A stretch of 64,000 bases of DNA, taken from positions 1 to 64,000 of the IMG/VR virus record IMGVR_UViG_3300013101_000005; one strand, given 5' to 3'. Under the pieces are notes generated by a model. The model worked only from the letters and a program-made list of their open reading frames with translations, was not told the DNA's origin and did not search any database. Positions 1 to 64,000 of this stretch are shown one piece after another; position 1 is the first letter of the stretch; each line of letters starts with the position of its first letter. The position numbers were made by a program, and so were the translations under genes. The DNA is from a virus.

Positions 1-60
1 ACTGCGTTGCGCTATTGTTCTAGAATTCAGGAACTTCAGTAGCAGTTCCGTAGGAGTATC

Positions 61-263
61 GTTGCACTTCACTTGCCAAAAAAAAATTCTCGTCACTATT
101 TATCGTCATTGCACTACCGTTGCACAACGGTTGCAGTTAGGTTGCAGGAATCGGAATCTAAGGTTGCAACTACGTTTCACTATCGTTTCAGAAATCAGGA
201 GCTTCCGTTGCTACCACGTTGCAGTTAGCTTGCCAAATAAAATCTCGTCACTATTACTCGTCA
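61..263. repeat. Imperfect ~47-bp direct repeat (61-108, 218-263), each with sigma54-like GG-N10-GC spacing on the - strand
   Basis: gttgcacttcacttgccaaaaaaaaattctcgtcactatttatcgtca vs gttgcagttagcttgccaaataaaatctcgtcactattactcgtca; - strand reads TGGCAAGTGAAGTGCA and TGGCAAGCTAACTGCA. Confidence 0.7.
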
Positions 264-570
264 CGGCTGCAACCGAAGTGCAACTGCAACGCAACGGTAC
301 TGGAATACCCCTCCCGATAAGTGCAACCGTTGTACTGGAATAGTAGATCCGTTGCCCTGATTGGATGAATGAGGGGTTGATCCGTTGCAGTTACATTTTA
401 CCTGGCGGAGTGATGGCCAGGTCGATTGCCATATCCAAAAATGACCAGCGGGTTTTGAGAAATTTGCAGATAATCATATAGAGGATTGCATTACCCGGTT
501 TCATTTTGATTTGATTCCATTCCGTTCGGTCGGTCGGTCGGATTCTGATTCTTGCGCTGGGTCGGTCGGT

Positions 571-641
571 TGACACAAAAAAGGGGAGGGTTCAAACCCT
601 CCCCAAATGACACAAAAAAGGGGAGGGTTCAAACCCTCCCC
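571..641 (-). terminator. Tandem duplicated intrinsic terminator (exact 34-bp repeat, 571-604 and 608-641)
   Basis: tgacacaaaaaaggggagggttcaaaccctcccc twice; hairpin GGGGAGGG/CCCTCCCC followed by a T6 run on the - strand, just downstream of the 657-1226 gene. Confidence 0.9.
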
Positions 642-656
642 GATTGCAGTTGTTAA

Positions 657-1226
657 CTACTTTTTGTCGGCCTTCTTTGCCGCAATCGCCTCGGCTTTTG
701 CTTCCTTTTCAATTTTGGCCATTTTCGCTTTCAAGTCACCGAATCCAACCTTGCTTCCGGTTGCGGTAGTCGCAACCTTGCGACCGCGGGACTTACCGCG
801 GTTTCCGGAGAACACTTCAATCCAAGGTTTTGCAGCTTCTCCGGGCCGATGGACTCCGGCCAGTTTCCGGAAGGCATTGCGTAACCAATCCACTCTGCAA
901 CCGTGTCCAGTTTCATTGAAGGAAACAAATTCAACCGTTTTGTCGGAATCGGTTGCAATCCCTTTGCCATCCCTTTTCACTATCTGGAAGTTATCTTCCA
1001 AAACGGGGAATAACATTGCCATCTCCGCCAGTATGGCGAAGACTTCCATTTCGGTCGGATAGGCGGGTTTCGATTTCTCCTTATCCGTCCATTGCAAGTT
1101 ACCCTCTGCATCCTTCAATTGCGTCTCCATTGCGGAATCCACGATCAACCGGGAAACAGTCTTGACGGTTGCCATAGCATCGGAGTCAGTGAGGCAAAGA
1201 ATGATCGGCTGGGTTGCGGTTAACAT
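657..1226 (-). CDS. Hypothetical protein with Lys/Ala-rich C-terminus; stand-alone transcription unit
   Basis: Long ORF; RBS GAAAGGTG 6 nt before ATG 1226; 5' hairpin at 1253-1287; double terminator downstream. Confidence 0.8.
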   Translation of the reverse strand: MLTATQPIILCLTDSDAMATVKTVSRLIVDSAMETQLKDAEGNLQWTDKEKSKPAYPTEMEVFAILAEMAMLFPVLEDNFQIVKRDGKGIATDSDKTVEFVSFNETGHGCRVDWLRNAFRKLAGVHRPGEAAKPWIEVFSGNRGKSRGRKVATTATGSKVGFGDLKAKMAKIEKEAKAEAIAAKKADKK

Positions 1227-1295
1227 CGTTCGCACCTTTCAAGAAAGAAATCAAGTGTCAATCGGCTGAATTGCTCGGTTGACACTTACAATATA

Positions 1296-1886
1296 CAAGG
1301 GGTTGATTTCAGTTCCCACTTTTTTTCCATGTTTTTTTGGACCTTTTAGTTAACTTGATGCAGCAGAACAAGATACACCGAAATCTTTTTTTTTGACTTT
1401 GCTTGATTTCCTGTTTTTTACCCTACGGGAGGGTTGCAATAAACTCAAAAAACCTTGCAACCCATTGAAAACAAACAAGATACAACGTTTTGTCCATCTT
1501 GGATTGCACTAATAATCAGCATAACTCTAACAAAATCAATGGGTTACAGCGATCTAAAAAACTCGAGTTTCACTTAACTTGTTTAATCCCTTGCAGTTAC
1601 AAGAATCAACCATTGCAGACCCGCCAGGTAAACGGTTGCAATTAAAGAGCTTACATCGTTTGTTGTTGCGTTGCTTTTCGGTTGCAATTGTTTTTCCTTG
1701 ACGGTTGCGGTTGGGTAGGTTGTTTAGTTGCAATGACTTATAAGAAAACATATTCTCCCGGTTGCGCTTTGTTAATAATGACTATTATTTATAGTCGTTG
1801 TTAGGTAACGATTTAGCTTGAATTTGATATTTGAGATTGTTGCAGAGTGGTTGCGGTTGGCTAAGTCGTTGTGCCGGCATCAGTTG
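1296..1886. promoter_or_regulatory. Array of nine degenerate 25-bp quasi-palindromic IHF-like sites
   Basis: Units start at 1296, 1351, 1458, 1522, 1575, 1629, 1716, 1791, 1862; exact WATCAANNNNTTR matches at 1296-1308 (-) and 1534-1546 (+). Confidence 0.65.
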
Positions 1887-2098
1887 CACTGATTCCCCCC
1901 TTGCCAAAAATTTGATATTTGGTTGCATTGCATTTCCTCTGGCGTTACGGTATAAAAAAATCCGGAGGGTTTTGAAAAGTGGCCACGTGGTAATTTGAGG
2001 GACCGACAATTTGGCAGATAATATGACACAAGATGGCAGAACTGCCTTGTGTTTAATTATATAAAAAAATCCTCAATACTGACAAAATGACAGGACTG

Positions 2099-2114
2099 TG
2101 GCATGAATATTGCG
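2099..2114 (+). promoter_or_regulatory. sigma54-type -24/-12 element
   Basis: TGGCATG-AATA-TTGC matches TGGCAYR-N4-TTGC. Confidence 0.45.
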
Positions 2115-2131
2115 TCAGTTGTGTAGTATTA

Positions 2132-2326
2132 TTAGGGGCGTTTCATCCATTTTCCTTTAGGGGTCTTCTTGTATAAGACTTTTACTACATTCCATGCATT
2201 TTCTACTGATTTGTTGGGTTTGTTAACTTTTATACTTCTATTGTAGACACGAAGCCAAATATGCCTGGCCAACATAGGTAAAGCCTTTACTGATCGTGGT
2301 ATTTCATCTATATCTAGTTGTCTCAT
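2132..2326 (-). CDS. ChaB-family protein
   Basis: P..VK.LP..A..IW..VYN ... AW..VK..Y.K...GKW pattern typical of ChaB. Confidence 0.75.
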   Translation of the reverse strand: MRQLDIDEIPRSVKALPMLARHIWLRVYNRSIKVNKPNKSVENAWNVVKVLYKKTPKGKWMKRP

Positions 2327-2583
2327 TTTGTGCCTTTTCTTTTATAAAAGTGTTTGTTTTTTGGTAATTTAATTGGTAGATATTTTATGTAGTTTCTAAG
2401 CCCTTTTTCCATTAAAAGGTCACACCATTCTTTATTCTCATTATAACTTTCTTTAAAATTTGGTATATTATCTAAACACCATTCAATATACCTAAAATCA
2501 TGACATCCAACCCAATAAAAAGTTCTTCCTCTATATTTTCCAAAAGGGAACTTCCATTTTTCTCCTAATTTAGTTTTTTTCAT
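2323..2583 (-). CDS. Small protein with FPFGKYRG motif (ExoX C-terminal / DUF3820-like)
   Basis: WKFPFGKYRGRTF...YIEWC motif. Confidence 0.6.
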   Translation of the reverse strand: MKKTKLGEKWKFPFGKYRGRTFYWVGCHDFRYIEWCLDNIPNFKESYNENKEWCDLLMEKGLRNYIKYLPIKLPKNKHFYKRKGTK

Positions 2584-2890
2584 TATTTTCCTTCTTTTTC
2601 CCGCTTAGATACTGATAAAGGGAAATAGATTTGGCCTTATCTTGTTTTCCATACTTTCGCAATCCTTTTGTAGGTATACTTGATTTTGCATTTCCAGGAT
2701 TACTATATATATTTTTATATATTTTTTTAGCAATACCATATCTATTGTGTGTTGTTTTTTTTGAAAGGTCTATATGGCATTTCCTACAATAAGAACTTAG
2801 TTTCCCTTCTCTAGCAGTTTGGGTTGGGAAATTTTCTATATTATCTTTGTATTCTTTACCACAACGGGCACAGTTCCGTTTAGTATACAT
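2570..2890 (-). CDS. Zn-finger protein (CxxC...CxxC)
   Basis: CARCGK...F...SYCRKC, like the N-terminal Zn ribbon of phage endonuclease-associated proteins. Confidence 0.55.
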   Translation of the reverse strand: MYTKRNCARCGKEYKDNIENFPTQTAREGKLSSYCRKCHIDLSKKTTHNRYGIAKKIYKNIYSNPGNAKSSIPTKGLRKYGKQDKAKSISLYQYLSGKKKENNEKN

Positions 2891-3086
2891 TAATTATTCA
2901 CTTTCGTAACCTTAGATATCATAACCTCTTTCTGAGCAGGAACTAAGAGATAGAGAAGAGTTAGGAATCGGAGTAGGATTATTACTTAAGTTAAGGGTAA
3001 CTTGTTCTACCTTTTGTTAGCATCTTAAAGATCTTCTAGGAAGTATAATTGTAATTTATTACTTTAGTTTTAAACGATATATACTC

Positions 3087-3101
3087 CTATAGAGACAACA
3101 C
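3087..3101 (-). promoter_or_regulatory. Putative phage-specific promoter motif (copy A)
   Basis: GTGTTGTCTCTATAG in an intergenic gap; same motif at 19828, 33078, 33536. Confidence 0.55.
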
Positions 3102-3273
3102 CTAATTACTAAATTGTATCGCTTTTGTCCTGTTTAAAAACAGCCTCAAAACCATCAATTCAATCACTTCATTAAATGAAGTAAAAAAAAGTAAAGAATT
3201 AACAGTATCTTCGCTCTTTGTTCGTCAAAATACAAGTAATTTTCTTATTTTTATAGTACTGTCAGTTGTCATG

Positions 3274-4209
3274 TCATAAAGGCAGGTTTTCAATAATATC
3301 AATCCTCTCCCCCAACCATTTCACCACAGGAACGGCCATAGAGTTCCCCAGTGCTTTATATCTATGTCCATCTGGACATTCTTCTTCGCTTTTGTTTCGC
3401 CATTGTATTCTAGTGTAGTTTTTTTGAAATCCCTGAAGTTTTTCACATTCGGCAGGGGTAAGTCTTCTGACAATATCATTATAATTTACAGCCATAGGAC
3501 CTTTAGTTTCGCAAGGCATGGTTATTTCTGAGGATATTGGATCTTGTCTAGGGTGGAAGGCTATCAGGTGTCCTGCTTGGGCTTGGTTATCATCTGCGCC
3601 ACACGTTCCAACGCCGTTTGCAGTAAGTGCGGCAACTTTCTTTTCCTTGCTTTTGCTCTTTTTAGGACTCCTTTGCAGGCTTTTGGAGTCAAAGAGTACC
3701 GATGCGGGACGGGTCCAGTTTCCAGGACATGCGACAACAAAGACTCTTTTTCTTCGTTGGGGCACGCCGAAGTATTGAGCGTCAAGTGTTCTGTAAGCAT
3801 ACCCAAGCCCGAGTTCAACCAGCCCCCCGATGAAGGCTCCAAAATCCCGTCCTTTGTTAGAAGACAGGACACCGGGGACATTTTCCCAGATAACCCATTT
3901 GGGTTGTGTTGCATCAACAATTCTAAGAAACTGTAGGGCCAAGTTGCCACGAGGATCATCCATACCGTTTCTGAGTCCAGCAACTGAGAAGGACTGACAT
4001 GGTGTTCCTCCGATAAGGACATCGACATTTGCTTGTTCATCCCATTTTACTTTCGTTATATCGCCTAGGTCTGGTACATTTGGGTAGTGTTTTTGTAGGA
4101 CTTGTTTGGGGAACGGGTCATTTTCTGCAAACCAGACGGGTTCCCAGTTTAGATGTTTCCAAGCCACAGAGGGGGCTTCGATACCTGAACATATAGTACC
4201 ATATTTCAT
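3274..4209 (-). CDS. dcm: DNA (cytosine-5) methyltransferase
   Basis: Motif I CSGI, motif IV GGTPCQSFS, motif VI WENVPG, motif VIII QRRKRVF, IX RRLTP.EC, X LGNS. Confidence 0.95.
   Translation of the reverse strand: MKYGTICSGIEAPSVAWKHLNWEPVWFAENDPFPKQVLQKHYPNVPDLGDITKVKWDEQANVDVLIGGTPCQSFSVAGLRNGMDDPRGNLALQFLRIVDATQPKWVIWENVPGVLSSNKGRDFGAFIGGLVELGLGYAYRTLDAQYFGVPQRRKRVFVVACPGNWTRPASVLFDSKSLQRSPKKSKSKEKKVAALTANGVGTCGADDNQAQAGHLIAFHPRQDPISSEITMPCETKGPMAVNYNDIVRRLTPAECEKLQGFQKNYTRIQWRNKSEEECPDGHRYKALGNSMAVPVVKWLGERIDIIENLPL
3564..4040 (-). CDS. Overprinted alternative-frame ORF resembling the M.EcoHK31I beta-type polypeptide
   Basis: 158-aa same-strand ORF nested in dcm, ending SLLSHVLE.GPVP.RY.LTPKAC.GVL.RA..R.RKLP..L..AL. 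Confidence 0.6.
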   Translation of the reverse strand: MNKQMSMSLSEEHHVSPSQLLDSETVWMILVATWPYSFLELLMQHNPNGLSGKMSPVSCLLTKDGILEPSSGGWLNSGLGMLTEHLTLNTSACPNEEKESLLSHVLETGPVPHRYSLTPKACKGVLKRAKARKRKLPHLLQTALERVAQMITKPKQDT

Positions 4210-4340
4210 CAATCGTCTTTACGTTCTTCCATTTCATCGACACGTTTTTTTAATTTAAAGTGTCTCCAAACCAACCAGCCCACTAACCCGATACCTCCAA
4301 TAAAGGCAACTCCCATAAACACATTAACAATAACAAACAT
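4209..4340 (-). CDS. Small single-pass membrane protein (43 aa, not in ORF track)
   Basis: MFVIVNVFMGVAFIGGIGLVGWLVWRHFKLKKRVDEMEERKDD; TGATG overlap with dcm. Confidence 0.6.
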   Translation of the reverse strand: MFVIVNVFMGVAFIGGIGLVGWLVWRHFKLKKRVDEMEERKDD

Positions 4341-4351
4341 ATTTCATCCTT

Positions 4352-7325
4352 TCAGTCATATTCAGCCGCCAGTTCTAGATCATCTTTAAGTGCTTCTACT
4401 TCTGTTTTAAGAGATAGTATTTCTCTTTCGTATTTATCTACGATTTCCAGTATCTCTTCGGATTTCATATAAATACCTAGTCCATTTAGACTTAGATTAA
4501 AGGAGGCTACGCCGAATTCATTAATAAAGACAACCGGATTATACCTTCTAAATTTATACATTTTCTTCCCAATCGGCACATCGTTCAAACCACTGAAAAT
4601 AGCAATTATGGCATTCTCTTATAAGCCACTCTACGCTGCTTCCATCTATAGCTTCTCTACAGTCATAGGAGACATTAGCTCCTTTACCATTACATTTAGG
4701 GCAGAAACAGGTTTCATTGTCGTATTCCGGTAATTTAGAAACATCTTGTGGTACAATTGGTATCATTAGAAGAACAGCCTTTCACTATTAGGAACATTAT
4801 ATTTATCTTTTTTGAGTCTTTCTAGTTCGTCTATTCTATCTTCATGTTCGCCTAGTTTTTCTATAGTTTTTTCTAGATGATTTACAGTTCTTTCCAGTTG
4901 TTTTTCAAGCCATTCTAGTCTTTTTAGAGTATCTTTTGGTGTAGTATTGTATACTGGTAGTTTATCATTCATTCTTCATCCTCCGTAATAAATACATTAA
5001 CTTTTATATATTTTTTACTATAATCTACATTTCCTGGTAGTATTACAGGTCCTATATCATATTCTGTTTCTTTATTATTTCCACCACATCTTTTCATACT
5101 AGTTTGGAAGGCTATTAGTGGTTTTGGAAAGTTTGTTTTATTTTCTAGTTTATAGGGGCATTTTGAATGTGAGCAGGGGTATGTAGCCCCGCAGCTATCA
5201 CATATATCATGCATAGAGTTGCATGGTTCTGACATACACCTATCAAACCAGAAGTTTTTTGATCCACACGCTTGACATTTTTTATAACCTGTTTGCATTT
5301 TTTTCACTTTTTGTTAGGGGCCGATGTAAAGAAATAATTTTAAACAGATCCCAATGCAATTCAGAATATGCACCAGAACCATCACCATCTTCCCTTAACC
5401 GATTTCTCACCGCCGCCAGCCGTGACTGTAGTTCCTCACGTTCTTCTATTATTGTGTCAATAGTTTCATGCAGGCTTTTTGCTCTCAGTACCCATTCGGC
5501 TTTTTGTGAGTCTGCGTATTTCTGAAGGTTGGCAAGGGCATAGGACGCATCTTGTCGGTCACGCTCTGATTCATCACGCTCTGCCTCAAGTTCTTCTATA
5601 TGGCATTTATGAGATTGATTAAATTTGGTTTCCGGGTGTGCCCCAGATGAATCACATTTGAAGTACCCGCCGCCGATAGAAGCCTCTGCTCCGCATTTAG
5701 GACACGTTTCCATCACACCTTCCCCTTCTTTATTATCATCCAGAACAACATCAATTCTATCCCTCAATCGACCAAGAATATGCGCATATGCTTTCCAATC
5801 ACTACTGTCATTTTTTGCTAGTAATTCATCTGCACATTCTAATGACAGTAGTTTTCTAGCTTCTCTAATTTCTTCCAACTTTTTATGAGATCTAGCCAGC
5901 CACGTATTAGCATCAAAAAGCTGGGCTTCAAGTTCGGCAATATGGGCGGTTGTGTTCATGTGATCATCACACCACTTACTATTTATCATGTGCGGATGTT
6001 TGTTTCCACATCTACTACACTCTTCCATCACTACACCTTCTCTCGTCCAGCCAACAGTTCCTTTATTGACATCATAAACTCATAATCATTAATTCTTTCA
6101 TCAATCCACGAGTCACAGGTATAACCTATAGATTTCAGTAAGAAACTCATTTTGTTACATTCGGCCTCAAGGTTGGAGATAATGGATGTTGGGCATTTTT
6201 TATCATGCCCCATTTCGTGTGGCCATGAGCAATAGATACAATTCATTCCCCCACACCCTTCCGTTTAGCTAGAAGTTCACTTAACCACTTACCAATGTCT
6301 TTGGATAGTTGTGGATTAACATCTTTAATACAAAAAGCGTATTCACTGAGTGCATTCATTGATGCGTATCCGTATTCATCATCTTTTGTCGGGTTTAGCA
6401 CAAAATATTTCATTAACAGGCCATCCATAACAGCTATCCCTTTCGTTTGGCTAGAATTTCAGCTAAAAGGCTAAGAGGGGGATCTCCAACTTCATTTAGT
6501 TCCAGCCACCCCTCAACTCTTTCAAGCAGAGCATTAGCCCTTTCCAACTTAACCTCTAGCCCACGGTTTTCCATAATCAATTTATCGTGACAATCAATAT
6601 CTTCCCCTATGATTTTTGATTGTTCCAGTGATTCTGAATAAGAAGCATCAAGTAATTCTTTTAGATCCACATATGTTGCTCTATAAGCATCTGCATCATA
6701 TTTTGTTCTTTGCAATTTTACATGTAATCTAACAGCTTCTTTTTGAAGTGTAAGAGATTCTCTTTCTTTAATGAGGTAGCTTCTATTTAGGGCTTTGAGT
6801 GCCTTCTTCCTCCTGCCGGATTTCGCTTTAGTAATGTCTAGTTCTGTACGACATTCGTTAAGTGCATCCCCGAACCTTTTCACTTCTTCATATAATGCTT
6901 CTTCTTTTCTAGTTCTCATGTTTGGTTCCTATTCCTTTTAGCCAATATGTTTTGAACTGCTTTAGCCAACAACCCAGCCCCTCCACCCTTATATTTATCA
7001 ACACAACCCTCAACCTCATCTAGCAAGATATATGCCATATCTCTTTCGTTACGTATACGCAGTAACAATTTATCATAGATATCCTTGGAATTTTGCATAT
7101 CTGCTCTAGCCAGATTAACAAGATCCATTAGGTCTTCTTTAGACATATTAATCATTTCTTTTCCTCCTCCACCATTCCTGTTTCCTTAGCATACTCAATA
7201 AGAGCCTTTAGTACATGATTATCTAGGGCTATGAATGTTTCACTATCTTGTGCTCTAAGATCCAAACAAACATGATACCCGTCGAAACTCGCATATACTC
7301 CGTCACCTAAGTACCTATCTTCCAT
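4352..7325 (-). other. Tightly coupled run of ~10 small hypothetical ORFs, several with CxxC Zn fingers and coiled coils
   Basis: ORFs 4352-4588, 4554-4766, 4766-4972, 4969-5307, 5282-6031, 6031-6246, 6243-6428, 6434-6919, 6916-7155, 7152-7325 with stop/start overlaps. Confidence 0.75.
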
Positions 7326-7342
7326 AATAATACCTCTTTGGT

Positions 7343-9871
7343 TTACTTCTCACATTCCTCTAATATTGCGGCTGTCGTTCCTGCCCAGTAAGCTATAACT
7401 GACAGATTGATGGTTTCCCCCATATGTTTAGTCAAGTAGTTGTTGTAGTCTTCTAAGATGAGTTGTAATTCTGTAACTGGTACTTCCTGTGCAGGCCATC
7501 CTCCACCACGAGCTATCGTATCTGCGTCTGCTATGCCCGTAGATCCCTTGGTTATCAAATACGGCATCGGCATAGTTCCGTTTACCCACACACACCAGAC
7601 GTAGGTGGTGTCCCTAGACCCGTCGTAGAACTTGGCGAAGGCCATTGGTGGGTTGTCTGTGCTTATTGTTACAGATTTGGGGACAATTTTGCCGAAATCC
7701 AGATTCCGTGATGGAGATTGGAGGTCCCTTCCTTTCGTCGTGAACTGGGCCGACCCGATGCCGATAGATGCGAGTGCCTCGCCTGTCGTTCCTGATGAGT
7801 CATGGGTTGCAAACCACTGGATGATCGGTGGATCAACTCTACTGTTGTCAAGCCATCCGGCAACTTCCATTATGGCCTCAACTAACTGGGATCGGCTGGC
7901 CGGGTATATATTTGAGAAATGGAAATCCTCAAGCATAACGCCGTCGTAATATCCGGCGGTGGCCTTAATGCGGCCAGCACTTCCGTTGACAACATTTAGG
8001 AAGTCGCTTCTCCCGGCAGCACGACGGCAGGCATCAGGCCACTCTCGTACAAACTTCAGATATAGTTCCCTCTCATCTGGGTCTTTGTCGTATGGAATTC
8101 CGTCCTCATCCATGTCGAGGGTGCCGAGATCCCCATCCACAGACCACGCCGGGTAGTCGTCGCCATTCAGATAGTCAGTTAAGAACCCGACATGGCTCTT
8201 TAGCCCATCTCGAACTTTTATGCGGTCTATGTAGAATGCCGCAAGGGTATCGGCTATTCCGGGTGCGGCTAGATTATACATCCAGATCGGCCTGTCGCCA
8301 TGGATTCCCATGGTATGATTTCCGTCAGTATCATACAACCAGAAATCGAGAACCCCGTCGTCGCCCTGATACCCGTCGCTGTTGTTTTCTCCGATGTTCC
8401 ATAGCTGCGTATACATAGTCCCGGCAGTTTCCCACTCCTCAAATACGCCATAGACAAACACGTAATTCAGAAAGATGAGATTCGGATTTCTTACCCGGAG
8501 GGAGTCCACTATCCCGTCCATGCCTGTGCGACTAGCGAGCATATAATAGTGCCCAGTAGTGTATACGTCTGTGAAGTTCCCGACTGAATCGTAGCCAGCT
8601 TCGGTCCATATCGGCGTATCATCGTTTACCCACGTTCCGTAGATCGGCATATCGAATTTCCACAGTGATGGGGGGATTACTTCCTGTGCAGGCCATCCTC
8701 CACCACGGCTCAGAGTATCTGCTCCGTCATAAGAGGTAATGAGGTAGGGCCAGATATAGTCTGTTGCTACTGCACGTACAACATATCTTTTTTGCCCATC
8801 ATCAAAGAAAGCAGATACGGTATCTCCTGACCATACAGGTTCGGAGGCTATCTTACCTAACGATAGTTTTCTATCAAGGTTTCTGAACTGGAAATTACAC
8901 ACTCCATTAGCTATACTTGCTAGTGCTTCTGAGGGGAACCCAATACTGTCATTCTCTCCACCTTGGAACATTAACAGCGGGGGGTTTACTCTTGATTTAT
9001 CAAAGCCATCAGTAGCTATTACAGCCTTTGCCCAATGGTTGGGCTTAGGGTAGTACAGATTCACTAATTCATACATTCCGCCATCCCACAAGTGAGCATA
9101 CTCTGCGTTATTTGCATAGTGTACATTACCATTAGGCATTAACAGGAAGGTAGGCTCGCTACTGAAAGCATTTCTAAATGCTTTGGCTATCTGGTAAGGG
9201 TATGCGGCATTTTGTTCCGCATCACCCGGATCTTCACTCGCAGGGATTCCATTTCTATTAAAATCAAGATCTCCTCTAGGAGTAGGGAATGGCCATTGGG
9301 GATAAGGCACAGTCATCCAATCCAAGAACATTCCTGAATGAGGTCGTACATGCCCCATATTATACATCCATTTAGCGTGTATTTTAGCAACTCCTTCAGC
9401 CAGCCCCGGTGCTCCACAGTTAAGGAACTGTACGGGGATTGTCGGGTCATTTGTTGCTGGTCCTACAACAATATCTCCATGATAATCTCTTAGCCACCAA
9501 TCGTTATCGTTAACCATATTGTAGAATTCAGTATAGAAACCGCCAGCATGTTCCCATCCCGGTCTTAATCCGTATACGAACGCATAAAACAGAGGGATGA
9601 AATCTGGGTTTCTTGTTCTTACTGAGTCAATAAGGCCAATGTGCTTATCATTAAGATATAATTCGTGACCAAAAATCATCATATCGAATTCTGCAATGTC
9701 ATCATAATCTTCTGAGGTATATCCATCTCCAAACTTATACCATATATTATCTCCATATATAGGTAGGTCTAATTGCAGAGGCTTTGTATCTGCATTCATA
9801 ACAACTCCAGCCATCAATCCAATAGCTACAATTGTACTGGCCACTATTGCAGGCCATTTCATTTTCTTCAT
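7343..9871 (-). CDS. Exported protein with two tandem putative glycoside-hydrolase TIM-barrel domains (GH114/GH168/GHL15-like)
   Basis: N-terminal signal; each half has DS(L/V)R.RNP..I.L.Y.FVYG, G.F..D, DxDxxG-type Ca loop, NG, DG...E, and ends RGGGWPAQEV. Confidence 0.65.
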   Translation of the reverse strand: MKKMKWPAIVASTIVAIGLMAGVVMNADTKPLQLDLPIYGDNIWYKFGDGYTSEDYDDIAEFDMMIFGHELYLNDKHIGLIDSVRTRNPDFIPLFYAFVYGLRPGWEHAGGFYTEFYNMVNDNDWWLRDYHGDIVVGPATNDPTIPVQFLNCGAPGLAEGVAKIHAKWMYNMGHVRPHSGMFLDWMTVPYPQWPFPTPRGDLDFNRNGIPASEDPGDAEQNAAYPYQIAKAFRNAFSSEPTFLLMPNGNVHYANNAEYAHLWDGGMYELVNLYYPKPNHWAKAVIATDGFDKSRVNPPLLMFQGGENDSIGFPSEALASIANGVCNFQFRNLDRKLSLGKIASEPVWSGDTVSAFFDDGQKRYVVRAVATDYIWPYLITSYDGADTLSRGGGWPAQEVIPPSLWKFDMPIYGTWVNDDTPIWTEAGYDSVGNFTDVYTTGHYYMLASRTGMDGIVDSLRVRNPNLIFLNYVFVYGVFEEWETAGTMYTQLWNIGENNSDGYQGDDGVLDFWLYDTDGNHTMGIHGDRPIWMYNLAAPGIADTLAAFYIDRIKVRDGLKSHVGFLTDYLNGDDYPAWSVDGDLGTLDMDEDGIPYDKDPDERELYLKFVREWPDACRRAAGRSDFLNVVNGSAGRIKATAGYYDGVMLEDFHFSNIYPASRSQLVEAIMEVAGWLDNSRVDPPIIQWFATHDSSGTTGEALASIGIGSAQFTTKGRDLQSPSRNLDFGKIVPKSVTISTDNPPMAFAKFYDGSRDTTYVWCVWVNGTMPMPYLITKGSTGIADADTIARGGGWPAQEVPVTELQLILEDYNNYLTKHMGETINLSVIAYWAGTTAAILEECEK
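7481..8707. repeat. Exact 30-bp direct repeat (7481-7510, 8678-8707) flanking domain 2 of the GH-like gene
   Basis: tacttcctgtgcaggccatcctccaccacg twice, 1197 bp apart (399 codons). Confidence 0.95.
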
Positions 9872-10200
9872 ATTTTTCTCCGTTTTTATAAGTTAAATAT
9901 TATTTTTTATTTCTATTGTAAAGAGCCCTCATGCCCATAAAGATCATACCACAAAGGATCAAGAACCAGACAATTGAATCAATCCTTGCACTCAATAGCC
10001 CGCCTCCTCCCGTAAGGAAGTCTATGATATCTTTCATAGTGGTGCTTCTACGGTTGGGACTATAACTCTATAGATAATAGTTTCTTTTGTGGTTGAGCAT
10101 CTCAGTATTTGAGATAAGAACAGTGCCATAAATACAAGTAGCCAGAAGTCCTTTTGGGTAATGATATCCCAGCAATCAATTAACAAATCTTTAATTTTGT

Positions 10201-10572
10201 TCATAAAGTATCCATTCTTGCTGGTGTGTATGGTGCGGAGAAGATAGAGAATGGTCCCTGAATGTCTTCATCATCTACTCCAGCTACTCTAAATCTGTAT
10301 GTTCTTCCTAGTGTCATATCAATAAACGTCCAGTTGTATTCTTTCAGTTTGTATTGTGGTTCTGTTAAACCATTAGTTTCTAGTTGTCCTACGTAATATG
10401 CAATATCTGTACCAACAGTTGGTTCGGACCATGTGTATCTAATTTTGATAATTTGGTCAAATGTATCTATGTGAACTGGGTCTTCTGTATAAGGCAGTTC
10501 TACAACATCAAAACATCCCAACAACCCTCCCATAAAGAAAGCCATCAGGACCAACTTGTGGGCTTTGATCAT
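10201..10572 (-). CDS. Lipoprotein with FN3-like domain
   Basis: Lipobox LLGC; YTWSEP..G....YY ... YRFRVAGVD....QGPFS. Confidence 0.75.
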   Translation of the reverse strand: MIKAHKLVLMAFFMGGLLGCFDVVELPYTEDPVHIDTFDQIIKIRYTWSEPTVGTDIAYYVGQLETNGLTEPQYKLKEYNWTFIDMTLGRTYRFRVAGVDDEDIQGPFSIFSAPYTPARMDTL

Positions 10573-10590
10573 CTAGGCTCCTTGATTTAA

Positions 10591-10980
10591 TTATTCTTCT
10601 TCTTTATCATCTAACTTTTTAAGTTTTTCCTCAAGGTCCCTATATTCTTTTTCGTCTTCCCTATAACCTTCCTTAGCCTCTGGAGTCATAAAATGTAGGA
10701 GTTCTGATAGGGAATCGGGGATTCTATTATAGTGGACAATGAATTTCTCTGTCCATCTATCCTCAGTAGTCCACATTCTTTCTTCTAGAAACAGCATTCT
10801 ACGTTTGATTTCTACTCTTTCAATTTCTTTTTTATTTGTCTGTATATCAGCAGACATGGTAGCTATGGCTTTATCTACAGTTTCAGCTTTAGCATAATAA
10901 CCGAATCCATTAGTCATAACCCCCCACACAGCCGCAACAGCTAGAATAAACCCAAGTATAGGCGTGGCCTTTTTAATCAT
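10591..10980 (-). CDS. Membrane-anchored coiled-coil protein
   Basis: N-terminal hydrophobic helix followed by charged heptads. Confidence 0.6.
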   Translation of the reverse strand: MIKKATPILGFILAVAAVWGVMTNGFGYYAKAETVDKAIATMSADIQTNKKEIERVEIKRRMLFLEERMWTTEDRWTEKFIVHYNRIPDSLSELLHFMTPEAKEGYREDEKEYRDLEEKLKKLDDKEEE

Positions 10981-10988
10981 AATAGTTC

Positions 10989-11940
10989 CTAATCTTCAAC
11001 TACAATAATGGTAACTTTCTTAAGTTCCGCTAAACACGGATCTTCAGATCCATCATAAGTGGGGACAACATTCCCACATCTATTTTCCTCTTCTATAAAG
11101 TCTGGGAATCCTTGACATGAAGTACACCAGTAGTTAGGTTGGATGTCCAAAATCTTATTTTTATTAACCAATTTAATAGCTTTATTTAACATAATCAATC
11201 CTCTTTCACAAAGAAAAAAAGTAACAACACAATTCCTACAAATAGGGTTCCAAATATAATTTCAGGAATCAATATGGAAGTTCCTCCCCTTCTTTTTTAT
11301 TTTCAGGTTTTTCTTTCATAATAACTTCTTCAACTAAGGCAAGGTTTATCATTCTAATAGTACCATTCTTTAGGGTAACTTTTGCCCAAGGCACTCTAGC
11401 CATTTGGCCATAGACTGTTTCTACAACAATAGATTCAGCATGGTATTCACTATCTTCTTCCCCTGCTATAATATAACCCAAGGAACACTCATTCCACCAC
11501 ACAGCCTCTAATTCAGTTCCATGTTCAAACATTTCAGTAAACATCTTAATCTACCTTTACTTCTAAGAAATCTTCATCAAAGATTTCATACTCAGGTAAT
11601 ACTGATCCTTCTTCTATTGCTTTAGGTTGAACCATGTAAGTAATTTGCCCATTCCCCCACTGTGTCCTTCCTACAATAATTCCGGTAAATTCCGTATAAG
11701 TTTCAAATACTTCATCCCCATTAAGGAATTTAAACATTAGGTATACCTCTTTCCTCCAGTTAATTCATTTATTTCCTTTTTCAGTCGTTCCACTTCTTCT
11801 GCTTGTTTATGTGCAAAATTCTGTGTGTATTCTAGATCTTTTTCTAAGCTGGCTATAATTTTCAGATATTTTATTTCTGACATAGTTACTTCTTTGGCAA
11901 TCATTTTCAATACTTCATCGTACATATATATCTTAGTCAT
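10989..11940 (-). other. Four small hypothetical ORFs
   Basis: 10989-11198, 11269-11544, 11546-11737, 11737-11940, closely spaced on the - strand. Confidence 0.65.
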
Positions 11941-11946
11941 ACTATA

Positions 11947-12528
11947 TTAACCCCATTGGTATGCCATAGCATCAGCTATGCCTGTGTACGTAGCACTTCT
12001 TTTTTTCCATCTATCTTTTGATGGTCCTAGTTTATTTTGTCTACTTGGAGTTTGGTTTTCCCAGTACCCGCATTTAGGCATTTCTAATATGTTGGTGGCT
12101 TTAAGTATTGGTAGGTTCTTAAGCCACAGGCACGTGCTTTTTGATTCTGGGTGTCCAAATTGCCAAGGTTGTATAATTTGATCCGATTTCCTGATTGCAG
12201 TTCCTATACGTCCTATAGGATTTTCAATCACTATCTTATTTATGGGTGCATCCATCAGGGCTTGTACAAATTGTACAGCTTCTGTGGTTTTTTCTTCTCT
12301 ACCGGGTATTCTTTTGTTCCAGTGTAATCCAGAACTTGATAAATATGTGCAAGGGGGGTGAGCGATCATCATGTCCCATTCTTCCTCCAAATGGTCAAAC
12401 ACATCACCAACAATATGTGGGCCATCCGACTCGCCGGGGAGAAGGTCACAAGATACAGCGTCATGCCCCCTTGCAATGAAAGCATCTCTAACAATTCCAG
12501 TATGTTCACATGCTATTAAAATTCTCAT
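11947..12528 (-). CDS. Short phage-type DNA cytosine methyltransferase-like protein
   Basis: ILIACEHTG, SCDL, AHPPCT (catalytic PC), IENP, QPWQFG, AMAYQWG. Confidence 0.8.
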   Translation of the reverse strand: MRILIACEHTGIVRDAFIARGHDAVSCDLLPGESDGPHIVGDVFDHLEEEWDMMIAHPPCTYLSSSGLHWNKRIPGREEKTTEAVQFVQALMDAPINKIVIENPIGRIGTAIRKSDQIIQPWQFGHPESKSTCLWLKNLPILKATNILEMPKCGYWENQTPSRQNKLGPSKDRWKKRSATYTGIADAMAYQWG

Positions 12529-14853
12529 TATACTTCTATGTCCTGAACATCATTTAAGAAGTCAAGGTCAACACCTTCATTTTCTAAGATTCTATACATA
12601 CCTTTTTGAAGTTCTATAGTGGTTTTATCTTTTTCATATTTTATATCATCTCTCACAAATGACATAATTTCCCAAAGGGCGTGAAACATGTTTTCAGATG
12701 CTTGAATCAAGGTTAGTTTTCTCTTATCACCTTCAGAGTCCATGTGGTAGATAACTTGCATTTTAAAACCTTTTCATTTTTTAAATTTTTCACGGCGAGC
12801 CGAGATACATCTTTATCAAGATGAAGAAGTATGAGCCGCTAGTTTTGGGGGCCAGCCTGTGCAACCAGCCCCCAAATCTATCTACACTAGTCTCTAGTCA
12901 GACGTTCAATACAATCAGGACAATTCACTGTCTCAAAAGTTGAACCAGTTTGGATGTCCTCATTAGCATTAATCCCACAAGGGATCTCACGGACACTGGT
13001 TAGTACCATCTGGCCATCTTCATAATAGCCATCAACCGTCTTTAAGTAATGCACTGTCTCAGGAATCTTGACGTTCTCCATTATTCTACCTCTTTAGTTT
13101 TGAGCCTTTGTAGCTCTTCCTCATGATAGGCAATCTTGCCTAGCCTTTCGGCCTCATCAATCTCTTCCTGCAAATCCCGTACCAAACTGCTAAGTTGTTT
13201 GTATACCTCTATCGCCCTTGTAGGTGTAAGAGCCCATAGACCATTTATGTGTAGAGATCCATCAGTCGCAGGGTCACCATTTCTGTCTAGAGCGTCTGCT
13301 TTTAAGATGAAGGATTTCAGTATTTTATTATTTAGTTCCATATTACTTCCTGCACATTAGATATTTCATCATTAATTTTGATCTTTCCTTCTCTGGTAGA
13401 TCATCTAAGTATTTTAGTAACATATCTTCAAATTTGTCATTAATCTTTTTTCGTGTTGATGCATTTAAAGTTATTCCGTTTAGGTAATCTTTTGCTAATT
13501 TTATAATATGTTTTTCAAAACGAGTATCTATAATGTTTGGAAGTTTCTCTTCAATTAAAGTATCTAGGTATTTTTTTATTTCAGCATACCCAATATTATT
13601 TGTTGCTATTCTACGCTCGTTATTACGCCAAGTCTTATGTATCTGTAACATTTGGTGTGCTAATGATTTAAAATACTTAGAAGCCTGTTCCTCAGTAATA
13701 AGATCCTTAAATATTTTTCTTTGACTTGATGTGAGTGTCTCCAACTTTTTCTTTCCAGACATTATCCATCTCCTTGATAGTTTCCACAACATTAAAAACC
13801 ATATGGACTATAGGATCATCAGGTCTTCCTTCTTTGTCCATAGCTATTTTAATATCACCCAACACATTAAATAACATATACCTCTGTTCAAGCAATAAAC
13901 CAATCTGCTGAACCTGTAAAGAATCCGCTATGATCAGTTCATTATTCCTGTCCTGCAAATTACGTACCACATTACCATATAAACTTTTTAAGTTCTCTAG
14001 ATTCTCAAGTCTTTCTTTAGTTGATTCTTCTGGTAAAGAACTATAAAGTTCCAATAAACTAGCTAATGTCTCCATCCTTGCCTCCCTTGATCGTTAATAA
14101 GACTACCTGCTCTTTTCCTTTACTATTACACACAGGGCATAATAGAGTTTCTATTATAGGCATTTTTGTCACTAAACCTATACAACAAATAGGGCAGTAC
14201 ACTCTTTGATATTCATCTTCTAAAGGAGTGAATATAAGTTGTGTCATTACTTTTCTTTTTCCTTTTTTCTCTTCTTTTCTCTTCTAGGTGGATCTATGAT
14301 CTCACTTATCATATCTCTAGCCTTTAAACTATCTTGTTCGTCTTCAAGAAGTTCTTTTACTTTTATTGCTTCCACTACATCATAGAAGGTGGATCTCCCT
14401 GCTAAAGGGAGCCATATAGTGTGCCCATCTTCTAGATATTGTATAGTAAGGGTTAAGTTACTATTTCTAACTACTCTGTATTGTATATACATTATTTCAC
14501 GCTCGTTTTATTGTTTTAGTTTTCTTTGCTTTCTTTGCTTTCTTTGTAATAGTTTTCTTTATAGTGCGTGTGATTGGCATGTCTGCTTCAAGGCTAAACA
14601 TTATTTTAAACATCTTCTTGTTTTTAGCATAAAGCCAACCGTTCTCGTCTACTATTACCCAAAACCCTTTTTTAATCTTGGCACCATTAACGAATAGTTC
14701 AACTTCATTATTGAAACAATTTAATCTCATGGTCCCTTCATCCCAATTTTTCTTGTAAGATCTTCCATGTTCCTGAAACATGCCCATGATCTCAAAATGG
14801 TTGTCTCCATCAAACTGTAACGCCTTACATAACCCGTTTCTACTGAAATTCAT
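12528..14853 (-). other. Run of small hypothetical ORFs
   Basis: 12528-12761, 12887-13081, 13081-13341, 13343-13762, 13707-14075, 14059-14247, 14247-14492, 14497-14853. Confidence 0.65.
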
Positions 14854-14855
14854 TA

Positions 14856-15503
14856 CTAAACTCCTCTGGTAAAGAATGCCGTAAGTATATTAGGCAATCC
14901 TTGGTTTCCTGTTCCACGAATAGTGTCCTCTATGTTATCATACTCAAGCATAACGTATCCCATACGTTTCATAAATTTAATCAGTCCTCTTCTTGTAAAG
15001 TGGTGGTAGTGTTCTTCTGGCCTTAAATGTTTCCACGTAGTAAACCACTCAAAAGAAGCGTCCTTTGGATAATGGGACCACGGCACAGAGATACAAATAT
15101 ACTTACAATCAAGTTCCCTAACAAATTCAAGATCTTCAAAATGTTCTAAAGAATCAAAGAATGTTATTAGGTCATAATGTTTTCCAAGTAGGTCCTCTGC
15201 CTTTGCAACACCAAAGGGCAATGGGTATCCACTTATGTCATACCCATACGGCTTCATCCCTTGTCTACGGCATGTTTCTAAAAAATCCCCATTACCGTAC
15301 CCAACATCAAGAACAGTTTTATAGTGTATGTCCATAAAATTTCTAATAAAGTGCAACCGTAGTAATGACATTGCTGTTGTCTGCCATCCGTAAGAATCAT
15401 AACGTTCTTTTACATATGTTTCATCATATACAAAAGGTTTTGGATTCACAAGATGTATAACCTCATCCTCACTTATTACATATTTATGCCCATTAACCTC
15501 CAT
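14856..15503 (-). CDS. Class I SAM-dependent methyltransferase (Methyltransf_23-like)
   Basis: VLDVGYGNG, YGYDIS, YDLITFFDSLEHF, ISVP, EHYHHF. Confidence 0.85.
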   Translation of the reverse strand: MEVNGHKYVISEDEVIHLVNPKPFVYDETYVKERYDSYGWQTTAMSLLRLHFIRNFMDIHYKTVLDVGYGNGDFLETCRRQGMKPYGYDISGYPLPFGVAKAEDLLGKHYDLITFFDSLEHFEDLEFVRELDCKYICISVPWSHYPKDASFEWFTTWKHLRPEEHYHHFTRRGLIKFMKRMGYVMLEYDNIEDTIRGTGNQGLPNILTAFFTRGV

Positions 15504-15736
15504 ACTACTCTCCTACAAAAGCGCAGACTTGCACTTTAATTTCATCTGGGTTATCTGTGTTTAAGAGTATATAATCAAAATTGCAACAGGTTGCTTTTAA
15601 ATTATTGCTTGTCATATATTGCACTTCTTCTATTTCTTTAAAGTCTAGTGTGGCACCACACATCATACACTCACCGTTTTTCATTACTTCTTTTGTTGTG
15701 TAAATTTTACTATTAATCAATCGCATTTTGTTCTCC

Positions 15737-16168
15737 TTAGAGAGACATTAATTTCTTCTTCATTAACTTCTTTAGTTCTTTATCTGTTAGTTCCTCTAAA
15801 ATAGTGTCTTTCATGTTTGCTATACGTTTCTTTGTTTTTTCTGGAAAGTATAGAGTATCATCAAAGATATAATCAAGGGTCTGAGTAACCCTATCCCGCA
15901 TCATATTTTTAATTTCTTTATCCTTAAGAAAATCTGTACTTGTAAAAACTTCTTTAAGTTTAGTAAGAACAATACCATCAAGTTCCTCTACAATAGCTTC
16001 ATCTTCATATATACTCTCTATTGCACCATCAACCATATCATTTATCATATGCTGTTTTAAGGGGAATTTAAATTTACCTATGGAGATATACAGATCATCT
16101 GGTTCTTTCTTTGCTTTCTTTCTTGCAATAACCTTTTTACATATCTTTTTGCTTACTTTTCTAGACAT
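15737..16168 (-). CDS. Hypothetical helical protein
   Basis: 143-aa ORF coupled to neighbours. Confidence 0.6.
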   Translation of the reverse strand: MSRKVSKKICKKVIARKKAKKEPDDLYISIGKFKFPLKQHMINDMVDGAIESIYEDEAIVEELDGIVLTKLKEVFTSTDFLKDKEIKNMMRDRVTQTLDYIFDDTLYFPEKTKKRIANMKDTILEELTDKELKKLMKKKLMSL

Positions 16169-17048
16169 TTTGTTCCTCCACGCCTAAGTACTCATTGTAC
16201 TGGTTACAGAAATAACTAACAGCGCAAAAATCTTCGCACCTAGTTCTTTTCCCCTTACGCTCCACTATCTTAAATTTATCCTTTGGGTGCTTGTCCCTGT
16301 AGTAAGCAAGAAGTATACCTGCTTCATGTTCATCGTCTGTTACTTTGGTCGCTCTTTTATTTTTTGCTTTCATAATTGCATATGTAGTTGGCTTCTCCCA
16401 TGTCTCTTCAGGAGTGCAGTATGGTAGTTTGTTGTCTGGTAAATTCTCAGAATTCTTATGTAATGCAATTCTTTTGAAAGCAAACTCTTCACATTGTAAA
16501 TCTGTCCACATAGCAATGTCTATTACCTGTGCTGGCCTTCTAGGGTAGTCCTTTGATTGCATCATCTTATATTTTGTCCAATCTCTGATGATTGCAACAA
16601 TACTTAATTTGTTTACAGGGAATCCAGCTAGTCTATATAAAAATGCTAACAGATTCAACTGTGCCTCCCATTCTGGTTTGCTATCTACCATAGTAGACCA
16701 AGCCCCCGTTACTTTGTAATCCATCAACTCACCGGGAGCCTGCCAAATATCTGCTTGACCTGACCATTCCCATTCATTTGTAGTTGTCTCTAACCTAATT
16801 TCCTGTAGATCATCTGAATGTTTGTCTTCTGCTCTCTCTAGAATTGCATGTACTGCACTTCCTAATAGAAGCCAAATCCTGTCCGTAACATCTTCTTCCA
16901 ATTCATCCCAATGTCGTTGAGTTAACCAACGCAACCTTGGAGGACTGATCATCTGTGTTACAGAGATCTTTCCTGTATAGGTGTAGGGATCCTGCTCTAT
17001 TGCTCTAACAAGAGCATTAGGCATACCAAAATTATTAGTTATTTTCAT
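16161..17048 (-). CDS. PD-(D/E)XK exonuclease (Cas4/RecB-like)
   Basis: GSAVHAILE, E.RL, SGQAD, DYKVT, QLN; C-terminal C..FC.V..FC cluster. Confidence 0.85.
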   Translation of the reverse strand: MKITNNFGMPNALVRAIEQDPYTYTGKISVTQMISPPRLRWLTQRHWDELEEDVTDRIWLLLGSAVHAILERAEDKHSDDLQEIRLETTTNEWEWSGQADIWQAPGELMDYKVTGAWSTMVDSKPEWEAQLNLLAFLYRLAGFPVNKLSIVAIIRDWTKYKMMQSKDYPRRPAQVIDIAMWTDLQCEEFAFKRIALHKNSENLPDNKLPYCTPEETWEKPTTYAIMKAKNKRATKVTDDEHEAGILLAYYRDKHPKDKFKIVERKGKRTRCEDFCAVSYFCNQYNEYLGVEEQNV

Positions 17049-17409
17049 TTGGATCTTCCCAGATTTCGTACATAGTTTGTATGTACTGTGAAATGAAACT
17101 TAATAAAGGAATTCCTGCCTTTTCTGCATGTGTCCTAAGATACTTCTTCTCTTTATCAGATAGTTGGTAATCAGACCAATCACTAGGTTCGGAAACTCCA
17201 CCAGCATCGTCTATTGCCTCCACAGACAAGAGCAAGGTACCCTCATATATAGTAACATACCTATTTTCTATAACAGTGGCTGATTCTACAATTTGTCCAA
17301 ACCTATCTGTCAGTTTAACAACATAACCTGTAGGTGGATTGCCTACTTCCGGTGGACTCCACATAAAGACCATAATAAGTAGGAATCCGGATAGTATAGT
17401 ATTCTTCAT
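17035..17409 (-). CDS. FN3-like protein with hydrophobic N-terminus and helical C-terminal tail
   Basis: WSPPEVG.PPTGY ... LSVEAIDDAGGVSEPS. Confidence 0.55.
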   Translation of the reverse strand: MKNTILSGFLLIMVFMWSPPEVGNPPTGYVVKLTDRFGQIVESATVIENRYVTIYEGTLLLSVEAIDDAGGVSEPSDWSDYQLSDKEKKYLRTHAEKAGIPLLSFISQYIQTMYEIWEDPNENN

Positions 17410-17814
17410 TCTACCCTCTTACTCTATATATTCTATTCTTGTTTTGGTCATTTTTCCTATTAGAAATAACACATCTTTTATGGTTTTAGCCTTTTGTGAC
17501 CAAATAGTTCCATCAAGATCAGTAGATAACGAAACATCAAAATCACTATTCATTTCATCATACTGAACTTGAATCATCTTCTTATACAGCTTCATTATGT
17601 TGTCTCCCACATTTTTTTAAAGCCCTTTGGAAATCCTGTTTTCTTTTCTTTTTTAGCTAGATCTGTTCCAATATCTACATATATAAACCCATCTGTATTG
17701 TTTGTACTAGTTACTGTGTAACTTACATCCCACTGGGCATTCCAACCACTTGCAGGCATAGGTATTCTATTAATTGGTACATTAGGAACAGAAGGCATTA
17801 TATTCTCCCTGTGC

Positions 17815-18005
17815 TTAAATGTGTTTCCACACCTTTCTATTAACTATATAACTTATATGTCCTCTGCTGACATGCATAAGTTGTGCCAATTCCTCCTGTA
17901 TATATTCTTTATTTAAATAAGCCTTTCTAATAAATAAAACATCGTCTTCGGTTAACTTAGCACATTTAAACGGTTTTTTATATTTTTATATTTTTTACAC
18001 TTCAT
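17815..18005 (-). pseudogene. HTH DNA-binding gene (HNH C-terminal-type) with a 1-nt frameshift
   Basis: ATG 18005 overlaps the upstream TGA; the frame encoding AKLTEDDVLFIR...ELAQLMHVSRGHISYIVNRKVWKH is reached only if the A5 in A6-TAT-A5-TAT-A6 were A6. Confidence 0.6.
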
Positions 18006-18174
18006 ATTAATTCTCTTGTTCCTGTATAAGTACACTCAGAGTTAAGACACTTTATACCTAATAAAACAGCCGTACCCTCTAGTACCCACATATTTTGTAC
18101 AGTAGTATAGGTTCCACAAACAGGACAGCATTGATTAGAAAATAATTCTGATGCTAATATAAATTTTGATTCCT

Positions 18175-18405
18175 TTATTTTTTCCTTCGGTTTTCCCATG
18201 CTACACTTGCTTTCTTTTTTACGGCAGATTCTGTTTTAGCCTCTACCATACCTGTTCTTGGATTAACTAAACACTTTTTGTTCTCACATCCTACATAACA
18301 ACAAAAGCCCAGATAACCTTTCATGGTCATAGCTCTGGGCTTTGCTTTACAAAAGGGACAAGGTGTTGCTCCTTTTAAGATGCTTTTGTCTTTATTAGTT
18401 TTCAT
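18175..18405 (-). CDS. Lar (restriction alleviation)-like Zn-finger protein
   Basis: PCPFC....V.C....C.......A...W..R pattern. Confidence 0.6.
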   Translation of the reverse strand: MKTNKDKSILKGATPCPFCKAKPRAMTMKGYLGFCCYVGCENKKCLVNPRTGMVEAKTESAVKKKASVAWENRRKK

Positions 18406-18407
18406 CC

Positions 18408-19448
18408 CTACCTTACTCTGTATGGCTTACCCGGTTTACTTGGAGGATCTACATCTGGGAATGGAGGAGCATAAGGTTCCGATTCTGGAGAAAAAGGTCC
18501 TTGTCTGCTTTCTGCATCCCTTCCTGCAACTCTGATCCATTGTGTAACTCCTGCAATTCCTGTATATGTAATTGAAGTTGTTTCTGTAACAGCATATGCT
18601 ACCCAATTAGGATTCCTTGCTGTTTTTACTTCTGCTATATATTGTACCACAGGTGTTCCTGTTGTTGGTGCTGTCCAAGTATATCTAGTATCTACAGGTA
18701 TATCTTCTGGTGGATCTACTGGCCCTAGAGGAAGATGTCCAAAATTGAAATTTTGAGCTACTTCAGCTTCAGTTAATTCTCTATCAAAAAGACCAAAGAA
18801 GTAAAAAGTACCTAACCAAGGTCTATCATTTGATTGTTCATTAGCTAGAGCAAAATAGTAATCTCCCCAGTTGTTAATAATACCTGCGTTAGAAGCAGAT
18901 GCAACTTTTGTGCCATTAACAAAAAGGGTAGTTACATTTAATGTGCTTCGTGTAATTACAATATGTATTAGTCCGGAACCGGCACTACTCGTCACTCCCG
19001 GCATACCATATACATCTGTAACAGAGGTTCTTATTCTAACTTCTAATTCTGATACTGCTTGTCCAACAACAAAGTTACCACCACCCGGATAACCATTTAA
19101 AGAGTAAGCCGCTATTCTAGCTGGGCCACTTTGTGTATAATTTCCTGGTTCTACCCATAATTCAACAGAGAACTCGCCAGTTGATTCTATTGTAGATATC
19201 CACCATGGACGTATTGAGGATGCAATTTTAGTAGGGGAATTTATAGTTAATCCCCCACCAAGCACCCAAGATACATTTGTTGGATCAGCAATTGTCAAAT
19301 GTATTGGAACAGGGGAAACAGCAACATCCTGAACTATGTTCCCTGTCCCCTCTGAAAACCAATACATAGACAAGATACCATCATCGACTCTTTCCTGAGC
19401 AAGTAATGGTGATGCAAGTAATAATAAAAATACTAATAACTGTTTCAT
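18408..19448 (-). CDS. Exported LamG/concanavalin-like + FN3-like protein with C-terminal PPSKPGKPYRV tail
   Basis: Signal peptide (LLA-QE); YWFSEG.G..V.D, FSVELWV, HIVIT, LFVNG, FDREL...EV; then FN3-like W..P..G...Y ... RVAGRD...QGPFS. Confidence 0.85.
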   Translation of the reverse strand: MKQLLVFLLLLASPLLAQERVDDGILSMYWFSEGTGNIVQDVAVSPVPIHLTIADPTNVSWVLGGGLTINSPTKIASSIRPWWISTIESTGEFSVELWVEPGNYTQSGPARIAAYSLNGYPGGGNFVVGQAVSELEVRIRTSVTDVYGMPGVTSSAGSGLIHIVITRSTLNVTTLFVNGTKVASASNAGIINNWGDYYFALANEQSNDRPWLGTFYFFGLFDRELTEAEVAQNFNFGHLPLGPVDPPEDIPVDTRYTWTAPTTGTPVVQYIAEVKTARNPNWVAYAVTETTSITYTGIAGVTQWIRVAGRDAESRQGPFSPESEPYAPPFPDVDPPSKPGKPYRVR

Positions 19449-19792
19449 TATTGTACTCTATAGGGCTTTCCTGGCTTGCTTGGAGGACCAAAATCTATAA
19501 TTTCAATATCTGAAATATCAGAGAATTCCCCCTGATTGTTAAAAATATCTACTCCAGCAACTTGTATCTGATAGGGTACAAGAGCATCTGCTGTAAATTC
19601 AAAATAAACAGTGTCTACTACGGTTGTAGAGAAAAGAACAGTGTCTTTATATAACTCTACTGTGTATGTCACCGCAACTGCACCAGAGTCCGGTACGTCC
19701 CATGAGAAAGCCATTGTCCCACTTGTTTGTGCCACAGCAGTTCCTGTGAATAAAACCAGTACAACCAATCCTAATAATAGTCTTTTAATCAT
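19448..19792 (-). CDS. Exported single FN3-like protein with C-terminal PPSKPGKPYRV tail
   Basis: Signal peptide (AVA-Q); FSWDVP..G...Y.V ... YQIQVAGVD...QGEFS. Confidence 0.8.
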   Translation of the reverse strand: MIKRLLLGLVVLVLFTGTAVAQTSGTMAFSWDVPDSGAVAVTYTVELYKDTVLFSTTVVDTVYFEFTADALVPYQIQVAGVDIFNNQGEFSDISDIEIIDFGPPSKPGKPYRVQ

Positions 19793-19827
19793 TTTAATCT
19801 CCTATTCTGTATTATTTAACAACTAGT

Positions 19828-19842
19828 CTATATATATAACAC
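19828..19842 (-). promoter_or_regulatory. Putative phage-specific promoter motif (copy B), upstream of the FN3 genes
   Basis: GTGTTATATATATAG. Confidence 0.55.
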
Positions 19843-19892
19843 CTTATTTTACTTTTTGGAACAAGGCTTGATTTATGAAGTCTTTTCTATTT

Positions 19893-20528
19893 TTAACATT
19901 TAATAAATGCTCCTGTAAGGTGTTTGTCATCAACTTTATAACACTCATGCACTGTGTAAGCATGTTTTAAAAACAGAGCAGATAGTGTTTTGTCATTCCA
20001 ATATGTTTTATGGTTAGGGCTACCCAATTGTCTCTCCCAAGGAATAGATATAATAAACATTCCACCAGGTTTTAATATTCTTGACATTTGTTCCATAGCT
20101 AAGTCAATATCTTCTTTAAAAAGATGTTCTAACATATGAAAAGACATCACTGTATCAAAGGACTCTTCATCAAAGTGTTTATTCAATTCTAATACATTAG
20201 AGCATACCATTGATGTTTTTTCTTTAGCTTCTTTTGTAGCATGTTCCTTTATCTTATTAAACCTATCTATAGCTGCTTGGTTTAAATTAACCCCAACTGC
20301 TTTTATTACTTTAGGATTTTCTGCTGCTATAAGAGTTGTAGCAGAATGCCCAGACCCTATATCTATAATGTTACCATAAATAAATGTTTCATATCTTTGT
20401 ATAGCTTTTACATTTGGGTGCTCTCTAATTAGAAGGAGCACAGAGCTATCTTCTATGTCTGTATTTGTTACATAATATTCTTCTGCATATTTTTCTGTAG
20501 AAGATACCGTTGTGTCTTTAGTGAACAT
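19893..20528 (-). CDS. Class I SAM-dependent methyltransferase (Methyltransf_11-like)
   Basis: IIDIGSGHS, SFDTVMSFHMLEHL, RILKPGG. Confidence 0.85.
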   Translation of the reverse strand: MFTKDTTVSSTEKYAEEYYVTNTDIEDSSVLLLIREHPNVKAIQRYETFIYGNIIDIGSGHSATTLIAAENPKVIKAVGVNLNQAAIDRFNKIKEHATKEAKEKTSMVCSNVLELNKHFDEESFDTVMSFHMLEHLFKEDIDLAMEQMSRILKPGGMFIISIPWERQLGSPNHKTYWNDKTLSALFLKHAYTVHECYKVDDKHLTGAFIKC

Positions 20529-20531
20529 ATT

Positions 20532-21299
20532 TTATAATTCTTCCTTATAATACAGTTCAAATAATAATGAATCTTTTTTTAGTATTTTTGCTTTAAGTTC
20601 TTCTGTATACCACGCATCTCTATTTCTATCATAATGATTAACATTATGGGCCGATAAGAAACTTTTATCAATTTTATCAGTAAGATCTAAATGATCTAAA
20701 ATTTTAGGCATTTCTTCATTTAAAGATTCAATTGTATACATTTTAGTACTTAATAATTGATCATGTTTTTCTTTAAATTCTTCTAAAGACATTGTACTAA
20801 TAATTCTTTCCCAATCTAAAAAATAGGTATATATATATTTATATGTTAACCACCCAGCATCTAGTTTCCCATTTCTTACTACTTTAAATAATCTGATACA
20901 GTTGTCATTTCTGTGTTGGTCACTTCTTGTCTTAAAGAAATCAATACCGTTTAAGGCACCAGACATAAATTGTTGGAAAGACATTTTAGGTAAGAACCCA
21001 AATAAACGATGTTCATCTAGGTGCTGCCACTCTTTTGAGTATACATATAAAGACATATACCATTCAAAAGGATTTCTAATTACACCAAAAACAAAAAAGT
21101 CAGAGAAGTCAAAAGATAAATCATGAATTATATTATTACTTTTCATATATTTTTGGTTTTTTATATAACCATCAATACCCTTTGCATATAATTCTGCTGT
21201 GCAAAATCCACCCAGTGGCTCTAGTATTCTTCTAACATATTTTGAAGCTGTTTTTTGGAAATATATAAAAACAAATTTGTTCTTTTTATCTATGAGCAT
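20532..21299 (-). CDS. Sulfotransferase family 2-like protein
   Basis: FVFIYFQKTAS (variant of FIHIPKTAG) and FGVIRNPFEWYMSLY. Confidence 0.7.
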   Translation of the reverse strand: MLIDKKNKFVFIYFQKTASKYVRRILEPLGGFCTAELYAKGIDGYIKNQKYMKSNNIIHDLSFDFSDFFVFGVIRNPFEWYMSLYVYSKEWQHLDEHRLFGFLPKMSFQQFMSGALNGIDFFKTRSDQHRNDNCIRLFKVVRNGKLDAGWLTYKYIYTYFLDWERIISTMSLEEFKEKHDQLLSTKMYTIESLNEEMPKILDHLDLTDKIDKSFLSAHNVNHYDRNRDAWYTEELKAKILKKDSLLFELYYKEEL

Positions 21300-22150
21300 C
21301 CTAATTCCTTTATTGCCATTTCTCTATGATTTTTCCATTGGTTACTTAATGTTTTTTGTTCATTCTCTGCATGTACTTCTAGTTTGTCTAGTGATAACCA
21401 AAAGGGTAGTGCTTGATGAATTGGGGTTGCTGTCCATAATGATATTAGTTTTTTATTAAAAGCACCAGCGATATGCATTACAACCGAATCTATTGCAATA
21501 ACCTCACTTGCAGAAGCAACGAGTGCTTTTGTTAGATTCATATCATCTATATTTATCTTTGTAGAGAATTCAAGGGAAGTACTACCTAGTTCAATTATAG
21601 TCTGCCCTTTTTCATACTTATCTCTGCAATAATTATAAACAAAAAGGAACATATCCTTTGTTAGTATTTTCCCTGTATTTCCTGGTGATATGTGTATTAC
21701 AATACTTTCATTATGACCACCAATAGACATGGCGTTTGCAAAGGAAGGTAGGTGAAGTCCAAGTTCTGTCTTAAACTCATCCCCTTTTAATTGTATTCCC
21801 ATATCTTCTGCAAATCTATAAATCTTGTGCATTCTCCAATCTTTATAACCATGTGGTGAATTGCATAAAATTGTTTTAGCTTCTAGTTTTTTTGCAAAAG
21901 TCGCTCCTTCAATTGCTATTCTCTGTAGTCCAGCACTAAAGGGGATTTCCCAAGGGTCTGACAGAATTGGATGTACATTAAATCCATATTCAAGTCCTTG
22001 AAATAATTCTACAGAGGTTTGTCCAAATCTTTTTAAGGTAGCTATATGTACTTCTGTGTCTGGATGCATCTTTTGATATTTTGCAAAAGAGGGGGTTAGC
22101 ATAACACTATCACCAAGTCCGTTACCTGTTAAAAACAAAACTTTTTTCAT
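21290..22150 (-). CDS. Glycosyltransferase family 9 (heptosyltransferase-like)
   Basis: GLGDSVMLTP N-terminal motif; IAIDSVVMHIAGAF. Confidence 0.85.
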   Translation of the reverse strand: MKKVLFLTGNGLGDSVMLTPSFAKYQKMHPDTEVHIATLKRFGQTSVELFQGLEYGFNVHPILSDPWEIPFSAGLQRIAIEGATFAKKLEAKTILCNSPHGYKDWRMHKIYRFAEDMGIQLKGDEFKTELGLHLPSFANAMSIGGHNESIVIHISPGNTGKILTKDMFLFVYNYCRDKYEKGQTIIELGSTSLEFSTKINIDDMNLTKALVASASEVIAIDSVVMHIAGAFNKKLISLWTATPIHQALPFWLSLDKLEVHAENEQKTLSNQWKNHREMAIKELGCS

Positions 22151-22701
22151 TTTACTCTCTCCATAAAGAACAGGCCACAGTCCCGTGTGTGTTTTATTTC
22201 TTTCCATTCATCTGTGATATCTAGAAATCTCATTACAGCTTTGTGAAGTTGTGGCCCAATTTTACCTTTACCTACAGTGCCATCTATAGTATAAACATCA
22301 TGAAGTACTATATACTTTTTTACCTTTTCTTGATGTATTCTTAATAAAGCACAAACATGATTGTATGTGTGCAAAGAATCTATAAATAAAAGATCTGTTT
22401 CTTCTAAGACAACCTCTAAGTCATTTGAAATAATTAATTCTAAATTTAAAGTTGTATCAGCTACTATTTCTTTTAAAACTTCCCATTCTGGCTGAGATTT
22501 AATATCCACACCAACAACCTTTTTTGGCTCACCAGCTAACCAACCATAAATAGAATTACATTTATGTACCCCTAATTCTGTAATATGATCTACTTCTTTT
22601 GCAATAGCTAATATTACATCCATATCATATATTATGGAATCTTTCAGTGGGTCTTTTTTACAAACAAGGTCATACATATCTTTAACTGATTTATTCTGCA
22701 A
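22147..22701 (-). CDS. Class I SAM methyltransferase (Methyltransf_24-like)
   Basis: ITELGV, VGVDI, DLLFIDSLHTY, YIVLHD. Confidence 0.8.
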   Translation of the reverse strand: MQNKSVKDMYDLVCKKDPLKDSIIYDMDVILAIAKEVDHITELGVHKCNSIYGWLAGEPKKVVGVDIKSQPEWEVLKEIVADTTLNLELIISNDLEVVLEETDLLFIDSLHTYNHVCALLRIHQEKVKKYIVLHDVYTIDGTVGKGKIGPQLHKAVMRFLDITDEWKEIKHTRDCGLFFMERVK

Positions 22702-22702
22702 G

Positions 22703-23389
22703 TTATCTCCTAAAAACAAGCATAGGAATGCCTGTTGTAAATACACGATCAACTTTATACCCAAATTGTCCTAAGAACCCTTCAAGATCTTTTCGTTGTT
22801 GTGGTGTGGTAGCTTCTGTAGCTATAACTGGTTTGTGCTCTTGTATTAAAGACATAGCCCCCAGTAAAGCAGATAATTCACATCCCTCTATGTCAAGTTT
22901 TATGAAAGATATCCTTTCTTTAGGATCTAATTGAGAAAATAATTTATCAATAGTTGTAGCTTTTATTTTACCATCATCTAAAACCTTTATATCCTTTACA
23001 TCTACACAAGATAGCTGTGGTTGTGTTTTAGATGGGTTTAATTCAATAAACCCTTCTTTTTCCATAAGGGCATAATGTAAAAAAACAACTTTATTTTTAT
23101 TTATAAGGTTTGTTGCACAGTTCTTTTCATACAATTCATTAAAATATAAGTCAGGATCTATAGAATAGACATGCGTAGACTTACAATGATTTGCGAAGAA
23201 TATTGTGTGATTCCCTACAAAACAACCACCATCAATGTAAGACCCTTCTAAATCTAGGGATTCTATGTAACTTAAAAAAGGAAGTTCATAAAAAGTTTTA
23301 TTCCTTCTGAAATCTCTCATAAAATGAGTTTTTTCTTCTCCATAAAAAGTGTAATCTATATCTTTATATGTAAACCTAAAAGAGTTCAT
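22703..23389 (-). CDS. FkbM-family methyltransferase
   Basis: IDGGCFVGNHT, TTIDKL, FIKLDIEGCE..ALLGA. Confidence 0.9.
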   Translation of the reverse strand: MNSFRFTYKDIDYTFYGEEKTHFMRDFRRNKTFYELPFLSYIESLDLEGSYIDGGCFVGNHTIFFANHCKSTHVYSIDPDLYFNELYEKNCATNLINKNKVVFLHYALMEKEGFIELNPSKTQPQLSCVDVKDIKVLDDGKIKATTIDKLFSQLDPKERISFIKLDIEGCELSALLGAMSLIQEHKPVIATEATTPQQRKDLEGFLGQFGYKVDRVFTTGIPMLVFRR

Positions 23390-24317
23390 TATTACTTACC
23401 TTTCCTAACAAAGTTTGACAAACAGTTTTCCAGCCATACCTGTCATGAACAAGGGAACTTCCCTGCTCTGCTATTCTTTCTCTTTCTTCTTCGTTTTCTA
23501 AGAAGTAAATCACTTTTTCATAAAGGTCTTGATCATCTGCAAAAGTTTCAAGATGTCTGCCTACTAAAAAATCAGTATGTATCTCATTTACATCTGATGT
23601 TATAACAAAGGCTCCTGCGGCCATAGACAAGGTAACTCTGTCAGAATAGCTATCAGTTCTAGATACATTAAGTACTATCTTAGCTTGATATATTTCAGAA
23701 ACTAAATTTGCATTATAAATAGGATGGTTGGCTCCAAAATTTCCATGCCAACCTTCTCCAAAAACTTTTACATTAACACCATTATTCATTAAATAGTTTA
23801 AAGATTTAAACCTCTCTGGTGTTGGGGAACCTACAAACAAAACATCATGTTTTTTATCCATGTATTTGGGGGTGAATAAGTCTAAGTCGGCCCCTTCATT
23901 TATTTTGTAGGAGTTTGGTTGTCCATTCTCTTTAAAAAAGTCAACAACTTCCATACAAGTAGCACTTGCCACTGTACAGGCAGATGCCCGTAAGTCTGCT
24001 AGTATCATCTTTGCTGTGGTTATTGGGTCCATAAACCAATAAAATGTGTTGGCTAAACTAGTTGCTATCTGCATAGCAGTAATAGGCATTGTGTCTGTTT
24101 TGCAAAAAATAATTAAATCTAGGCCACCATTATCTTTTATAGCTTTTACGGTAGTTATAAAATCTTCTTCTAGTTTTCCTTGGTTACCGTAGTACGTTTT
24201 TAAGCGTGTTCTATAGTTATAACAAATAACCGTGTGACCTAGTTTTTTTAATGCATTTGCCATAAAGGTGTTTGTGGAATGTTCTATATCACACACACCT
24301 ACAATCATTATTTTCAT
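23376..24317 (-). CDS. GT-B glycosyltransferase (CgeB/YkvP-like, Glyco_trans_1_2)
   Basis: DVLFVGS...R, VFGEGW, AKIVLN, R.....AAGAF, ERERIAE.G. Confidence 0.85.
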   Translation of the reverse strand: MKIMIVGVCDIEHSTNTFMANALKKLGHTVICYNYRTRLKTYYGNQGKLEEDFITTVKAIKDNGGLDLIIFCKTDTMPITAMQIATSLANTFYWFMDPITTAKMILADLRASACTVASATCMEVVDFFKENGQPNSYKINEGADLDLFTPKYMDKKHDVLFVGSPTPERFKSLNYLMNNGVNVKVFGEGWHGNFGANHPIYNANLVSEIYQAKIVLNVSRTDSYSDRVTLSMAAGAFVITSDVNEIHTDFLVGRHLETFADDQDLYEKVIYFLENEEERERIAEQGSSLVHDRYGWKTVCQTLLGKVSNNELF

Positions 24318-24334
24318 TACTCTCCTAACAGATC

Positions 24335-24757
24335 TTACCAATAACCACCAATTCCAATTGAAGTTCCAACAAGGTCATCATATGCAATTGATAAAACTAA
24401 TCCATTAATGTCCTGCTCTTTAAGAGGGAATGCCCATAGAAATTCAAATCCGACATCCCCCTCCAAATATTTATCCTTTGTAACAAACGCTGAATAGATA
24501 CCAACAAAAGCACCTTTGTATAATCTCTTGTTTATACCGAATCCAAAGTAAGTCATAATTATGTTTTCATCATTTGGTCGGAATGTCCCAAGTGTACCAG
24601 AGAGCCCAACTTCGTTCTCTGTACCTAGTTCTTGTAAGGTAACCCCAACGTATTCTCTGTCATCAAAATTGACTGAAATAGAGGTCTTGGTTTCTCCATA
24701 AACACTCACTGACCAAGCTAACATCATAATAACTAAACCAAGTAATAGTTTCTTCAT
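24335..24757 (-). CDS. Small outer-membrane beta-barrel-like protein
   Basis: Signal peptide, about eight amphipathic strands, C-terminal aromatic residue (GIGGYW). Confidence 0.6.
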   Translation of the reverse strand: MKKLLLGLVIMMLAWSVSVYGETKTSISVNFDDREYVGVTLQELGTENEVGLSGTLGTFRPNDENIIMTYFGFGINKRLYKGAFVGIYSAFVTKDKYLEGDVGFEFLWAFPLKEQDINGLVLSIAYDDLVGTSIGIGGYW

Positions 24758-24766
24758 TGTATTCTC

Positions 24767-25585
24767 CTATACAGCGTTTGTAAGAAGCGTCTTTCTTTTA
24801 TCTTTAGGAAGTTCTGTAAATCTACCACGATTGGGATGGCTACAATCATTACATCTCCAACGTCTATACATTCCAACTTGTGTATATTCAAATCCCTTTT
24901 TGATTAAGTTCTTAGAACCACAAGCTGTGCAACAGGGGTCACTATCACTGACGTATAAACCAAAATTAGGATGCCGTTTATCCCAAGGACGTATTTGTAA
25001 ATAAACTTCCTCTAATAAATGTACATCTTGTATATTATAATCCATCATAGTTTTCCATGCTTTAGTATCACCATTCATACACCCTATCCATAGATCAAAA
25101 TCTGTCTTATTCTTTTTACCAAGACCTAAGTATTGTCCTATATAGTCCAACTTATTTGATGTAAGACGAAATTCTCTACGTGCTGTTGTTAGGGTATCTA
25201 TAATTTTGTAAGGATCGGGTGGAGGGAAATTATGATACAAAAATCTTGCATTAACCATTGGTACATCAAATCGTGTTCCATTGTGTGCAACAACCATATC
25301 TGCTTCATTAAGTAAATCCCATAGAGGTTCTAAAAGTTTTAGATCATTTTTCTTATCTTTCTTATACATACTTTTAAAATCTGGTAACTTAAAGTTTATA
25401 ATCTTATCTTCATGTAACCATTTAGCCGCCCAACACAAAATAAATAGATCCTCTTTAATCATATCTATTGGGATATACTTTTGTCTTAGACTCCATATGT
25501 GGGTTAATACGGGGGTTGTCTCAATATCAAATACTAATATCTTAGGCCCGTCATATTTTTGTTTTGCTTTTTTACGTTTAGCCAT
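24767..25585 (-). CDS. DEDD/RNase H-like 3'-5' exonuclease with C-terminal Zn ribbon
   Basis: FDIET, AHNG..FD, IDTL, SNKLD, YNIQDV; C..CGS...C..C. Confidence 0.85.
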   Translation of the reverse strand: MAKRKKAKQKYDGPKILVFDIETTPVLTHIWSLRQKYIPIDMIKEDLFILCWAAKWLHEDKIINFKLPDFKSMYKKDKKNDLKLLEPLWDLLNEADMVVAHNGTRFDVPMVNARFLYHNFPPPDPYKIIDTLTTARREFRLTSNKLDYIGQYLGLGKKNKTDFDLWIGCMNGDTKAWKTMMDYNIQDVHLLEEVYLQIRPWDKRHPNFGLYVSDSDPCCTACGSKNLIKKGFEYTQVGMYRRWRCNDCSHPNRGRFTELPKDKRKTLLTNAV

Positions 25586-26054
25586 TAGTTGCCTTTCTTT
25601 GCCTATATTGTAGAATAAACTTTCTAGTCTCATTCATATCAATCAAAGTGCCGGGACATGTTTTGTTTCTTTTCAGTTTTTCCCAAGGTGTGTCCCTGTG
25701 CCCTATTACATTTTTTAATGGTATATTATATGCATTCATTAAATCAGATACTAAAGAAGATAACAATTGTAATTGAATATCTGTCCACTCAATATGATCC
25801 CCATGCCCTGTTACACAAATACCTATACTTTTCCTGTTGAAACCATAAGCATGGGCTCCATGATAATGTAGGGGTCTTCCTAATTCTATACTAGCTGTGT
25901 CATCAAACATTGAACCAGTAATTACATAATGATACCCTATGGTTTCCCATCCATTTTCTAAGTGCCATTGTGTTATAATTTTAGCATTTGCTTTGCCTCT
26001 AAAAGCCGCTGTATGTAATACAATATGTGTTGGAAATTTCTTAAATTCTCTCAA
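25578..26054 (-). CDS. N-acetylmuramoyl-L-alanine amidase (Amidase_2, endolysin)
   Basis: IVLHT, WH..NGW..IGYHY, GAHA.G.N..SIGIC, GHRD, K.CPG. Confidence 0.9.
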   Translation of the reverse strand: MREFKKFPTHIVLHTAAFRGKANAKIITQWHLENGWETIGYHYVITGSMFDDTASIELGRPLHYHGAHAYGFNRKSIGICVTGHGDHIEWTDIQLQLLSSLVSDLMNAYNIPLKNVIGHRDTPWEKLKRNKTCPGTLIDMNETRKFILQYRQRKATNG

Positions 26055-26073
26055 AGGCGACTCCTATCGAAAC

Positions 26074-26099
26074 GTGGGGGTAGGAAACCCCACCCCCAC
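26074..26099. terminator. GC hairpin, probable terminator
   Basis: gtgggggtagg-aaac-cccacccccac, T-rich flank. Confidence 0.55.
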
Positions 26100-26110
26100 T
26101 ATTTTTGTGA

Positions 26111-26620
26111 TTAAAGTAGATTTGCGGCACGCCTCAACTCGTTCTTAGTTAACCAAAACAAACCAGTATCACTAATGGTACGCTTTGCCATACTACGATC
26201 ATTCTGATTTACAATAGCATCTACAGCATTCTTCCATCCACCTATGCCCGATCTAGTTGCTAATAGAGTAAAATTGGATTTGGTAGCCTTAAAACTACCA
26301 TCAATCATAAAAGTAGTGATTTCCTTCTTAGCATCTCGCTTACTAATCATATTCCTAACGCCTTTGTGCCACTTAACAGTCTTCATATGAGACTCCTTCA
26401 AGTTAAACTATAGTTTTTTAACCTTAGTCATATCATAATTTATGCCTATGACTACTTTTCCTAGAAACTTTAAAGCAAGTTGCGTGCCAATTACAGTTAA
26501 GAGTACTGTAAAAAAGGTAGGTAGGCCAAAAAGACCCATAAATAGCATAACACCTACGGTAGTACATCCCAGCAGGAATGCGGCATACCTAAGGTAATCT
26601 GCTTTAGAAAATGTCTGCAT
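26111..26620 (-). other. Two small ORFs (basic 96 aa; two-TM 70 aa)
   Basis: 26111-26401 and 26408-26620. Confidence 0.6.
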
Positions 26621-27488
26621 TTTTTATCTCCTTAATGATATTATCTATTGGTATATCTCTACATGCCCAATTATTGTATGAACTTTCATTACATTTATTC
26701 CAAGAATCCCTGTACAGACAAGGTTGACAGTCCAGCCCTGCTGTTAGTATTTTTATGGTTTTATGTAATGTTGGGTGATAACTTTTAACAGAACTGGTTG
26801 CTGTAAATAAAACTAAACCAGCTTGTTTTAGTACTGCGGCAATGTGAAATGTTCCGGTGTCATTTGATATGAAAAATTTAGCGTTCTTAATTAAAGAAGC
26901 ACTTTCTTGTATTGGTAACCCTGTTTTATTAGTACCACCACTGTACTCCTCAGGTGCCCCAATATTAGCTACAGTATATCCTTTGTCTTCCAATGTTTGT
27001 ATCAGTTCCCCCATTTTAGGGTATTTACGCCTATGCCAATAAGAGGTATTTAATAATGTACATCCATTATGGACTACAAAATCAAATTCCTCAGATTCGT
27101 CTACTTCAGGAAATTTAACATTGAATAAATCTTTAGGCAGGCTCAATCCCAAATCTGTAGCTATAGAAAGGTATACTTCTACTTCATTTGTGTATGGGGA
27201 ATATATAAATTGTTTTTGTATATCATTTATTAAGGAAGTCTCTAACCTTTCGGAATTACGAAGCACTCCCTTCGTAGTGGCTAGTTCTATTCGTCCATCA
27301 TATAATCCCTTTTTATATGTTTCTACAACTTCGGCATATTCTTTAAATATCCAAGATATTGTTTCGTTAGAACAATTACTTAGATTATATATATCTACAT
27401 CTATGCCATTGAATTTTAAAACGTTAACTAAAGGGAGAACTTGAACGCAGTTGCCCATGCCTTCTCCGACACATAATAATACTTTCAT
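26604..27488 (-). CDS. Glycosyltransferase family 9
   Basis: GMGN..Q.LP, FISNDTG.FHIAA, LF..T, C.PC....C....C. Confidence 0.9.
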   Translation of the reverse strand: MKVLLCVGEGMGNCVQVLPLVNVLKFNGIDVDIYNLSNCSNETISWIFKEYAEVVETYKKGLYDGRIELATTKGVLRNSERLETSLINDIQKQFIYSPYTNEVEVYLSIATDLGLSLPKDLFNVKFPEVDESEEFDFVVHNGCTLLNTSYWHRRKYPKMGELIQTLEDKGYTVANIGAPEEYSGGTNKTGLPIQESASLIKNAKFFISNDTGTFHIAAVLKQAGLVLFTATSSVKSYHPTLHKTIKILTAGLDCQPCLYRDSWNKCNESSYNNWACRDIPIDNIIKEIKNADIF

Positions 27489-28669
27489 TATTTGCTTCTC
27501 CAGAAGATTTTCCTAATAAAGGAACCCAGTGTCCCTTCATCCCTATGGTCATTAATTTGTTCATCAAGAACAGAATCAGCAATGACTTCCTTGTTTAAAT
27601 AAACATCATCTATAGTAGTTCCTTCTAGTGGCCCATCTAAAGTAGCAACACCACGTATACTTAGTATACCATCTGTGTTACCACTAACTAGGTGAACTTT
27701 GCCCGCAATAAATTCTATTGTTGCTTTACAATTTGGTGTATCACAATTCAAAACAGAAATACCACCAGAGTAACCACGTAAACTAAACTCAGTATCTTCC
27801 CCAGCATTCATGTCAATTGTTGGGGAGTCAAGCCCAGGAATCATTGACATAGAATGACTTAATGTATTATTTGTTCCAGCTTCTAAAATTATAGTACCAC
27901 CTAAAGCACAATCTATGCCATTAGCATGGAATCCTGTTATATCTAGTAATGTGCATTGTTCAAAATAGGCATCACCAAGCATATTACCTTGAACGCCCAT
28001 TCCTTTAACATAAAGATCTGTTGTATTATACCCATTAAAATCAAGAAGTCTAGAAACAGAGTCTGCTTTGAATTTCCATCCACTAAATATTCTATCAAGA
28101 ATTATATTCCCGTTTTGGACTCTTAATTCTGTTATACCAAACAAGCCACCTATAGTATGGGCATCCCCTAAGTTATTTACAGGCTGTGCTCTAGTCCCTA
28201 CAGGGTGTGTTATCCCCGAATATGGACTAGTAGGATCATAGTTTATAGTTCCACCGTAATCCAAATTATCAGAGATAGGACTAGGTATTTCTACATAAAC
28301 AATTTCAGCATCGGCAGGTGATATAAGTATTTTAATAGAACTTGTAAGATCATCTAAGTCAAACACAGTAGGATCAACTTCTGGATCATCAGAAATCATT
28401 TCACCATTTGTTACTATTCTAGAATCTTCATCATACGGTACTATTTTAGTGCCTTCTAACAATACCAAATACCTAGGCGTTGCTTTACCTCCACCCTTAG
28501 GAATATTTCCATAAGCTGCCATAAATGGATTATATTTTCTAAGGTCTTCTTCGGTACGTCTTTCAGTTCTGTACTCCCTATAAATATCATCTATAGGATG
28601 AAATTCAGTAACGTCTGGTAATAGATAAACTCTTCTGGCAACACCGTCCCAAGATTGGACTACAGCCAT
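27488..28669 (-). CDS. Putative virion/fibre protein; N-domain paralogous to 28679-30166
   Basis: IY.....ERR..E.LR motif; beta-helix-like C-half. Confidence 0.55.
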   Translation of the reverse strand: MAVVQSWDGVARRVYLLPDVTEFHPIDDIYREYRTERRTEEDLRKYNPFMAAYGNIPKGGGKATPRYLVLLEGTKIVPYDEDSRIVTNGEMISDDPEVDPTVFDLDDLTSSIKILISPADAEIVYVEIPSPISDNLDYGGTINYDPTSPYSGITHPVGTRAQPVNNLGDAHTIGGLFGITELRVQNGNIILDRIFSGWKFKADSVSRLLDFNGYNTTDLYVKGMGVQGNMLGDAYFEQCTLLDITGFHANGIDCALGGTIILEAGTNNTLSHSMSMIPGLDSPTIDMNAGEDTEFSLRGYSGGISVLNCDTPNCKATIEFIAGKVHLVSGNTDGILSIRGVATLDGPLEGTTIDDVYLNKEVIADSVLDEQINDHRDEGTLGSFIRKIFWRSK

Positions 28670-28678
28670 TATAAGCTC

Positions 28679-30166
28679 CTATACGTTTGTTTCCAGACCC
28701 GGTGCACAAGTAGCTGTCACAACAGCAGTTCTTGTAATAGTAAAGGTTGTCTTTTGCTGTGTTGCTATACCATCTCCTTCACACTCAAACACAATAGATT
28801 TATCCTCGCCAGCATTTAGTCCAGCTTGATCATTTGAGTCATAAGCATACGAGAATGTAATAACCGTTAGTGCACTTACATTTCCCTTAACATCTGCTGT
28901 AGCTGCATCATAAACAGTAACAGCATCTGCTGTATTAAAGTCAGTAGCATCAGCACCATCTTCGTAATAAGCATGATACCAAGCGTTTCCATCAGCAGCC
29001 GCATTAGGACCAACTGTAACCTGAACTTCAACATTGAAGGGGTACGTCTTTGTACCACCAGCATCATCAGTAAACACAACACTCTGCTGATCCGATGTTG
29101 GAATATTTTCTATAAATAATCCCAAAACATCAGCACCAGATCTAGTAACAATCTGGCCACCAGCGTTGTAGGTATACCATGTATTTACTTCACGCCCAGT
29201 AGTATCTGTTTCTGCCCCAGCATCAATGTCTGCATCGGCTTGAGCAAGAGCATCAAGATAAGCGACACATTGGTCAAGGGAACCAGGAACTGAATTAGAA
29301 AGTATCCAAGCAAAGGTACCATCGGCTTCATTAAATCCTGTTTCTACTTGTTCTGAGGTTGGGGCTAATTTAGTTAAGGCCATCCCTGTCCACGGAGATA
29401 TTTGGGAAGTGTACACATCATCTAGTGTGTAAGTTCCTGTGGTAAGGTGGACAGATTCACCAAGAGCGAAACCAGTACCATAACCACCCATCTCTGTGAT
29501 ACCAGAGTCTGCTAACTCTTTCTTATCATAGTTATTACCAAAGGTACGCACCTTTAGTGCCATGTAAGAACGAGTATCAAAATCATCAGCACCGGAATCA
29601 GTAGGAGTATTCCCTGTATCTCCAAGTACTTGTACTGCCTCATCAACAGCACCTACTTTAGCAAAGTCAGTAGTAGTACCAAAGTTCGCTAACTGGTAGT
29701 AAGGAGCAGATGTGGTGTCAATATTACCAAGTGATCTAGCACCAAAGTAAATTCTATCCACACCACCATCAATAGCACGTTCAATCCAACCAGAACCTCT
29801 AATCTTAACTCTATCATTATCAGCAAATTTTCTAGAGTTAACACACTCATAGGCACCAGCAAACTTGAATGATCCAGTAAAGTAAAAATCAAACTCACGA
29901 AGATTTTCGTCAATTCTACGTTCCTGCCTTTCAAAGGCATAAATAGCACCCATAGTGATGCCAAATTGATTTGTTAGGGGGTTTGCTTGGGATCCCCCGG
30001 CGTTAGTGAGGTCAACTGTAGCAGCTTCCTCAGCAGTAATTAATTCCATTTCACCAGCAGAAAGATCAAAATAGATATTTCCATCTGGGGAACCAGAGCG
30101 TCCTACTGTTGATTGCGCAAGCAATGTGTCGTAGTTATCTAGTCCAATTAGTTGTGCTGTTGCCAT
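28679..30166 (-). CDS. Putative virion structural/fibre protein (acidic, Ala/Gly/Thr-rich)
   Basis: Composition typical of structural proteins, biased codon use, AIYAFERQERRIDENLR. Confidence 0.6.
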   Translation of the reverse strand: MATAQLIGLDNYDTLLAQSTVGRSGSPDGNIYFDLSAGEMELITAEEAATVDLTNAGGSQANPLTNQFGITMGAIYAFERQERRIDENLREFDFYFTGSFKFAGAYECVNSRKFADNDRVKIRGSGWIERAIDGGVDRIYFGARSLGNIDTTSAPYYQLANFGTTTDFAKVGAVDEAVQVLGDTGNTPTDSGADDFDTRSYMALKVRTFGNNYDKKELADSGITEMGGYGTGFALGESVHLTTGTYTLDDVYTSQISPWTGMALTKLAPTSEQVETGFNEADGTFAWILSNSVPGSLDQCVAYLDALAQADADIDAGAETDTTGREVNTWYTYNAGGQIVTRSGADVLGLFIENIPTSDQQSVVFTDDAGGTKTYPFNVEVQVTVGPNAAADGNAWYHAYYEDGADATDFNTADAVTVYDAATADVKGNVSALTVITFSYAYDSNDQAGLNAGEDKSIVFECEGDGIATQQKTTFTITRTAVVTATCAPGLETNV

Positions 30167-31662
30167 TAGATATTCTCCTCTTTAGTAAGGTTTATTGTAA
30201 AAGACTTATCTTTGTTTTCTAAAGTAAAATATGTTTGGGATTCTTCATATCCGTCATGTATTATTTGTAATACGGCATCTGTATCGGAAGAATAGGTAAA
30301 GTTATATGTTTGTGTCGAGGATGCTGCATTTTCTTCTCCAGCTAAATTTACATTTCCTATAATACCCGGAGTAGCATTCTTTTCATATAGTCTCCACTCA
30401 TATCCAGTTATTCCTACACCATCTACTTCTATCTCAAACACAACCTGTTTTGTGTTTAATATTGTAACAGTCCCACCACCTGAATTGGTTGAGGTACTTA
30501 TGTTAGACACACCAGTAGCATTTATTGTTACATCTCCAGCAGAGTTATTTTCTACATCATATGTATTGTTGGTGTATGTATTATTATCATCTGCATATGT
30601 ACCGCCAGCAGTATATAAGGTAGCTACCCCATTATTAAGGAAAGTACAGTAAGAAACATTGTTTGTCCCTGTTGGGAAGACTAACCCGTTGTCCCCTGTA
30701 GTATCTGAAACTATATTTGTAATAAATTCAGCTAAGTCAGGATATATTTCACCACAACTATTAAAAGTATTTGTTGTAACGTAATGCCCTGAATCATTAC
30801 TGAAATAGATTTCTCTTCCTTGTGCTATTGCCGCCCCTGATAGGGTAAAATCATTTATATTTGAATCTGTAAAATCTAATGAAAAAGAGGCTCCCGCTGC
30901 TTTTATAGAACCACTCTTAAATACAAAATCTGTAGTTCCTGTTGAATTTCCAGCTACAGCTATTTTGTACAAAGTACTTTTTACATTTTTATCTGTAAAT
31001 TTTACATCTACATTAGAGTCTGTATAATAACAATTAGCTGTGGAAACTGTGTCCCCTAATTCAAGTGCTCCTGATAAAAAATAGACTCCTTCAAATTTTT
31101 CAACAATACCATAACCATTTGCAATGTCGTCTAAAAATATTTCTTCCATTCCAAAATATTCACTAGCTGCTGATTCTGCTTGTAAGCCATCTCCGTACCT
31201 CATATAATCTACCCAAGTATTAATAACACGTTTCGCACTACCAGTTAAAGCAAACTCAACACCAATACGATCAACTGAGGCTGTGTTTACAGTACCAGAA
31301 TCTGGGGTAGATTCTGTATATACACAAATATTTAGCCAACCACCGGCATATGTATCTTTCCCTGCGATATTCCAATATGCTGTATTTGCCCCATCATACA
31401 TAAAGAATCTAAGCCCGCCTAGGGCTTTTGTTTCCATTAAACCATAAACACCAGTAGTTACCCACATACGTATATGTTCTTCAGAATAATCCTGATTTGT
31501 CATACTAAAGTAAATTTGTGTACCATTATTACGAACAATAAAAGATACAGAATTATTCCCCTCTTTTAAAACCTCAGAATCAAGGGCAGGAGTAGGGCCT
31601 GTCCACCCTGTTACTGTTTCAGCATCGGCAATTGTTGTTAAATTAGCAGTAATAGTTGCCAT
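30166..31662 (-). CDS. Putative virion protein with beta-helix repeats
   Basis: Thr/Asn/Gly-rich; TNTFNSC, CTFLNN, NTYTNN beta-helix-like rungs. Confidence 0.55.
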   Translation of the reverse strand: MATITANLTTIADAETVTGWTGPTPALDSEVLKEGNNSVSFIVRNNGTQIYFSMTNQDYSEEHIRMWVTTGVYGLMETKALGGLRFFMYDGANTAYWNIAGKDTYAGGWLNICVYTESTPDSGTVNTASVDRIGVEFALTGSAKRVINTWVDYMRYGDGLQAESAASEYFGMEEIFLDDIANGYGIVEKFEGVYFLSGALELGDTVSTANCYYTDSNVDVKFTDKNVKSTLYKIAVAGNSTGTTDFVFKSGSIKAAGASFSLDFTDSNINDFTLSGAAIAQGREIYFSNDSGHYVTTNTFNSCGEIYPDLAEFITNIVSDTTGDNGLVFPTGTNNVSYCTFLNNGVATLYTAGGTYADDNNTYTNNTYDVENNSAGDVTINATGVSNISTSTNSGGGTVTILNTKQVVFEIEVDGVGITGYEWRLYEKNATPGIIGNVNLAGEENAASSTQTYNFTYSSDTDAVLQIIHDGYEESQTYFTLENKDKSFTINLTKEENI

Positions 31663-32391
31663 TTATAATAACTCCGTCCCTAGGATACTAACACTAAATA
31701 AATGTGATGCTCCGTAGTCTATAAACTGTAAATGAACAGAGTCTCCAGAGTCTTCGTCTTCATAAGGTTTATCAACATATATAGTTTCCCCAAGATTACC
31801 GTGATCCATTAATATGGTTTCTGGCGCAAGACCTGCTACGCCATTTGCTTTTGGTAAAAGTTTGAGGAACCAATCTGTTGAGTCAGTTTCTATGTGAATA
31901 TGTTTTACAATAGCTTTTGATGTATTCCAATTATTTACAGGATCGGTAAAACTATTATAGCCTTCACTAGAATCTACGCCTTCTATTAAAAAGTATTCAG
32001 GCACTCCAGAGCCTCCTACACTAGTTGCATCTAAGTAATCTGTTGAATTTTTTATCCAAACATTCTTTAAGACACTCCAAGTTATTAATTGATTATTGAA
32101 ATCTCCAGCAGGAATTAAATCTGAAATAGAAGCAATCCCACCAGTGGCACTACCCCCAGACATAATGACAGTTACATTATAAACCTCTTCTTCACCTACA
32201 GATATATTGTATACATCTGTGGAAGAAATTATGTTGTATGTTTCTTCTTCTTGTGTTATTAATTTATAACTATCTTCAGCTACTGTAACATAGTAAACAT
32301 CAATATTAGTATATACTTTATTTACAACTTCTACCGTTGTAACTGAGACATTATAAACATCTTCAGCCAAAGTTACCTGGTAGGTACTCAT
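31663..32391 (-). CDS. Putative structural protein with YNV/YNI repeats
   Basis: Repeated (E/D)(V/T)Y(N)(V/I)(S/T)V units at the N-terminus. Confidence 0.5.
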   Translation of the reverse strand: MSTYQVTLAEDVYNVSVTTVEVVNKVYTNIDVYYVTVAEDSYKLITQEEETYNIISSTDVYNISVGEEEVYNVTVIMSGGSATGGIASISDLIPAGDFNNQLITWSVLKNVWIKNSTDYLDATSVGGSGVPEYFLIEGVDSSEGYNSFTDPVNNWNTSKAIVKHIHIETDSTDWFLKLLPKANGVAGLAPETILMDHGNLGETIYVDKPYEDEDSGDSVHLQFIDYGASHLFSVSILGTELL

Positions 32392-32750
32392 TATTCAGTT
32401 ATCCTTTTTGTTACATGCGGATTAACAGTAAGGGTTCCTTTCGCAATTGTATTCACAGGACCCCCAGATTTTATAACTTTTATATCATGTACATACTTAC
32501 CAGGTTCTATATTTGTTACAAGTGCCCCAAGGGGTATTTCTAATGTATTTGTATAATCAACAACAGACATACTAAGAAGCATATCACTTGGATTTAAAGC
32601 AATAGCGGCATTGGCATCTGTGTCAGAAAAATTGTATTTTGCTGTGTAGTAGAATTCCCAATCTGTGATAGTTTGATCAAAAATTAATTTGATAACTCTA
32701 TCATCTCCTTGAGCTATTACTTTGTTTAAATCAAAAGTAAATTTTGCCAT
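32391..32750 (-). CDS. BppU N-terminal-like Ig-fold structural protein
   Basis: I.QGDD, PGKYVHDI.V, TIAKGTLTV...VT. Confidence 0.6.
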   Translation of the reverse strand: MAKFTFDLNKVIAQGDDRVIKLIFDQTITDWEFYYTAKYNFSDTDANAAIALNPSDMLLSMSVVDYTNTLEIPLGALVTNIEPGKYVHDIKVIKSGGPVNTIAKGTLTVNPHVTKRITE

Positions 32751-32776
32751 TTTAACACCATTCTTGTAATATGTTG

Positions 32777-33040
32777 TTATTCATATAATCTAGCATTAGC
32801 CTCTTCCATCACAGCAACAGAAGCTAGGTCTATAATTTCCTGTTCCGGTGAACTTTTTGTCACAGGCTCAGTTTTGCTTGTTCCAATATCCGGTTTAACC
32901 GGACCATCACTAAAATCAATCTTGTTAACCGGAATTTCTCTACCAGCCGCTGTTTTGAACACTCTGAGTGAACCAGCATCTGTTTGAAATACAGCTTCTC
33001 CGGTAGATTTTAAGGTACCAACTTTTGTCAACTTAATCAT
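32777..33040 (-). CDS. Hypothetical protein
   Basis: AGGAG RBS; first gene after promoter motif copy C. Confidence 0.65.
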   Translation of the reverse strand: MIKLTKVGTLKSTGEAVFQTDAGSLRVFKTAAGREIPVNKIDFSDGPVKPDIGTSKTEPVTKSSPEQEIIDLASVAVMEEANARLYE

Positions 33041-33077
33041 TAGTTTCTCCTATAAAGTTAAAATAATAGGTCTTTGC

Positions 33078-33092
33078 CTATATACATAACAC
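33078..33092 (-). promoter_or_regulatory. Putative phage-specific promoter motif (copy C)
   Basis: GTGTTATGTATATAG. Confidence 0.55.
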
Positions 33093-33325
33093 AAAAGAAC
33101 GCTATTTAGTCATTTTTTAAAAATTGGAATAAATAGACGAAGGCATGTTAATAAGAGGGCAAATTCCCAAAAATAACACAATAAAGGCAATTAGTAGTAA
33201 AAATGGTTTGGTTATCCTTTACAATATACTTTTATGAATAGGATTACTAAAGAAAATAATAAAATACAAAAAAAACATGTAATGGATAAACATTTAAATG
33301 AACCCATATCCCCCCCAAAAAAGAG

Positions 33326-33401
33326 TGGAGCTGACGGGAGGACTTGAACCCCCAATCTTCTCGTTACAAATGAGAGGCTCTACCTGTTGAGCTACGTCAG
33401 C
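33326..33401 (-). tRNA. tRNA-Thr(UGU)
   Basis: GCTGACGTAGCTCAACAGGTAGAGC...TT TGT AA...GGTTCAAGTCC...TCCA cloverleaf with encoded CCA. Confidence 0.92.
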
Positions 33402-33408
33402 TATAGTC

Positions 33409-33493
33409 TGGTGCGTCCGGAGGGAGTTGAACCCTCATTCCAAAAGGAGCAGGTCCCTAAAACCTGTGTGTATACCTATTCCACCACGAACGC
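33409..33493 (-). tRNA. tRNA-Leu(UAG)
   Basis: GCGTTCGTGGTGGAATAGGTATACAC, anticodon stem CAGGT/ACCTG with TAG, long variable arm, GGTTCAACTCC, ACCA. Confidence 0.9.
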
Positions 33494-33499
33494 AATATA

Positions 33500-33527
33500 T
33501 GGCACAGGACTTGCAAGTATTGTACCA
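33500..33527. promoter_or_regulatory. Two overlapping, oppositely oriented sigma54-type elements sharing TTGCAA
   Basis: + TGGCACAGGACTTGCA; - TGGTACAATACTTGCA. Confidence 0.55.
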
Positions 33528-33535
33528 ATAAGTCT

Positions 33536-33550
33536 CCATGTAAATAACAC
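33536..33550 (-). promoter_or_regulatory. Putative phage-specific promoter motif (copy D, variant), upstream of the tRNAs
   Basis: GTGTTATTTACATGG. Confidence 0.4.
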
Positions 33551-33596
33551 GGAATTGGGATATTTTGCCCATTTTAAACTTTTTTGTTGAAAAAAC

Positions 33597-33625
33597 TTGA
33601 CAGCTCGTTTTATCTGTGATATGTT
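33597..33625 (+). promoter_or_regulatory. sigma70-type promoter for the right arm
   Basis: TTGACA-17 nt-TATGTT with extended TGn and upstream A tract. Confidence 0.75.
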
Positions 33626-33663
33626 TATATTAGGACCTAGATCTCTTTATCTTTTAAGGTTTT

Positions 33664-33782
33664 TAGTTTCTTATTATATAAGTTAAGATCTTAACTCGGA
33701 GTAACTATGTCAGGTTTTATCTTAAAATTCCTAGTTTCTTAATTATATAAGTTAAGATCTTAACTCGGAGTAATTATGTCAG
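33664..33782. repeat. ~50-bp direct repeat, each copy with a perfect 16-bp palindrome AGTTAAGATCTTAACT
   Basis: 33664-33713 and 33732-33782; palindromes at 33681-33696 and 33750-33765. Confidence 0.9.
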
Positions 33783-33799
33783 TTTCGGAGGTATAAAGT

Positions 33800-34246
33800 A
33801 TGATAATAGGGTATATTCCTACTACAGAAGGGGTTATAGAGGATTTGTTTGGTTTATGTAATCATGAGGTATCTTTTAATAATTCTACTCCTTATTGTGA
33901 AAAATGTAATTCATTTGTGACTAAAAAGAGTATTGCAGATTTAGATGATTTACATGAGGGTATAGATAGTATAGGTATTGGTGGGGGTTATTATATAGCA
34001 AAACTAGTTAATTTTTTAGTTAGATATGGGAAATTATCCTTTGAAAGTACAAAAGGAATTAAATGGTATGGTTTATGCTACACCATAGACAACGAATTAA
34101 TTAGTGAAAATACAGTTACATATAAAGCTAAAACAACTCAGACCTTTGCTTATAGCGTTTGTTGGTTCTCTGAAATTCTTTTTAGAAGGCTATCTGGCGC
34201 AAAATATAGCAAAGATGAAATTAGGAGGATTATAAATGATAGTTGA
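33800..34246 (+). CDS. Hypothetical protein
   Basis: GGAGG RBS; first gene of the right arm. Confidence 0.7.
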   Translation: MIIGYIPTTEGVIEDLFGLCNHEVSFNNSTPYCEKCNSFVTKKSIADLDDLHEGIDSIGIGGGYYIAKLVNFLVRYGKLSFESTKGIKWYGLCYTIDNELISENTVTYKAKTTQTFAYSVCWFSEILFRRLSGAKYSKDEIRRIINDS

Positions 34247-34688
34247 ATCTCATCAAGTAATTGAAGAATTTATTCAAAATATGAAAGTAACCAGAATTGT
34301 GCAAACTGGATATTTGAATGTTCCGCTTACTAATATGTTAGCAGAGCATGGAGAAGTAATACTTATTACAAGTGCAACGTTTAACCCATTTGAAGATAAG
34401 AAACAAGTTATTCTAACAAATGATCACTACCATAAATCAGCATATACATTTAAAAATAAGCATGGAATACTTGATGTTTGTGTGTTTGGACATATGGAGC
34501 AGTTGGGTGATTTTAGGGCAACACTATGTGCATGGGTACCTGTTATTAGAAAAAATGGTCTTATTGTTTTTCTAAATAGTCAACAAGAAGATATACAAAA
34601 GGTTATAAAAAGTTACATAGAACAAATTGATGCAGATTATTTTGAAATTACTGAATGTGCTGATCTAACTTTTATAAAGGTGAAATAA
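34236..34688 (+). CDS. Degenerate class I methyltransferase-like protein
   Basis: LDVCVFGH...D....W...IRKNGLIVF resembles the Methyltransf_24 C-half, but the canonical motifs are eroded. Confidence 0.4.
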   Translation: MIVESHQVIEEFIQNMKVTRIVQTGYLNVPLTNMLAEHGEVILITSATFNPFEDKKQVILTNDHYHKSAYTFKNKHGILDVCVFGHMEQLGDFRATLCAWVPVIRKNGLIVFLNSQQEDIQKVIKSYIEQIDADYFEITECADLTFIKVK

Positions 34689-35368
34689 TGGATAGATTAT
34701 TTATAACTACAAAAGATCGTCCAACTGAACTTGCTATTTTATGTAAGTCTTTATTACATAGTGATATGAGAAAATTTATCAAAGAAGTAATTTTCTTGGA
34801 TGATAACTCTGAAGAGATAATGGAAATACAAAGAATTTATACAGCCTTTATGTATACTCTTTTACCACAAGGTATTAAGTGTAGGTTACTAGAAGCAAAA
34901 GATGGAAGAGAAGGAATTAATGCCAGTTGGGATAGAATAAAACATTATCCATCTAACCACATTTGGGGATTAAATGGGGATATGATGGTTTTTGAAAACT
35001 ATTTTGAAAGATGTTTAAGTATCTTAACTTTTGGAATTGAAAAGTATGGCATGGGCTCTTCTTTGTTAGTTTCTGGGTTTAATACGCCAATGCATCCAGT
35101 AGAACTTACCCATTATGAACAGAAGTGTGTTAAAGCACCAAGTGTAGGAGGCTGTGCTTTTGTTATACGACATATGGATGTTGTGTTGTTCCTAGAGGCT
35201 TTAGGAAAACCTACAATGAACAGGGGATTTGATTTGCATCTTGGTGAAGTTTTTGATTGTATTTTAACAGCAAATCCCTCAGTTAGCCAGCATATAGGTA
35301 TTTTAACAGGATTAAACCAATTGCAATTATCAGGGTTTCCCGGTGCTTTTGCAAGAGTAAGAGGATAG
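34688..35368 (+). CDS. GT-A (family 2-like) glycosyltransferase
   Basis: FITTKDR...L...L, VIFLDDNS, LNGDM, SQHIG. Confidence 0.7.
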   Translation: MDRLFITTKDRPTELAILCKSLLHSDMRKFIKEVIFLDDNSEEIMEIQRIYTAFMYTLLPQGIKCRLLEAKDGREGINASWDRIKHYPSNHIWGLNGDMMVFENYFERCLSILTFGIEKYGMGSSLLVSGFNTPMHPVELTHYEQKCVKAPSVGGCAFVIRHMDVVLFLEALGKPTMNRGFDLHLGEVFDCILTANPSVSQHIGILTGLNQLQLSGFPGAFARVRG

Positions 35369-35607
35369 AATGACTGAAGATGAAAATAAAAACTTTTGGG
35401 AAGAAGAAAAATCTGAAGTTGATTTACTAAAGTTAGGATCAGCGTATCCACCCGTTAGGGTTTACTTAACAGCAATAGAGATTGCAAGGCTGAACTCATT
35501 AGAAGCGGTTGTGAAATCTATTATTTTGTCAGATGGTAAAGAACTTGATTTGGAAATATTCTTGGAAACAGATAGAAATAAGTTTGCGAAAGATTTAAGA
35601 GAGGCAC

Positions 35608-36219
35608 TTGATGAATAAGTTAAAAATAGCGGTAGATATGGATGAAGTTATTGTAGATTTAATCGGTCATTGGGAGATGATTTATAGGATAAAGGCTAAT
35701 ATTCCTGACATTGAGGAAATTATAGTAGACCAGTGGGATGTGGCAGAGTCTTTTACTCGCCTCCCAAAAAGAGAAATATATGCTATGTTGGACATACCGG
35801 GAATGTTTGCTCATTGCCAACCTATACCGGGGGCGATAGATGGGCTACTTTACCTTGAGGAAGATGATCGGTTTGATGTTCATATAGTTACCGTTGCTAA
35901 GGCTAGAACAGCATACAGCGAAAAAATAGAATGGGTTGAACAACACCTTGGCTCTTTTTTAAAAAATAAAACTATCGGGTTGTGCTCTTTTGAAACTAAA
36001 GCAGAATTAGCCTGTAATTATGATGTTATGATAGAAGACAATCATATGACTCTATCAAAAATAGATCCCAAATGTGGATGTCATAGAATACTTTTTAAAC
36101 AACCACATAACTACATGGCTGTGTATCCTAAAGATTTTGATGATGCTGTTGTTGGTTGGGATGATTTAATTAGAAAGTTGCTGATACTATGGGAAAATCG
36201 ACAACAAAACATGAGTTAG
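35608..36219 (+). CDS. 5'(3')-deoxyribonucleotidase (HAD, NT5C)
   Basis: IAVDMDEVIVD, PIPGA, EKIEWV..H, MIEDN, PHN. Confidence 0.9.
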   Translation: MMNKLKIAVDMDEVIVDLIGHWEMIYRIKANIPDIEEIIVDQWDVAESFTRLPKREIYAMLDIPGMFAHCQPIPGAIDGLLYLEEDDRFDVHIVTVAKARTAYSEKIEWVEQHLGSFLKNKTIGLCSFETKAELACNYDVMIEDNHMTLSKIDPKCGCHRILFKQPHNYMAVYPKDFDDAVVGWDDLIRKLLILWENRQQNMS

Positions 36220-36551
36220 TTAGGTCTGTTTTTTATGAGCAAGATAAGTCAGATCCAGAAAGAATACAAAAATATATTCTAGAAGATGTTTTTGATATAT
36301 TTGTAGAAAATATAAAAGATGCTTTGGTTAGTGGTGAATATGTATATCTTCGTGGCTTTGGTACTTTTGCCCCGATTAGGGAGAACTTAAGAAGAAGAAC
36401 AAGGTATGTGCCTGGACCTGATAAAATAGTAGACACTATTGTTTTAAATCATCATAGGATTTTTAAACCGTCAAGAGAGTTGATTCGTAAAGTAAATGTA
36501 GGAGCAAGTGATGTATTCCAAAGATATTTTGACAATAGTAACGATTCCTAA
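36189..36551 (+). CDS. HU/IHF-family DNA-binding protein
   Basis: TK.EL, I..AL..GE.V.LRGFGTF, FKPSREL...VN. Confidence 0.85.
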   Translation: MGKSTTKHELVRSVFYEQDKSDPERIQKYILEDVFDIFVENIKDALVSGEYVYLRGFGTFAPIRENLRRRTRYVPGPDKIVDTIVLNHHRIFKPSRELIRKVNVGASDVFQRYFDNSNDS

Positions 36552-37212
36552 TTATGTTAGTTTCTCTAAGAGAACATTCTTAATTAAGATGTACAAAAAT
36601 GTATTTGGTAATAACATTATATATGTTATAGAAAACATGACAAATACTTTGTCTGCTTATTTGAAAGAAGAGTTGGGACTGAGTATAAAATACTTTGCAA
36701 AGGGTCTTAACATGGACCCAAGATTAAATATAGGTGTTTTTAAATGTTCAAACAAATTTATAAGTGATGTTTATACAGATTTGTGTGATAATAATAAATA
36801 TGACTTTTATTGTTGTGTAGATCCCGGTGTTCTTGTATTTGAATATCCAATGTCAAAGTTTTTAAAGATACCGTTTGATACCTTTTTAGGGGTAAGATTT
36901 ATAGGTACAAAAGATGCACAGTATTTAAATATTAAGAAAGAACGCATGAATCTTGAATTAGACCTATTATATAAAGATTTAGGCAAAAATATAGAAAACG
37001 ACTTTTGTTCTTTTTCTAATAAAAAGTACAGTAAAGAGGATTATGGTGTTTTATTATGTAGAAGATCCTTTTTACTTAATACAGGATTATTTGCTCATGC
37101 ACTACAGAATGACTTTGTTCATACTGTAATAGATTCAGTTTATGTAAGTGATTTTGATATAGAGTATTCGCATGATCTTTATACATTTAAGTTAGGTAAG
37201 GAGGACAGATGA
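36508..37212 (+). CDS. Hypothetical protein, possibly a degenerate GT-A fold
   Basis: LTIVTI, YVIE, DFYCCVDPGV resemble an eroded GT-A pattern. Confidence 0.35.
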   Translation: MMYSKDILTIVTIPNYVSFSKRTFLIKMYKNVFGNNIIYVIENMTNTLSAYLKEELGLSIKYFAKGLNMDPRLNIGVFKCSNKFISDVYTDLCDNNKYDFYCCVDPGVLVFEYPMSKFLKIPFDTFLGVRFIGTKDAQYLNIKKERMNLELDLLYKDLGKNIENDFCSFSNKKYSKEDYGVLLCRRSFLLNTGLFAHALQNDFVHTVIDSVYVSDFDIEYSHDLYTFKLGKEDR

Positions 37213-37781
37213 CACCAGGAATATTCAAGTTTATAACTGGTCCAATGTTTTGTGGTAAAACTGAGGAATTGATAAGAATAGCAACAAGGTACACAATTGC
37301 AAATAAACGAGTTCTAATCTGCAATCCAAAAAGGGATAAAAGATTTGGATCAGGCGTTATTTGTTCACATAATGAAAAAGCGTTACAATCACATGAGATT
37401 TCTACTATTCAAGATGTATTTCCAAAAATACATAATTACAAACCAGGAATAGATGGTATCTTTATAGATGAAATACAATTTGTAAAAGATCTAAATATAA
37501 AAGATATACGAAATATAACAGAAGGTTGGGGTATAGATTTATATGTTGCAGGGCTTACTCTAGATTCTTTTAGAGAACCCTTTCCAGAGATTTTGAATAT
37601 ACTACCTTTTGCAGATATATTACATTTAGAATCTGTTTGTGATTTTTGTGGTAGTTTTTCTGCTAGGTATACCTATCGTAAGGATGTTGGGCATAAGGAA
37701 CAACTTTTTGTTGGTGGTAAAGAATCTTATTGTGCAATATGTTCTAATTGTTTAAATAAAAAAGAGAGCCCTTATGACTAA
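37209..37781 (+). CDS. tdk: Thymidine kinase
   Basis: GPMFCGKTEEL, IDEIQF, AGL..D.F..PF, C..C, GG.ESY...C..C. Confidence 0.95.
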   Translation: MTPGIFKFITGPMFCGKTEELIRIATRYTIANKRVLICNPKRDKRFGSGVICSHNEKALQSHEISTIQDVFPKIHNYKPGIDGIFIDEIQFVKDLNIKDIRNITEGWGIDLYVAGLTLDSFREPFPEILNILPFADILHLESVCDFCGSFSARYTYRKDVGHKEQLFVGGKESYCAICSNCLNKKESPYD

Positions 37782-39121
37782 AAAGAAACAAAACAAACCA
37801 AAAATTCGTGGTGCAAAACTTGCATCACCACCAGCAGACTCATTACTAACACCTATAAATATAGAAATAAATGGTTATGTTTATACTTGTTACGGTAATA
37901 GTAGAGTAGAGAGTATTGTTGATTCTGTAGAATCACACATAGACAATGACAGAGAATTTAAGGATAATATAACAGTCATTCAGAATGGTTATATAAATGA
38001 AGTTGTTTATGCACCAGCAGTTCTGTGTATGTTAGGTTATTTTGATAAAGGGGACCTTTATAACATTCTAATTGGACAAACAGCAGAGGAGTTCTTAGAT
38101 GGAAGTGAAGAGCAAGAATAAAACTGATTTGTTTTTTACAGATGCTATAGGAACCTTTTCTGTTCTTAATGATACTGTGTTTCTACCAAAGATATCAGCA
38201 TTTAATAAACTGTCTTCTTTAAAAGAAGCAGAAGAAAAATTAGCTGTTCTTAGCACAGTAGCCTTCTATGGGAAAACCTTATTGACACATGGTACTATTT
38301 ATAATAGAGAATACTTGTTTTTTTATTCGCACTCTGGAAACTTTGAAAGTAGTAGAATATTAAATAATAAAATTGATAGTCTTTCATTCTTTTCTCATCA
38401 GGGGTTTAGGTTAATAGTCTTACTAGCACGAGAATTGCAACCTATGCTAAGATCTAAAAGTTCAATTAAAACCTTTTTTAATAAAGATCATATGAAAGAT
38501 AGAAAACCTAGAATGGCTGTTATATTTGAATCAGAGAAATTAAAAAAAGGGATAACTGCTGCCTCATTTGATGTAAATGATGTCTTTGATGAAACAGAAG
38601 TTGTTTTCTTTTTAGGAGAAGATATTAGAGAAGTTAGGAACAAAGAGGGGACTCTTTTATTATGTTAGATTTTTGCATAGTAAACATGGGTGATTATAAT
38701 TTTAGATGTGTTCTGTCTGAAGAAACATACTTTGATTTTAGTGTGTCACAACTTGAACTTTTTGGTTACGATTACTTTTTTTCACACATGCAAAGAGGAG
38801 TTGGTGGTGCTTTATATGAAGTAGAAACAGGAAGATCAATAGGGGATGTAGTTTCAATTAGATATTTAAAACCTAAGGATGAAATTTGGGTTTTGGTTAG
38901 AAATGGTATACGTGGAGAATTGTATGCCAAACATCTTGGAGGATAATATGTTAGAGGTTACCATGTGGGAAAATATATTTGCTTTTTTCATCAAATTTAG
39001 TTTTATATCTTTAGTATCTTACGGTTGGATTAGAGGAATATTGGTCAATGTTATAAACAACATATATGGCGGTAAACTTGCTATAGAACAATCAAAACAA
39101 ATAAAGAAAGAAAGTACTTAA
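37774..39121 (+). other. Four hypothetical ORFs
   Basis: 37774-38121, 38099-38668, 38662-38946, ~38948-39121 (TM). Confidence 0.6.
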
Positions 39122-39448
39122 ATGGCAAAACGAGGAGAACATAAAAGAACGAGTAAGAAAGACAGCGAACTTTCACCAATGGGTAGGTGGAGAAGAAAGT
39201 ATAAAGATAAATATCAGAAATGGCGCAAAAAATATAAGCAAACAAATAAGTCAAACTCAAGGAATAAGGCAAGACGAATACTTATGAAGAGTGGCAGAGC
39301 TAAGGTTTGTACAAAGTGTGGTATTCGTCCTGAGTCTCGTAGGTTAGAGGTACATCATAAGAATGGTAAACCGTTGGATAACAGACTGTCCAATCTCGAA
39401 TGGAGATGTTCAAAATGTAATCCACGAGGAAGGGCCGCAAGTAAATGA
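39122..39448 (+). CDS. HNH endonuclease
   Basis: C..CG...LEVHHKNG...DN..SNL...C..CN. Confidence 0.85.
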   Translation: MAKRGEHKRTSKKDSELSPMGRWRRKYKDKYQKWRKKYKQTNKSNSRNKARRILMKSGRAKVCTKCGIRPESRRLEVHHKNGKPLDNRLSNLEWRCSKCNPRGRAASK

Positions 39449-40242
39449 CTCCCAAAGAAGTAGAATTTAAAGATATTCTTAGGAAATTAGGCAGAAGTGA
39501 TAATACAATAAAAGCGTATGTTAGGGACTTATCCCTTCTTTTTAAGAAGCACGATGAAATAAATAATAAAACTATACAAGATATGATATTTACAATGTCA
39601 GATAACGGTATAAAGCCTTCTACGGTTCGTAGATTTATTTCCTCTGTAAAGACTTATTGCTCAATTTTTGAGATTGAAATAAATTTTGCTAAAATATCAA
39701 AACCTAAGTTGGTACAACGGGAGTCTTCTTATATAACTGATACTGTTTTTACAAATGGTATTGGAACAATACTTGCAGAACATAATACAACACAACAAGA
39801 CAGGGAGTTTAAAAGTTTAGTATTTAACTTCCTATACAAAACAGGGATGCGTGTTTCTGAATTATTAAATCTAACGTTGGACAATTATAATACTGAAACA
39901 CATTTCATACAAATTATTGGCAAGGGAAACAAAGAAAGAAAAATTCCAATTCATGACACATTAGTATACGCTTTTGATCTGGCTTGGTTTTTTTCTAGAC
40001 TAGGTAGTGTTCATTATAATACTGTATTATACTGGACTAAAAAGTATTTTGGAAAAGAGTACTCACCACATAGTTTTAGGCATGGGTTTACAACAAAGTT
40101 GGTGAAAAAGGGGACTAGTGAGCGTGCTGTTCAATCTGTTTTAGGACACGCTTCCTTTGTTACAACCCTAAGGTACTTTCACTTAAACGAGGACGAAATT
40201 AGGAAAGAAGTAATTTCTGCATTGGAGGAAGAAAATGATTAA
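39445..40242 (+). CDS. XerC/D-like tyrosine recombinase
   Basis: S.NTIKAY..D, TGMRVSEL, GKGNKER, HSFRH, LGH, TT.RY. Confidence 0.92.
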   Translation: MTPKEVEFKDILRKLGRSDNTIKAYVRDLSLLFKKHDEINNKTIQDMIFTMSDNGIKPSTVRRFISSVKTYCSIFEIEINFAKISKPKLVQRESSYITDTVFTNGIGTILAEHNTTQQDREFKSLVFNFLYKTGMRVSELLNLTLDNYNTETHFIQIIGKGNKERKIPIHDTLVYAFDLAWFFSRLGSVHYNTVLYWTKKYFGKEYSPHSFRHGFTTKLVKKGTSERAVQSVLGHASFVTTLRYFHLNEDEIRKEVISALEEEND

Positions 40243-40654
40243 CAAAGTAATTTTACAGGGCAGACTTGGTGAGGATGCAGCTTGTGAAAATATTGATCAA
40301 CCAGTTAAATTTTCTATTGCTACTTGGGAAAGCTATAGAGATGAAGATGAAGAGTCTGGGTGGAAGACTACCACAACGTGGCATCGTATTACGCTGTGGG
40401 GGAAGCCTGAACACAGGAAGTCTACTGCTGATAGATTGAAAAAGGGTATGCTTGTATATCTAGAAGGAAAGATTAAGACGAGTAAGTGGACCAACAACGA
40501 AGGTGAAGAGCGTAGAAGTAATGATGTTACTGCACAGTTTGTTAAGGTAGTTCCTGTTGGTAAGGAACAAAAAGAACAAAGTAATGTTTCTGTTGCAAAA
40601 CCTACGCCTTCTCCTGCTGTTGCTGAAGAAGAACCTGACGACCTACCTTTTTAG
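40235..40654 (+). CDS. ssb: Single-stranded DNA-binding protein
   Basis: INKVIL.GRLG.D, T.WHRI, KG..VY.EG, acidic DDLPF tail. Confidence 0.95.
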   Translation: MINKVILQGRLGEDAACENIDQPVKFSIATWESYRDEDEESGWKTTTTWHRITLWGKPEHRKSTADRLKKGMLVYLEGKIKTSKWTNNEGEERRSNDVTAQFVKVVPVGKEQKEQSNVSVAKPTPSPAVAEEEPDDLPF

Positions 40655-40662
40655 GAGTGTAA

Positions 40663-41373
40663 GTGTATTACGTATATAAAACAACAAACCTAAAGAATGG
40701 CAAGGTTTACATTGGAATTACGGGTAGGGATCTGGATGGTGGGGATCCCTACCTTGGATCTGGTAAACATTTACTTAGTTCTATTAAAAAGTATGGTAAA
40801 AAGAGGTTTACCAGAGAAATACTATTAAGACACGAAGATCTTGAATTGGTTGCTTTTGTTGAGGAAGAGCTGGTTGATGAAGAGTTTGTTGCTAGAAAAG
40901 ATACTTATAATATTGTTATTGGTGGGGGGTATCCCCCTGTGCATAAAGGGGAAGCCCATCCTCTTTTTGGGGTAGGCCATTCAGAGGAATCTAAGAAAAA
41001 AATGTCAGATAATAGTCCAGACATGTCAGGAAAGAATAATCCAAGATATGGTTGCAAACTTTCAGAAGAAACGAAAAAAAAGATGGTAGAAAATCGTATT
41101 GCTCCATCAGGCAAAGACCATTATATGTATGGACGGACAGGAAATAAAAATCATTTTTATGGGGGGCACCATACAGAAGAGACTAAAAAGGCTCTTTCTG
41201 AGGCAAGGCGAGGGGAGAAGAACCCTATGTTTGGTACAAAAAGTCCAAATGCAAAACGTATTGAGATTGATGGTATAAAATATGAAACACAACAAGAAGC
41301 TGCTGATGCTTTAGGAGTGGAAAGGCACACCATTTGGAGATGGAAAAAACAAGGGAAGCACAACATAAAATGA
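40663..41373 (+). mobile_element. Free-standing GIY-YIG homing endonuclease with NUMOD3 repeats
   Basis: YVYKTTN..NGKVYIG, YLGSG, repeated (H/L)(S/T)EE(S/T)KK.(M/L), C-terminal HTH. Confidence 0.9.
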
Positions 41374-42287
41374 CAAAACTAACCAAAAACATAGTTACGG
41401 CATCTGGCCTTGGTGACCTCTTTGTGCTTTTGTCGAGATTGGATGATTTTTTTCTAAAAAATACTGAATATGACAAAATTAAATATTGGTCGTGGATCCA
41501 CCACCCGGAACTTGCCAGAGAATTAGTCAGTCATTCAGAACACGATGTAAGTATTTTTTCAGTAGAAGATATGACAAATTATCTAAAAGAGATAATACCG
41601 AAAGAGCACTTAGAAAAGGCATCAGAACTTTTTATACATCAAAAAGTCTCTGGTATTGGTGTAGATAAATACATGGAATTTATTTCTAGGTTCTTCCCTA
41701 ACATCGAACAATGTGTGTGGCTACCTGTATACAAAAAGTATAAAACCACATATCCTTTTCAGTTGGATGTACCTATACCTAAACGAGAAAAAGAATATAT
41801 ACTTGTCCACCCCTTTTCTACTACAGTTAAAACAGAAAAGGCTGAAAGAACTTGGTCAACAGTGCGGTGGGGCAGAACAATAAAAATGATAAGTTCCTAC
41901 TGTTCAAATGAAGACATTATTCTTATTGGTTCTTACAAAGATAAGATTGAGGGGCCTAGGGACTTCCCTTCTAAACGTGTTATTGATTTAAGGGGGAAGA
42001 CCTCTATTACAGAAACTATAGGGCTTATAAATGGGGCTAAGGCTGTTATAGGTATAAACTCTTGGCCAGCATTGATGGCCTATTGGAATAATACTCCTAC
42101 ATATGTACAATGGTTTGTACAACAACAGTTCTTGGATACACATGTCCCAAAGCCTGTTGATAAAATGAACCATGTAGTTTTTGAGTTTCCTCTTAAATCT
42201 GGGCCGCAGAATGAGGGGGCACACCCTACAGTAGATGCGGCATGGGTTAATATAAGGAAGGTACTTGATGCAACAGTTACTATTTGA
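41370..42287 (+). CDS. GT9-like (GT-B) glycosyltransferase
   Basis: GLGD, ILVHPFS, R.W, DLRGKTSI.E...LI..A...IG.NS. Confidence 0.8.
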   Translation: MTKLTKNIVTASGLGDLFVLLSRLDDFFLKNTEYDKIKYWSWIHHPELARELVSHSEHDVSIFSVEDMTNYLKEIIPKEHLEKASELFIHQKVSGIGVDKYMEFISRFFPNIEQCVWLPVYKKYKTTYPFQLDVPIPKREKEYILVHPFSTTVKTEKAERTWSTVRWGRTIKMISSYCSNEDIILIGSYKDKIEGPRDFPSKRVIDLRGKTSITETIGLINGAKAVIGINSWPALMAYWNNTPTYVQWFVQQQFLDTHVPKPVDKMNHVVFEFPLKSGPQNEGAHPTVDAAWVNIRKVLDATVTI

Positions 42288-44196
42288 AAATATAAATAGT
42301 AAAGAACTGTGGTTTCATAAAGAGGGGTGTAGATATCATATTATAGATACAGAAGCGAAATTGTCTAGAATGTGTGATATCTTAATGTCTTGTAAGTTAA
42401 TATCTCTGGACATAGAAACAACTGGGCTTGATATAGGAACATCTGAGATACTCGGTATTTCCTTTTGTCCAGAAGTTGGCCTTGCTTTTTATGTACCGTT
42501 AGCACACTATGGGGATGGTAATATAAGCAAAGAAATGTTCATTTCTTATTTGGCTTCCTTGTTGGAAAGTAAACCAATATGTGGGCATAATCTTAAATTT
42601 GATTATAAGTTTATTAATAAAAAATTAGGTATAAAAATAAATTGTGTTCATGATACTTTTATTATTTCAAAACTTCTTGATGAATTTGATTCATGCAAAC
42701 TAAAATACTTAGGGGAAGTGTTATTTAATTATACAGTGGTTGAACTAGCTGAATTAATGAAGCCATATAATTTAAAAGTGAATGAAGGAGATATGCTGAA
42801 GGCAAGTGAGATGTATGAATATGCTTGTCAAGATGTTGATTTAACTTTACGATTATTTAAATTCTTTTGGTTAGAGATGGAATGGCGACCGGATTTTATA
42901 TATGAACTTGAAATAGATTTAATATATTCTATTGCTGCAATGGAAACACGTGGTGTAAAAGTTGATTATGCTTTCCTTAAAGAGCTAAGAACAGAGTACC
43001 AAGATAAAATAGATGTACTTGGGGATAAAATAAAAGGTATTCTTGAAGTACGAAAAGATTTTAATTTAGAATCAAACCAAAAGTTTGGGGAAGCTGTTGT
43101 ACATAAGTTCCCTTGGATGAAAACAAAATTAGTATATACACAAAAACAGGGTATTGCTAAGATGGATGAAGAACATGTTAAACGATATATTGTTAGGTTC
43201 GATGAGTATTTACCTTCTAATGATTTATCTGATGATCAAAATCTTTTTAGATATTTTAAAGAACGTAAATCAATGCTTAATTTGGTTGTTAAGTATCTGA
43301 CTTCTTGGATTACTCGTATTGAAACAAATAAGTCTACCACAATATATACTAACTTTAATTCTCTTGGGACAGATACTGGTAGAATGTCATCAAATGATCC
43401 AAATATGCAAAACATAGCACCAAAAATAAGACATGCAATAATACCAAGAGAGGGGTACTACTTTATCTCTATGGATTATGACCAAGTTGAATATAGGATA
43501 CTTGCTGGTATGGCAAACCTTGAGCACCTAATTGTAGAAATGAACAAAGGTGATGCTGATGTGCATAAAATTGCGGCAAGTCTATTATTTAAAATTGGTA
43601 TAGAAGATGTAACAAAGGATCTAAGAACTAGAGCAAAAACACTTAACTTTGGTTTAATTTATGAAATGGGAATACCGAAACTCGCAGTTGCTCTTAGTAT
43701 ATCAGAGGCAGAAGCTGAAGAACTAAAAGAGCTATATGTAGAAAGATTCCTAAAAAAGACTCCTTGGTTTAAAGATGTAAAGAAATTTGCAAAAAAGAAT
43801 GGGTATGTTTTGACATCTTTTGGTAGGAAGAGAAGAATAGATAATCTTACTTTTCCATATAACCCATACCAAACTGATGAGGAACGTAGAGAAATTCGTG
43901 GTCTTATGGCGGCGGGGTATAGAAAGGCAGTTAATACACCAATACAGGGTACTTCTGCTGACATAACTAAAATAGGGCTTAATACGGTTCATAGTTTTTT
44001 ACAAAAAGGATCTTACGACATACATCCTATATTAGTTATCCATGATGATTTTGTGTTTGAAGTAAACAACAAATATCCTCCAGAGGATATAATCCCAAAA
44101 TTAAAAGATTGTCTTGAGATGCTATTTAAAGATAAGGTAAAACTAACTGTTGATAATAATGTATCAACAATTTCGTGGGGAGCAATAAAAGGATAA
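42268..44196 (+). CDS. polA: Family A DNA polymerase with 3'-5' exonuclease
   Basis: DIETTG, HNLKFD, YACQD; TGRMSS..PN.QN, DYDQVEYR, R..AKT.NFG..Y, N.PIQG, HDD. Confidence 0.95.
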   Translation: MQQLLFENINSKELWFHKEGCRYHIIDTEAKLSRMCDILMSCKLISLDIETTGLDIGTSEILGISFCPEVGLAFYVPLAHYGDGNISKEMFISYLASLLESKPICGHNLKFDYKFINKKLGIKINCVHDTFIISKLLDEFDSCKLKYLGEVLFNYTVVELAELMKPYNLKVNEGDMLKASEMYEYACQDVDLTLRLFKFFWLEMEWRPDFIYELEIDLIYSIAAMETRGVKVDYAFLKELRTEYQDKIDVLGDKIKGILEVRKDFNLESNQKFGEAVVHKFPWMKTKLVYTQKQGIAKMDEEHVKRYIVRFDEYLPSNDLSDDQNLFRYFKERKSMLNLVVKYLTSWITRIETNKSTTIYTNFNSLGTDTGRMSSNDPNMQNIAPKIRHAIIPREGYYFISMDYDQVEYRILAGMANLEHLIVEMNKGDADVHKIAASLLFKIGIEDVTKDLRTRAKTLNFGLIYEMGIPKLAVALSISEAEAEELKELYVERFLKKTPWFKDVKKFAKKNGYVLTSFGRKRRIDNLTFPYNPYQTDEERREIRGLMAAGYRKAVNTPIQGTSADITKIGLNTVHSFLQKGSYDIHPILVIHDDFVFEVNNKYPPEDIIPKLKDCLEMLFKDKVKLTVDNNVSTISWGAIKG

Positions 44197-45166
44197 TGGT
44201 AGCACATAAACAAATAGAAGAATTATTAAAAGTTAGTGGATTAAATAAGAAAAAGGCAGATTTACTTCTTGGCCAGATTATTGCTAATATATGTTTTAGC
44301 TTTATGAAAGAAGTGTCTGAGTATATCTATAAGGAAAGGGCAACAAGACAAGCAGAATATAATTCGTATTGTGATAGCATTTTTACTGAAATAGCTATTA
44401 GCATAAAAAATGCTCATAAGTGTGGAACTTTTGAGGAGTTTCATAGTAAGATTATGAGCCCAATTTATAGTGTACGTGTTATAGTTAATAATTTAGCAGA
44501 TAAGTATGATTTTATACAAAATAATTGTGATGATCTTGAACTTTTAATAAATTTAAAAGAAGAAAGTGAACAAATTTATAAAAAGTTCTTCAAAAGAGCA
44601 CCACGGAAACGGAAGGTTAAGGCGCATGGGAACAAATAAACAAGATAGAGATGTTAGGCTGAAGAAGGAAATCGTTCAAATGATGGGTGAGCGAGATGAG
44701 AGTATCCGTCAAGCCTTTGAACAATTTGATCAAAAAGTTGGTCAAGGTTTCCAAGGGGTGGAATACAAACTTTCTATCGTAATATCGGCATTAAACTTGC
44801 TTGGTATTAATGAAGAAAAGTTACAAGAAATTGCAAAGGGTATTCAAGCAAAAATGGGGGGTGAACAAAATGAACAAAACCAAGGTGGACCTACTCCTAC
44901 AGAGAGCATCGAAGATCCTAATGAATCAGAGGAACAACCTCCAAGCAACGAAGGAGGGGACGAGCATTTTGGATGAGATAGACGACCTTCTTAGTGGATT
45001 ATCCGCTTTTAATGATGATGTTATTAATGAATCATTAAGCGAGAACTTCCCAGAAGATAGTATTATGTCTGATCTAGATGCTTCTGGTCTTTGTGTCTTA
45101 CTTATTAATAAGAAAGACAATTTTGATGGTCGTGAAAGTACATGGTTTGATATGGAGAGTGTGTAA
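44196..45166 (+). other. Three hypothetical ORFs
   Basis: 44196-44639, 44626-44976, ~44870-45166. Confidence 0.6.
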
Positions 45167-45825
45167 TGAATATTTTGATAGGAGTTGCAGGGAAACCACG
45201 TAGTGGTAAGGATTCAATAGGAGTTCATTTAGAGGAGCATCATGGATTTTTCAGGTATGCTTTTGCTGATTATTTAAAATGGATTGCTGTTGAATATTTT
45301 GGATTTAGTAAAGAAGAGTTATGGGGAGAAAAGACAGAAGAATCTAGAAAATTCTTACAAGAATTAGGAAGATTCTGTACAGATATTGATACAAATTTCT
45401 TTGTTTCAAAAGTAGTTAAAAAGATTAAAGTAGATTATGAAAAGTGTAAACGGGATGGTATTCCTTTTTCTGCTGTCATAACAGATGTACGTAGAGAAGA
45501 TGAGTTAAAACTATTTGACAGGAATAGTACATTCTTTTTGACTTATGATGAAATAATGAATTCAGGGATTAGTATGAAAAATGCTTTTGACAAAATAGTT
45601 CTTGTAAAAGTAGAAAGACCTTTAGAAATTATTTTACAAGAGGAGCCAGGACTTGAGGAGAATATGAAACATCCTGTTGAACAATTAACTAATAACTACG
45701 ATAAATGGGATTATTTAATTTCTAATAATGAGGGAATGGATGTCCTTAAGTCTCATGTTGATCGTTTAGTGTTAGACTTAAAAGAGGATTCTAATAATGA
45801 TCTTAATAAAAGGGAAGTTGTATGA
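45166..45825 (+). CDS. Deoxynucleoside monophosphate kinase
   Basis: IGVAGKPRSGKD, FAD.LK, R..LQ..G, ITDVR..E, H..E. Confidence 0.9.
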   Translation: MNILIGVAGKPRSGKDSIGVHLEEHHGFFRYAFADYLKWIAVEYFGFSKEELWGEKTEESRKFLQELGRFCTDIDTNFFVSKVVKKIKVDYEKCKRDGIPFSAVITDVRREDELKLFDRNSTFFLTYDEIMNSGISMKNAFDKIVLVKVERPLEIILQEEPGLEENMKHPVEQLTNNYDKWDYLISNNEGMDVLKSHVDRLVLDLKEDSNNDLNKREVV

Positions 45826-46357
45826 TAATGTAGATGAGGCTATTCTATATTTTGAACCAACAATTAGACAATTAACAAATATGTTCTTAGGTATGCATCC
45901 TGAAAAGGATGATTGTAGGCAAGAACTTCGTATAAAAATATGGAATTTATATAATAATAAGGAAAGAGAATTTAATAGTGGCTATGTAACAAGGAGACTT
46001 AGGTGGGACACTATTAATTTTATAAATAGAAACACAGGGTATAATTGGTATAAAACATTCAAGTCATTAGATACTATGAAAGAAACAGAGAAAGATTTAT
46101 TATTTAGCTCTCTTGAAAATAAAGGGAATATAACAAAGGATGATGAATTAGAAATAGAGAGCATGATAATAAAAGCAAAAAAACATCTTTTACCAAGACA
46201 GTATGAAGCCTTAACTTTATTTCTTAGTGGGGCATCTACAGAAATGATAAGAGAGTTTCTTGGAACTCGTAGTAGAAATATGACAAAATATTATCTTCTG
46301 TTAGCTGAGGCATTTGCAATATTACGAGAGGTAGTGCATGACACAGTTGAAGGTTAA
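45797..46357 (+). CDS. Phage sigma70-family (ECF-like) sigma factor
   Basis: DD..QE..I.IW region 2, F..Y....L, L..RQ......F..G.S..I region 4. Confidence 0.7.
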   Translation: MILIKGKLYDNVDEAILYFEPTIRQLTNMFLGMHPEKDDCRQELRIKIWNLYNNKEREFNSGYVTRRLRWDTINFINRNTGYNWYKTFKSLDTMKETEKDLLFSSLENKGNITKDDELEIESMIIKAKKHLLPRQYEALTLFLSGASTEMIREFLGTRSRNMTKYYLLLAEAFAILREVVHDTVEG

Positions 46358-47255
46358 AGAGGCTCCTCTATATAATGTTAAAAAAGAGGATGTCATAAAA
46401 TTTTATCATTTTGTATACGCCTTTATCCTTGATTTAAAAAGGAGAAAAGGGGACAGAGTAACGCATCGTCATCGTGCGGCAGTTAAAGAGCCAGGGTGGG
46501 CTGCTGCTGAGATCATTTATTTAGCTCTATATGGCTATACAAAAAAGACAAAATTTTCAAAGAAAACACAATATCTAAAATGGAAAAGTGCCCCGAAGTC
46601 TTTTGAGAAACGTGTAATTTATTTACTAGGTACAGAGGGTATAAAGTATGTTAAAGAAAAAGAAAAAGAACTTTTGAATATAAGGGAAGAAAGAGGTGTG
46701 CAAGGCATAGCCCCGGTAAGCACCATATCGTATGAACTACGAACAGGGGACGAAGAAGTACAAATAAGAATGCAACGGTATATTGAAGATTTTGATTTAC
46801 ACTCTGCTGTTGATATAGATGTGCTTAAAAACCTTGTTCAAACACAGATACTTATTGAAAGTGCTCACAAAAATTTGTCAAAGGGTGAGGGTACCTCTTT
46901 TGACTTAAAATCATTAGCTTCACAATTAAAAGATTACGCTTTATTACTTGGTCTTTCTAAAAAGGATAGATTAGATTTTGGGGCAGAACGTAAAAAAGGT
47001 AGCATTGCAGAACTAGCTACAGTATATGAACAAACATTACAGGAATATCCTGAGATAAAGCATGATTTTCTAATGGATGAATTAAACATGCTTCTTGATA
47101 AACACGAACGTCTAAATGAGGACGGGGAGAGAGAGATAGCTTCTAAGTCTTTCAGAATTATTTCTGGTGGGTTTACTATAGAAGAGGCTCTTTCTATGAC
47201 AGGTAGAAAAAGAAAGAATGCAAAATCAAGCAAAAACCGTTCATCTAACACGTAA
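46338..47255 (+). CDS. Probable terminase small subunit
   Basis: Directly upstream of and overlapping terL; helical, L..L...QI...LGL....R. Confidence 0.5.
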   Translation: MTQLKVKEAPLYNVKKEDVIKFYHFVYAFILDLKRRKGDRVTHRHRAAVKEPGWAAAEIIYLALYGYTKKTKFSKKTQYLKWKSAPKSFEKRVIYLLGTEGIKYVKEKEKELLNIREERGVQGIAPVSTISYELRTGDEEVQIRMQRYIEDFDLHSAVDIDVLKNLVQTQILIESAHKNLSKGEGTSFDLKSLASQLKDYALLLGLSKKDRLDFGAERKKGSIAELATVYEQTLQEYPEIKHDFLMDELNMLLDKHERLNEDGEREIASKSFRIISGGFTIEEALSMTGRKRKNAKSSKNRSSNT

Positions 47256-49119
47256 AGAAAAATTATATGGATTGAAAATGGTTCACTTTTACAGAAGGCA
47301 TCCAGTGCTTGCTGTACGTGACCTATTAGGCTTGCCTGTTAGTGCCCCCCACTTTAGAATAGCATTAAGAGCCGCTTGGTTTTGTGACCACTCTATCCTT
47401 CTGCTTTCCCGTGGTATGATGAAGTCTACTATCAATGCTATTATCTCTATTCTTAAATCTATATTATACCCAAACAGAACACAACTTGTTCTTGGTCCAC
47501 AGTTCCGTCAAGGTCGGATGATTTTTGAAGACGCTGGAATAGAAAAAGTACTTAGTGATCGTATGGGGATGCAAATACACCGACGAGGATTTGCCAACCA
47601 ATCCTGTAATACTCCAAAAAAAGTAATTAATAAGGGTACAAATGATATATGGAGAGTTAAGTTTAAAAACGGATCACAGATTGTTACTGGTCCACTTGGT
47701 AAAAAAGGAAGTTCTCTTCTAGGATTACGTGCAAATGATATTAGACTTGATGAAATGCGTGATTTTACAAAGTACCAAGTAACAAAAGTAATTCATCCTT
47801 TTGCAAATGTTCTTGCAGATCCCTTCAGTAATGCAGCAGAACACGAAGATTTTGAGGGCAATACTTTTATGTATGGTGGTACAATCAGGTATACAGACGA
47901 TTACTATTATGAAATTATAGAAGAATTCAAAAAGAAGATGGAAGTTGACACAGACTTAAAAAAATATGGATTTTGCCCAAGGTTAAACAGGGGCAAGTAC
48001 TGTGTGGTTGAATTTAATTATGAAGATGCTTTTAGTTTGGCACAAGGAACTAAACGTCCTAAACAATATACAGTAGATATTGTGGATGAATTAACTAAGA
48101 ACAGAAAAATTCATTTCCACTTTAGAATAAATATAGAAGAAATAGAGTCTGCAAAGTTTTCTGATACTGTAAATATAGAGGATTGGTTAGCTGAAAACAA
48201 GAATAGACCTATAAAACTAGGTAGTAAAGAGTTTCCATACTTATTACTACAATCTATATCAGATTTAATTGAATTTGACAACCCTGATATGGTTAATTCT
48301 GATCTATTATTCCCTGAATATTTGAGTGAAGCAAAGAACTTTTCTCGTAGTGGTGACTTTGTTGCACCGTTGGAGCCCCTTATGGATTGCCCTTTAGAGA
48401 CAGTTATGGGGGTAGATGTGGCTACAGAGAGTGATAAATTTGCAATTGTAATAATTAGACCAGGCACAACACAGGGTAATTTATTTGATAATATTGTGTA
48501 TGCCTTTGCAAAATCACACATGAGTTACTCAGATATGCGAAATAAATTGTATGAGTGTATAGATTTGTACAATATTGTGTTATTTCATATGGACAAACGT
48601 GGTGGTGGAACTGCCCTACGGGATATGTTACGGGAACCTGAGGATGAAGCGAGGCCATCCCTTGTTGATGAGGCCACTGATCCTAAGGCTATTTTGCACC
48701 CTAATAGGGTCAATATGCTCCGTATGGTCAATGCTACGGCTGAATATAATACAACAAGCGTTAATACAATTAAAGCACGAATGCAATCAAAAAAGTTGTT
48801 AATACCAAGAATTGTTAGTATTCACCCAGATCCTTTAGTAAGTGAAATTTACAACGATTTACTAGCATTACGTAGTCAATTTGGTAAAATCAAATCTAAA
48901 CCTATTGGTGGAGGATGGAAAAAGTACTATGTCCCAGAGACAAAATCTACAGACGAGTCTCTAGAACGAGGTTATAAAGATCTTTTTAGTGCTTCATTAT
49001 ATGCAATGAACGCTATTTTGGAGCATACTGGGATTAAGGACCTTATTGATAAAAAGAAGAGATTTGATAATATTCCGTTGCCACATTATATAAATGTTGC
49101 GCCAATTGTTAGGAGGTAA
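47218..49119 (+). CDS. terL: Terminase large subunit
   Basis: Walker A-like SRGMMKS, F.NGS.I, G.RA...LDE, GVDVA...D, D.RGGG, KDLFSA. Confidence 0.9.
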   Translation: MQNQAKTVHLTRKEKLYGLKMVHFYRRHPVLAVRDLLGLPVSAPHFRIALRAAWFCDHSILLLSRGMMKSTINAIISILKSILYPNRTQLVLGPQFRQGRMIFEDAGIEKVLSDRMGMQIHRRGFANQSCNTPKKVINKGTNDIWRVKFKNGSQIVTGPLGKKGSSLLGLRANDIRLDEMRDFTKYQVTKVIHPFANVLADPFSNAAEHEDFEGNTFMYGGTIRYTDDYYYEIIEEFKKKMEVDTDLKKYGFCPRLNRGKYCVVEFNYEDAFSLAQGTKRPKQYTVDIVDELTKNRKIHFHFRINIEEIESAKFSDTVNIEDWLAENKNRPIKLGSKEFPYLLLQSISDLIEFDNPDMVNSDLLFPEYLSEAKNFSRSGDFVAPLEPLMDCPLETVMGVDVATESDKFAIVIIRPGTTQGNLFDNIVYAFAKSHMSYSDMRNKLYECIDLYNIVLFHMDKRGGGTALRDMLREPEDEARPSLVDEATDPKAILHPNRVNMLRMVNATAEYNTTSVNTIKARMQSKKLLIPRIVSIHPDPLVSEIYNDLLALRSQFGKIKSKPIGGGWKKYYVPETKSTDESLERGYKDLFSASLYAMNAILEHTGIKDLIDKKKRFDNIPLPHYINVAPIVRR

Positions 49120-49123
49120 CAAA

Positions 49124-49645
49124 GTGGGCGAACCTACTATTATTACAGAAGTTATGTTGACAGATAATTCGGTTGTTGATTCTTCACGGACATCACATGC
49201 TGCATCTGCAACTACATATTGGTTATCAAGGAATTTGCCGACAACAGGCAAATCAACGTTAGATTCCACTATTGGAGGCTATAACTGCGAAGTTGCAAAG
49301 TATTACTTTGAGGGTCATGGTAGTGGTAATTATGTTACAAATTTTAAATTTTACTTAGCTGATAGGAATGCTGTAGCACAAGATATGACTTTTTGTACAT
49401 ATGCTACAGATACATTTACAGAGCCAAGTACCATTAGTGAGTCTGATATCTATAATTTTGTTGGGGATTGGGAAGAAGCAGAGTATGCCATCCCTTCCTC
49501 TTCAAATTTAGGTACAGATGCCACATTTGCATCTAATGATGATCCTACATGGACACAGCTTATCTATTTTGCTGCTGTTGTAGAATCTGGGGCGACTACA
49601 GGGACTTCCTCTTGGGTTAACAAGTTGCTGTATCAATACACTTAG
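49124..49645 (+). CDS. Hypothetical, probable virion protein
   Basis: AGGAGG RBS with GTG; Thr/Ser-rich, ends YQYT. Confidence 0.55.
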   Translation: MGEPTIITEVMLTDNSVVDSSRTSHAASATTYWLSRNLPTTGKSTLDSTIGGYNCEVAKYYFEGHGSGNYVTNFKFYLADRNAVAQDMTFCTYATDTFTEPSTISESDIYNFVGDWEEAEYAIPSSSNLGTDATFASNDDPTWTQLIYFAAVVESGATTGTSSWVNKLLYQYT

Positions 49646-49653
49646 GAGAGGTT

Positions 49654-50112
49654 ATGCTAAACTGGAATGCTTTTGGGACACATGAAGGAGGACAATTTGC
49701 CCTTCTGGATACAGATGATTGGGGAAAAGATGTTGTAAATGGTGTTGGTATTGACAGTATTTCTCATTTTGAATTAATTAATGAAGATCAAAAAGTAATG
49801 CTTTTTGTTAGAAAAGGTGTTATACATATAGGGGAAGATAACTCTCTTAAATTGGGTATAAATTTAGGTGGTTATATGTACACCCTTTATGATAGTTGTG
49901 TTTTCTCATTAGAGGATATTGCTCCATTTACTACAGCAGTATACACAAGTTCTACTAATAAAAGTGAAGATCTTGGTAAACATTTAATGTTAAAGTATAA
50001 AGTTACAGCAATTATGGATAAACTTGAAAAGAAGAAAATTAAACTTGATACCCCAATAGAAAAAACTTTTTTATTGCATTTAGATAAATATGGGTATCTA
50101 TCTATCTGTTAG
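49654..50112 (+). CDS. Hypothetical protein
   Basis: AGGAG RBS, 152 aa. Confidence 0.65.
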   Translation: MLNWNAFGTHEGGQFALLDTDDWGKDVVNGVGIDSISHFELINEDQKVMLFVRKGVIHIGEDNSLKLGINLGGYMYTLYDSCVFSLEDIAPFTTAVYTSSTNKSEDLGKHLMLKYKVTAIMDKLEKKKIKLDTPIEKTFLLHLDKYGYLSIC

Positions 50113-50120
50113 GAGATATT

Positions 50121-50408
50121 ATGGGTTCTGAACAATTACTTATAGGTAATATTGCTATTGCTTCTATTATTATAAAGACTATTATTTCTGGGTTTAAACA
50201 AATCTTTCCGTTTAAGCCTTTATATGCTCAAATAGCAGTAATGGCTTTGGGTGTGGGGACCGCATTTGTAATAAATGCTACCTTGTTAGAAATAGCAGAT
50301 CCAACCCCGCTTGCTGTCGTTTTACAAAAGACGCTTGCTGGTCTTTTTATTGGTGCTACTTCTATGGGTGTCCATGAAACCACAAAGGCAATGACAAAAA
50401 ATGCGTAA
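50121..50408 (+). CDS. Holin-like membrane protein
   Basis: Small with 2-3 hydrophobic segments; G...GA.S.GVHE..K ending seen in phage holins. Confidence 0.6.
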   Translation: MGSEQLLIGNIAIASIIIKTIISGFKQIFPFKPLYAQIAVMALGVGTAFVINATLLEIADPTPLAVVLQKTLAGLFIGATSMGVHETTKAMTKNA

Positions 50409-52644
50409 AAATGAAGCTCCTCTGGAATTTCCTGAAATTGAACCACTAAAAACCTTAGCAGACTATAGTTCTTTATCTGATGAAGATTTATCTTTACGGC
50501 AAGCAACAGTAACAAAATATTTGGTTACCTTTGCTATAAATTATAGTAGGCGAGTTAAGACTAGTACTGATTACCTATTAAAAGAGGTTAATGAGTACAA
50601 AGACATAGCGAATTATCGCTATGATAGTAAGGCGGCGAAAGAGAAGGAAGTACAACTTTCCAGAAAGTTGATAGAGGCAGATGAATTGTGTGGTACTGTT
50701 CTTGATAGAATGGTATCTTTTTGTATTACTCCTGGTAATATAGAAAATGTAAAAAACAAAGAGTTGTTAGTTCTTCTTAATAGATGGAAGGACTATGTGG
50801 GGAATTTGGAGAGTGAAAAAAATAATAAATCAAATGTCTTAGTTGCAAAACCCATGGGTATTGGTATATTATTTGAACAGGTGTTAGAACGATTATTTGT
50901 TGATGGTGACGCTTTTGTTTCTGAAGTGTGGGCTGAGGATGTTGTAATAGACGGCGAACAAAAAACGTTACCTTACAAATTTAATATATATGATACATTA
51001 CTAATAGAATATGATGAACAATCTTTTATTGCTAATGGTCAAGAAAAAGTATATGTAAATTTAGATTTAGCTACAACTGATTATTACAAAAAGAAAGGGA
51101 CACAAGTTCCACTTTTTAAAGAAAATTCAATGCCCTTTACAACACACCTAAAACTACGACCAAAGACATTTAGTTTCTGGGGTACATCTTTCTTTAAGAG
51201 GGCCTTTCATCCTGTTGCAGCTAAAAAAAGAATAGAAGCACTAGAAGTTAATACTATAGAAGGATTAATAAACAGGCTGACTATTTTAAAGGCAGGTAAA
51301 CTTGATTCTGAATCTGAGTCTGGTATAATAGCACCACATAGGTTGGCTATTTTAGAACGTCTTATTGCTCAACCAAAAGTTAATAATATGTTGTTATGGC
51401 CTGGGGACGATATCTCTGTATTAGATATTGGTCCTGATGCTGGTTTATTAACTTATGAGAAAAAATATACGGAAGCAAATGAGCAAGTGTTGGCTGCTTT
51501 AGGCTTCCCTAGAGTTCTCGTAGATGGTGAGAATACCACTACTGAGAACTGGCACAAATTTCTTGGTGTGATTTCATATATAGATAAAGTAAGGAATAAT
51601 TATATAATTCCTTGGATTAATTCTGTATTAAGAAAAATAGCTGTTAAGAATGGGTATGAAGATGAATACCCAAGGTTCTCTTTTTCTAGAGTTAAACTAC
51701 ATGATCTACAACAAATGCTTAATTCTGTTAAGGTATTTTATGACCGTGGCCTTATGTCTGAGTTGTCTGCTGTTACTAGTGGTGATCTTGATTATGAGCT
51801 AGAACGAGCTAGGCGTGAGGTTGAAGTTGAAGAAGGAATGATTAGTCAATTCGGTGGTCCTCAAGCATTACCATTTAGTAAAAATACTCCTGATGGTTCT
51901 GAAAAGGAGGGGACCACTAGCCCAGACAAAGACATTGAAAAACCAGAAGCAAAGGAAGCTAAAGTAGCTGCTTCCATAAATGATGTGGATAGAGAAGCCC
52001 TTATTGAGGTATTTGAAGATTATATCTTTGCTTTACATGATTTATATACTGAAAAATTAGTACAAGCAATAAAACTAGGGTTCTATAATACAATAGACTT
52101 TGTTATAAATACTTATGGGGCGCATCTTAAAAAGACAACAGAAGAGCAGATGAAGATATTATTCAATCAAGAAGTATATGGATTTCATGTAGAAAATGAT
52201 TTCTTAGTTGCTGCTATTGATTGGATTGATACTTTCTATGATGGTTATATTGATGAGATTTCTATTGAAATTAAAAATGTTGTAAAAAATAATGAGGGGA
52301 GAGTGGCAGTATTACCAGACCTAATAGCTGGTATTATGGCTGCGCTAAAAACAAAAAGGTTAAGATTATATAGTTCATCAGTTTATAATAAAGCGAAGTC
52401 AGCAGGGGAATTAACACAATTAAGGGCTTCGGGAACGAAGAACATGCAATGGAAATCAGCACTATCTGAACGAACATGCGAGTGGTGTGGTGAGATGCAC
52501 AACCAAGTACTTACCTTGGACAACTTCTTTGCTAGTTTCCCTCCGCATCCAGACTGTGAGTGCTGGGGCGTTGGTACTGCTTTAGAACTATCTGAAAATT
52601 CGCCCGAAAAAGATAGAAATAATTGGAGCAAAGTAGCAACCTAA
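50401..52644 (+). CDS. Portal protein fused to a Mu gpF-like head morphogenesis domain
   Basis: Position after terL; portal-like core; C-terminal W.SA..ERTC.WC..MH....FPPHP.C.C. Confidence 0.8.
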   Translation: MRKNEAPLEFPEIEPLKTLADYSSLSDEDLSLRQATVTKYLVTFAINYSRRVKTSTDYLLKEVNEYKDIANYRYDSKAAKEKEVQLSRKLIEADELCGTVLDRMVSFCITPGNIENVKNKELLVLLNRWKDYVGNLESEKNNKSNVLVAKPMGIGILFEQVLERLFVDGDAFVSEVWAEDVVIDGEQKTLPYKFNIYDTLLIEYDEQSFIANGQEKVYVNLDLATTDYYKKKGTQVPLFKENSMPFTTHLKLRPKTFSFWGTSFFKRAFHPVAAKKRIEALEVNTIEGLINRLTILKAGKLDSESESGIIAPHRLAILERLIAQPKVNNMLLWPGDDISVLDIGPDAGLLTYEKKYTEANEQVLAALGFPRVLVDGENTTTENWHKFLGVISYIDKVRNNYIIPWINSVLRKIAVKNGYEDEYPRFSFSRVKLHDLQQMLNSVKVFYDRGLMSELSAVTSGDLDYELERARREVEVEEGMISQFGGPQALPFSKNTPDGSEKEGTTSPDKDIEKPEAKEAKVAASINDVDREALIEVFEDYIFALHDLYTEKLVQAIKLGFYNTIDFVINTYGAHLKKTTEEQMKILFNQEVYGFHVENDFLVAAIDWIDTFYDGYIDEISIEIKNVVKNNEGRVAVLPDLIAGIMAALKTKRLRLYSSSVYNKAKSAGELTQLRASGTKNMQWKSALSERTCEWCGEMHNQVLTLDNFFASFPPHPDCECWGVGTALELSENSPEKDRNNWSKVAT

Positions 52645-52659
52645 TAGGAGAGTCTAACA

Positions 52660-52845
52660 ATGGAACAGACCACAACCGAACTTTTAATAAAGCTGTTGGT
52701 GGAATTCGGCCTACCAACCTCTTTATGTTTTTACTTGTTAATATCATTTGAAAAGAAAATTGATAGAATTATTTCTTTAGTTGATAGGTTGACAGGAATT
52801 ATTCTTAAAATGTCGGATATTGATAGGAGTGATTTAGATGCCTAA
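52660..52845 (+). CDS. YvrJ-like small membrane protein
   Basis: FG.P.....YLL..FEKKID.....V..L. Confidence 0.65.
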   Translation: MEQTTTELLIKLLVEFGLPTSLCFYLLISFEKKIDRIISLVDRLTGIILKMSDIDRSDLDA

Positions 52846-53416
52846 TTTTTTTATAGAAAATCCTGAATCAATTATATTCACAGTAGTATTTTTGGCAATG
52901 TTTATATACGGAATAAACAAGAATATTGTATACTCAACTAAAGTATCTGAATTAGCAAAAAAGTTAAATCTATTAGCTCCAGATTCTTTAGACGAATACG
53001 CCGATGTTCATACAAATCTTGATTTTGCTTCTGCTGATCCAAACTACGGTATATTATCCTTAGTAGCTGATAAGTACCACAAGGGTTATGATTTTATTAT
53101 TATTGACCAACCAAAAGCAGGATCACAAGTTCCTTTACATAGGCATAAAAGGTCTAATGAACTATTTTATGTTCTTAAAGGAAAAATCCGTATATATATA
53201 TGTGATAAAAAAGCCACAGTTGCTGATTGTTTAGAAGGATGTGAAAAGGCCACAGAACTATCTGTTGGTGATTGGTTATTTGTTGAAGCAAAAAGAGAGC
53301 ATTGTATTGAAGTAATAAAACCCACAAAATATATTGTTATAGCAAAACCCCAACTATTCTCAAGGATTGGTAAATTATATGAATTCTTATTCAAGAAAGA
53401 AAACAAACAAGCATAG
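52838..53416 (+). CDS. Membrane-anchored cupin-domain protein
   Basis: N-terminal TM; P.H.H...E.FYVLKG, L..GD........H. Confidence 0.75.
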   Translation: MPNFFIENPESIIFTVVFLAMFIYGINKNIVYSTKVSELAKKLNLLAPDSLDEYADVHTNLDFASADPNYGILSLVADKYHKGYDFIIIDQPKAGSQVPLHRHKRSNELFYVLKGKIRIYICDKKATVADCLEGCEKATELSVGDWLFVEAKREHCIEVIKPTKYIVIAKPQLFSRIGKLYEFLFKKENKQA

Positions 53417-55205
53417 GTCTAATGGACTTATTAATAAGGATGAGATTACTGCCGGATTGAGAAAGTCGGTTATTTCTGTGTTGTCAAACACGGACAACTT
53501 TGATCATCTTGTTGGTGATCCTGTGTTGATTTCTGACATAGCAGACGCTGTGTTCGCTTCTATTTATAAAAAGAACGGGAGGCTGTTCGCTGTGCGTAAG
53601 GGTGACACTTTTGATAGTATGATTGAAAGTATCATGTTTAACACAGAAAAAGTATGCCAAGTAAAAGAAACTAAGAAGCAAATTCTTAAGGCTGCTGAAG
53701 TTATTGTATCAGAAACTGTTAATACTGTAGCTTTGGAAGTTCTTAGTGCCAGCGTAACCGATAAACTTGATTCTAATATTAGTAAAGAATTAGACTTTTT
53801 TGAAAGTAAATTTAAGAATGAAGTAGACAGATTGGTATATGCTGGCTCAAACATGAGCCTTAAAAATTTGCCAGCAAGGAAAGATTTGTTGTATTTAGAT
53901 CTTATCTTAGTTGCTGAAGGCACAAATGCCAATAAAGATACTATACTGGCAGAAGAACTACAAGAGAGATACCTTACTCTTATTGGTATGCCCTTAGTTG
54001 AAGAACACGAACCACAAGCTATACGTGGTGTTTTCTTTGATTCAAAATTAGTAAGAATTAAGCCAGGAAAAGAAAAGGGATCTGTAAAGATTGTTGCAAA
54101 AGGTGGAAGATTAGCTGTTAGAGCAAAGGCTTATGTCTATAAAAATAGATTCCCAAGGGAAGCCTATTTACTTAAAGATCGCCAAGAAAAGGGGCTATTA
54201 CGGTATTCTGTGGAGTTAGCATTTAGTCTTTCTGAGTGCGGTGTTTGCGGAAAAACCTTTAAGGCTTCTGAAACATATTGTGAGCATTTACTGTTAAGGC
54301 ATAGTGTAAATGATCCAATGTTTAGTAGAATAGTACGTGATATTTACTTTATCGGTGGGGCATATACAATAAACCCGGCTGAAAAACTAGCTGTTTCATT
54401 AGAAGTTACTGATCCAATTGACGAGAAACCATCAAAAAGTAACAAAACAGGTGCTTCTTGTGTTAATACTATAGACGATACTGGCAAGGTCGTTGACAAG
54501 AGATTAGATTCTCATGAAACCACAGATAAAAATAATGCTGATGGGGATAATAAATCCTCAAACCCAGATGGAGGACAGCAAATGCTATATAATTATAACT
54601 CTGTTGAAGACCTTCTAGCAAGTAAAGAAGTCGGTGCCTTAGTTGAGTCACAGGTTTCTAATATACTTGATGAGGAACGGGAGAGTTTTGAAGCCTCTCT
54701 TACCGAACTAGAAGATACTCAAAAAGGTTATAAAACACAGATTGAAGAGCTAAAGGCTTCCTTGGTTGAAAAACAGGCCGAGCTAGACAAAGCAAAAGAG
54801 ACTCTTTCTGCTATGGAAGTAGAGAAAAAGATTTCGGATGCTATTTTAGACCTTCAAAATGCTGGTTATACCTTTGACTCAGACGAGGAAATTAAAGCCT
54901 TCTCTGATCAAATTAAAGAAATGTCTCCGGATCAGGCTTCCTTTATCATTGATATGATGAAGAAAACTATTACAGCTACTGAGGATCCTGTTAAGGAATC
55001 CAAGGAAACTGAAGATGATCCAACCACAGATCTTGATGAAGGATCTACAAAAGCTTCTGATGAATCGAACGAGGAATCGAACGATGAGTCTATTGAAGCC
55101 TCACAGCAAGCAGATCTGAATGCATCTGCGGATGATAACCAAACTCTTCTATCCATTCGTAAGGATTGGGACAAACGTGTTAACACGTTGAAAGAACTGT
55201 CCTAA
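53367..55205 (+). CDS. Prohead protease with C-terminal scaffold
   Basis: N.NKD, EEH, SVEL...C.VCG....C.H, NPA; coiled-coil and acidic C-terminus; start codon uncertain. Confidence 0.75.
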   Translation: MVNYMNSYSRKKTNKHRSNGLINKDEITAGLRKSVISVLSNTDNFDHLVGDPVLISDIADAVFASIYKKNGRLFAVRKGDTFDSMIESIMFNTEKVCQVKETKKQILKAAEVIVSETVNTVALEVLSASVTDKLDSNISKELDFFESKFKNEVDRLVYAGSNMSLKNLPARKDLLYLDLILVAEGTNANKDTILAEELQERYLTLIGMPLVEEHEPQAIRGVFFDSKLVRIKPGKEKGSVKIVAKGGRLAVRAKAYVYKNRFPREAYLLKDRQEKGLLRYSVELAFSLSECGVCGKTFKASETYCEHLLLRHSVNDPMFSRIVRDIYFIGGAYTINPAEKLAVSLEVTDPIDEKPSKSNKTGASCVNTIDDTGKVVDKRLDSHETTDKNNADGDNKSSNPDGGQQMLYNYNSVEDLLASKEVGALVESQVSNILDEERESFEASLTELEDTQKGYKTQIEELKASLVEKQAELDKAKETLSAMEVEKKISDAILDLQNAGYTFDSDEEIKAFSDQIKEMSPDQASFIIDMMKKTITATEDPVKESKETEDDPTTDLDEGSTKASDESNEESNDESIEASQQADLNASADDNQTLLSIRKDWDKRVNTLKELS

Positions 55206-55231
55206 AGTACAGATAGTTGATTGGAGGATTC

Positions 55232-55786
55232 ATGAATAAGACAAGCGTATCACATGCTCCTAGTTATGCCCACCAAGGGGAGTTTCTTGCTTCTGGTTTG
55301 GTCTATAATTTTGCTGCGTGTGTAGAAGATACTTTCGACTTCACTTCTGGTGAAGGCGTTGAGTACTTACATAACGTCCATTATCTAAAGCAAGTTGCGA
55401 CTTCTGCTATAGCTCAGGACGGGACTGTAATGATGTATATGGGCTATAAGTGGCCCACCGAAGATGATTACTATGAACGTAATGGTCTTTATGCTGATAG
55501 AATTGTTGACGGTGAGGGTATTATCGGATTGCAGATGATGCCTGGTGTTCGTATTCAAGAATACGTTGGCACTGATTATACCGTTGGTGGTCCTGAGGCT
55601 TCCGATGTCAAGTTGGGGGCGTTAGCTCCTATTGATTGGTCTGCTGTTGCTTACGGGACTGTCCTGTATCTAACGGATAAGGGCCAATTTACTACTGCTA
55701 CCACAAATAAAATCGTTCGTGCTCAATTTATTGAGATGAAGGGTATGTGGGTTATGCTAGAAATGATACAGCCTTACCAACCGTAA
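55232..55786 (+). CDS. Head decoration/cement-like protein
   Basis: Between scaffold and capsid; G..LY....G.F motif. Confidence 0.55.
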   Translation: MNKTSVSHAPSYAHQGEFLASGLVYNFAACVEDTFDFTSGEGVEYLHNVHYLKQVATSAIAQDGTVMMYMGYKWPTEDDYYERNGLYADRIVDGEGIIGLQMMPGVRIQEYVGTDYTVGGPEASDVKLGALAPIDWSAVAYGTVLYLTDKGQFTTATTNKIVRAQFIEMKGMWVMLEMIQPYQP

Positions 55787-55815
55787 TCAAGGCTTTATTT
55801 TAAGGAGGCTACATA

Positions 55816-56787
55816 GTGGCTGATACATTAATTTCAAGAGAGCTTTCTCAAGCTCTTGGCCTTGAAGCCAAGGACAAGGAGCTTTTGGTAATGCTACAGT
55901 CGATTGATTGGCGTGACCCTGCTTCTGAGTCTGATAGATACATGTTCGCTAAAGAAATTGTACGTCAGGCAGAAGATCTGGTTCAGTTAGTTGACCCGAC
56001 TCCTCTTATGTTAAACCAAACTTCATATGATCCTAGTGTTACAAACATTAAGTTCACTGATGTTGTTGGTTTTGAAGCTAAAGCCGTTACCGCTGGTGGA
56101 CACAAAGAGGCCATCCGTGTTGACAACGAGATCGTTAGTATGCCTATTCCTAGGCGTTACGATCATGTGACCATTGAAATTCTCAAAGAAGACCTTGAAC
56201 TTGGTACCTATGGTTCCATTGCTGGTCTACGAGAAGGAATTGCTGATGCACTCCTGCGTAAGAAAATCAATGCTGTCTGGGCGGCTTGTAACGATGCTAT
56301 TACATCTGCGGATCTCACAGGGCAATCTACTGGAAATGATAATTATATATCTCTTCCCGGTGGGGCTCTTACTGAAGATGCCGTTGATTATGCTATTGAC
56401 AAGATGGATGCGGAAGGTGGCGGGGTCTATTCGATTCTTGGTCATCCTTCCAAACTTAATCCTATCTCTAAGTTCGCTACGTTCCAATCCATTATGCCTG
56501 AGCGTCTTAAGTTAGACTACTGGCGTACTGGTTTTATTGGTCTTTATCGTGGTGCTAACTTAGTTAAGATTCCTGCTGTTGTTGACAAGAAATACAACAT
56601 TGCACCTACGGACGCATACTCTGTGTTTGTTCTTGGTGCTGGTCTGGGTGAGATCGCCCAGATTAGAGGTATGACCGCATCAACTTGGGACGATCCTGCA
56701 AGAGATGTACAGTTCATCTCGGCGCAGCATAAATATGTTGTGCTTACGTGGCAACCTAAGGGTGGATTCCGTATCCGCCTGTTCTAA
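55816..56787 (+). CDS. Major capsid protein (HK97 fold)
   Basis: AAGGAGG RBS, strongly biased codons, G..G.Y.GA..V, hairpin after the stop. Confidence 0.85.
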   Translation: MADTLISRELSQALGLEAKDKELLVMLQSIDWRDPASESDRYMFAKEIVRQAEDLVQLVDPTPLMLNQTSYDPSVTNIKFTDVVGFEAKAVTAGGHKEAIRVDNEIVSMPIPRRYDHVTIEILKEDLELGTYGSIAGLREGIADALLRKKINAVWAACNDAITSADLTGQSTGNDNYISLPGGALTEDAVDYAIDKMDAEGGGVYSILGHPSKLNPISKFATFQSIMPERLKLDYWRTGFIGLYRGANLVKIPAVVDKKYNIAPTDAYSVFVLGAGLGEIAQIRGMTASTWDDPARDVQFISAQHKYVVLTWQPKGGFRIRLF

Positions 56788-56801
56788 CGGTTGTGAAAGT
56801 T

Positions 56802-56824
56802 TAGGGGGGCCTAGTGCCCCCCTA
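56802..56824 (+). terminator. Hairpin after the capsid gene
   Basis: taggggggc-ctagt-gcccccc-ta; weak U tract. Confidence 0.6.
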
Positions 56825-56844
56825 TAACAGGTTAGGAGAATTTT

Positions 56845-57453
56845 ATGGAGAAGAGAGGCATAGTTGTAAACGATCCCCGAAGTGTTGTTCTAGTTGTTAA
56901 TAATTCTGGTGGTACTATTTGTTTACCAAGGGAACACAATAAAGATATTATTTTTCATCCAGGCGAACTTGCCCAGATAGAGTGGGCAGAATTTGTTAGG
57001 TTTAAGAATATTCCACATTTTGGTAGGTTCTTAAAACTAAGTGATTCAGTTGTAATATCTGATGGAAAAGTAAAAATTAGAAATGTAGTTGGAAGTATTT
57101 CCAATGACGAATTAGTAGACCTTTTACCTCAAGGCGTTTCTGTAATAAAAGAATTTACTTTGACCCTAAATGCGGCAGAACGGCATATTTTACATAGTTT
57201 TCTTGAGCAAAGGGCTAAACTTGGTATTGAAACAGAAAAATGTGAAGAAGTTATTGAATTTATTGAAAAAGAATTTCCAGAAGAAGAACTTGTTTCAAAA
57301 GAAAAAGAAGAAACAGTTGAGCCACAAGAAGCTGCACCTAAGAAAACAAGGAAAAAGAAAACAAAAATCTCTATAAAGGGCGATAAAAAACTTGTTGAAA
57401 ATGAGGAGCATCTTTCTGTGAATGTTATAGACATTGATGGGGATTCTGACTAA
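56845..57453 (+). CDS. Hypothetical head-associated protein
   Basis: AGGAG RBS; follows the capsid gene. Confidence 0.65.
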   Translation: MEKRGIVVNDPRSVVLVVNNSGGTICLPREHNKDIIFHPGELAQIEWAEFVRFKNIPHFGRFLKLSDSVVISDGKVKIRNVVGSISNDELVDLLPQGVSVIKEFTLTLNAAERHILHSFLEQRAKLGIETEKCEEVIEFIEKEFPEEELVSKEKEETVEPQEAAPKKTRKKKTKISIKGDKKLVENEEHLSVNVIDIDGDSD

Positions 57454-57474
57454 TTCTTAACAAGAATTAAACTG

Positions 57475-57512
57475 AACTCCCGATCCTTTTGTTTAGGTTA
57501 TCGGGAGTTTTT
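57475..57512 (+). terminator. Intrinsic terminator
   Basis: aactcccgat...atcgggagtt followed by T run. Confidence 0.7.
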
Positions 57513-57530
57513 AAATATGAGGAAAGAAAC

Positions 57531-57992
57531 ATGGCCCCAAATTTACCAATAGAATTTACCGATGAAGTTAGGCTCGAAATAATAGCTGAAGATACCTATT
57601 TAGATGAAGAAATATGGACGTTTGCTAGAAAAACTGCACAACGAATAAATCCATTAATTCAAGGTGATGCTTTTGTTGAGGATGGTACATCTGTGTGGGA
57701 TTATACTATATCTGGTAGTGCCCAAATAAATGATCCAGCCTATTGGGAAATAGTAAAGTGGGGAACAGTTCACCTTATGTTAAAACATTATATGCATAAA
57801 ATGATTGCAGAAGGTGTTGGAATTTCCGTTGGCCTTGGGTCTGAACGTATAGATACCAAGAGTTTATTATTAACTGTTAAAGAATTGGTAAAAGATGCTG
57901 GGAAAACTTTAAAGGAAAAAATATTAGCCTATAATCTCGTAACTGTCCAAGGATATGTTGTTGACTTATATATAAGTGAAGAAGTATGGTAA
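57531..57992 (+). CDS. Putative head-tail adaptor
   Basis: Synteny; VR..I..D; G.S..LG...ID. Confidence 0.55.
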   Translation: MAPNLPIEFTDEVRLEIIAEDTYLDEEIWTFARKTAQRINPLIQGDAFVEDGTSVWDYTISGSAQINDPAYWEIVKWGTVHLMLKHYMHKMIAEGVGISVGLGSERIDTKSLLLTVKELVKDAGKTLKEKILAYNLVTVQGYVVDLYISEEVW

Positions 57993-58447
57993 CTTATAAC
58001 AAGTATATGAATATATTGCGAAAGCAATTTATACCATTAAAAACCTTTGGTGTACAGTTGCCTCCTATTAAGGAGGACTGTACTTGTGTTGTAAATTATT
58101 CCTTGTCATTGATGAACTCTCCTGCCGAGTACTGTGCAGCTTGCGATAACCGGGGATATATAGAAACTCCTGTAGTTTTTGACATTACAGGCTCTCTTGT
58201 TGATTTTGCGTCTGATTCAAATTCATATGCCAATGCTTTAATTATATCAGAAGCTGGTGATTTTGATTATCAACGATATGTAATTCATGCTGATCTTGAA
58301 GATTGTAAAGTAGAGGATTACGATTACCAGAATTGTTTTGACTTGGCAAAATTTGTAACAATAGATGTGGAAGACTACAAGATAGAAACCATAGATAAAT
58401 CTACACTACTGGGTCAGATACGGGTTATAGTTTCAAGATCGAATTAA
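57986..58447 (+). CDS. Putative head closure protein
   Basis: Synteny; C.C...C..C...GY. Confidence 0.5.
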   Translation: MVTYNKYMNILRKQFIPLKTFGVQLPPIKEDCTCVVNYSLSLMNSPAEYCAACDNRGYIETPVVFDITGSLVDFASDSNSYANALIISEAGDFDYQRYVIHADLEDCKVEDYDYQNCFDLAKFVTIDVEDYKIETIDKSTLLGQIRVIVSRSN

Positions 58448-58474
58448 AGGTACTAAGGGAAAGGACAAGAAGAA

Positions 58475-58705
58475 ATGGATTCTAATAACAAAAAGATAAT
58501 TGTGGGAAGTATAGATAAAGAACTTAATAACGAAACAAGTAGAACTATCAGAAAAGTAATGGAAATACTAGAAAGATACACTAATTATGAAACACTAGAT
58601 GCTGATAGAAAAGCTATTGTTCGGGATACAGTTCTAAACCAAATAAATAGACTAGTTAGAGTTGCAAAGCATAAACAGACCTTAACTTTTTCAAACGAGA
58701 AGTAA
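58475..58705 (+). CDS. Hypothetical protein
   Basis: 76-aa helical ORF. Confidence 0.6.
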   Translation: MDSNNKKIIVGSIDKELNNETSRTIRKVMEILERYTNYETLDADRKAIVRDTVLNQINRLVRVAKHKQTLTFSNEK

Positions 58706-58706
58706 T

Positions 58707-59483
58707 ATGGCTATAAGCGGTTCTTTTATTAATAAACCTGGTGCTATGGATAAGGCACGTGCTGCTTTAAATAAATCTGGTCTAATTTTCTATTTTTCAG
58801 TTAGTTCATTAGATATAGAAAATGAGTTAAGAAAATTTAATAATGCTCTTGCATCTGATTTACTTAAAGAATTAAAAGCAAAGAAACCTGCAAAAGTAAT
58901 ACAAAAGAAATCAGAAGCTAGGTTACTTGGAAGAGTTTCTGCAAGTTCACAAAGAATTATGTCTATAATGGCAGCTATGAAGAGAAATACAAGATATACT
59001 ACCTATAGTGGTCGTGAGACAAAACATGTAGGTAAGGCAAGAAATATTAGAATGCAAATGTTTGATATTAAAGAATTAGATAAAAAGACTAATCTTAATA
59101 AATTAGATAAGTACTTTCCACAAAAACATATTGCGCCTCTTCATGATAATCCAATGCGAAACTTAAGTTCGGCAGCTTATAAATATAGAGGTATGGTAAA
59201 ATTCTCTTTGTGGAGAATGTTTGAGTACAAAACAAAAGGCTCATATCGTATTCCTTTAAGAGCAGAAGGCCCACTTCATTTTACAGTAGACAGTGATGGT
59301 CATAGTACTTGGAAAGTCCAGCGTACTGTAAACTGGACTACACGTGGAGGCGGCATTGCTAGATCTGCTTATTTTATGTTAGATGATAGTAGAAAAATGT
59401 ATAAAAGAGATCAAGGTGTTTTTGCAAGAGCAATTGGGTATGGTGTCCAAAAAATTATCAAAAACAAGACGAGGTTTAGATAA
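58707..59483 (+). CDS. Basic neck/tail-completion protein
   Basis: Synteny; basic; FEY.T motif like HK97 gp10-type proteins. Confidence 0.5.
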   Translation: MAISGSFINKPGAMDKARAALNKSGLIFYFSVSSLDIENELRKFNNALASDLLKELKAKKPAKVIQKKSEARLLGRVSASSQRIMSIMAAMKRNTRYTTYSGRETKHVGKARNIRMQMFDIKELDKKTNLNKLDKYFPQKHIAPLHDNPMRNLSSAAYKYRGMVKFSLWRMFEYKTKGSYRIPLRAEGPLHFTVDSDGHSTWKVQRTVNWTTRGGGIARSAYFMLDDSRKMYKRDQGVFARAIGYGVQKIIKNKTRFR

Positions 59484-60046
59484 TGCAACTTTTTGATGCC
59501 AGTACCTTAGGTATAGATATTTTGTGTGAACTATCTGTTGGTTGGTTTTTTACTGATTTATTAGATAGTTCCGGATTTCACATAATTTACAGGCCAGATG
59601 GAACTACTCCTGTAAATTTCATAAATGGATTTGCTTGGTTGGATGATCTGGAACGTAAGGATGTAGTAACACGTGCAGATTTTACCGATTACAGGCATCA
59701 AATACCCTTGCCAGTGGTATCGTATGATTTTGTAAGTGATTATGCTGAAAGTATAGAATTAGGTAGTAAAACAAAAAAGAAGACGTATAACCTCTCCTTT
59801 ATAATTGGGGCAGAAAATAAAGCGCAAGCTGTTAATTTAGCTAATTTTGTATCTACAACACTGAATGAGAGAGAAGTGCCTATATTAAACTATAATGTGG
59901 ACGCAAAACCCAAAATTGGTGTTATTTACTTTGAAGACATAATTACTACTAGACTTTTTGATGTGTTTTCCAAAACAGATCTTGCCAAAAAGTTCTCATT
60001 GACCATATCAAGTGATGCGGTTGCTGAGTTTAACAATAATTTTTAA
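59483..60046 (+). CDS. Putative tail terminator
   Basis: LP.V, ELG, upstream of the tail tube. Confidence 0.6.
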   Translation: MQLFDASTLGIDILCELSVGWFFTDLLDSSGFHIIYRPDGTTPVNFINGFAWLDDLERKDVVTRADFTDYRHQIPLPVVSYDFVSDYAESIELGSKTKKKTYNLSFIIGAENKAQAVNLANFVSTTLNEREVPILNYNVDAKPKIGVIYFEDIITTRLFDVFSKTDLAKKFSLTISSDAVAEFNNNF

Positions 60047-60073
60047 TAAGAAATTCTCGTAAGGAGGATTAAA

Positions 60074-61384
60074 GTGAGCAAACCTAATGAAATAAGACAT
60101 CCGCAAGCAGCTTTGCTTGCAGAAGAATATGTCTGTCAAAGAGTTCAATCTCTCGGGTATACCGCAGATTTGAATTCCGAAGAGGTTCACCAGCTTACAG
60201 ATGCTAATGTGGTTGAGGTCGTTGATTCAGATCCTACGGTTTCTCTCTCAATTGACATCAATGAGTTTGGTTCAATTAATATATATAATCAATTAGCAGG
60301 ATTTACTGCTTTTCCTACTAGCTTTGATACTGCTGATGCAAAATATGGGTTTACAGAAGCTACACTTGATAATACAAACCATCGTGATGGTACTATTTCC
60401 CATGTTGACTTTGGTGAAATAGGTACTGATTTCATGGTTCATGTCAAGGAAACCTCAGATGGGACTACTACTAGAGCCTTGTGGTTTAGTAATTGTTTCA
60501 TTGATAGTCTCTCTGGTACATATCAGGTTGATGGTTTCGCTTCAGAATCTGTTTCAATGTCTGGTTCTGCCCAACGGTGGTTCTTAAATGCATGGGCAGG
60601 GGCAACTATTGGTTATAGTGAATGGCTTGGTGTTGGTGGTGTTGATCACTCTATGTCAGATCTAGGTTCTGATGGTTCTGTTTTATATCTTACTGAAGAC
60701 GGTATTATATTATCAGATAGTCTCTACACTGTTGCAGCCGCCCAATTTGTACAAGCTGGGGGACATGATTTCCCTGAAGACAGTAGATTCCGTTATATCT
60801 ATGTTCCTAGTACAGTAGTTTTCCCAACTATTCCTCAAGACACTGGTACTCTTATCGGTGGAGTGAAAGAAGGGGAAATTGAGTTGATAATGTGGGATTC
60901 TGATTTAAAAGCGGAACCCGGCATTGGTGTTGACGGTGCTGCTGATATTCAGGCACTTCGGGTACAGTCTATTGATTATGAAATCTCTTTTGATAGAGAA
61001 GATTTGAAACAACTGTATACTGGTACTTACTATAAGGGCTTGAATACTATTACTGTTACAGCTAGTCTAAATGTCCTTGATTCTGATCTTCAAATGTGGG
61101 CTTTAGCTACTGGAAACACTAATAACTATACTAATGATATAGTTAATACCATGTCCTTAGCTGATTTTCAATCTATGAGTACTCTTGATGCTCGTATTGA
61201 TGTCTTTAATACTAAAGACTATTTACTACATGCTGGAGATACTCTATTGAAATCCATTACCCTTATTGGGGGCAAGGTTACATCTGTTGGAGATTCCAGA
61301 GATGTTCCTGGTCGTGGTAGTCAAACGTTTGAAGTTCAATTTACTAATGCTCATTTCACTGGAACTGGGCTTGTCGGTAGGTAA
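60074..61384 (+). CDS. Major tail (tube) protein
   Basis: AAGGAGG RBS; duplicated RVQS motif; upstream of chaperone and tape measure. Confidence 0.75.
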   Translation: MSKPNEIRHPQAALLAEEYVCQRVQSLGYTADLNSEEVHQLTDANVVEVVDSDPTVSLSIDINEFGSINIYNQLAGFTAFPTSFDTADAKYGFTEATLDNTNHRDGTISHVDFGEIGTDFMVHVKETSDGTTTRALWFSNCFIDSLSGTYQVDGFASESVSMSGSAQRWFLNAWAGATIGYSEWLGVGGVDHSMSDLGSDGSVLYLTEDGIILSDSLYTVAAAQFVQAGGHDFPEDSRFRYIYVPSTVVFPTIPQDTGTLIGGVKEGEIELIMWDSDLKAEPGIGVDGAADIQALRVQSIDYEISFDREDLKQLYTGTYYKGLNTITVTASLNVLDSDLQMWALATGNTNNYTNDIVNTMSLADFQSMSTLDARIDVFNTKDYLLHAGDTLLKSITLIGGKVTSVGDSRDVPGRGSQTFEVQFTNAHFTGTGLVGR

Positions 61385-61397
61385 GTTTAATTAAAAT

Positions 61398-61433
61398 TAT
61401 CTGGGTCAGTTGAGTAATTGACTGACTCAGATA
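61398..61433 (+). terminator. Hairpin after the tail tube gene
   Basis: tatctgggtcagt...actgactcagata. Confidence 0.55.
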
Positions 61434-61485
61434 TTAATAAGGTGTAGTAATACACAGGTATGTAGGTAACTACTTGGAGGATGAT

Positions 61486-62172
61486 ATGACTAAGAAAGTA
61501 GAAGAAACTGTTGTTGAGGAAGTTGTTGTTGAAGAAGAAGAAAAAAAAGAGACTAAAGAAGACTCAGAATTATTTACTGTAATAGCTTCCGGAGAGAAAA
61601 CTATTACATATACAAAAGAACCCCATGGGTTTGATCTTGTTGTAAAATTCAAACTACCAACAATGAGTCAAAAAAGTACTGCTGACATGTTATATGCTAA
61701 AAAGTATAACAAACTCCTACAAGATGATGACCATCTAACAACCTCACAACTATTAGAAACAGCAAGACGGCGTAAAACTTGGACCGAAGAAGACGAAATT
61801 CGTGTTACTAAAGTAGACGCTGATATTATAGATACTAAAGAGTTAGTACAAGATGAGAAAAATAAAAAGAAAAAGGAAAGTTTAGAGGCTGAATTAGCAG
61901 AATTTAGGGAAGAGAAATTTAGGTTGGCACTAAAAGTTGGACAGATTACAGGGACTTCCATTGAAGTTCTTTCTGAACAAGAAAGAACCAGTTACATGTT
62001 AATTAATTGTTTATATGTTATTGATGCGTCTGGGGAGTCTGCTTTAATGTATCCTACTAGATCCGCTTTGGACGAAGAGCAAGATCTAAAAAGACTAGAA
62101 ACTGTGTTGCTTGAAGCAAAGAGTTTCTGGTCTGGTGAAGGCTTATCGGATTTTTTGCACTTAGGCGATTAG
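61486..62172 (+). CDS. Tail assembly chaperone (G)
   Basis: Between tube and tape measure; slippery T TTT TTG at 62151-62157. Confidence 0.8.
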   Translation: MTKKVEETVVEEVVVEEEEKKETKEDSELFTVIASGEKTITYTKEPHGFDLVVKFKLPTMSQKSTADMLYAKKYNKLLQDDDHLTTSQLLETARRRKTWTEEDEIRVTKVDADIIDTKELVQDEKNKKKKESLEAELAEFREEKFRLALKVGQITGTSIEVLSEQERTSYMLINCLYVIDASGESALMYPTRSALDEEQDLKRLETVLLEAKSFWSGEGLSDFLHLGD

Positions 62173-62474
62173 CTAGAAATTCTTTTGTGCAACTAAGATG
62201 GAGAGAGAGTTCACGAAGTGGACTTCCTATGTTCCCTATACAACATGCTTCAGATCTTTCTTACGTCCAGTTGTGGCTCCTGCATTGGGTACAGGTATAC
62301 GACTGGGCGTTTTCTTTATCAGACAGAGAGAAACCATCAGACAGCGTTTTAGATGATGATGAAAGTTTTGATGATTGGTATAGATACTATGCCGCACAAA
62401 AGATGAGAGACTCTAGACAAGGTACTGCTAATCGTAGTAGTAGTAAATCCCACGATAACGTTATAACCTTTTAA
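62157..62474 (+). CDS. -1 frameshift extension of the tail chaperone (GT)
   Basis: -1 frame open from 62157 (ALRRLARNSFVQLRW...) to 62474. Confidence 0.8.
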   Translation, partial: ALRRLARNSFVQLRWRESSRSGLPMFPIQHASDLSYVQLWLLHWVQVYDWAFSLSDREKPSDSVLDDDESFDDWYRYYAAQKMRDSRQGTANRSSSKSHDNVITF

Positions 62475-62485
62475 CGGAGATTAAA

Positions 62486-64000
62486 ATGGCCCAAAGTTCA
62501 GACACAGCACGCTTTGTAATTACTGGTGAATTTAGAAGCGGAGAAATGATAAAGCAATTTGAGGCTTCTATTGGTCAGATGTCTAAAATGGCAAGTGCAA
62601 AACTTGGTAAAGTAGGCAAAGAGGTAAGTGCTTCCGTAGAGAGTGGAATGGTTAAAGGAGCCGAAGCTGCTGGCGGTAAGATGGCTAAAGGAATGCAGAA
62701 GGTAAAAACAGAAGCTAAGGGTGCTGGTAAGAATATTGATGATATGGGCAACAAGATGGATAAGGTTAATGCAGACATATTTACTGCGGTAAAACGTGTC
62801 TTATTGTGGGGTACTGCTTCAAGGTTAATCTATAACACTTATGGCAAAATAGCTGATGCTGTAAAAGATGTTGTAGAGTTAAATAGAATTCTTGTAAACA
62901 TTGAAAAAATTCGTCCTGCTGGACTAGATGTAGATATTATAAGCGAAGATATTTTAGCTAAAGCTAAAAAGTATGGTGTTGCTTTTGCTGAAATTGGCGA
63001 AACTCAAAGAACATTCTTCCAGCAAGGTTTTAAAACAGCGGAAGTTATCAAATTAACAGAGTCACAGTTGTTAGCTGTTACTGCTGCTGGGTTAACCGCT
63101 GGTGAAGCCATGGAACTACTTGTTAGTTCTATGACTGTTTTTAATATTTCTGCTCAACGTTCCATTACTATTGTTGATAAATTACAAAATGTCCAAGCTA
63201 ACTATGCGGTGTCTACTCAAGATCTTGCTTCTGCTATGCGAAGGGTTGGTCCTGTCGCTCAAGAACTTGGTGGAGATATTGATCACTTAATTGGACTTAT
63301 AACTACACTAAAAGAGTCTACTCGTAAATCTGGTGAATTTATTGGTACTGCTCTTACTACAATCTTTTCTCGTACTATAACAAGTGTTGGTGCAAGTCAA
63401 TTACGTAGAATTGGTGTAGATATTAATGAGACAGCACAGATATTACGTCCTATAAAAGATATTTTTGATGAAGTAGGCAGAGCATGGGCAAACCTTACTG
63501 ATCAAGAAAGGATTAGTACTGCGTTTGCTCTTGGTGCTAGACGTAGATATCCCCAAGTTATTGCTTTGTTTGAAGATTATGCAAAAGCATTAGAAGTGGC
63601 GGCTCTTTCAACAAACTCCTTTGGTGCTGCTCTTATAGCACAGCAAAAAGAAGTGCAATCAGTATCTAGGCAGATGTCTATTGCTACTGAATCAGCTAAA
63701 CAAGCTGGTATTGCTTTTGTTAAGGCTTTCTCTTTTTCTGGTAGTATTGAATCAGATTTTAAAAAAATAGCAAAAGCTATACAAGATTTTAATAATTTTG
63801 TAAAAAAATCAGCTAGACCTCTAGCAAATATGGCTAAATCTCTGGCCTTTTTTGGTACCGTTGCTATTTTAAATGTAAGTCTAGGGGTGTTAGCAAAGAG
63901 GATAAGTTGGGTAGGGGTTAGGGCTTTGTTTGTGGCACCTGCTCTTACTGCCATGTCTGCACAAATGACAATAGCAAGTAGATCCGCTTTTATCTTAGGG
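62486..64000 (+). CDS. Tape measure protein (5' part; runs off the window)
   Basis: GGAG RBS, ATG 62486; TP901-type core (...IVDKL..V..NYAVS..DLA.A..R.G...IGTAL.TIFSR). Confidence 0.9.
   Translation, partial: MAQSSDTARFVITGEFRSGEMIKQFEASIGQMSKMASAKLGKVGKEVSASVESGMVKGAEAAGGKMAKGMQKVKTEAKGAGKNIDDMGNKMDKVNADIFTAVKRVLLWGTASRLIYNTYGKIADAVKDVVELNRILVNIEKIRPAGLDVDIISEDILAKAKKYGVAFAEIGETQRTFFQQGFKTAEVIKLTESQLLAVTAAGLTAGEAMELLVSSMTVFNISAQRSITIVDKLQNVQANYAVSTQDLASAMRRVGPVAQELGGDIDHLIGLITTLKESTRKSGEFIGTALTTIFSRTITSVGASQLRRIGVDINETAQILRPIKDIFDEVGRAWANLTDQERISTAFALGARRRYPQVIALFEDYAKALEVAALSTNSFGAALIAQQKEVQSVSRQMSIATESAKQAGIAFVKAFSFSGSIESDFKKIAKAIQDFNNFVKKSARPLANMAKSLAFFGTVAILNVSLGVLAKRISWVGVRALFVAPALTAMSAQMTIASRSAFILG

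Follow-up and report, generated by a model that had tools for sequence, protein, structure and literature searches.

Four phage-encoded paralogues of an exported-FN3 family, two of which end in a conserved strand-A-like tail

Four FN3-like proteins, here called A to D, are encoded in a 64,000-nucleotide window of a phage genome (positions 1 to 64,000 of the IMG/VR record IMGVR_UViG_3300013101_000005, which comprises 98,631 bases (98.6 kb) and is 71% complete). They are paralogues within one exported-FN3 family that is widespread, uncurated and undescribed. Mature D lacks FN3 strand A, and both D and C end in a strongly conserved tail that, as judged by alignment, is homologous to an inter-domain linker and the beginning of the next FN3's strand A. 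Our best guess, held with less than even confidence, is that this tail complements strand A in trans, giving a dimer or a short chain. A and B are family members that would not be parts of such a D/C assembly.

Four FN3 paralogues in the phage record

A profile built from 30 small FN3-like family members was searched against the whole record and matched exactly four places, D, C, A and B (E=2.4e-41, 7e-26, 4.2e-16 and 1.5e-6, respectively). All four are minus-strand ORFs (Table 1), found where an earlier sequence-only reading had placed four FN3-like paralogues. In pairwise comparisons, the FN3 domain of C shares 38% identity with A (E=1e-12), and D matches C with E=1.8e-10. The comparison of B with C gives an E-value of only 0.12, and B is thus a family member by profile only. 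The motif W-x2-P-x2-G-x5-Y is invariant in all four proteins, and VAG-x-D-x4-QG(P/E)FS is found in three of the four (D, C and A), as that reading had described. Pfam fn3 scores 13-15 bits on these proteins, under its gathering cut-off of 25, and PHROG matches the FN3 region of the phrog_31 central tail fibre J, a multi-FN3 protein (E=4.5e-7).

Hydrophobic N-termini had been claimed for all four proteins. This holds for D and C, whose Sec signal peptides are of the n-h-c type with an A-x-A end before Gln (in D, the predicted cut follows AVA and the mature chain starts at Gln22), and for A, the one paralogue with a lipobox, but not for B. The FN3-like core of B is preceded by only about 12 hydrophobic residues that run directly into strand B, and no conserved A-x-A site was found at its N-terminus; B thus has no convincing signal peptide and is probably not exported. 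Its gene overlaps by 14 nt an exonuclease gene (phrog_2139, E=3e-46), to which it is translationally coupled. An orthologue of B (62% identity) occupies the equivalent position in L003, where the pair of D and C genes is also kept. The start of C and the stop of D overlap by one base. D and C are among early or accessory genes and adjoin glycan-modifying enzymes. A promoter motif of their own, proposed previously, was not confirmed, as a sigma-70-type scan of the spacer 19793-19892 gave no match.

Table 1. Window coordinates of the FN3 paralogues, their domains and the gene upstream of A
Feature	Coordinates	Strand	Description	Basis
Gene A, 123 aa	10201..10572	-	Lipoprotein with lipobox LLGC; complete FN3 with own strand A; tail absent	ORF, profile
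129-aa protein	10591..10980	-	N-terminal membrane helix, charged helical C-terminal part; 18 nt upstream of A	ORF
Gene B, 124 aa	17035..17409	-	Divergent FN3-like core from strand B; ~40-residue helical C-terminal extension	Profile
Gene C, 346 aa	18408..19448	-	Signal peptide, LamG/concanavalin-like domain, proline-rich link, FN3, D-type tail	ORF
Tail of C, residues 335-346	18411..18446	-		Homologue alignment, codon comparison with D
LamG (Laminin_G_3) of C, residues 90-231	18756..19181	-	PF13385, E=5.6e-15	
Gene D, 114 aa	19448..19792	-	Sec signal peptide, FN3 from strand B, C-terminal tail	ORF, profile, AlphaFold
Tail of D, residues 103-114, PPSKPGKPYRVQ	19451..19486	-	Three G/S-x-P triplets and a 4-residue beta-like end	

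Structure of D and domains of C

The AlphaFold models of D have a pLDDT of 90.8 for the full-length protein and 96.4 for the mature chain. In a comparison with solved structures of single FN3 domains (Z 9.3-9.8, rmsd 2.0-2.4 Å), residues 3-82 of the mature model align with residues ~19-104, and DSSP assigns no strand before B. The model thus enters the FN3 fold at strand B, which bears out the proposal that the mature 114-aa chain lacks strand A. Strands B to G have the same fold as in tandem FN3 arrays (titin A168-A170, Z 9.8, rmsd 2.2 Å over 78 residues), with which the core motifs are also shared. Unlike the domains of such arrays, D is single-domain, exported and shifted in register, running from strand B to a linker and the start of a strand A.

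C may lack strand A like D. Its LamG domain scores 56.2 bits against PF13385 (cut-off 27.6) and has kin in secreted bacterial proteins, such as a T9SS-sorted protein of an Ignavibacteriae MAG.

Conservation and origin of the tail

The protein sequence of the tail is under strong purifying selection, as the sequence-only reading had suggested from the segment PPSKPGKPYRV, which D and C share in different codons. Between the two genes this segment shows 6 synonymous and 0 non-synonymous differences, and many synonymous differences were also seen in a comparison of tail codons from four genes. No close homologue of D or C lacks the tail: it is invariant among those of D (56-82% identity), and it is kept in all four full-length homologues of C (52-72% identity), in which P-x-x-PGKP-x-RV is invariant. 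Across 30 members with ~30-35% identity, G102, P104, P107, G108 and P110 are conserved on a par with fold-core residues. The pattern past the triplets is beta-strand-like, with I/V/Y at +1 and V/I/L at +3.

The tail had also been likened to the start of strand A in tandem FN3 proteins, and this likeness held. In a three-domain relative (P0025), the P-G-K-P motif leads into strand A of the following domain, and the tail profile columns align with titin inter-FN3 linkers, matching the P-P-G-P-P-x-x-P-x-V linker into the next strand A. The module of FN3 and tail occurs in three N-terminal contexts: with nothing before it, with LamG, or with another domain (P0046).

A tail that folded back into its own domain or was disordered would speak against donation to a neighbor. 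In the model of the D monomer, the tail is placed at pLDDT 89-93 and is thus not disordered, and it forms no DSSP strand that would occupy the strand-A slot.

Relatives in phages and bacteria

The family comprises about a hundred small proteins, encoded in phages and in uncultured Fibrobacterota, Krumholzibacteriota and Latescibacterota. They are built of a signal peptide, an FN3 domain without strand A, three G-x-P triplets and a beta-like tail of 3-6 residues, and in nearly all of the 103 small members the conserved Trp is only 5-12 residues away from the predicted cleavage site, consistent with a mature chain that starts at strand B. Nine to 11 members, likewise without strand A, have a membrane helix in place of the tail's end. 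The bacterial members are single chromosomal genes amid housekeeping genes, and no tip or anchor paralogues were found in their neighborhoods. In one subclade the tail contains a lone Cys and the domain has no Cys at all, which fits dimers, not ladders.

Possible complementation of strand A in trans

From these features we infer an arrangement in which the mature D and C chains would begin at FN3 strand B, leaving the strand-A slot beside it empty. Both would be exported into the infected cell's periplasm or envelope, where the tail may act in trans by docking on the empty slot of a second chain (D on D, D on C, or C on D). The outcome would be dimers or short head-to-tail chains that link the LamG lectin-like head of C with D. 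For the phage, such an assembly might, for example, coat or mask an envelope glycan, alongside its glycan-modifying enzymes. Strand-A swapping of FN3 is known from a solved structure, that of a strand-swapped dimer of the engineered Tencon scaffold (PDB 4m6a), in which the N-terminal strand A is exchanged between two copies. The Tencon sequence has all seven strands, whereas D has no N-terminal strand A and carries a surrogate at its C-terminus. The monomer model also favors docking in trans, in that it places the tail confidently, yet not as a strand in the slot.

Several observations weigh against docking in trans. The strand-A-less monomer is predicted very confidently, so the FN3 fold may not need completing. 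The stretch past the proline-rich part is just 3-6 residues long, well short of known donor strands. Since some members have a membrane helix instead, a strand-A-less domain evidently can exist without a donating tail, and since a similar tail is found in P0025, none of whose domains is incomplete, the tail could be an inherited linker with another role. Finally, the bacterial members stand alone on their chromosomes.

We consider it somewhat unlikely that D and C are self-contained monomers, in which the FN3 domain is stable without strand A and the tail packs on its own domain or forms a stiff stalk. They would then be periplasmic or surface binding modules, C being a lectin, that bind or mask an envelope component; this could serve, for instance, superinfection exclusion, or keep progeny from sticking to debris. 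The confident model, with its well-placed tail, agrees with such monomers, as do the LamG domain of C, the location of the genes in the early/accessory region beside glycan-modifying enzymes, the members in which the motif is followed by a membrane helix and so forms a stalk, and the tail of P0025, which follows a complete last domain. However, a stalk or spacer needs no invariant 11-residue sequence, including the final Y-R-V, at 52-82% overall identity. Self-contained monomers would also leave unexplained the beta-like pattern past the triplets and the family-wide loss of strand A, and the model shows no strand filling the slot in cis.

Gene A and its upstream neighbor

In alignments, the segment PVHIDTF of A falls on strand A of titin and of domain 3 of P0025. 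Because A thus supplies its canonical strand A itself and lacks a tail, it can neither accept nor donate a strand. Its lipobox is retained in its sole homologue (P0170, 64% identity).

The 129-aa protein encoded upstream is a possible i-spanin partner of A. The two would then form a two-component spanin, with A as the o-spanin, that acts in the last lysis step and is functionally unrelated to D and C, which we judge unlikely. The gene order is that of separated spanin pairs and resembles the lambda Rz/Rz1 type, in which a lipobox gene comes after one for a membrane-helix/coiled-coil protein, the charged helical part here being periplasmic. The 129-aa protein has weak PHROG matches to Rz-like spanins (E=0.005 and 0.071), and no spanin adjoins the lysis cassette (a 2-helix holin-like gene at 26408-26620 and an Amidase_2 gene at 25578-26054). 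However, the PHROG matches are confined to the membrane-helix region (residues ~5-59), searches of NCBIfam and ESM Atlas gave this protein no named match, and the pair does not adjoin the holin and amidase genes, lying 15 kb from the latter. A itself, a paralogue of D and C, is a folded FN3, and a folded domain of 100 residues is atypical among o-spanins, which are short and proline-rich.

Less likely readings: a docking peptide or a donor-strand filament

It is quite improbable that the tail serves as a peptide for docking to a partner other than an FN3. Such a partner could be a periplasmic protease of the HtrA or Prc type, bound through a PDZ domain, or an outer-membrane assembly factor of the kind that reads C-terminal beta-strands. 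Bacterial chains often end in hydrophobic-x-hydrophobic-Phe (F is last in 21 of 68), which resembles the C-terminal signature read by DegS/DegP PDZ domains. An HtrA-like protease with two PDZ domains is encoded a few genes off in 11 of 34 bacterial loci, and the conserved single Cys of some tails could bond to a partner. However, the phage proteins end in polar residues (Q, R or K), a poor fit for such PDZ domains, and no partner was identified. The HtrA neighbor is on the opposite strand, non-adjacent and common to related MAGs, so its synteny is not independent evidence.

The sequence-only reading had gone further and proposed a pilus-like surface filament assembled by C-terminal donor strands, with C as tip, D as shaft, and A and B as anchors or terminators. 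Strand-A loss in D and the conserved strand-A-like tail agree with it, as does the position of D upstream of C with the one-base overlap and an AGGAG of its own, as would suit a major/minor ratio of subunits. Tip adhesins, a lipoprotein anchor and C-terminal strands are likewise used by type V pili of Bacteroidia (PMC8512630). This architecture is nevertheless not supported, and the filament is very improbable: A has its own strand A, lacks a C-terminal donor, which type V anchors need for incorporation (PMC8512630), and follows an Rz-like gene; B, coupled to the exonuclease gene, is probably not exported; the D-C pair is 8 kb away from A and 1 kb from B, both of which belong to other gene groups; the bacterial members occur as single genes; some members have a membrane helix in place of the tail's end; no more than 4 residues make up the donor segment; the lone tail Cys permits a symmetric dimer but would not give a covalent ladder of head-to-tail subunits; strand A may be missing from C too, a loss that a mere tip would not need; and searches of the record (71% complete) found no PapD-type chaperone or usher gene and no FimA-type gene (PF06321).

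Chaperone-usher pili and chaperone-free donor-strand filaments are similar to the complementation proposed here in that an incomplete Ig-like sandwich is completed by the next subunit's strand. The chaperone-usher donor strand is N-terminal and about 10-20 residues long, whereas the putative donor of D and C is C-terminal, with 3-6 residues past a proline-rich stretch. Chaperone-free cases include archaeal cannulae (bioRxiv 10.1101/2024.12.30.630787) and uromodulin ZP filaments (PMC7486124), in which such completion proceeds without dedicated machinery.

Type V pili (FimA/Mfa1 shaft, FimB/Mfa2 anchor) share the same idea of a groove and a donated strand: their subunits have an empty N-terminal groove and donate a C-terminal strand to the neighbor, and the pili include a lipoprotein and an adhesin-like head (PMC8512630). 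Unlike them, D and C are signal-peptidase-I substrates and not lipoprotein precursors, and have the FN3 fold and not that of FimA. The groove of D and C would arise from the signal-peptide cut site, whereas that of type V pili is produced by an Arg-protease. The hosts of the phage FN3 family and of type V pili probably belong to the same superphylum.

Four FN3-like genes and their relatedness

The phage record whose first 64 kb form the window comprises 98,631 bases and is about 71% complete. A family profile built from 30 small relatives was run over the whole record and matched exactly four places, namely the FN3-like genes D (2.4e-41), C (7e-26), A (4.2e-16) and B (1.5e-6). In pairwise comparisons the FN3 part of C, the LamG-FN3 protein, aligns with lipoprotein A (E=1e-12, 38% identity), and D aligns with C (E=1.8e-10) and with A (E=1e-3). 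The comparison of B with C gives E=0.12, so B counts as a member by the profile alone. The motifs that the sequence-only reading had named in these paralogues are present. The Pfam fn3 model (PF00041) scores 15.0, 14.5 and 13.1 bits for D, A and B, under its gathering cut-off of 25 bits; the Pfam search lists no fn3 match for C, which carries a clear Laminin_G_3 domain (5.6e-15). Among the PHROGs, D matches the FN3 region of tail fibre J (4.5e-7). Beyond these generic FN3, LamG and tail-fibre FN3 matches, none of the five proteins (D, C, A, B and the 129-aa one encoded upstream of A) has a named family in NCBIfam, PHROGs or the ESM Atlas. The phage GenBank records gave neither a DNA nor a protein match, and IMG/VR scans with C itself and with an alignment of D returned no relatives beyond the window's own record. 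The order D-C ... B-exonuclease is also kept in L003, a related syntenic contig. Two small Cys-rich proteins encoded directly downstream of C are both kept in L003 as well, and the first of them weakly matches a Lar-like restriction-alleviation family (phrog_599, E=0.004).

Positions of the four FN3-like genes and of other features discussed in the text
Feature	Position	Strand	ORF (aa)	Description
D	19448-19792	-	114	FN3-like
C	18408-19448	-	346	LamG-FN3
B	17035-17409	-	124	FN3-like
A	10201-10572	-	123	FN3-like lipoprotein
129-aa protein	10591-10980	-	129	Upstream of A
First Cys-rich protein	18175-18405	-		Zinc-finger-like
Second Cys-rich protein	18002-18199	-		Zinc-finger-like
842-aa protein	7343-9871	-	842	Membrane-anchored, two domains
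Amidase	25578-26054	-	158	Amidase_2 (PF01510, E=2.7e-19)
Holin-like protein	26408-26620	-	70	Two hydrophobic helices
140-aa protein	24335-24757	-	140	Signal peptide; beta-rich, Gly- and aromatic-rich; ends G-G-Y-W

Predicted structure of D

Mature D was modelled with AlphaFold2 from a 57-row alignment, with a mean pLDDT of 96.4 and a pTM of 0.80. The model comprises strands B, C, C', E and F and an irregular G, and that of the precursor gives the same picture with the signal-peptide helix added. When the mature model was compared with solved structures, 242 of 1000 chains reached Z≥8, and almost all the matches listed are FN3 domains or FN3-containing proteins. The best is 2nzi_A (Z 9.8, rmsd 2.2 Å over 78 residues). 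Searched against the PDB, the family profile matches titin (E=1.2e-33) and no solved structure of a close relative. The modelled fold of D is an FN3 beta-sandwich, without the full seven-strand A-G set. In alignments with single FN3 domains of known structure (8ot5_D, Z 9.7, rmsd 2.0 Å; 8oq9_A, Z 9.3), residues 3-82 of the model fall on residues ~19-104, so the mature chain, as modelled, begins where strand B begins. The claim that strand A is absent from mature D, made earlier from the sequence, thus agrees with the model. In 103 distinct small family members there are usually just 5-12 residues between the predicted cleavage site and the conserved Trp, too few for strand A. Protein A has its own strand A: its segment PVHIDTF aligns in sequence with strand A of domain 3 of P0025, a three-domain relative, and with a titin strand A.

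A conserved C-terminal tail

D and C end in the identical tail PPSKPGKPYRV, and the different codon usage noted earlier amounts to six synonymous and zero non-synonymous differences. The tail is invariant in three metagenomic D homologues (56-82% identity) and is kept by the D' gene of L003; four C homologues (52-72% identity) share an invariant P-x-x-PGKP-x-RV. Compared over 30 members (about 30-35% identity), the three G-x-P triplets keep their Gly and Pro to the same degree as the fold keeps its core residues. In P0025 the same P-G-K-P leads directly into strand A of the next domain, and when the PDB was searched with the profile, the columns of the tail fell on titin linkers lying ahead of strand A. 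On both counts the tail is, by homology, a linker followed by the opening residues of a strand A. In 68 members the triplets are followed by 3-9 residues (mode 4) of beta-like character, with I/V/Y at +1, V/I/L at +3 and F as the last residue in 21 of the 68. In the monomer model the tail forms no DSSP strand, yet its pLDDT is 89-93. Its alignment to the linker and following domain in tandem pairs of known structure is loose: the rmsd, about 2.2 Å for 78 residues, becomes 3.8-5.3 Å for 89-91 residues.

Three other uses of the tail were considered. A link to peptidoglycan by a C-terminal Lys, of the kind found in Braun's lipoprotein, and an isopeptide lock through the tail Lys were set aside because family members differ both in their last residue and in the Lys. 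A collagen-like triple helix would need more than three triplets.

Export signals

The Sec signal peptides of D and C are of textbook form: they end in A-x-A, and Gln is the first mature residue. A carries the lipobox LLGC, kept in P0170, its only homologue (64% identity). In B, 12 hydrophobic residues pass directly into the FN3 strand-B motif, and comparison with its 62% identical orthologue reveals no conserved small-residue cleavage site; judged by this sequence, B is probably cytoplasmic or membrane-associated and is not counted as exported. The hydrophobic N-termini, earlier read as export signals throughout, hold up as such for D, C and A and not for B. The Gln that follows the signal peptide (the Q-rule, PMC5837995) was dropped as a host marker because it is also kept in Fibrobacterota and Krumholzibacteriota family members. 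The LamG relatives and the family members point to a host in the Fibrobacterota-Chlorobiota-Bacteroidota (FCB) superphylum.

The wider family

The profile search retrieved 692 proteins at E≤1e-3, and about 80 of the best 150 are 100-150 aa proteins of the same build as D. No Pfam, NCBIfam or PHROG family describes them. Their phage setting is represented by look-alike ESM Atlas clusters labelled Uroviricota, and their bacterial setting by MAGs of uncultured Fibrobacteraceae, Krumholzibacteriota and Latescibacterota, in which a single family gene lies amid housekeeping genes (HtrA-like protease, sulfatase, succinate dehydrogenase, MFS transporter, HD protein). In the MAG loci L008-L041, the Fibrobacteraceae and Krumholzibacteriota gene has conserved neighbours and is therefore chromosomal and vertically kept there. 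They include, besides the sulfatase, HD protein, HtrA-like protease and succinate dehydrogenase, an unnamed protein of ~200-270 aa encoded directly downstream on the opposite strand. In the bacterial loci, the large neighbours of 'cluster 0', considered as multi-domain paralogues, are spurious ORFs, rich in Arg, that arise in GC-rich DNA. The profile search also brought up giant multi-FN3 proteins, which were rejected as a reference for strand-A composition because they are too distant and have different linkers.

The module of FN3 and tail also occurs in P0046, behind a different N-terminal domain. Equal contig sizes suggest two possible neighbour pairs: P0018 with P0046 (6715-base contig) and P0019 with P0008 (2530-base contig).

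In 9-11 family members a membrane helix and basic residues replace the end of the tail, and strand A is absent here too. In P0047, P0054, P0061, P0085, P0087, P0105, P0109, P0132, P0134 and P0158, the G-x-P triplets are followed by a C-terminal helix and Arg/Lys, and this layout of motif, helix and basic cluster resembles C-terminal sorting signals. A Cys occupies one fixed position of the tail in 16 members, and in 14 of them the mature chain has no other. This Cys-tail subclade (G-x-C-G-K-P) includes P0055, P0065, P0092, P0093, P0111, P0131, P0146, P0148, P0156, P0165 and others. The single tail Cys suggests an intermolecular disulfide; through it, two copies can be joined symmetrically or one copy can be bonded to a partner, whereas a head-to-tail ladder cannot form.

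Possible modes of assembly

A conserved tail together with the family-wide loss of strand A calls for an explanation. The most economical one, which we favour only tentatively, has the tail working in trans: it would engage the empty strand-A slot beside strand B of another copy. The slot of D would already be open once the signal peptide is cleaved, and the outcome would be either a dimer that closes on itself or a short chain, the lone-Cys subclade speaking somewhat more for dimers. Alternatively, these proteins may be self-contained monomers with a stalk-like tail, which we consider possible but somewhat unlikely; what is left of the finding would then be a new FN3 subfamily whose conserved C-terminal motif is odd. 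Docking of the tail on a non-FN3 partner appears improbable.

A broader form of the trans reading, of which we are more doubtful still, takes the family as a chaperone-free class of strand-complemented assemblies. Units made of an FN3 domain starting at strand B, (G-x-P)3 and a beta tail would be joined non-covalently head to tail, as in tandem FN3 arrays, and phages and FCB bacteria would use them for periplasmic or surface chains with varied heads such as LamG.

The tip, shaft and lipoprotein-anchor filament of the sequence-only reading is the least probable and is not supported at either proposed anchor: A, with its own strand A and no tail, is neither an empty slot nor a donor and follows an Rz-like-matching gene by 18 nt, which makes a spanin pair an alternative, while B, probably not exported, overlaps the exonuclease gene. 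Also against it, the members with a membrane helix for the tail end still lack strand A, the lone tail Cys is incompatible with a head-to-tail ladder, and a sigma-70-type scan found no promoter in the spacer before D, where the tip and shaft genes had been credited with a promoter motif of their own.

Comparison with known pili gives further differences. All type V pilins are made as lipoprotein precursors with a lipobox and are processed by signal peptidase II (PMC8512630), whereas the signal peptides of D and C end before Gln, with no Cys, and among D, C and A only A has a lipobox. The type V anchor keeps its lipid and needs its own C-terminus to join the fibre (PMC8512630); that of A is unlike those of D and C and, beyond the FN3 core, is not conserved with P0170. 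The type V groove is opened by an Arg/Lys-specific protease, in contrast to the slot of D, for which signal-peptide cleavage would suffice. The D model matches FN3 domains and not FimA/Mfa-type pilin domains, and PF06321 (FimA/Mfa type) has no match in the record, with control matches in Bacteroides thetaiotaomicron. Unlike chaperone-usher pili, the phage has no PapD-like chaperone (PF00345) or usher (PF00577) match in its 98.6 kb, about 71% complete record.

FN3 is among the most studied folds, and to our knowledge tandem FN3 arrays are always covalent. If the trans reading is true, a single register-shifted FN3 unit (strands B-G, linker, start of strand A) would be completed only by its neighbour, a simple, machinery-free route by which proteins could form chains or dimers in the bacterial envelope. 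The same reading would offer a first clue to the function of at least 100 small conserved proteins, unnamed in databases, from phages and poorly known FCB-group phyla. For the phage, exported lectin-bearing assemblies would act on the envelope of the infected cell, near an unusually large set of glycan-modifying enzymes. Judged from context (the proteins are exported, one bears a lectin-like head, and their genes lie directly downstream of those for methyl-, sulfo- and glycosyltransferases), they may bind a glycan on the envelope of that cell.

Gene A and the probable lysis genes

Separately from these readings, A and the 129-aa protein may form a two-component spanin pair, which we regard as rather unlikely. 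The sequence features fit the layout of an i-spanin (N-terminal membrane helix, coiled-coil periplasmic part) with an o-spanin lipoprotein gene behind it, an N-terminal membrane helix and a charged helical part being followed at 18 nt by the lipoprotein gene. The 129-aa protein weakly matches the Rz-like phrog_739 (E=0.005) and phrog_1403 (E=0.071), in the membrane-helix region only; A has no match among the PHROGs. The pair lies outside the lysis cassette, 15 kb from the amidase and holin-like genes, which are the likely lysis genes. No spanin adjoins either of these two, and in some large phages spanin genes are separated from the lysis cassette. The 140-aa protein has no Pfam-type family in NCBIfam, and its chain is reminiscent of a small outer-membrane beta-barrel. 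Pfam, PHROGs and NCBIfam give no match for the 842-aa protein; each of its halves has a short D-x-D-x-D-G-I-P-like segment in common (E=2e-7 and 2e-4) with a single-domain 431-aa protein encoded in L003 at 7168-8463 (+).
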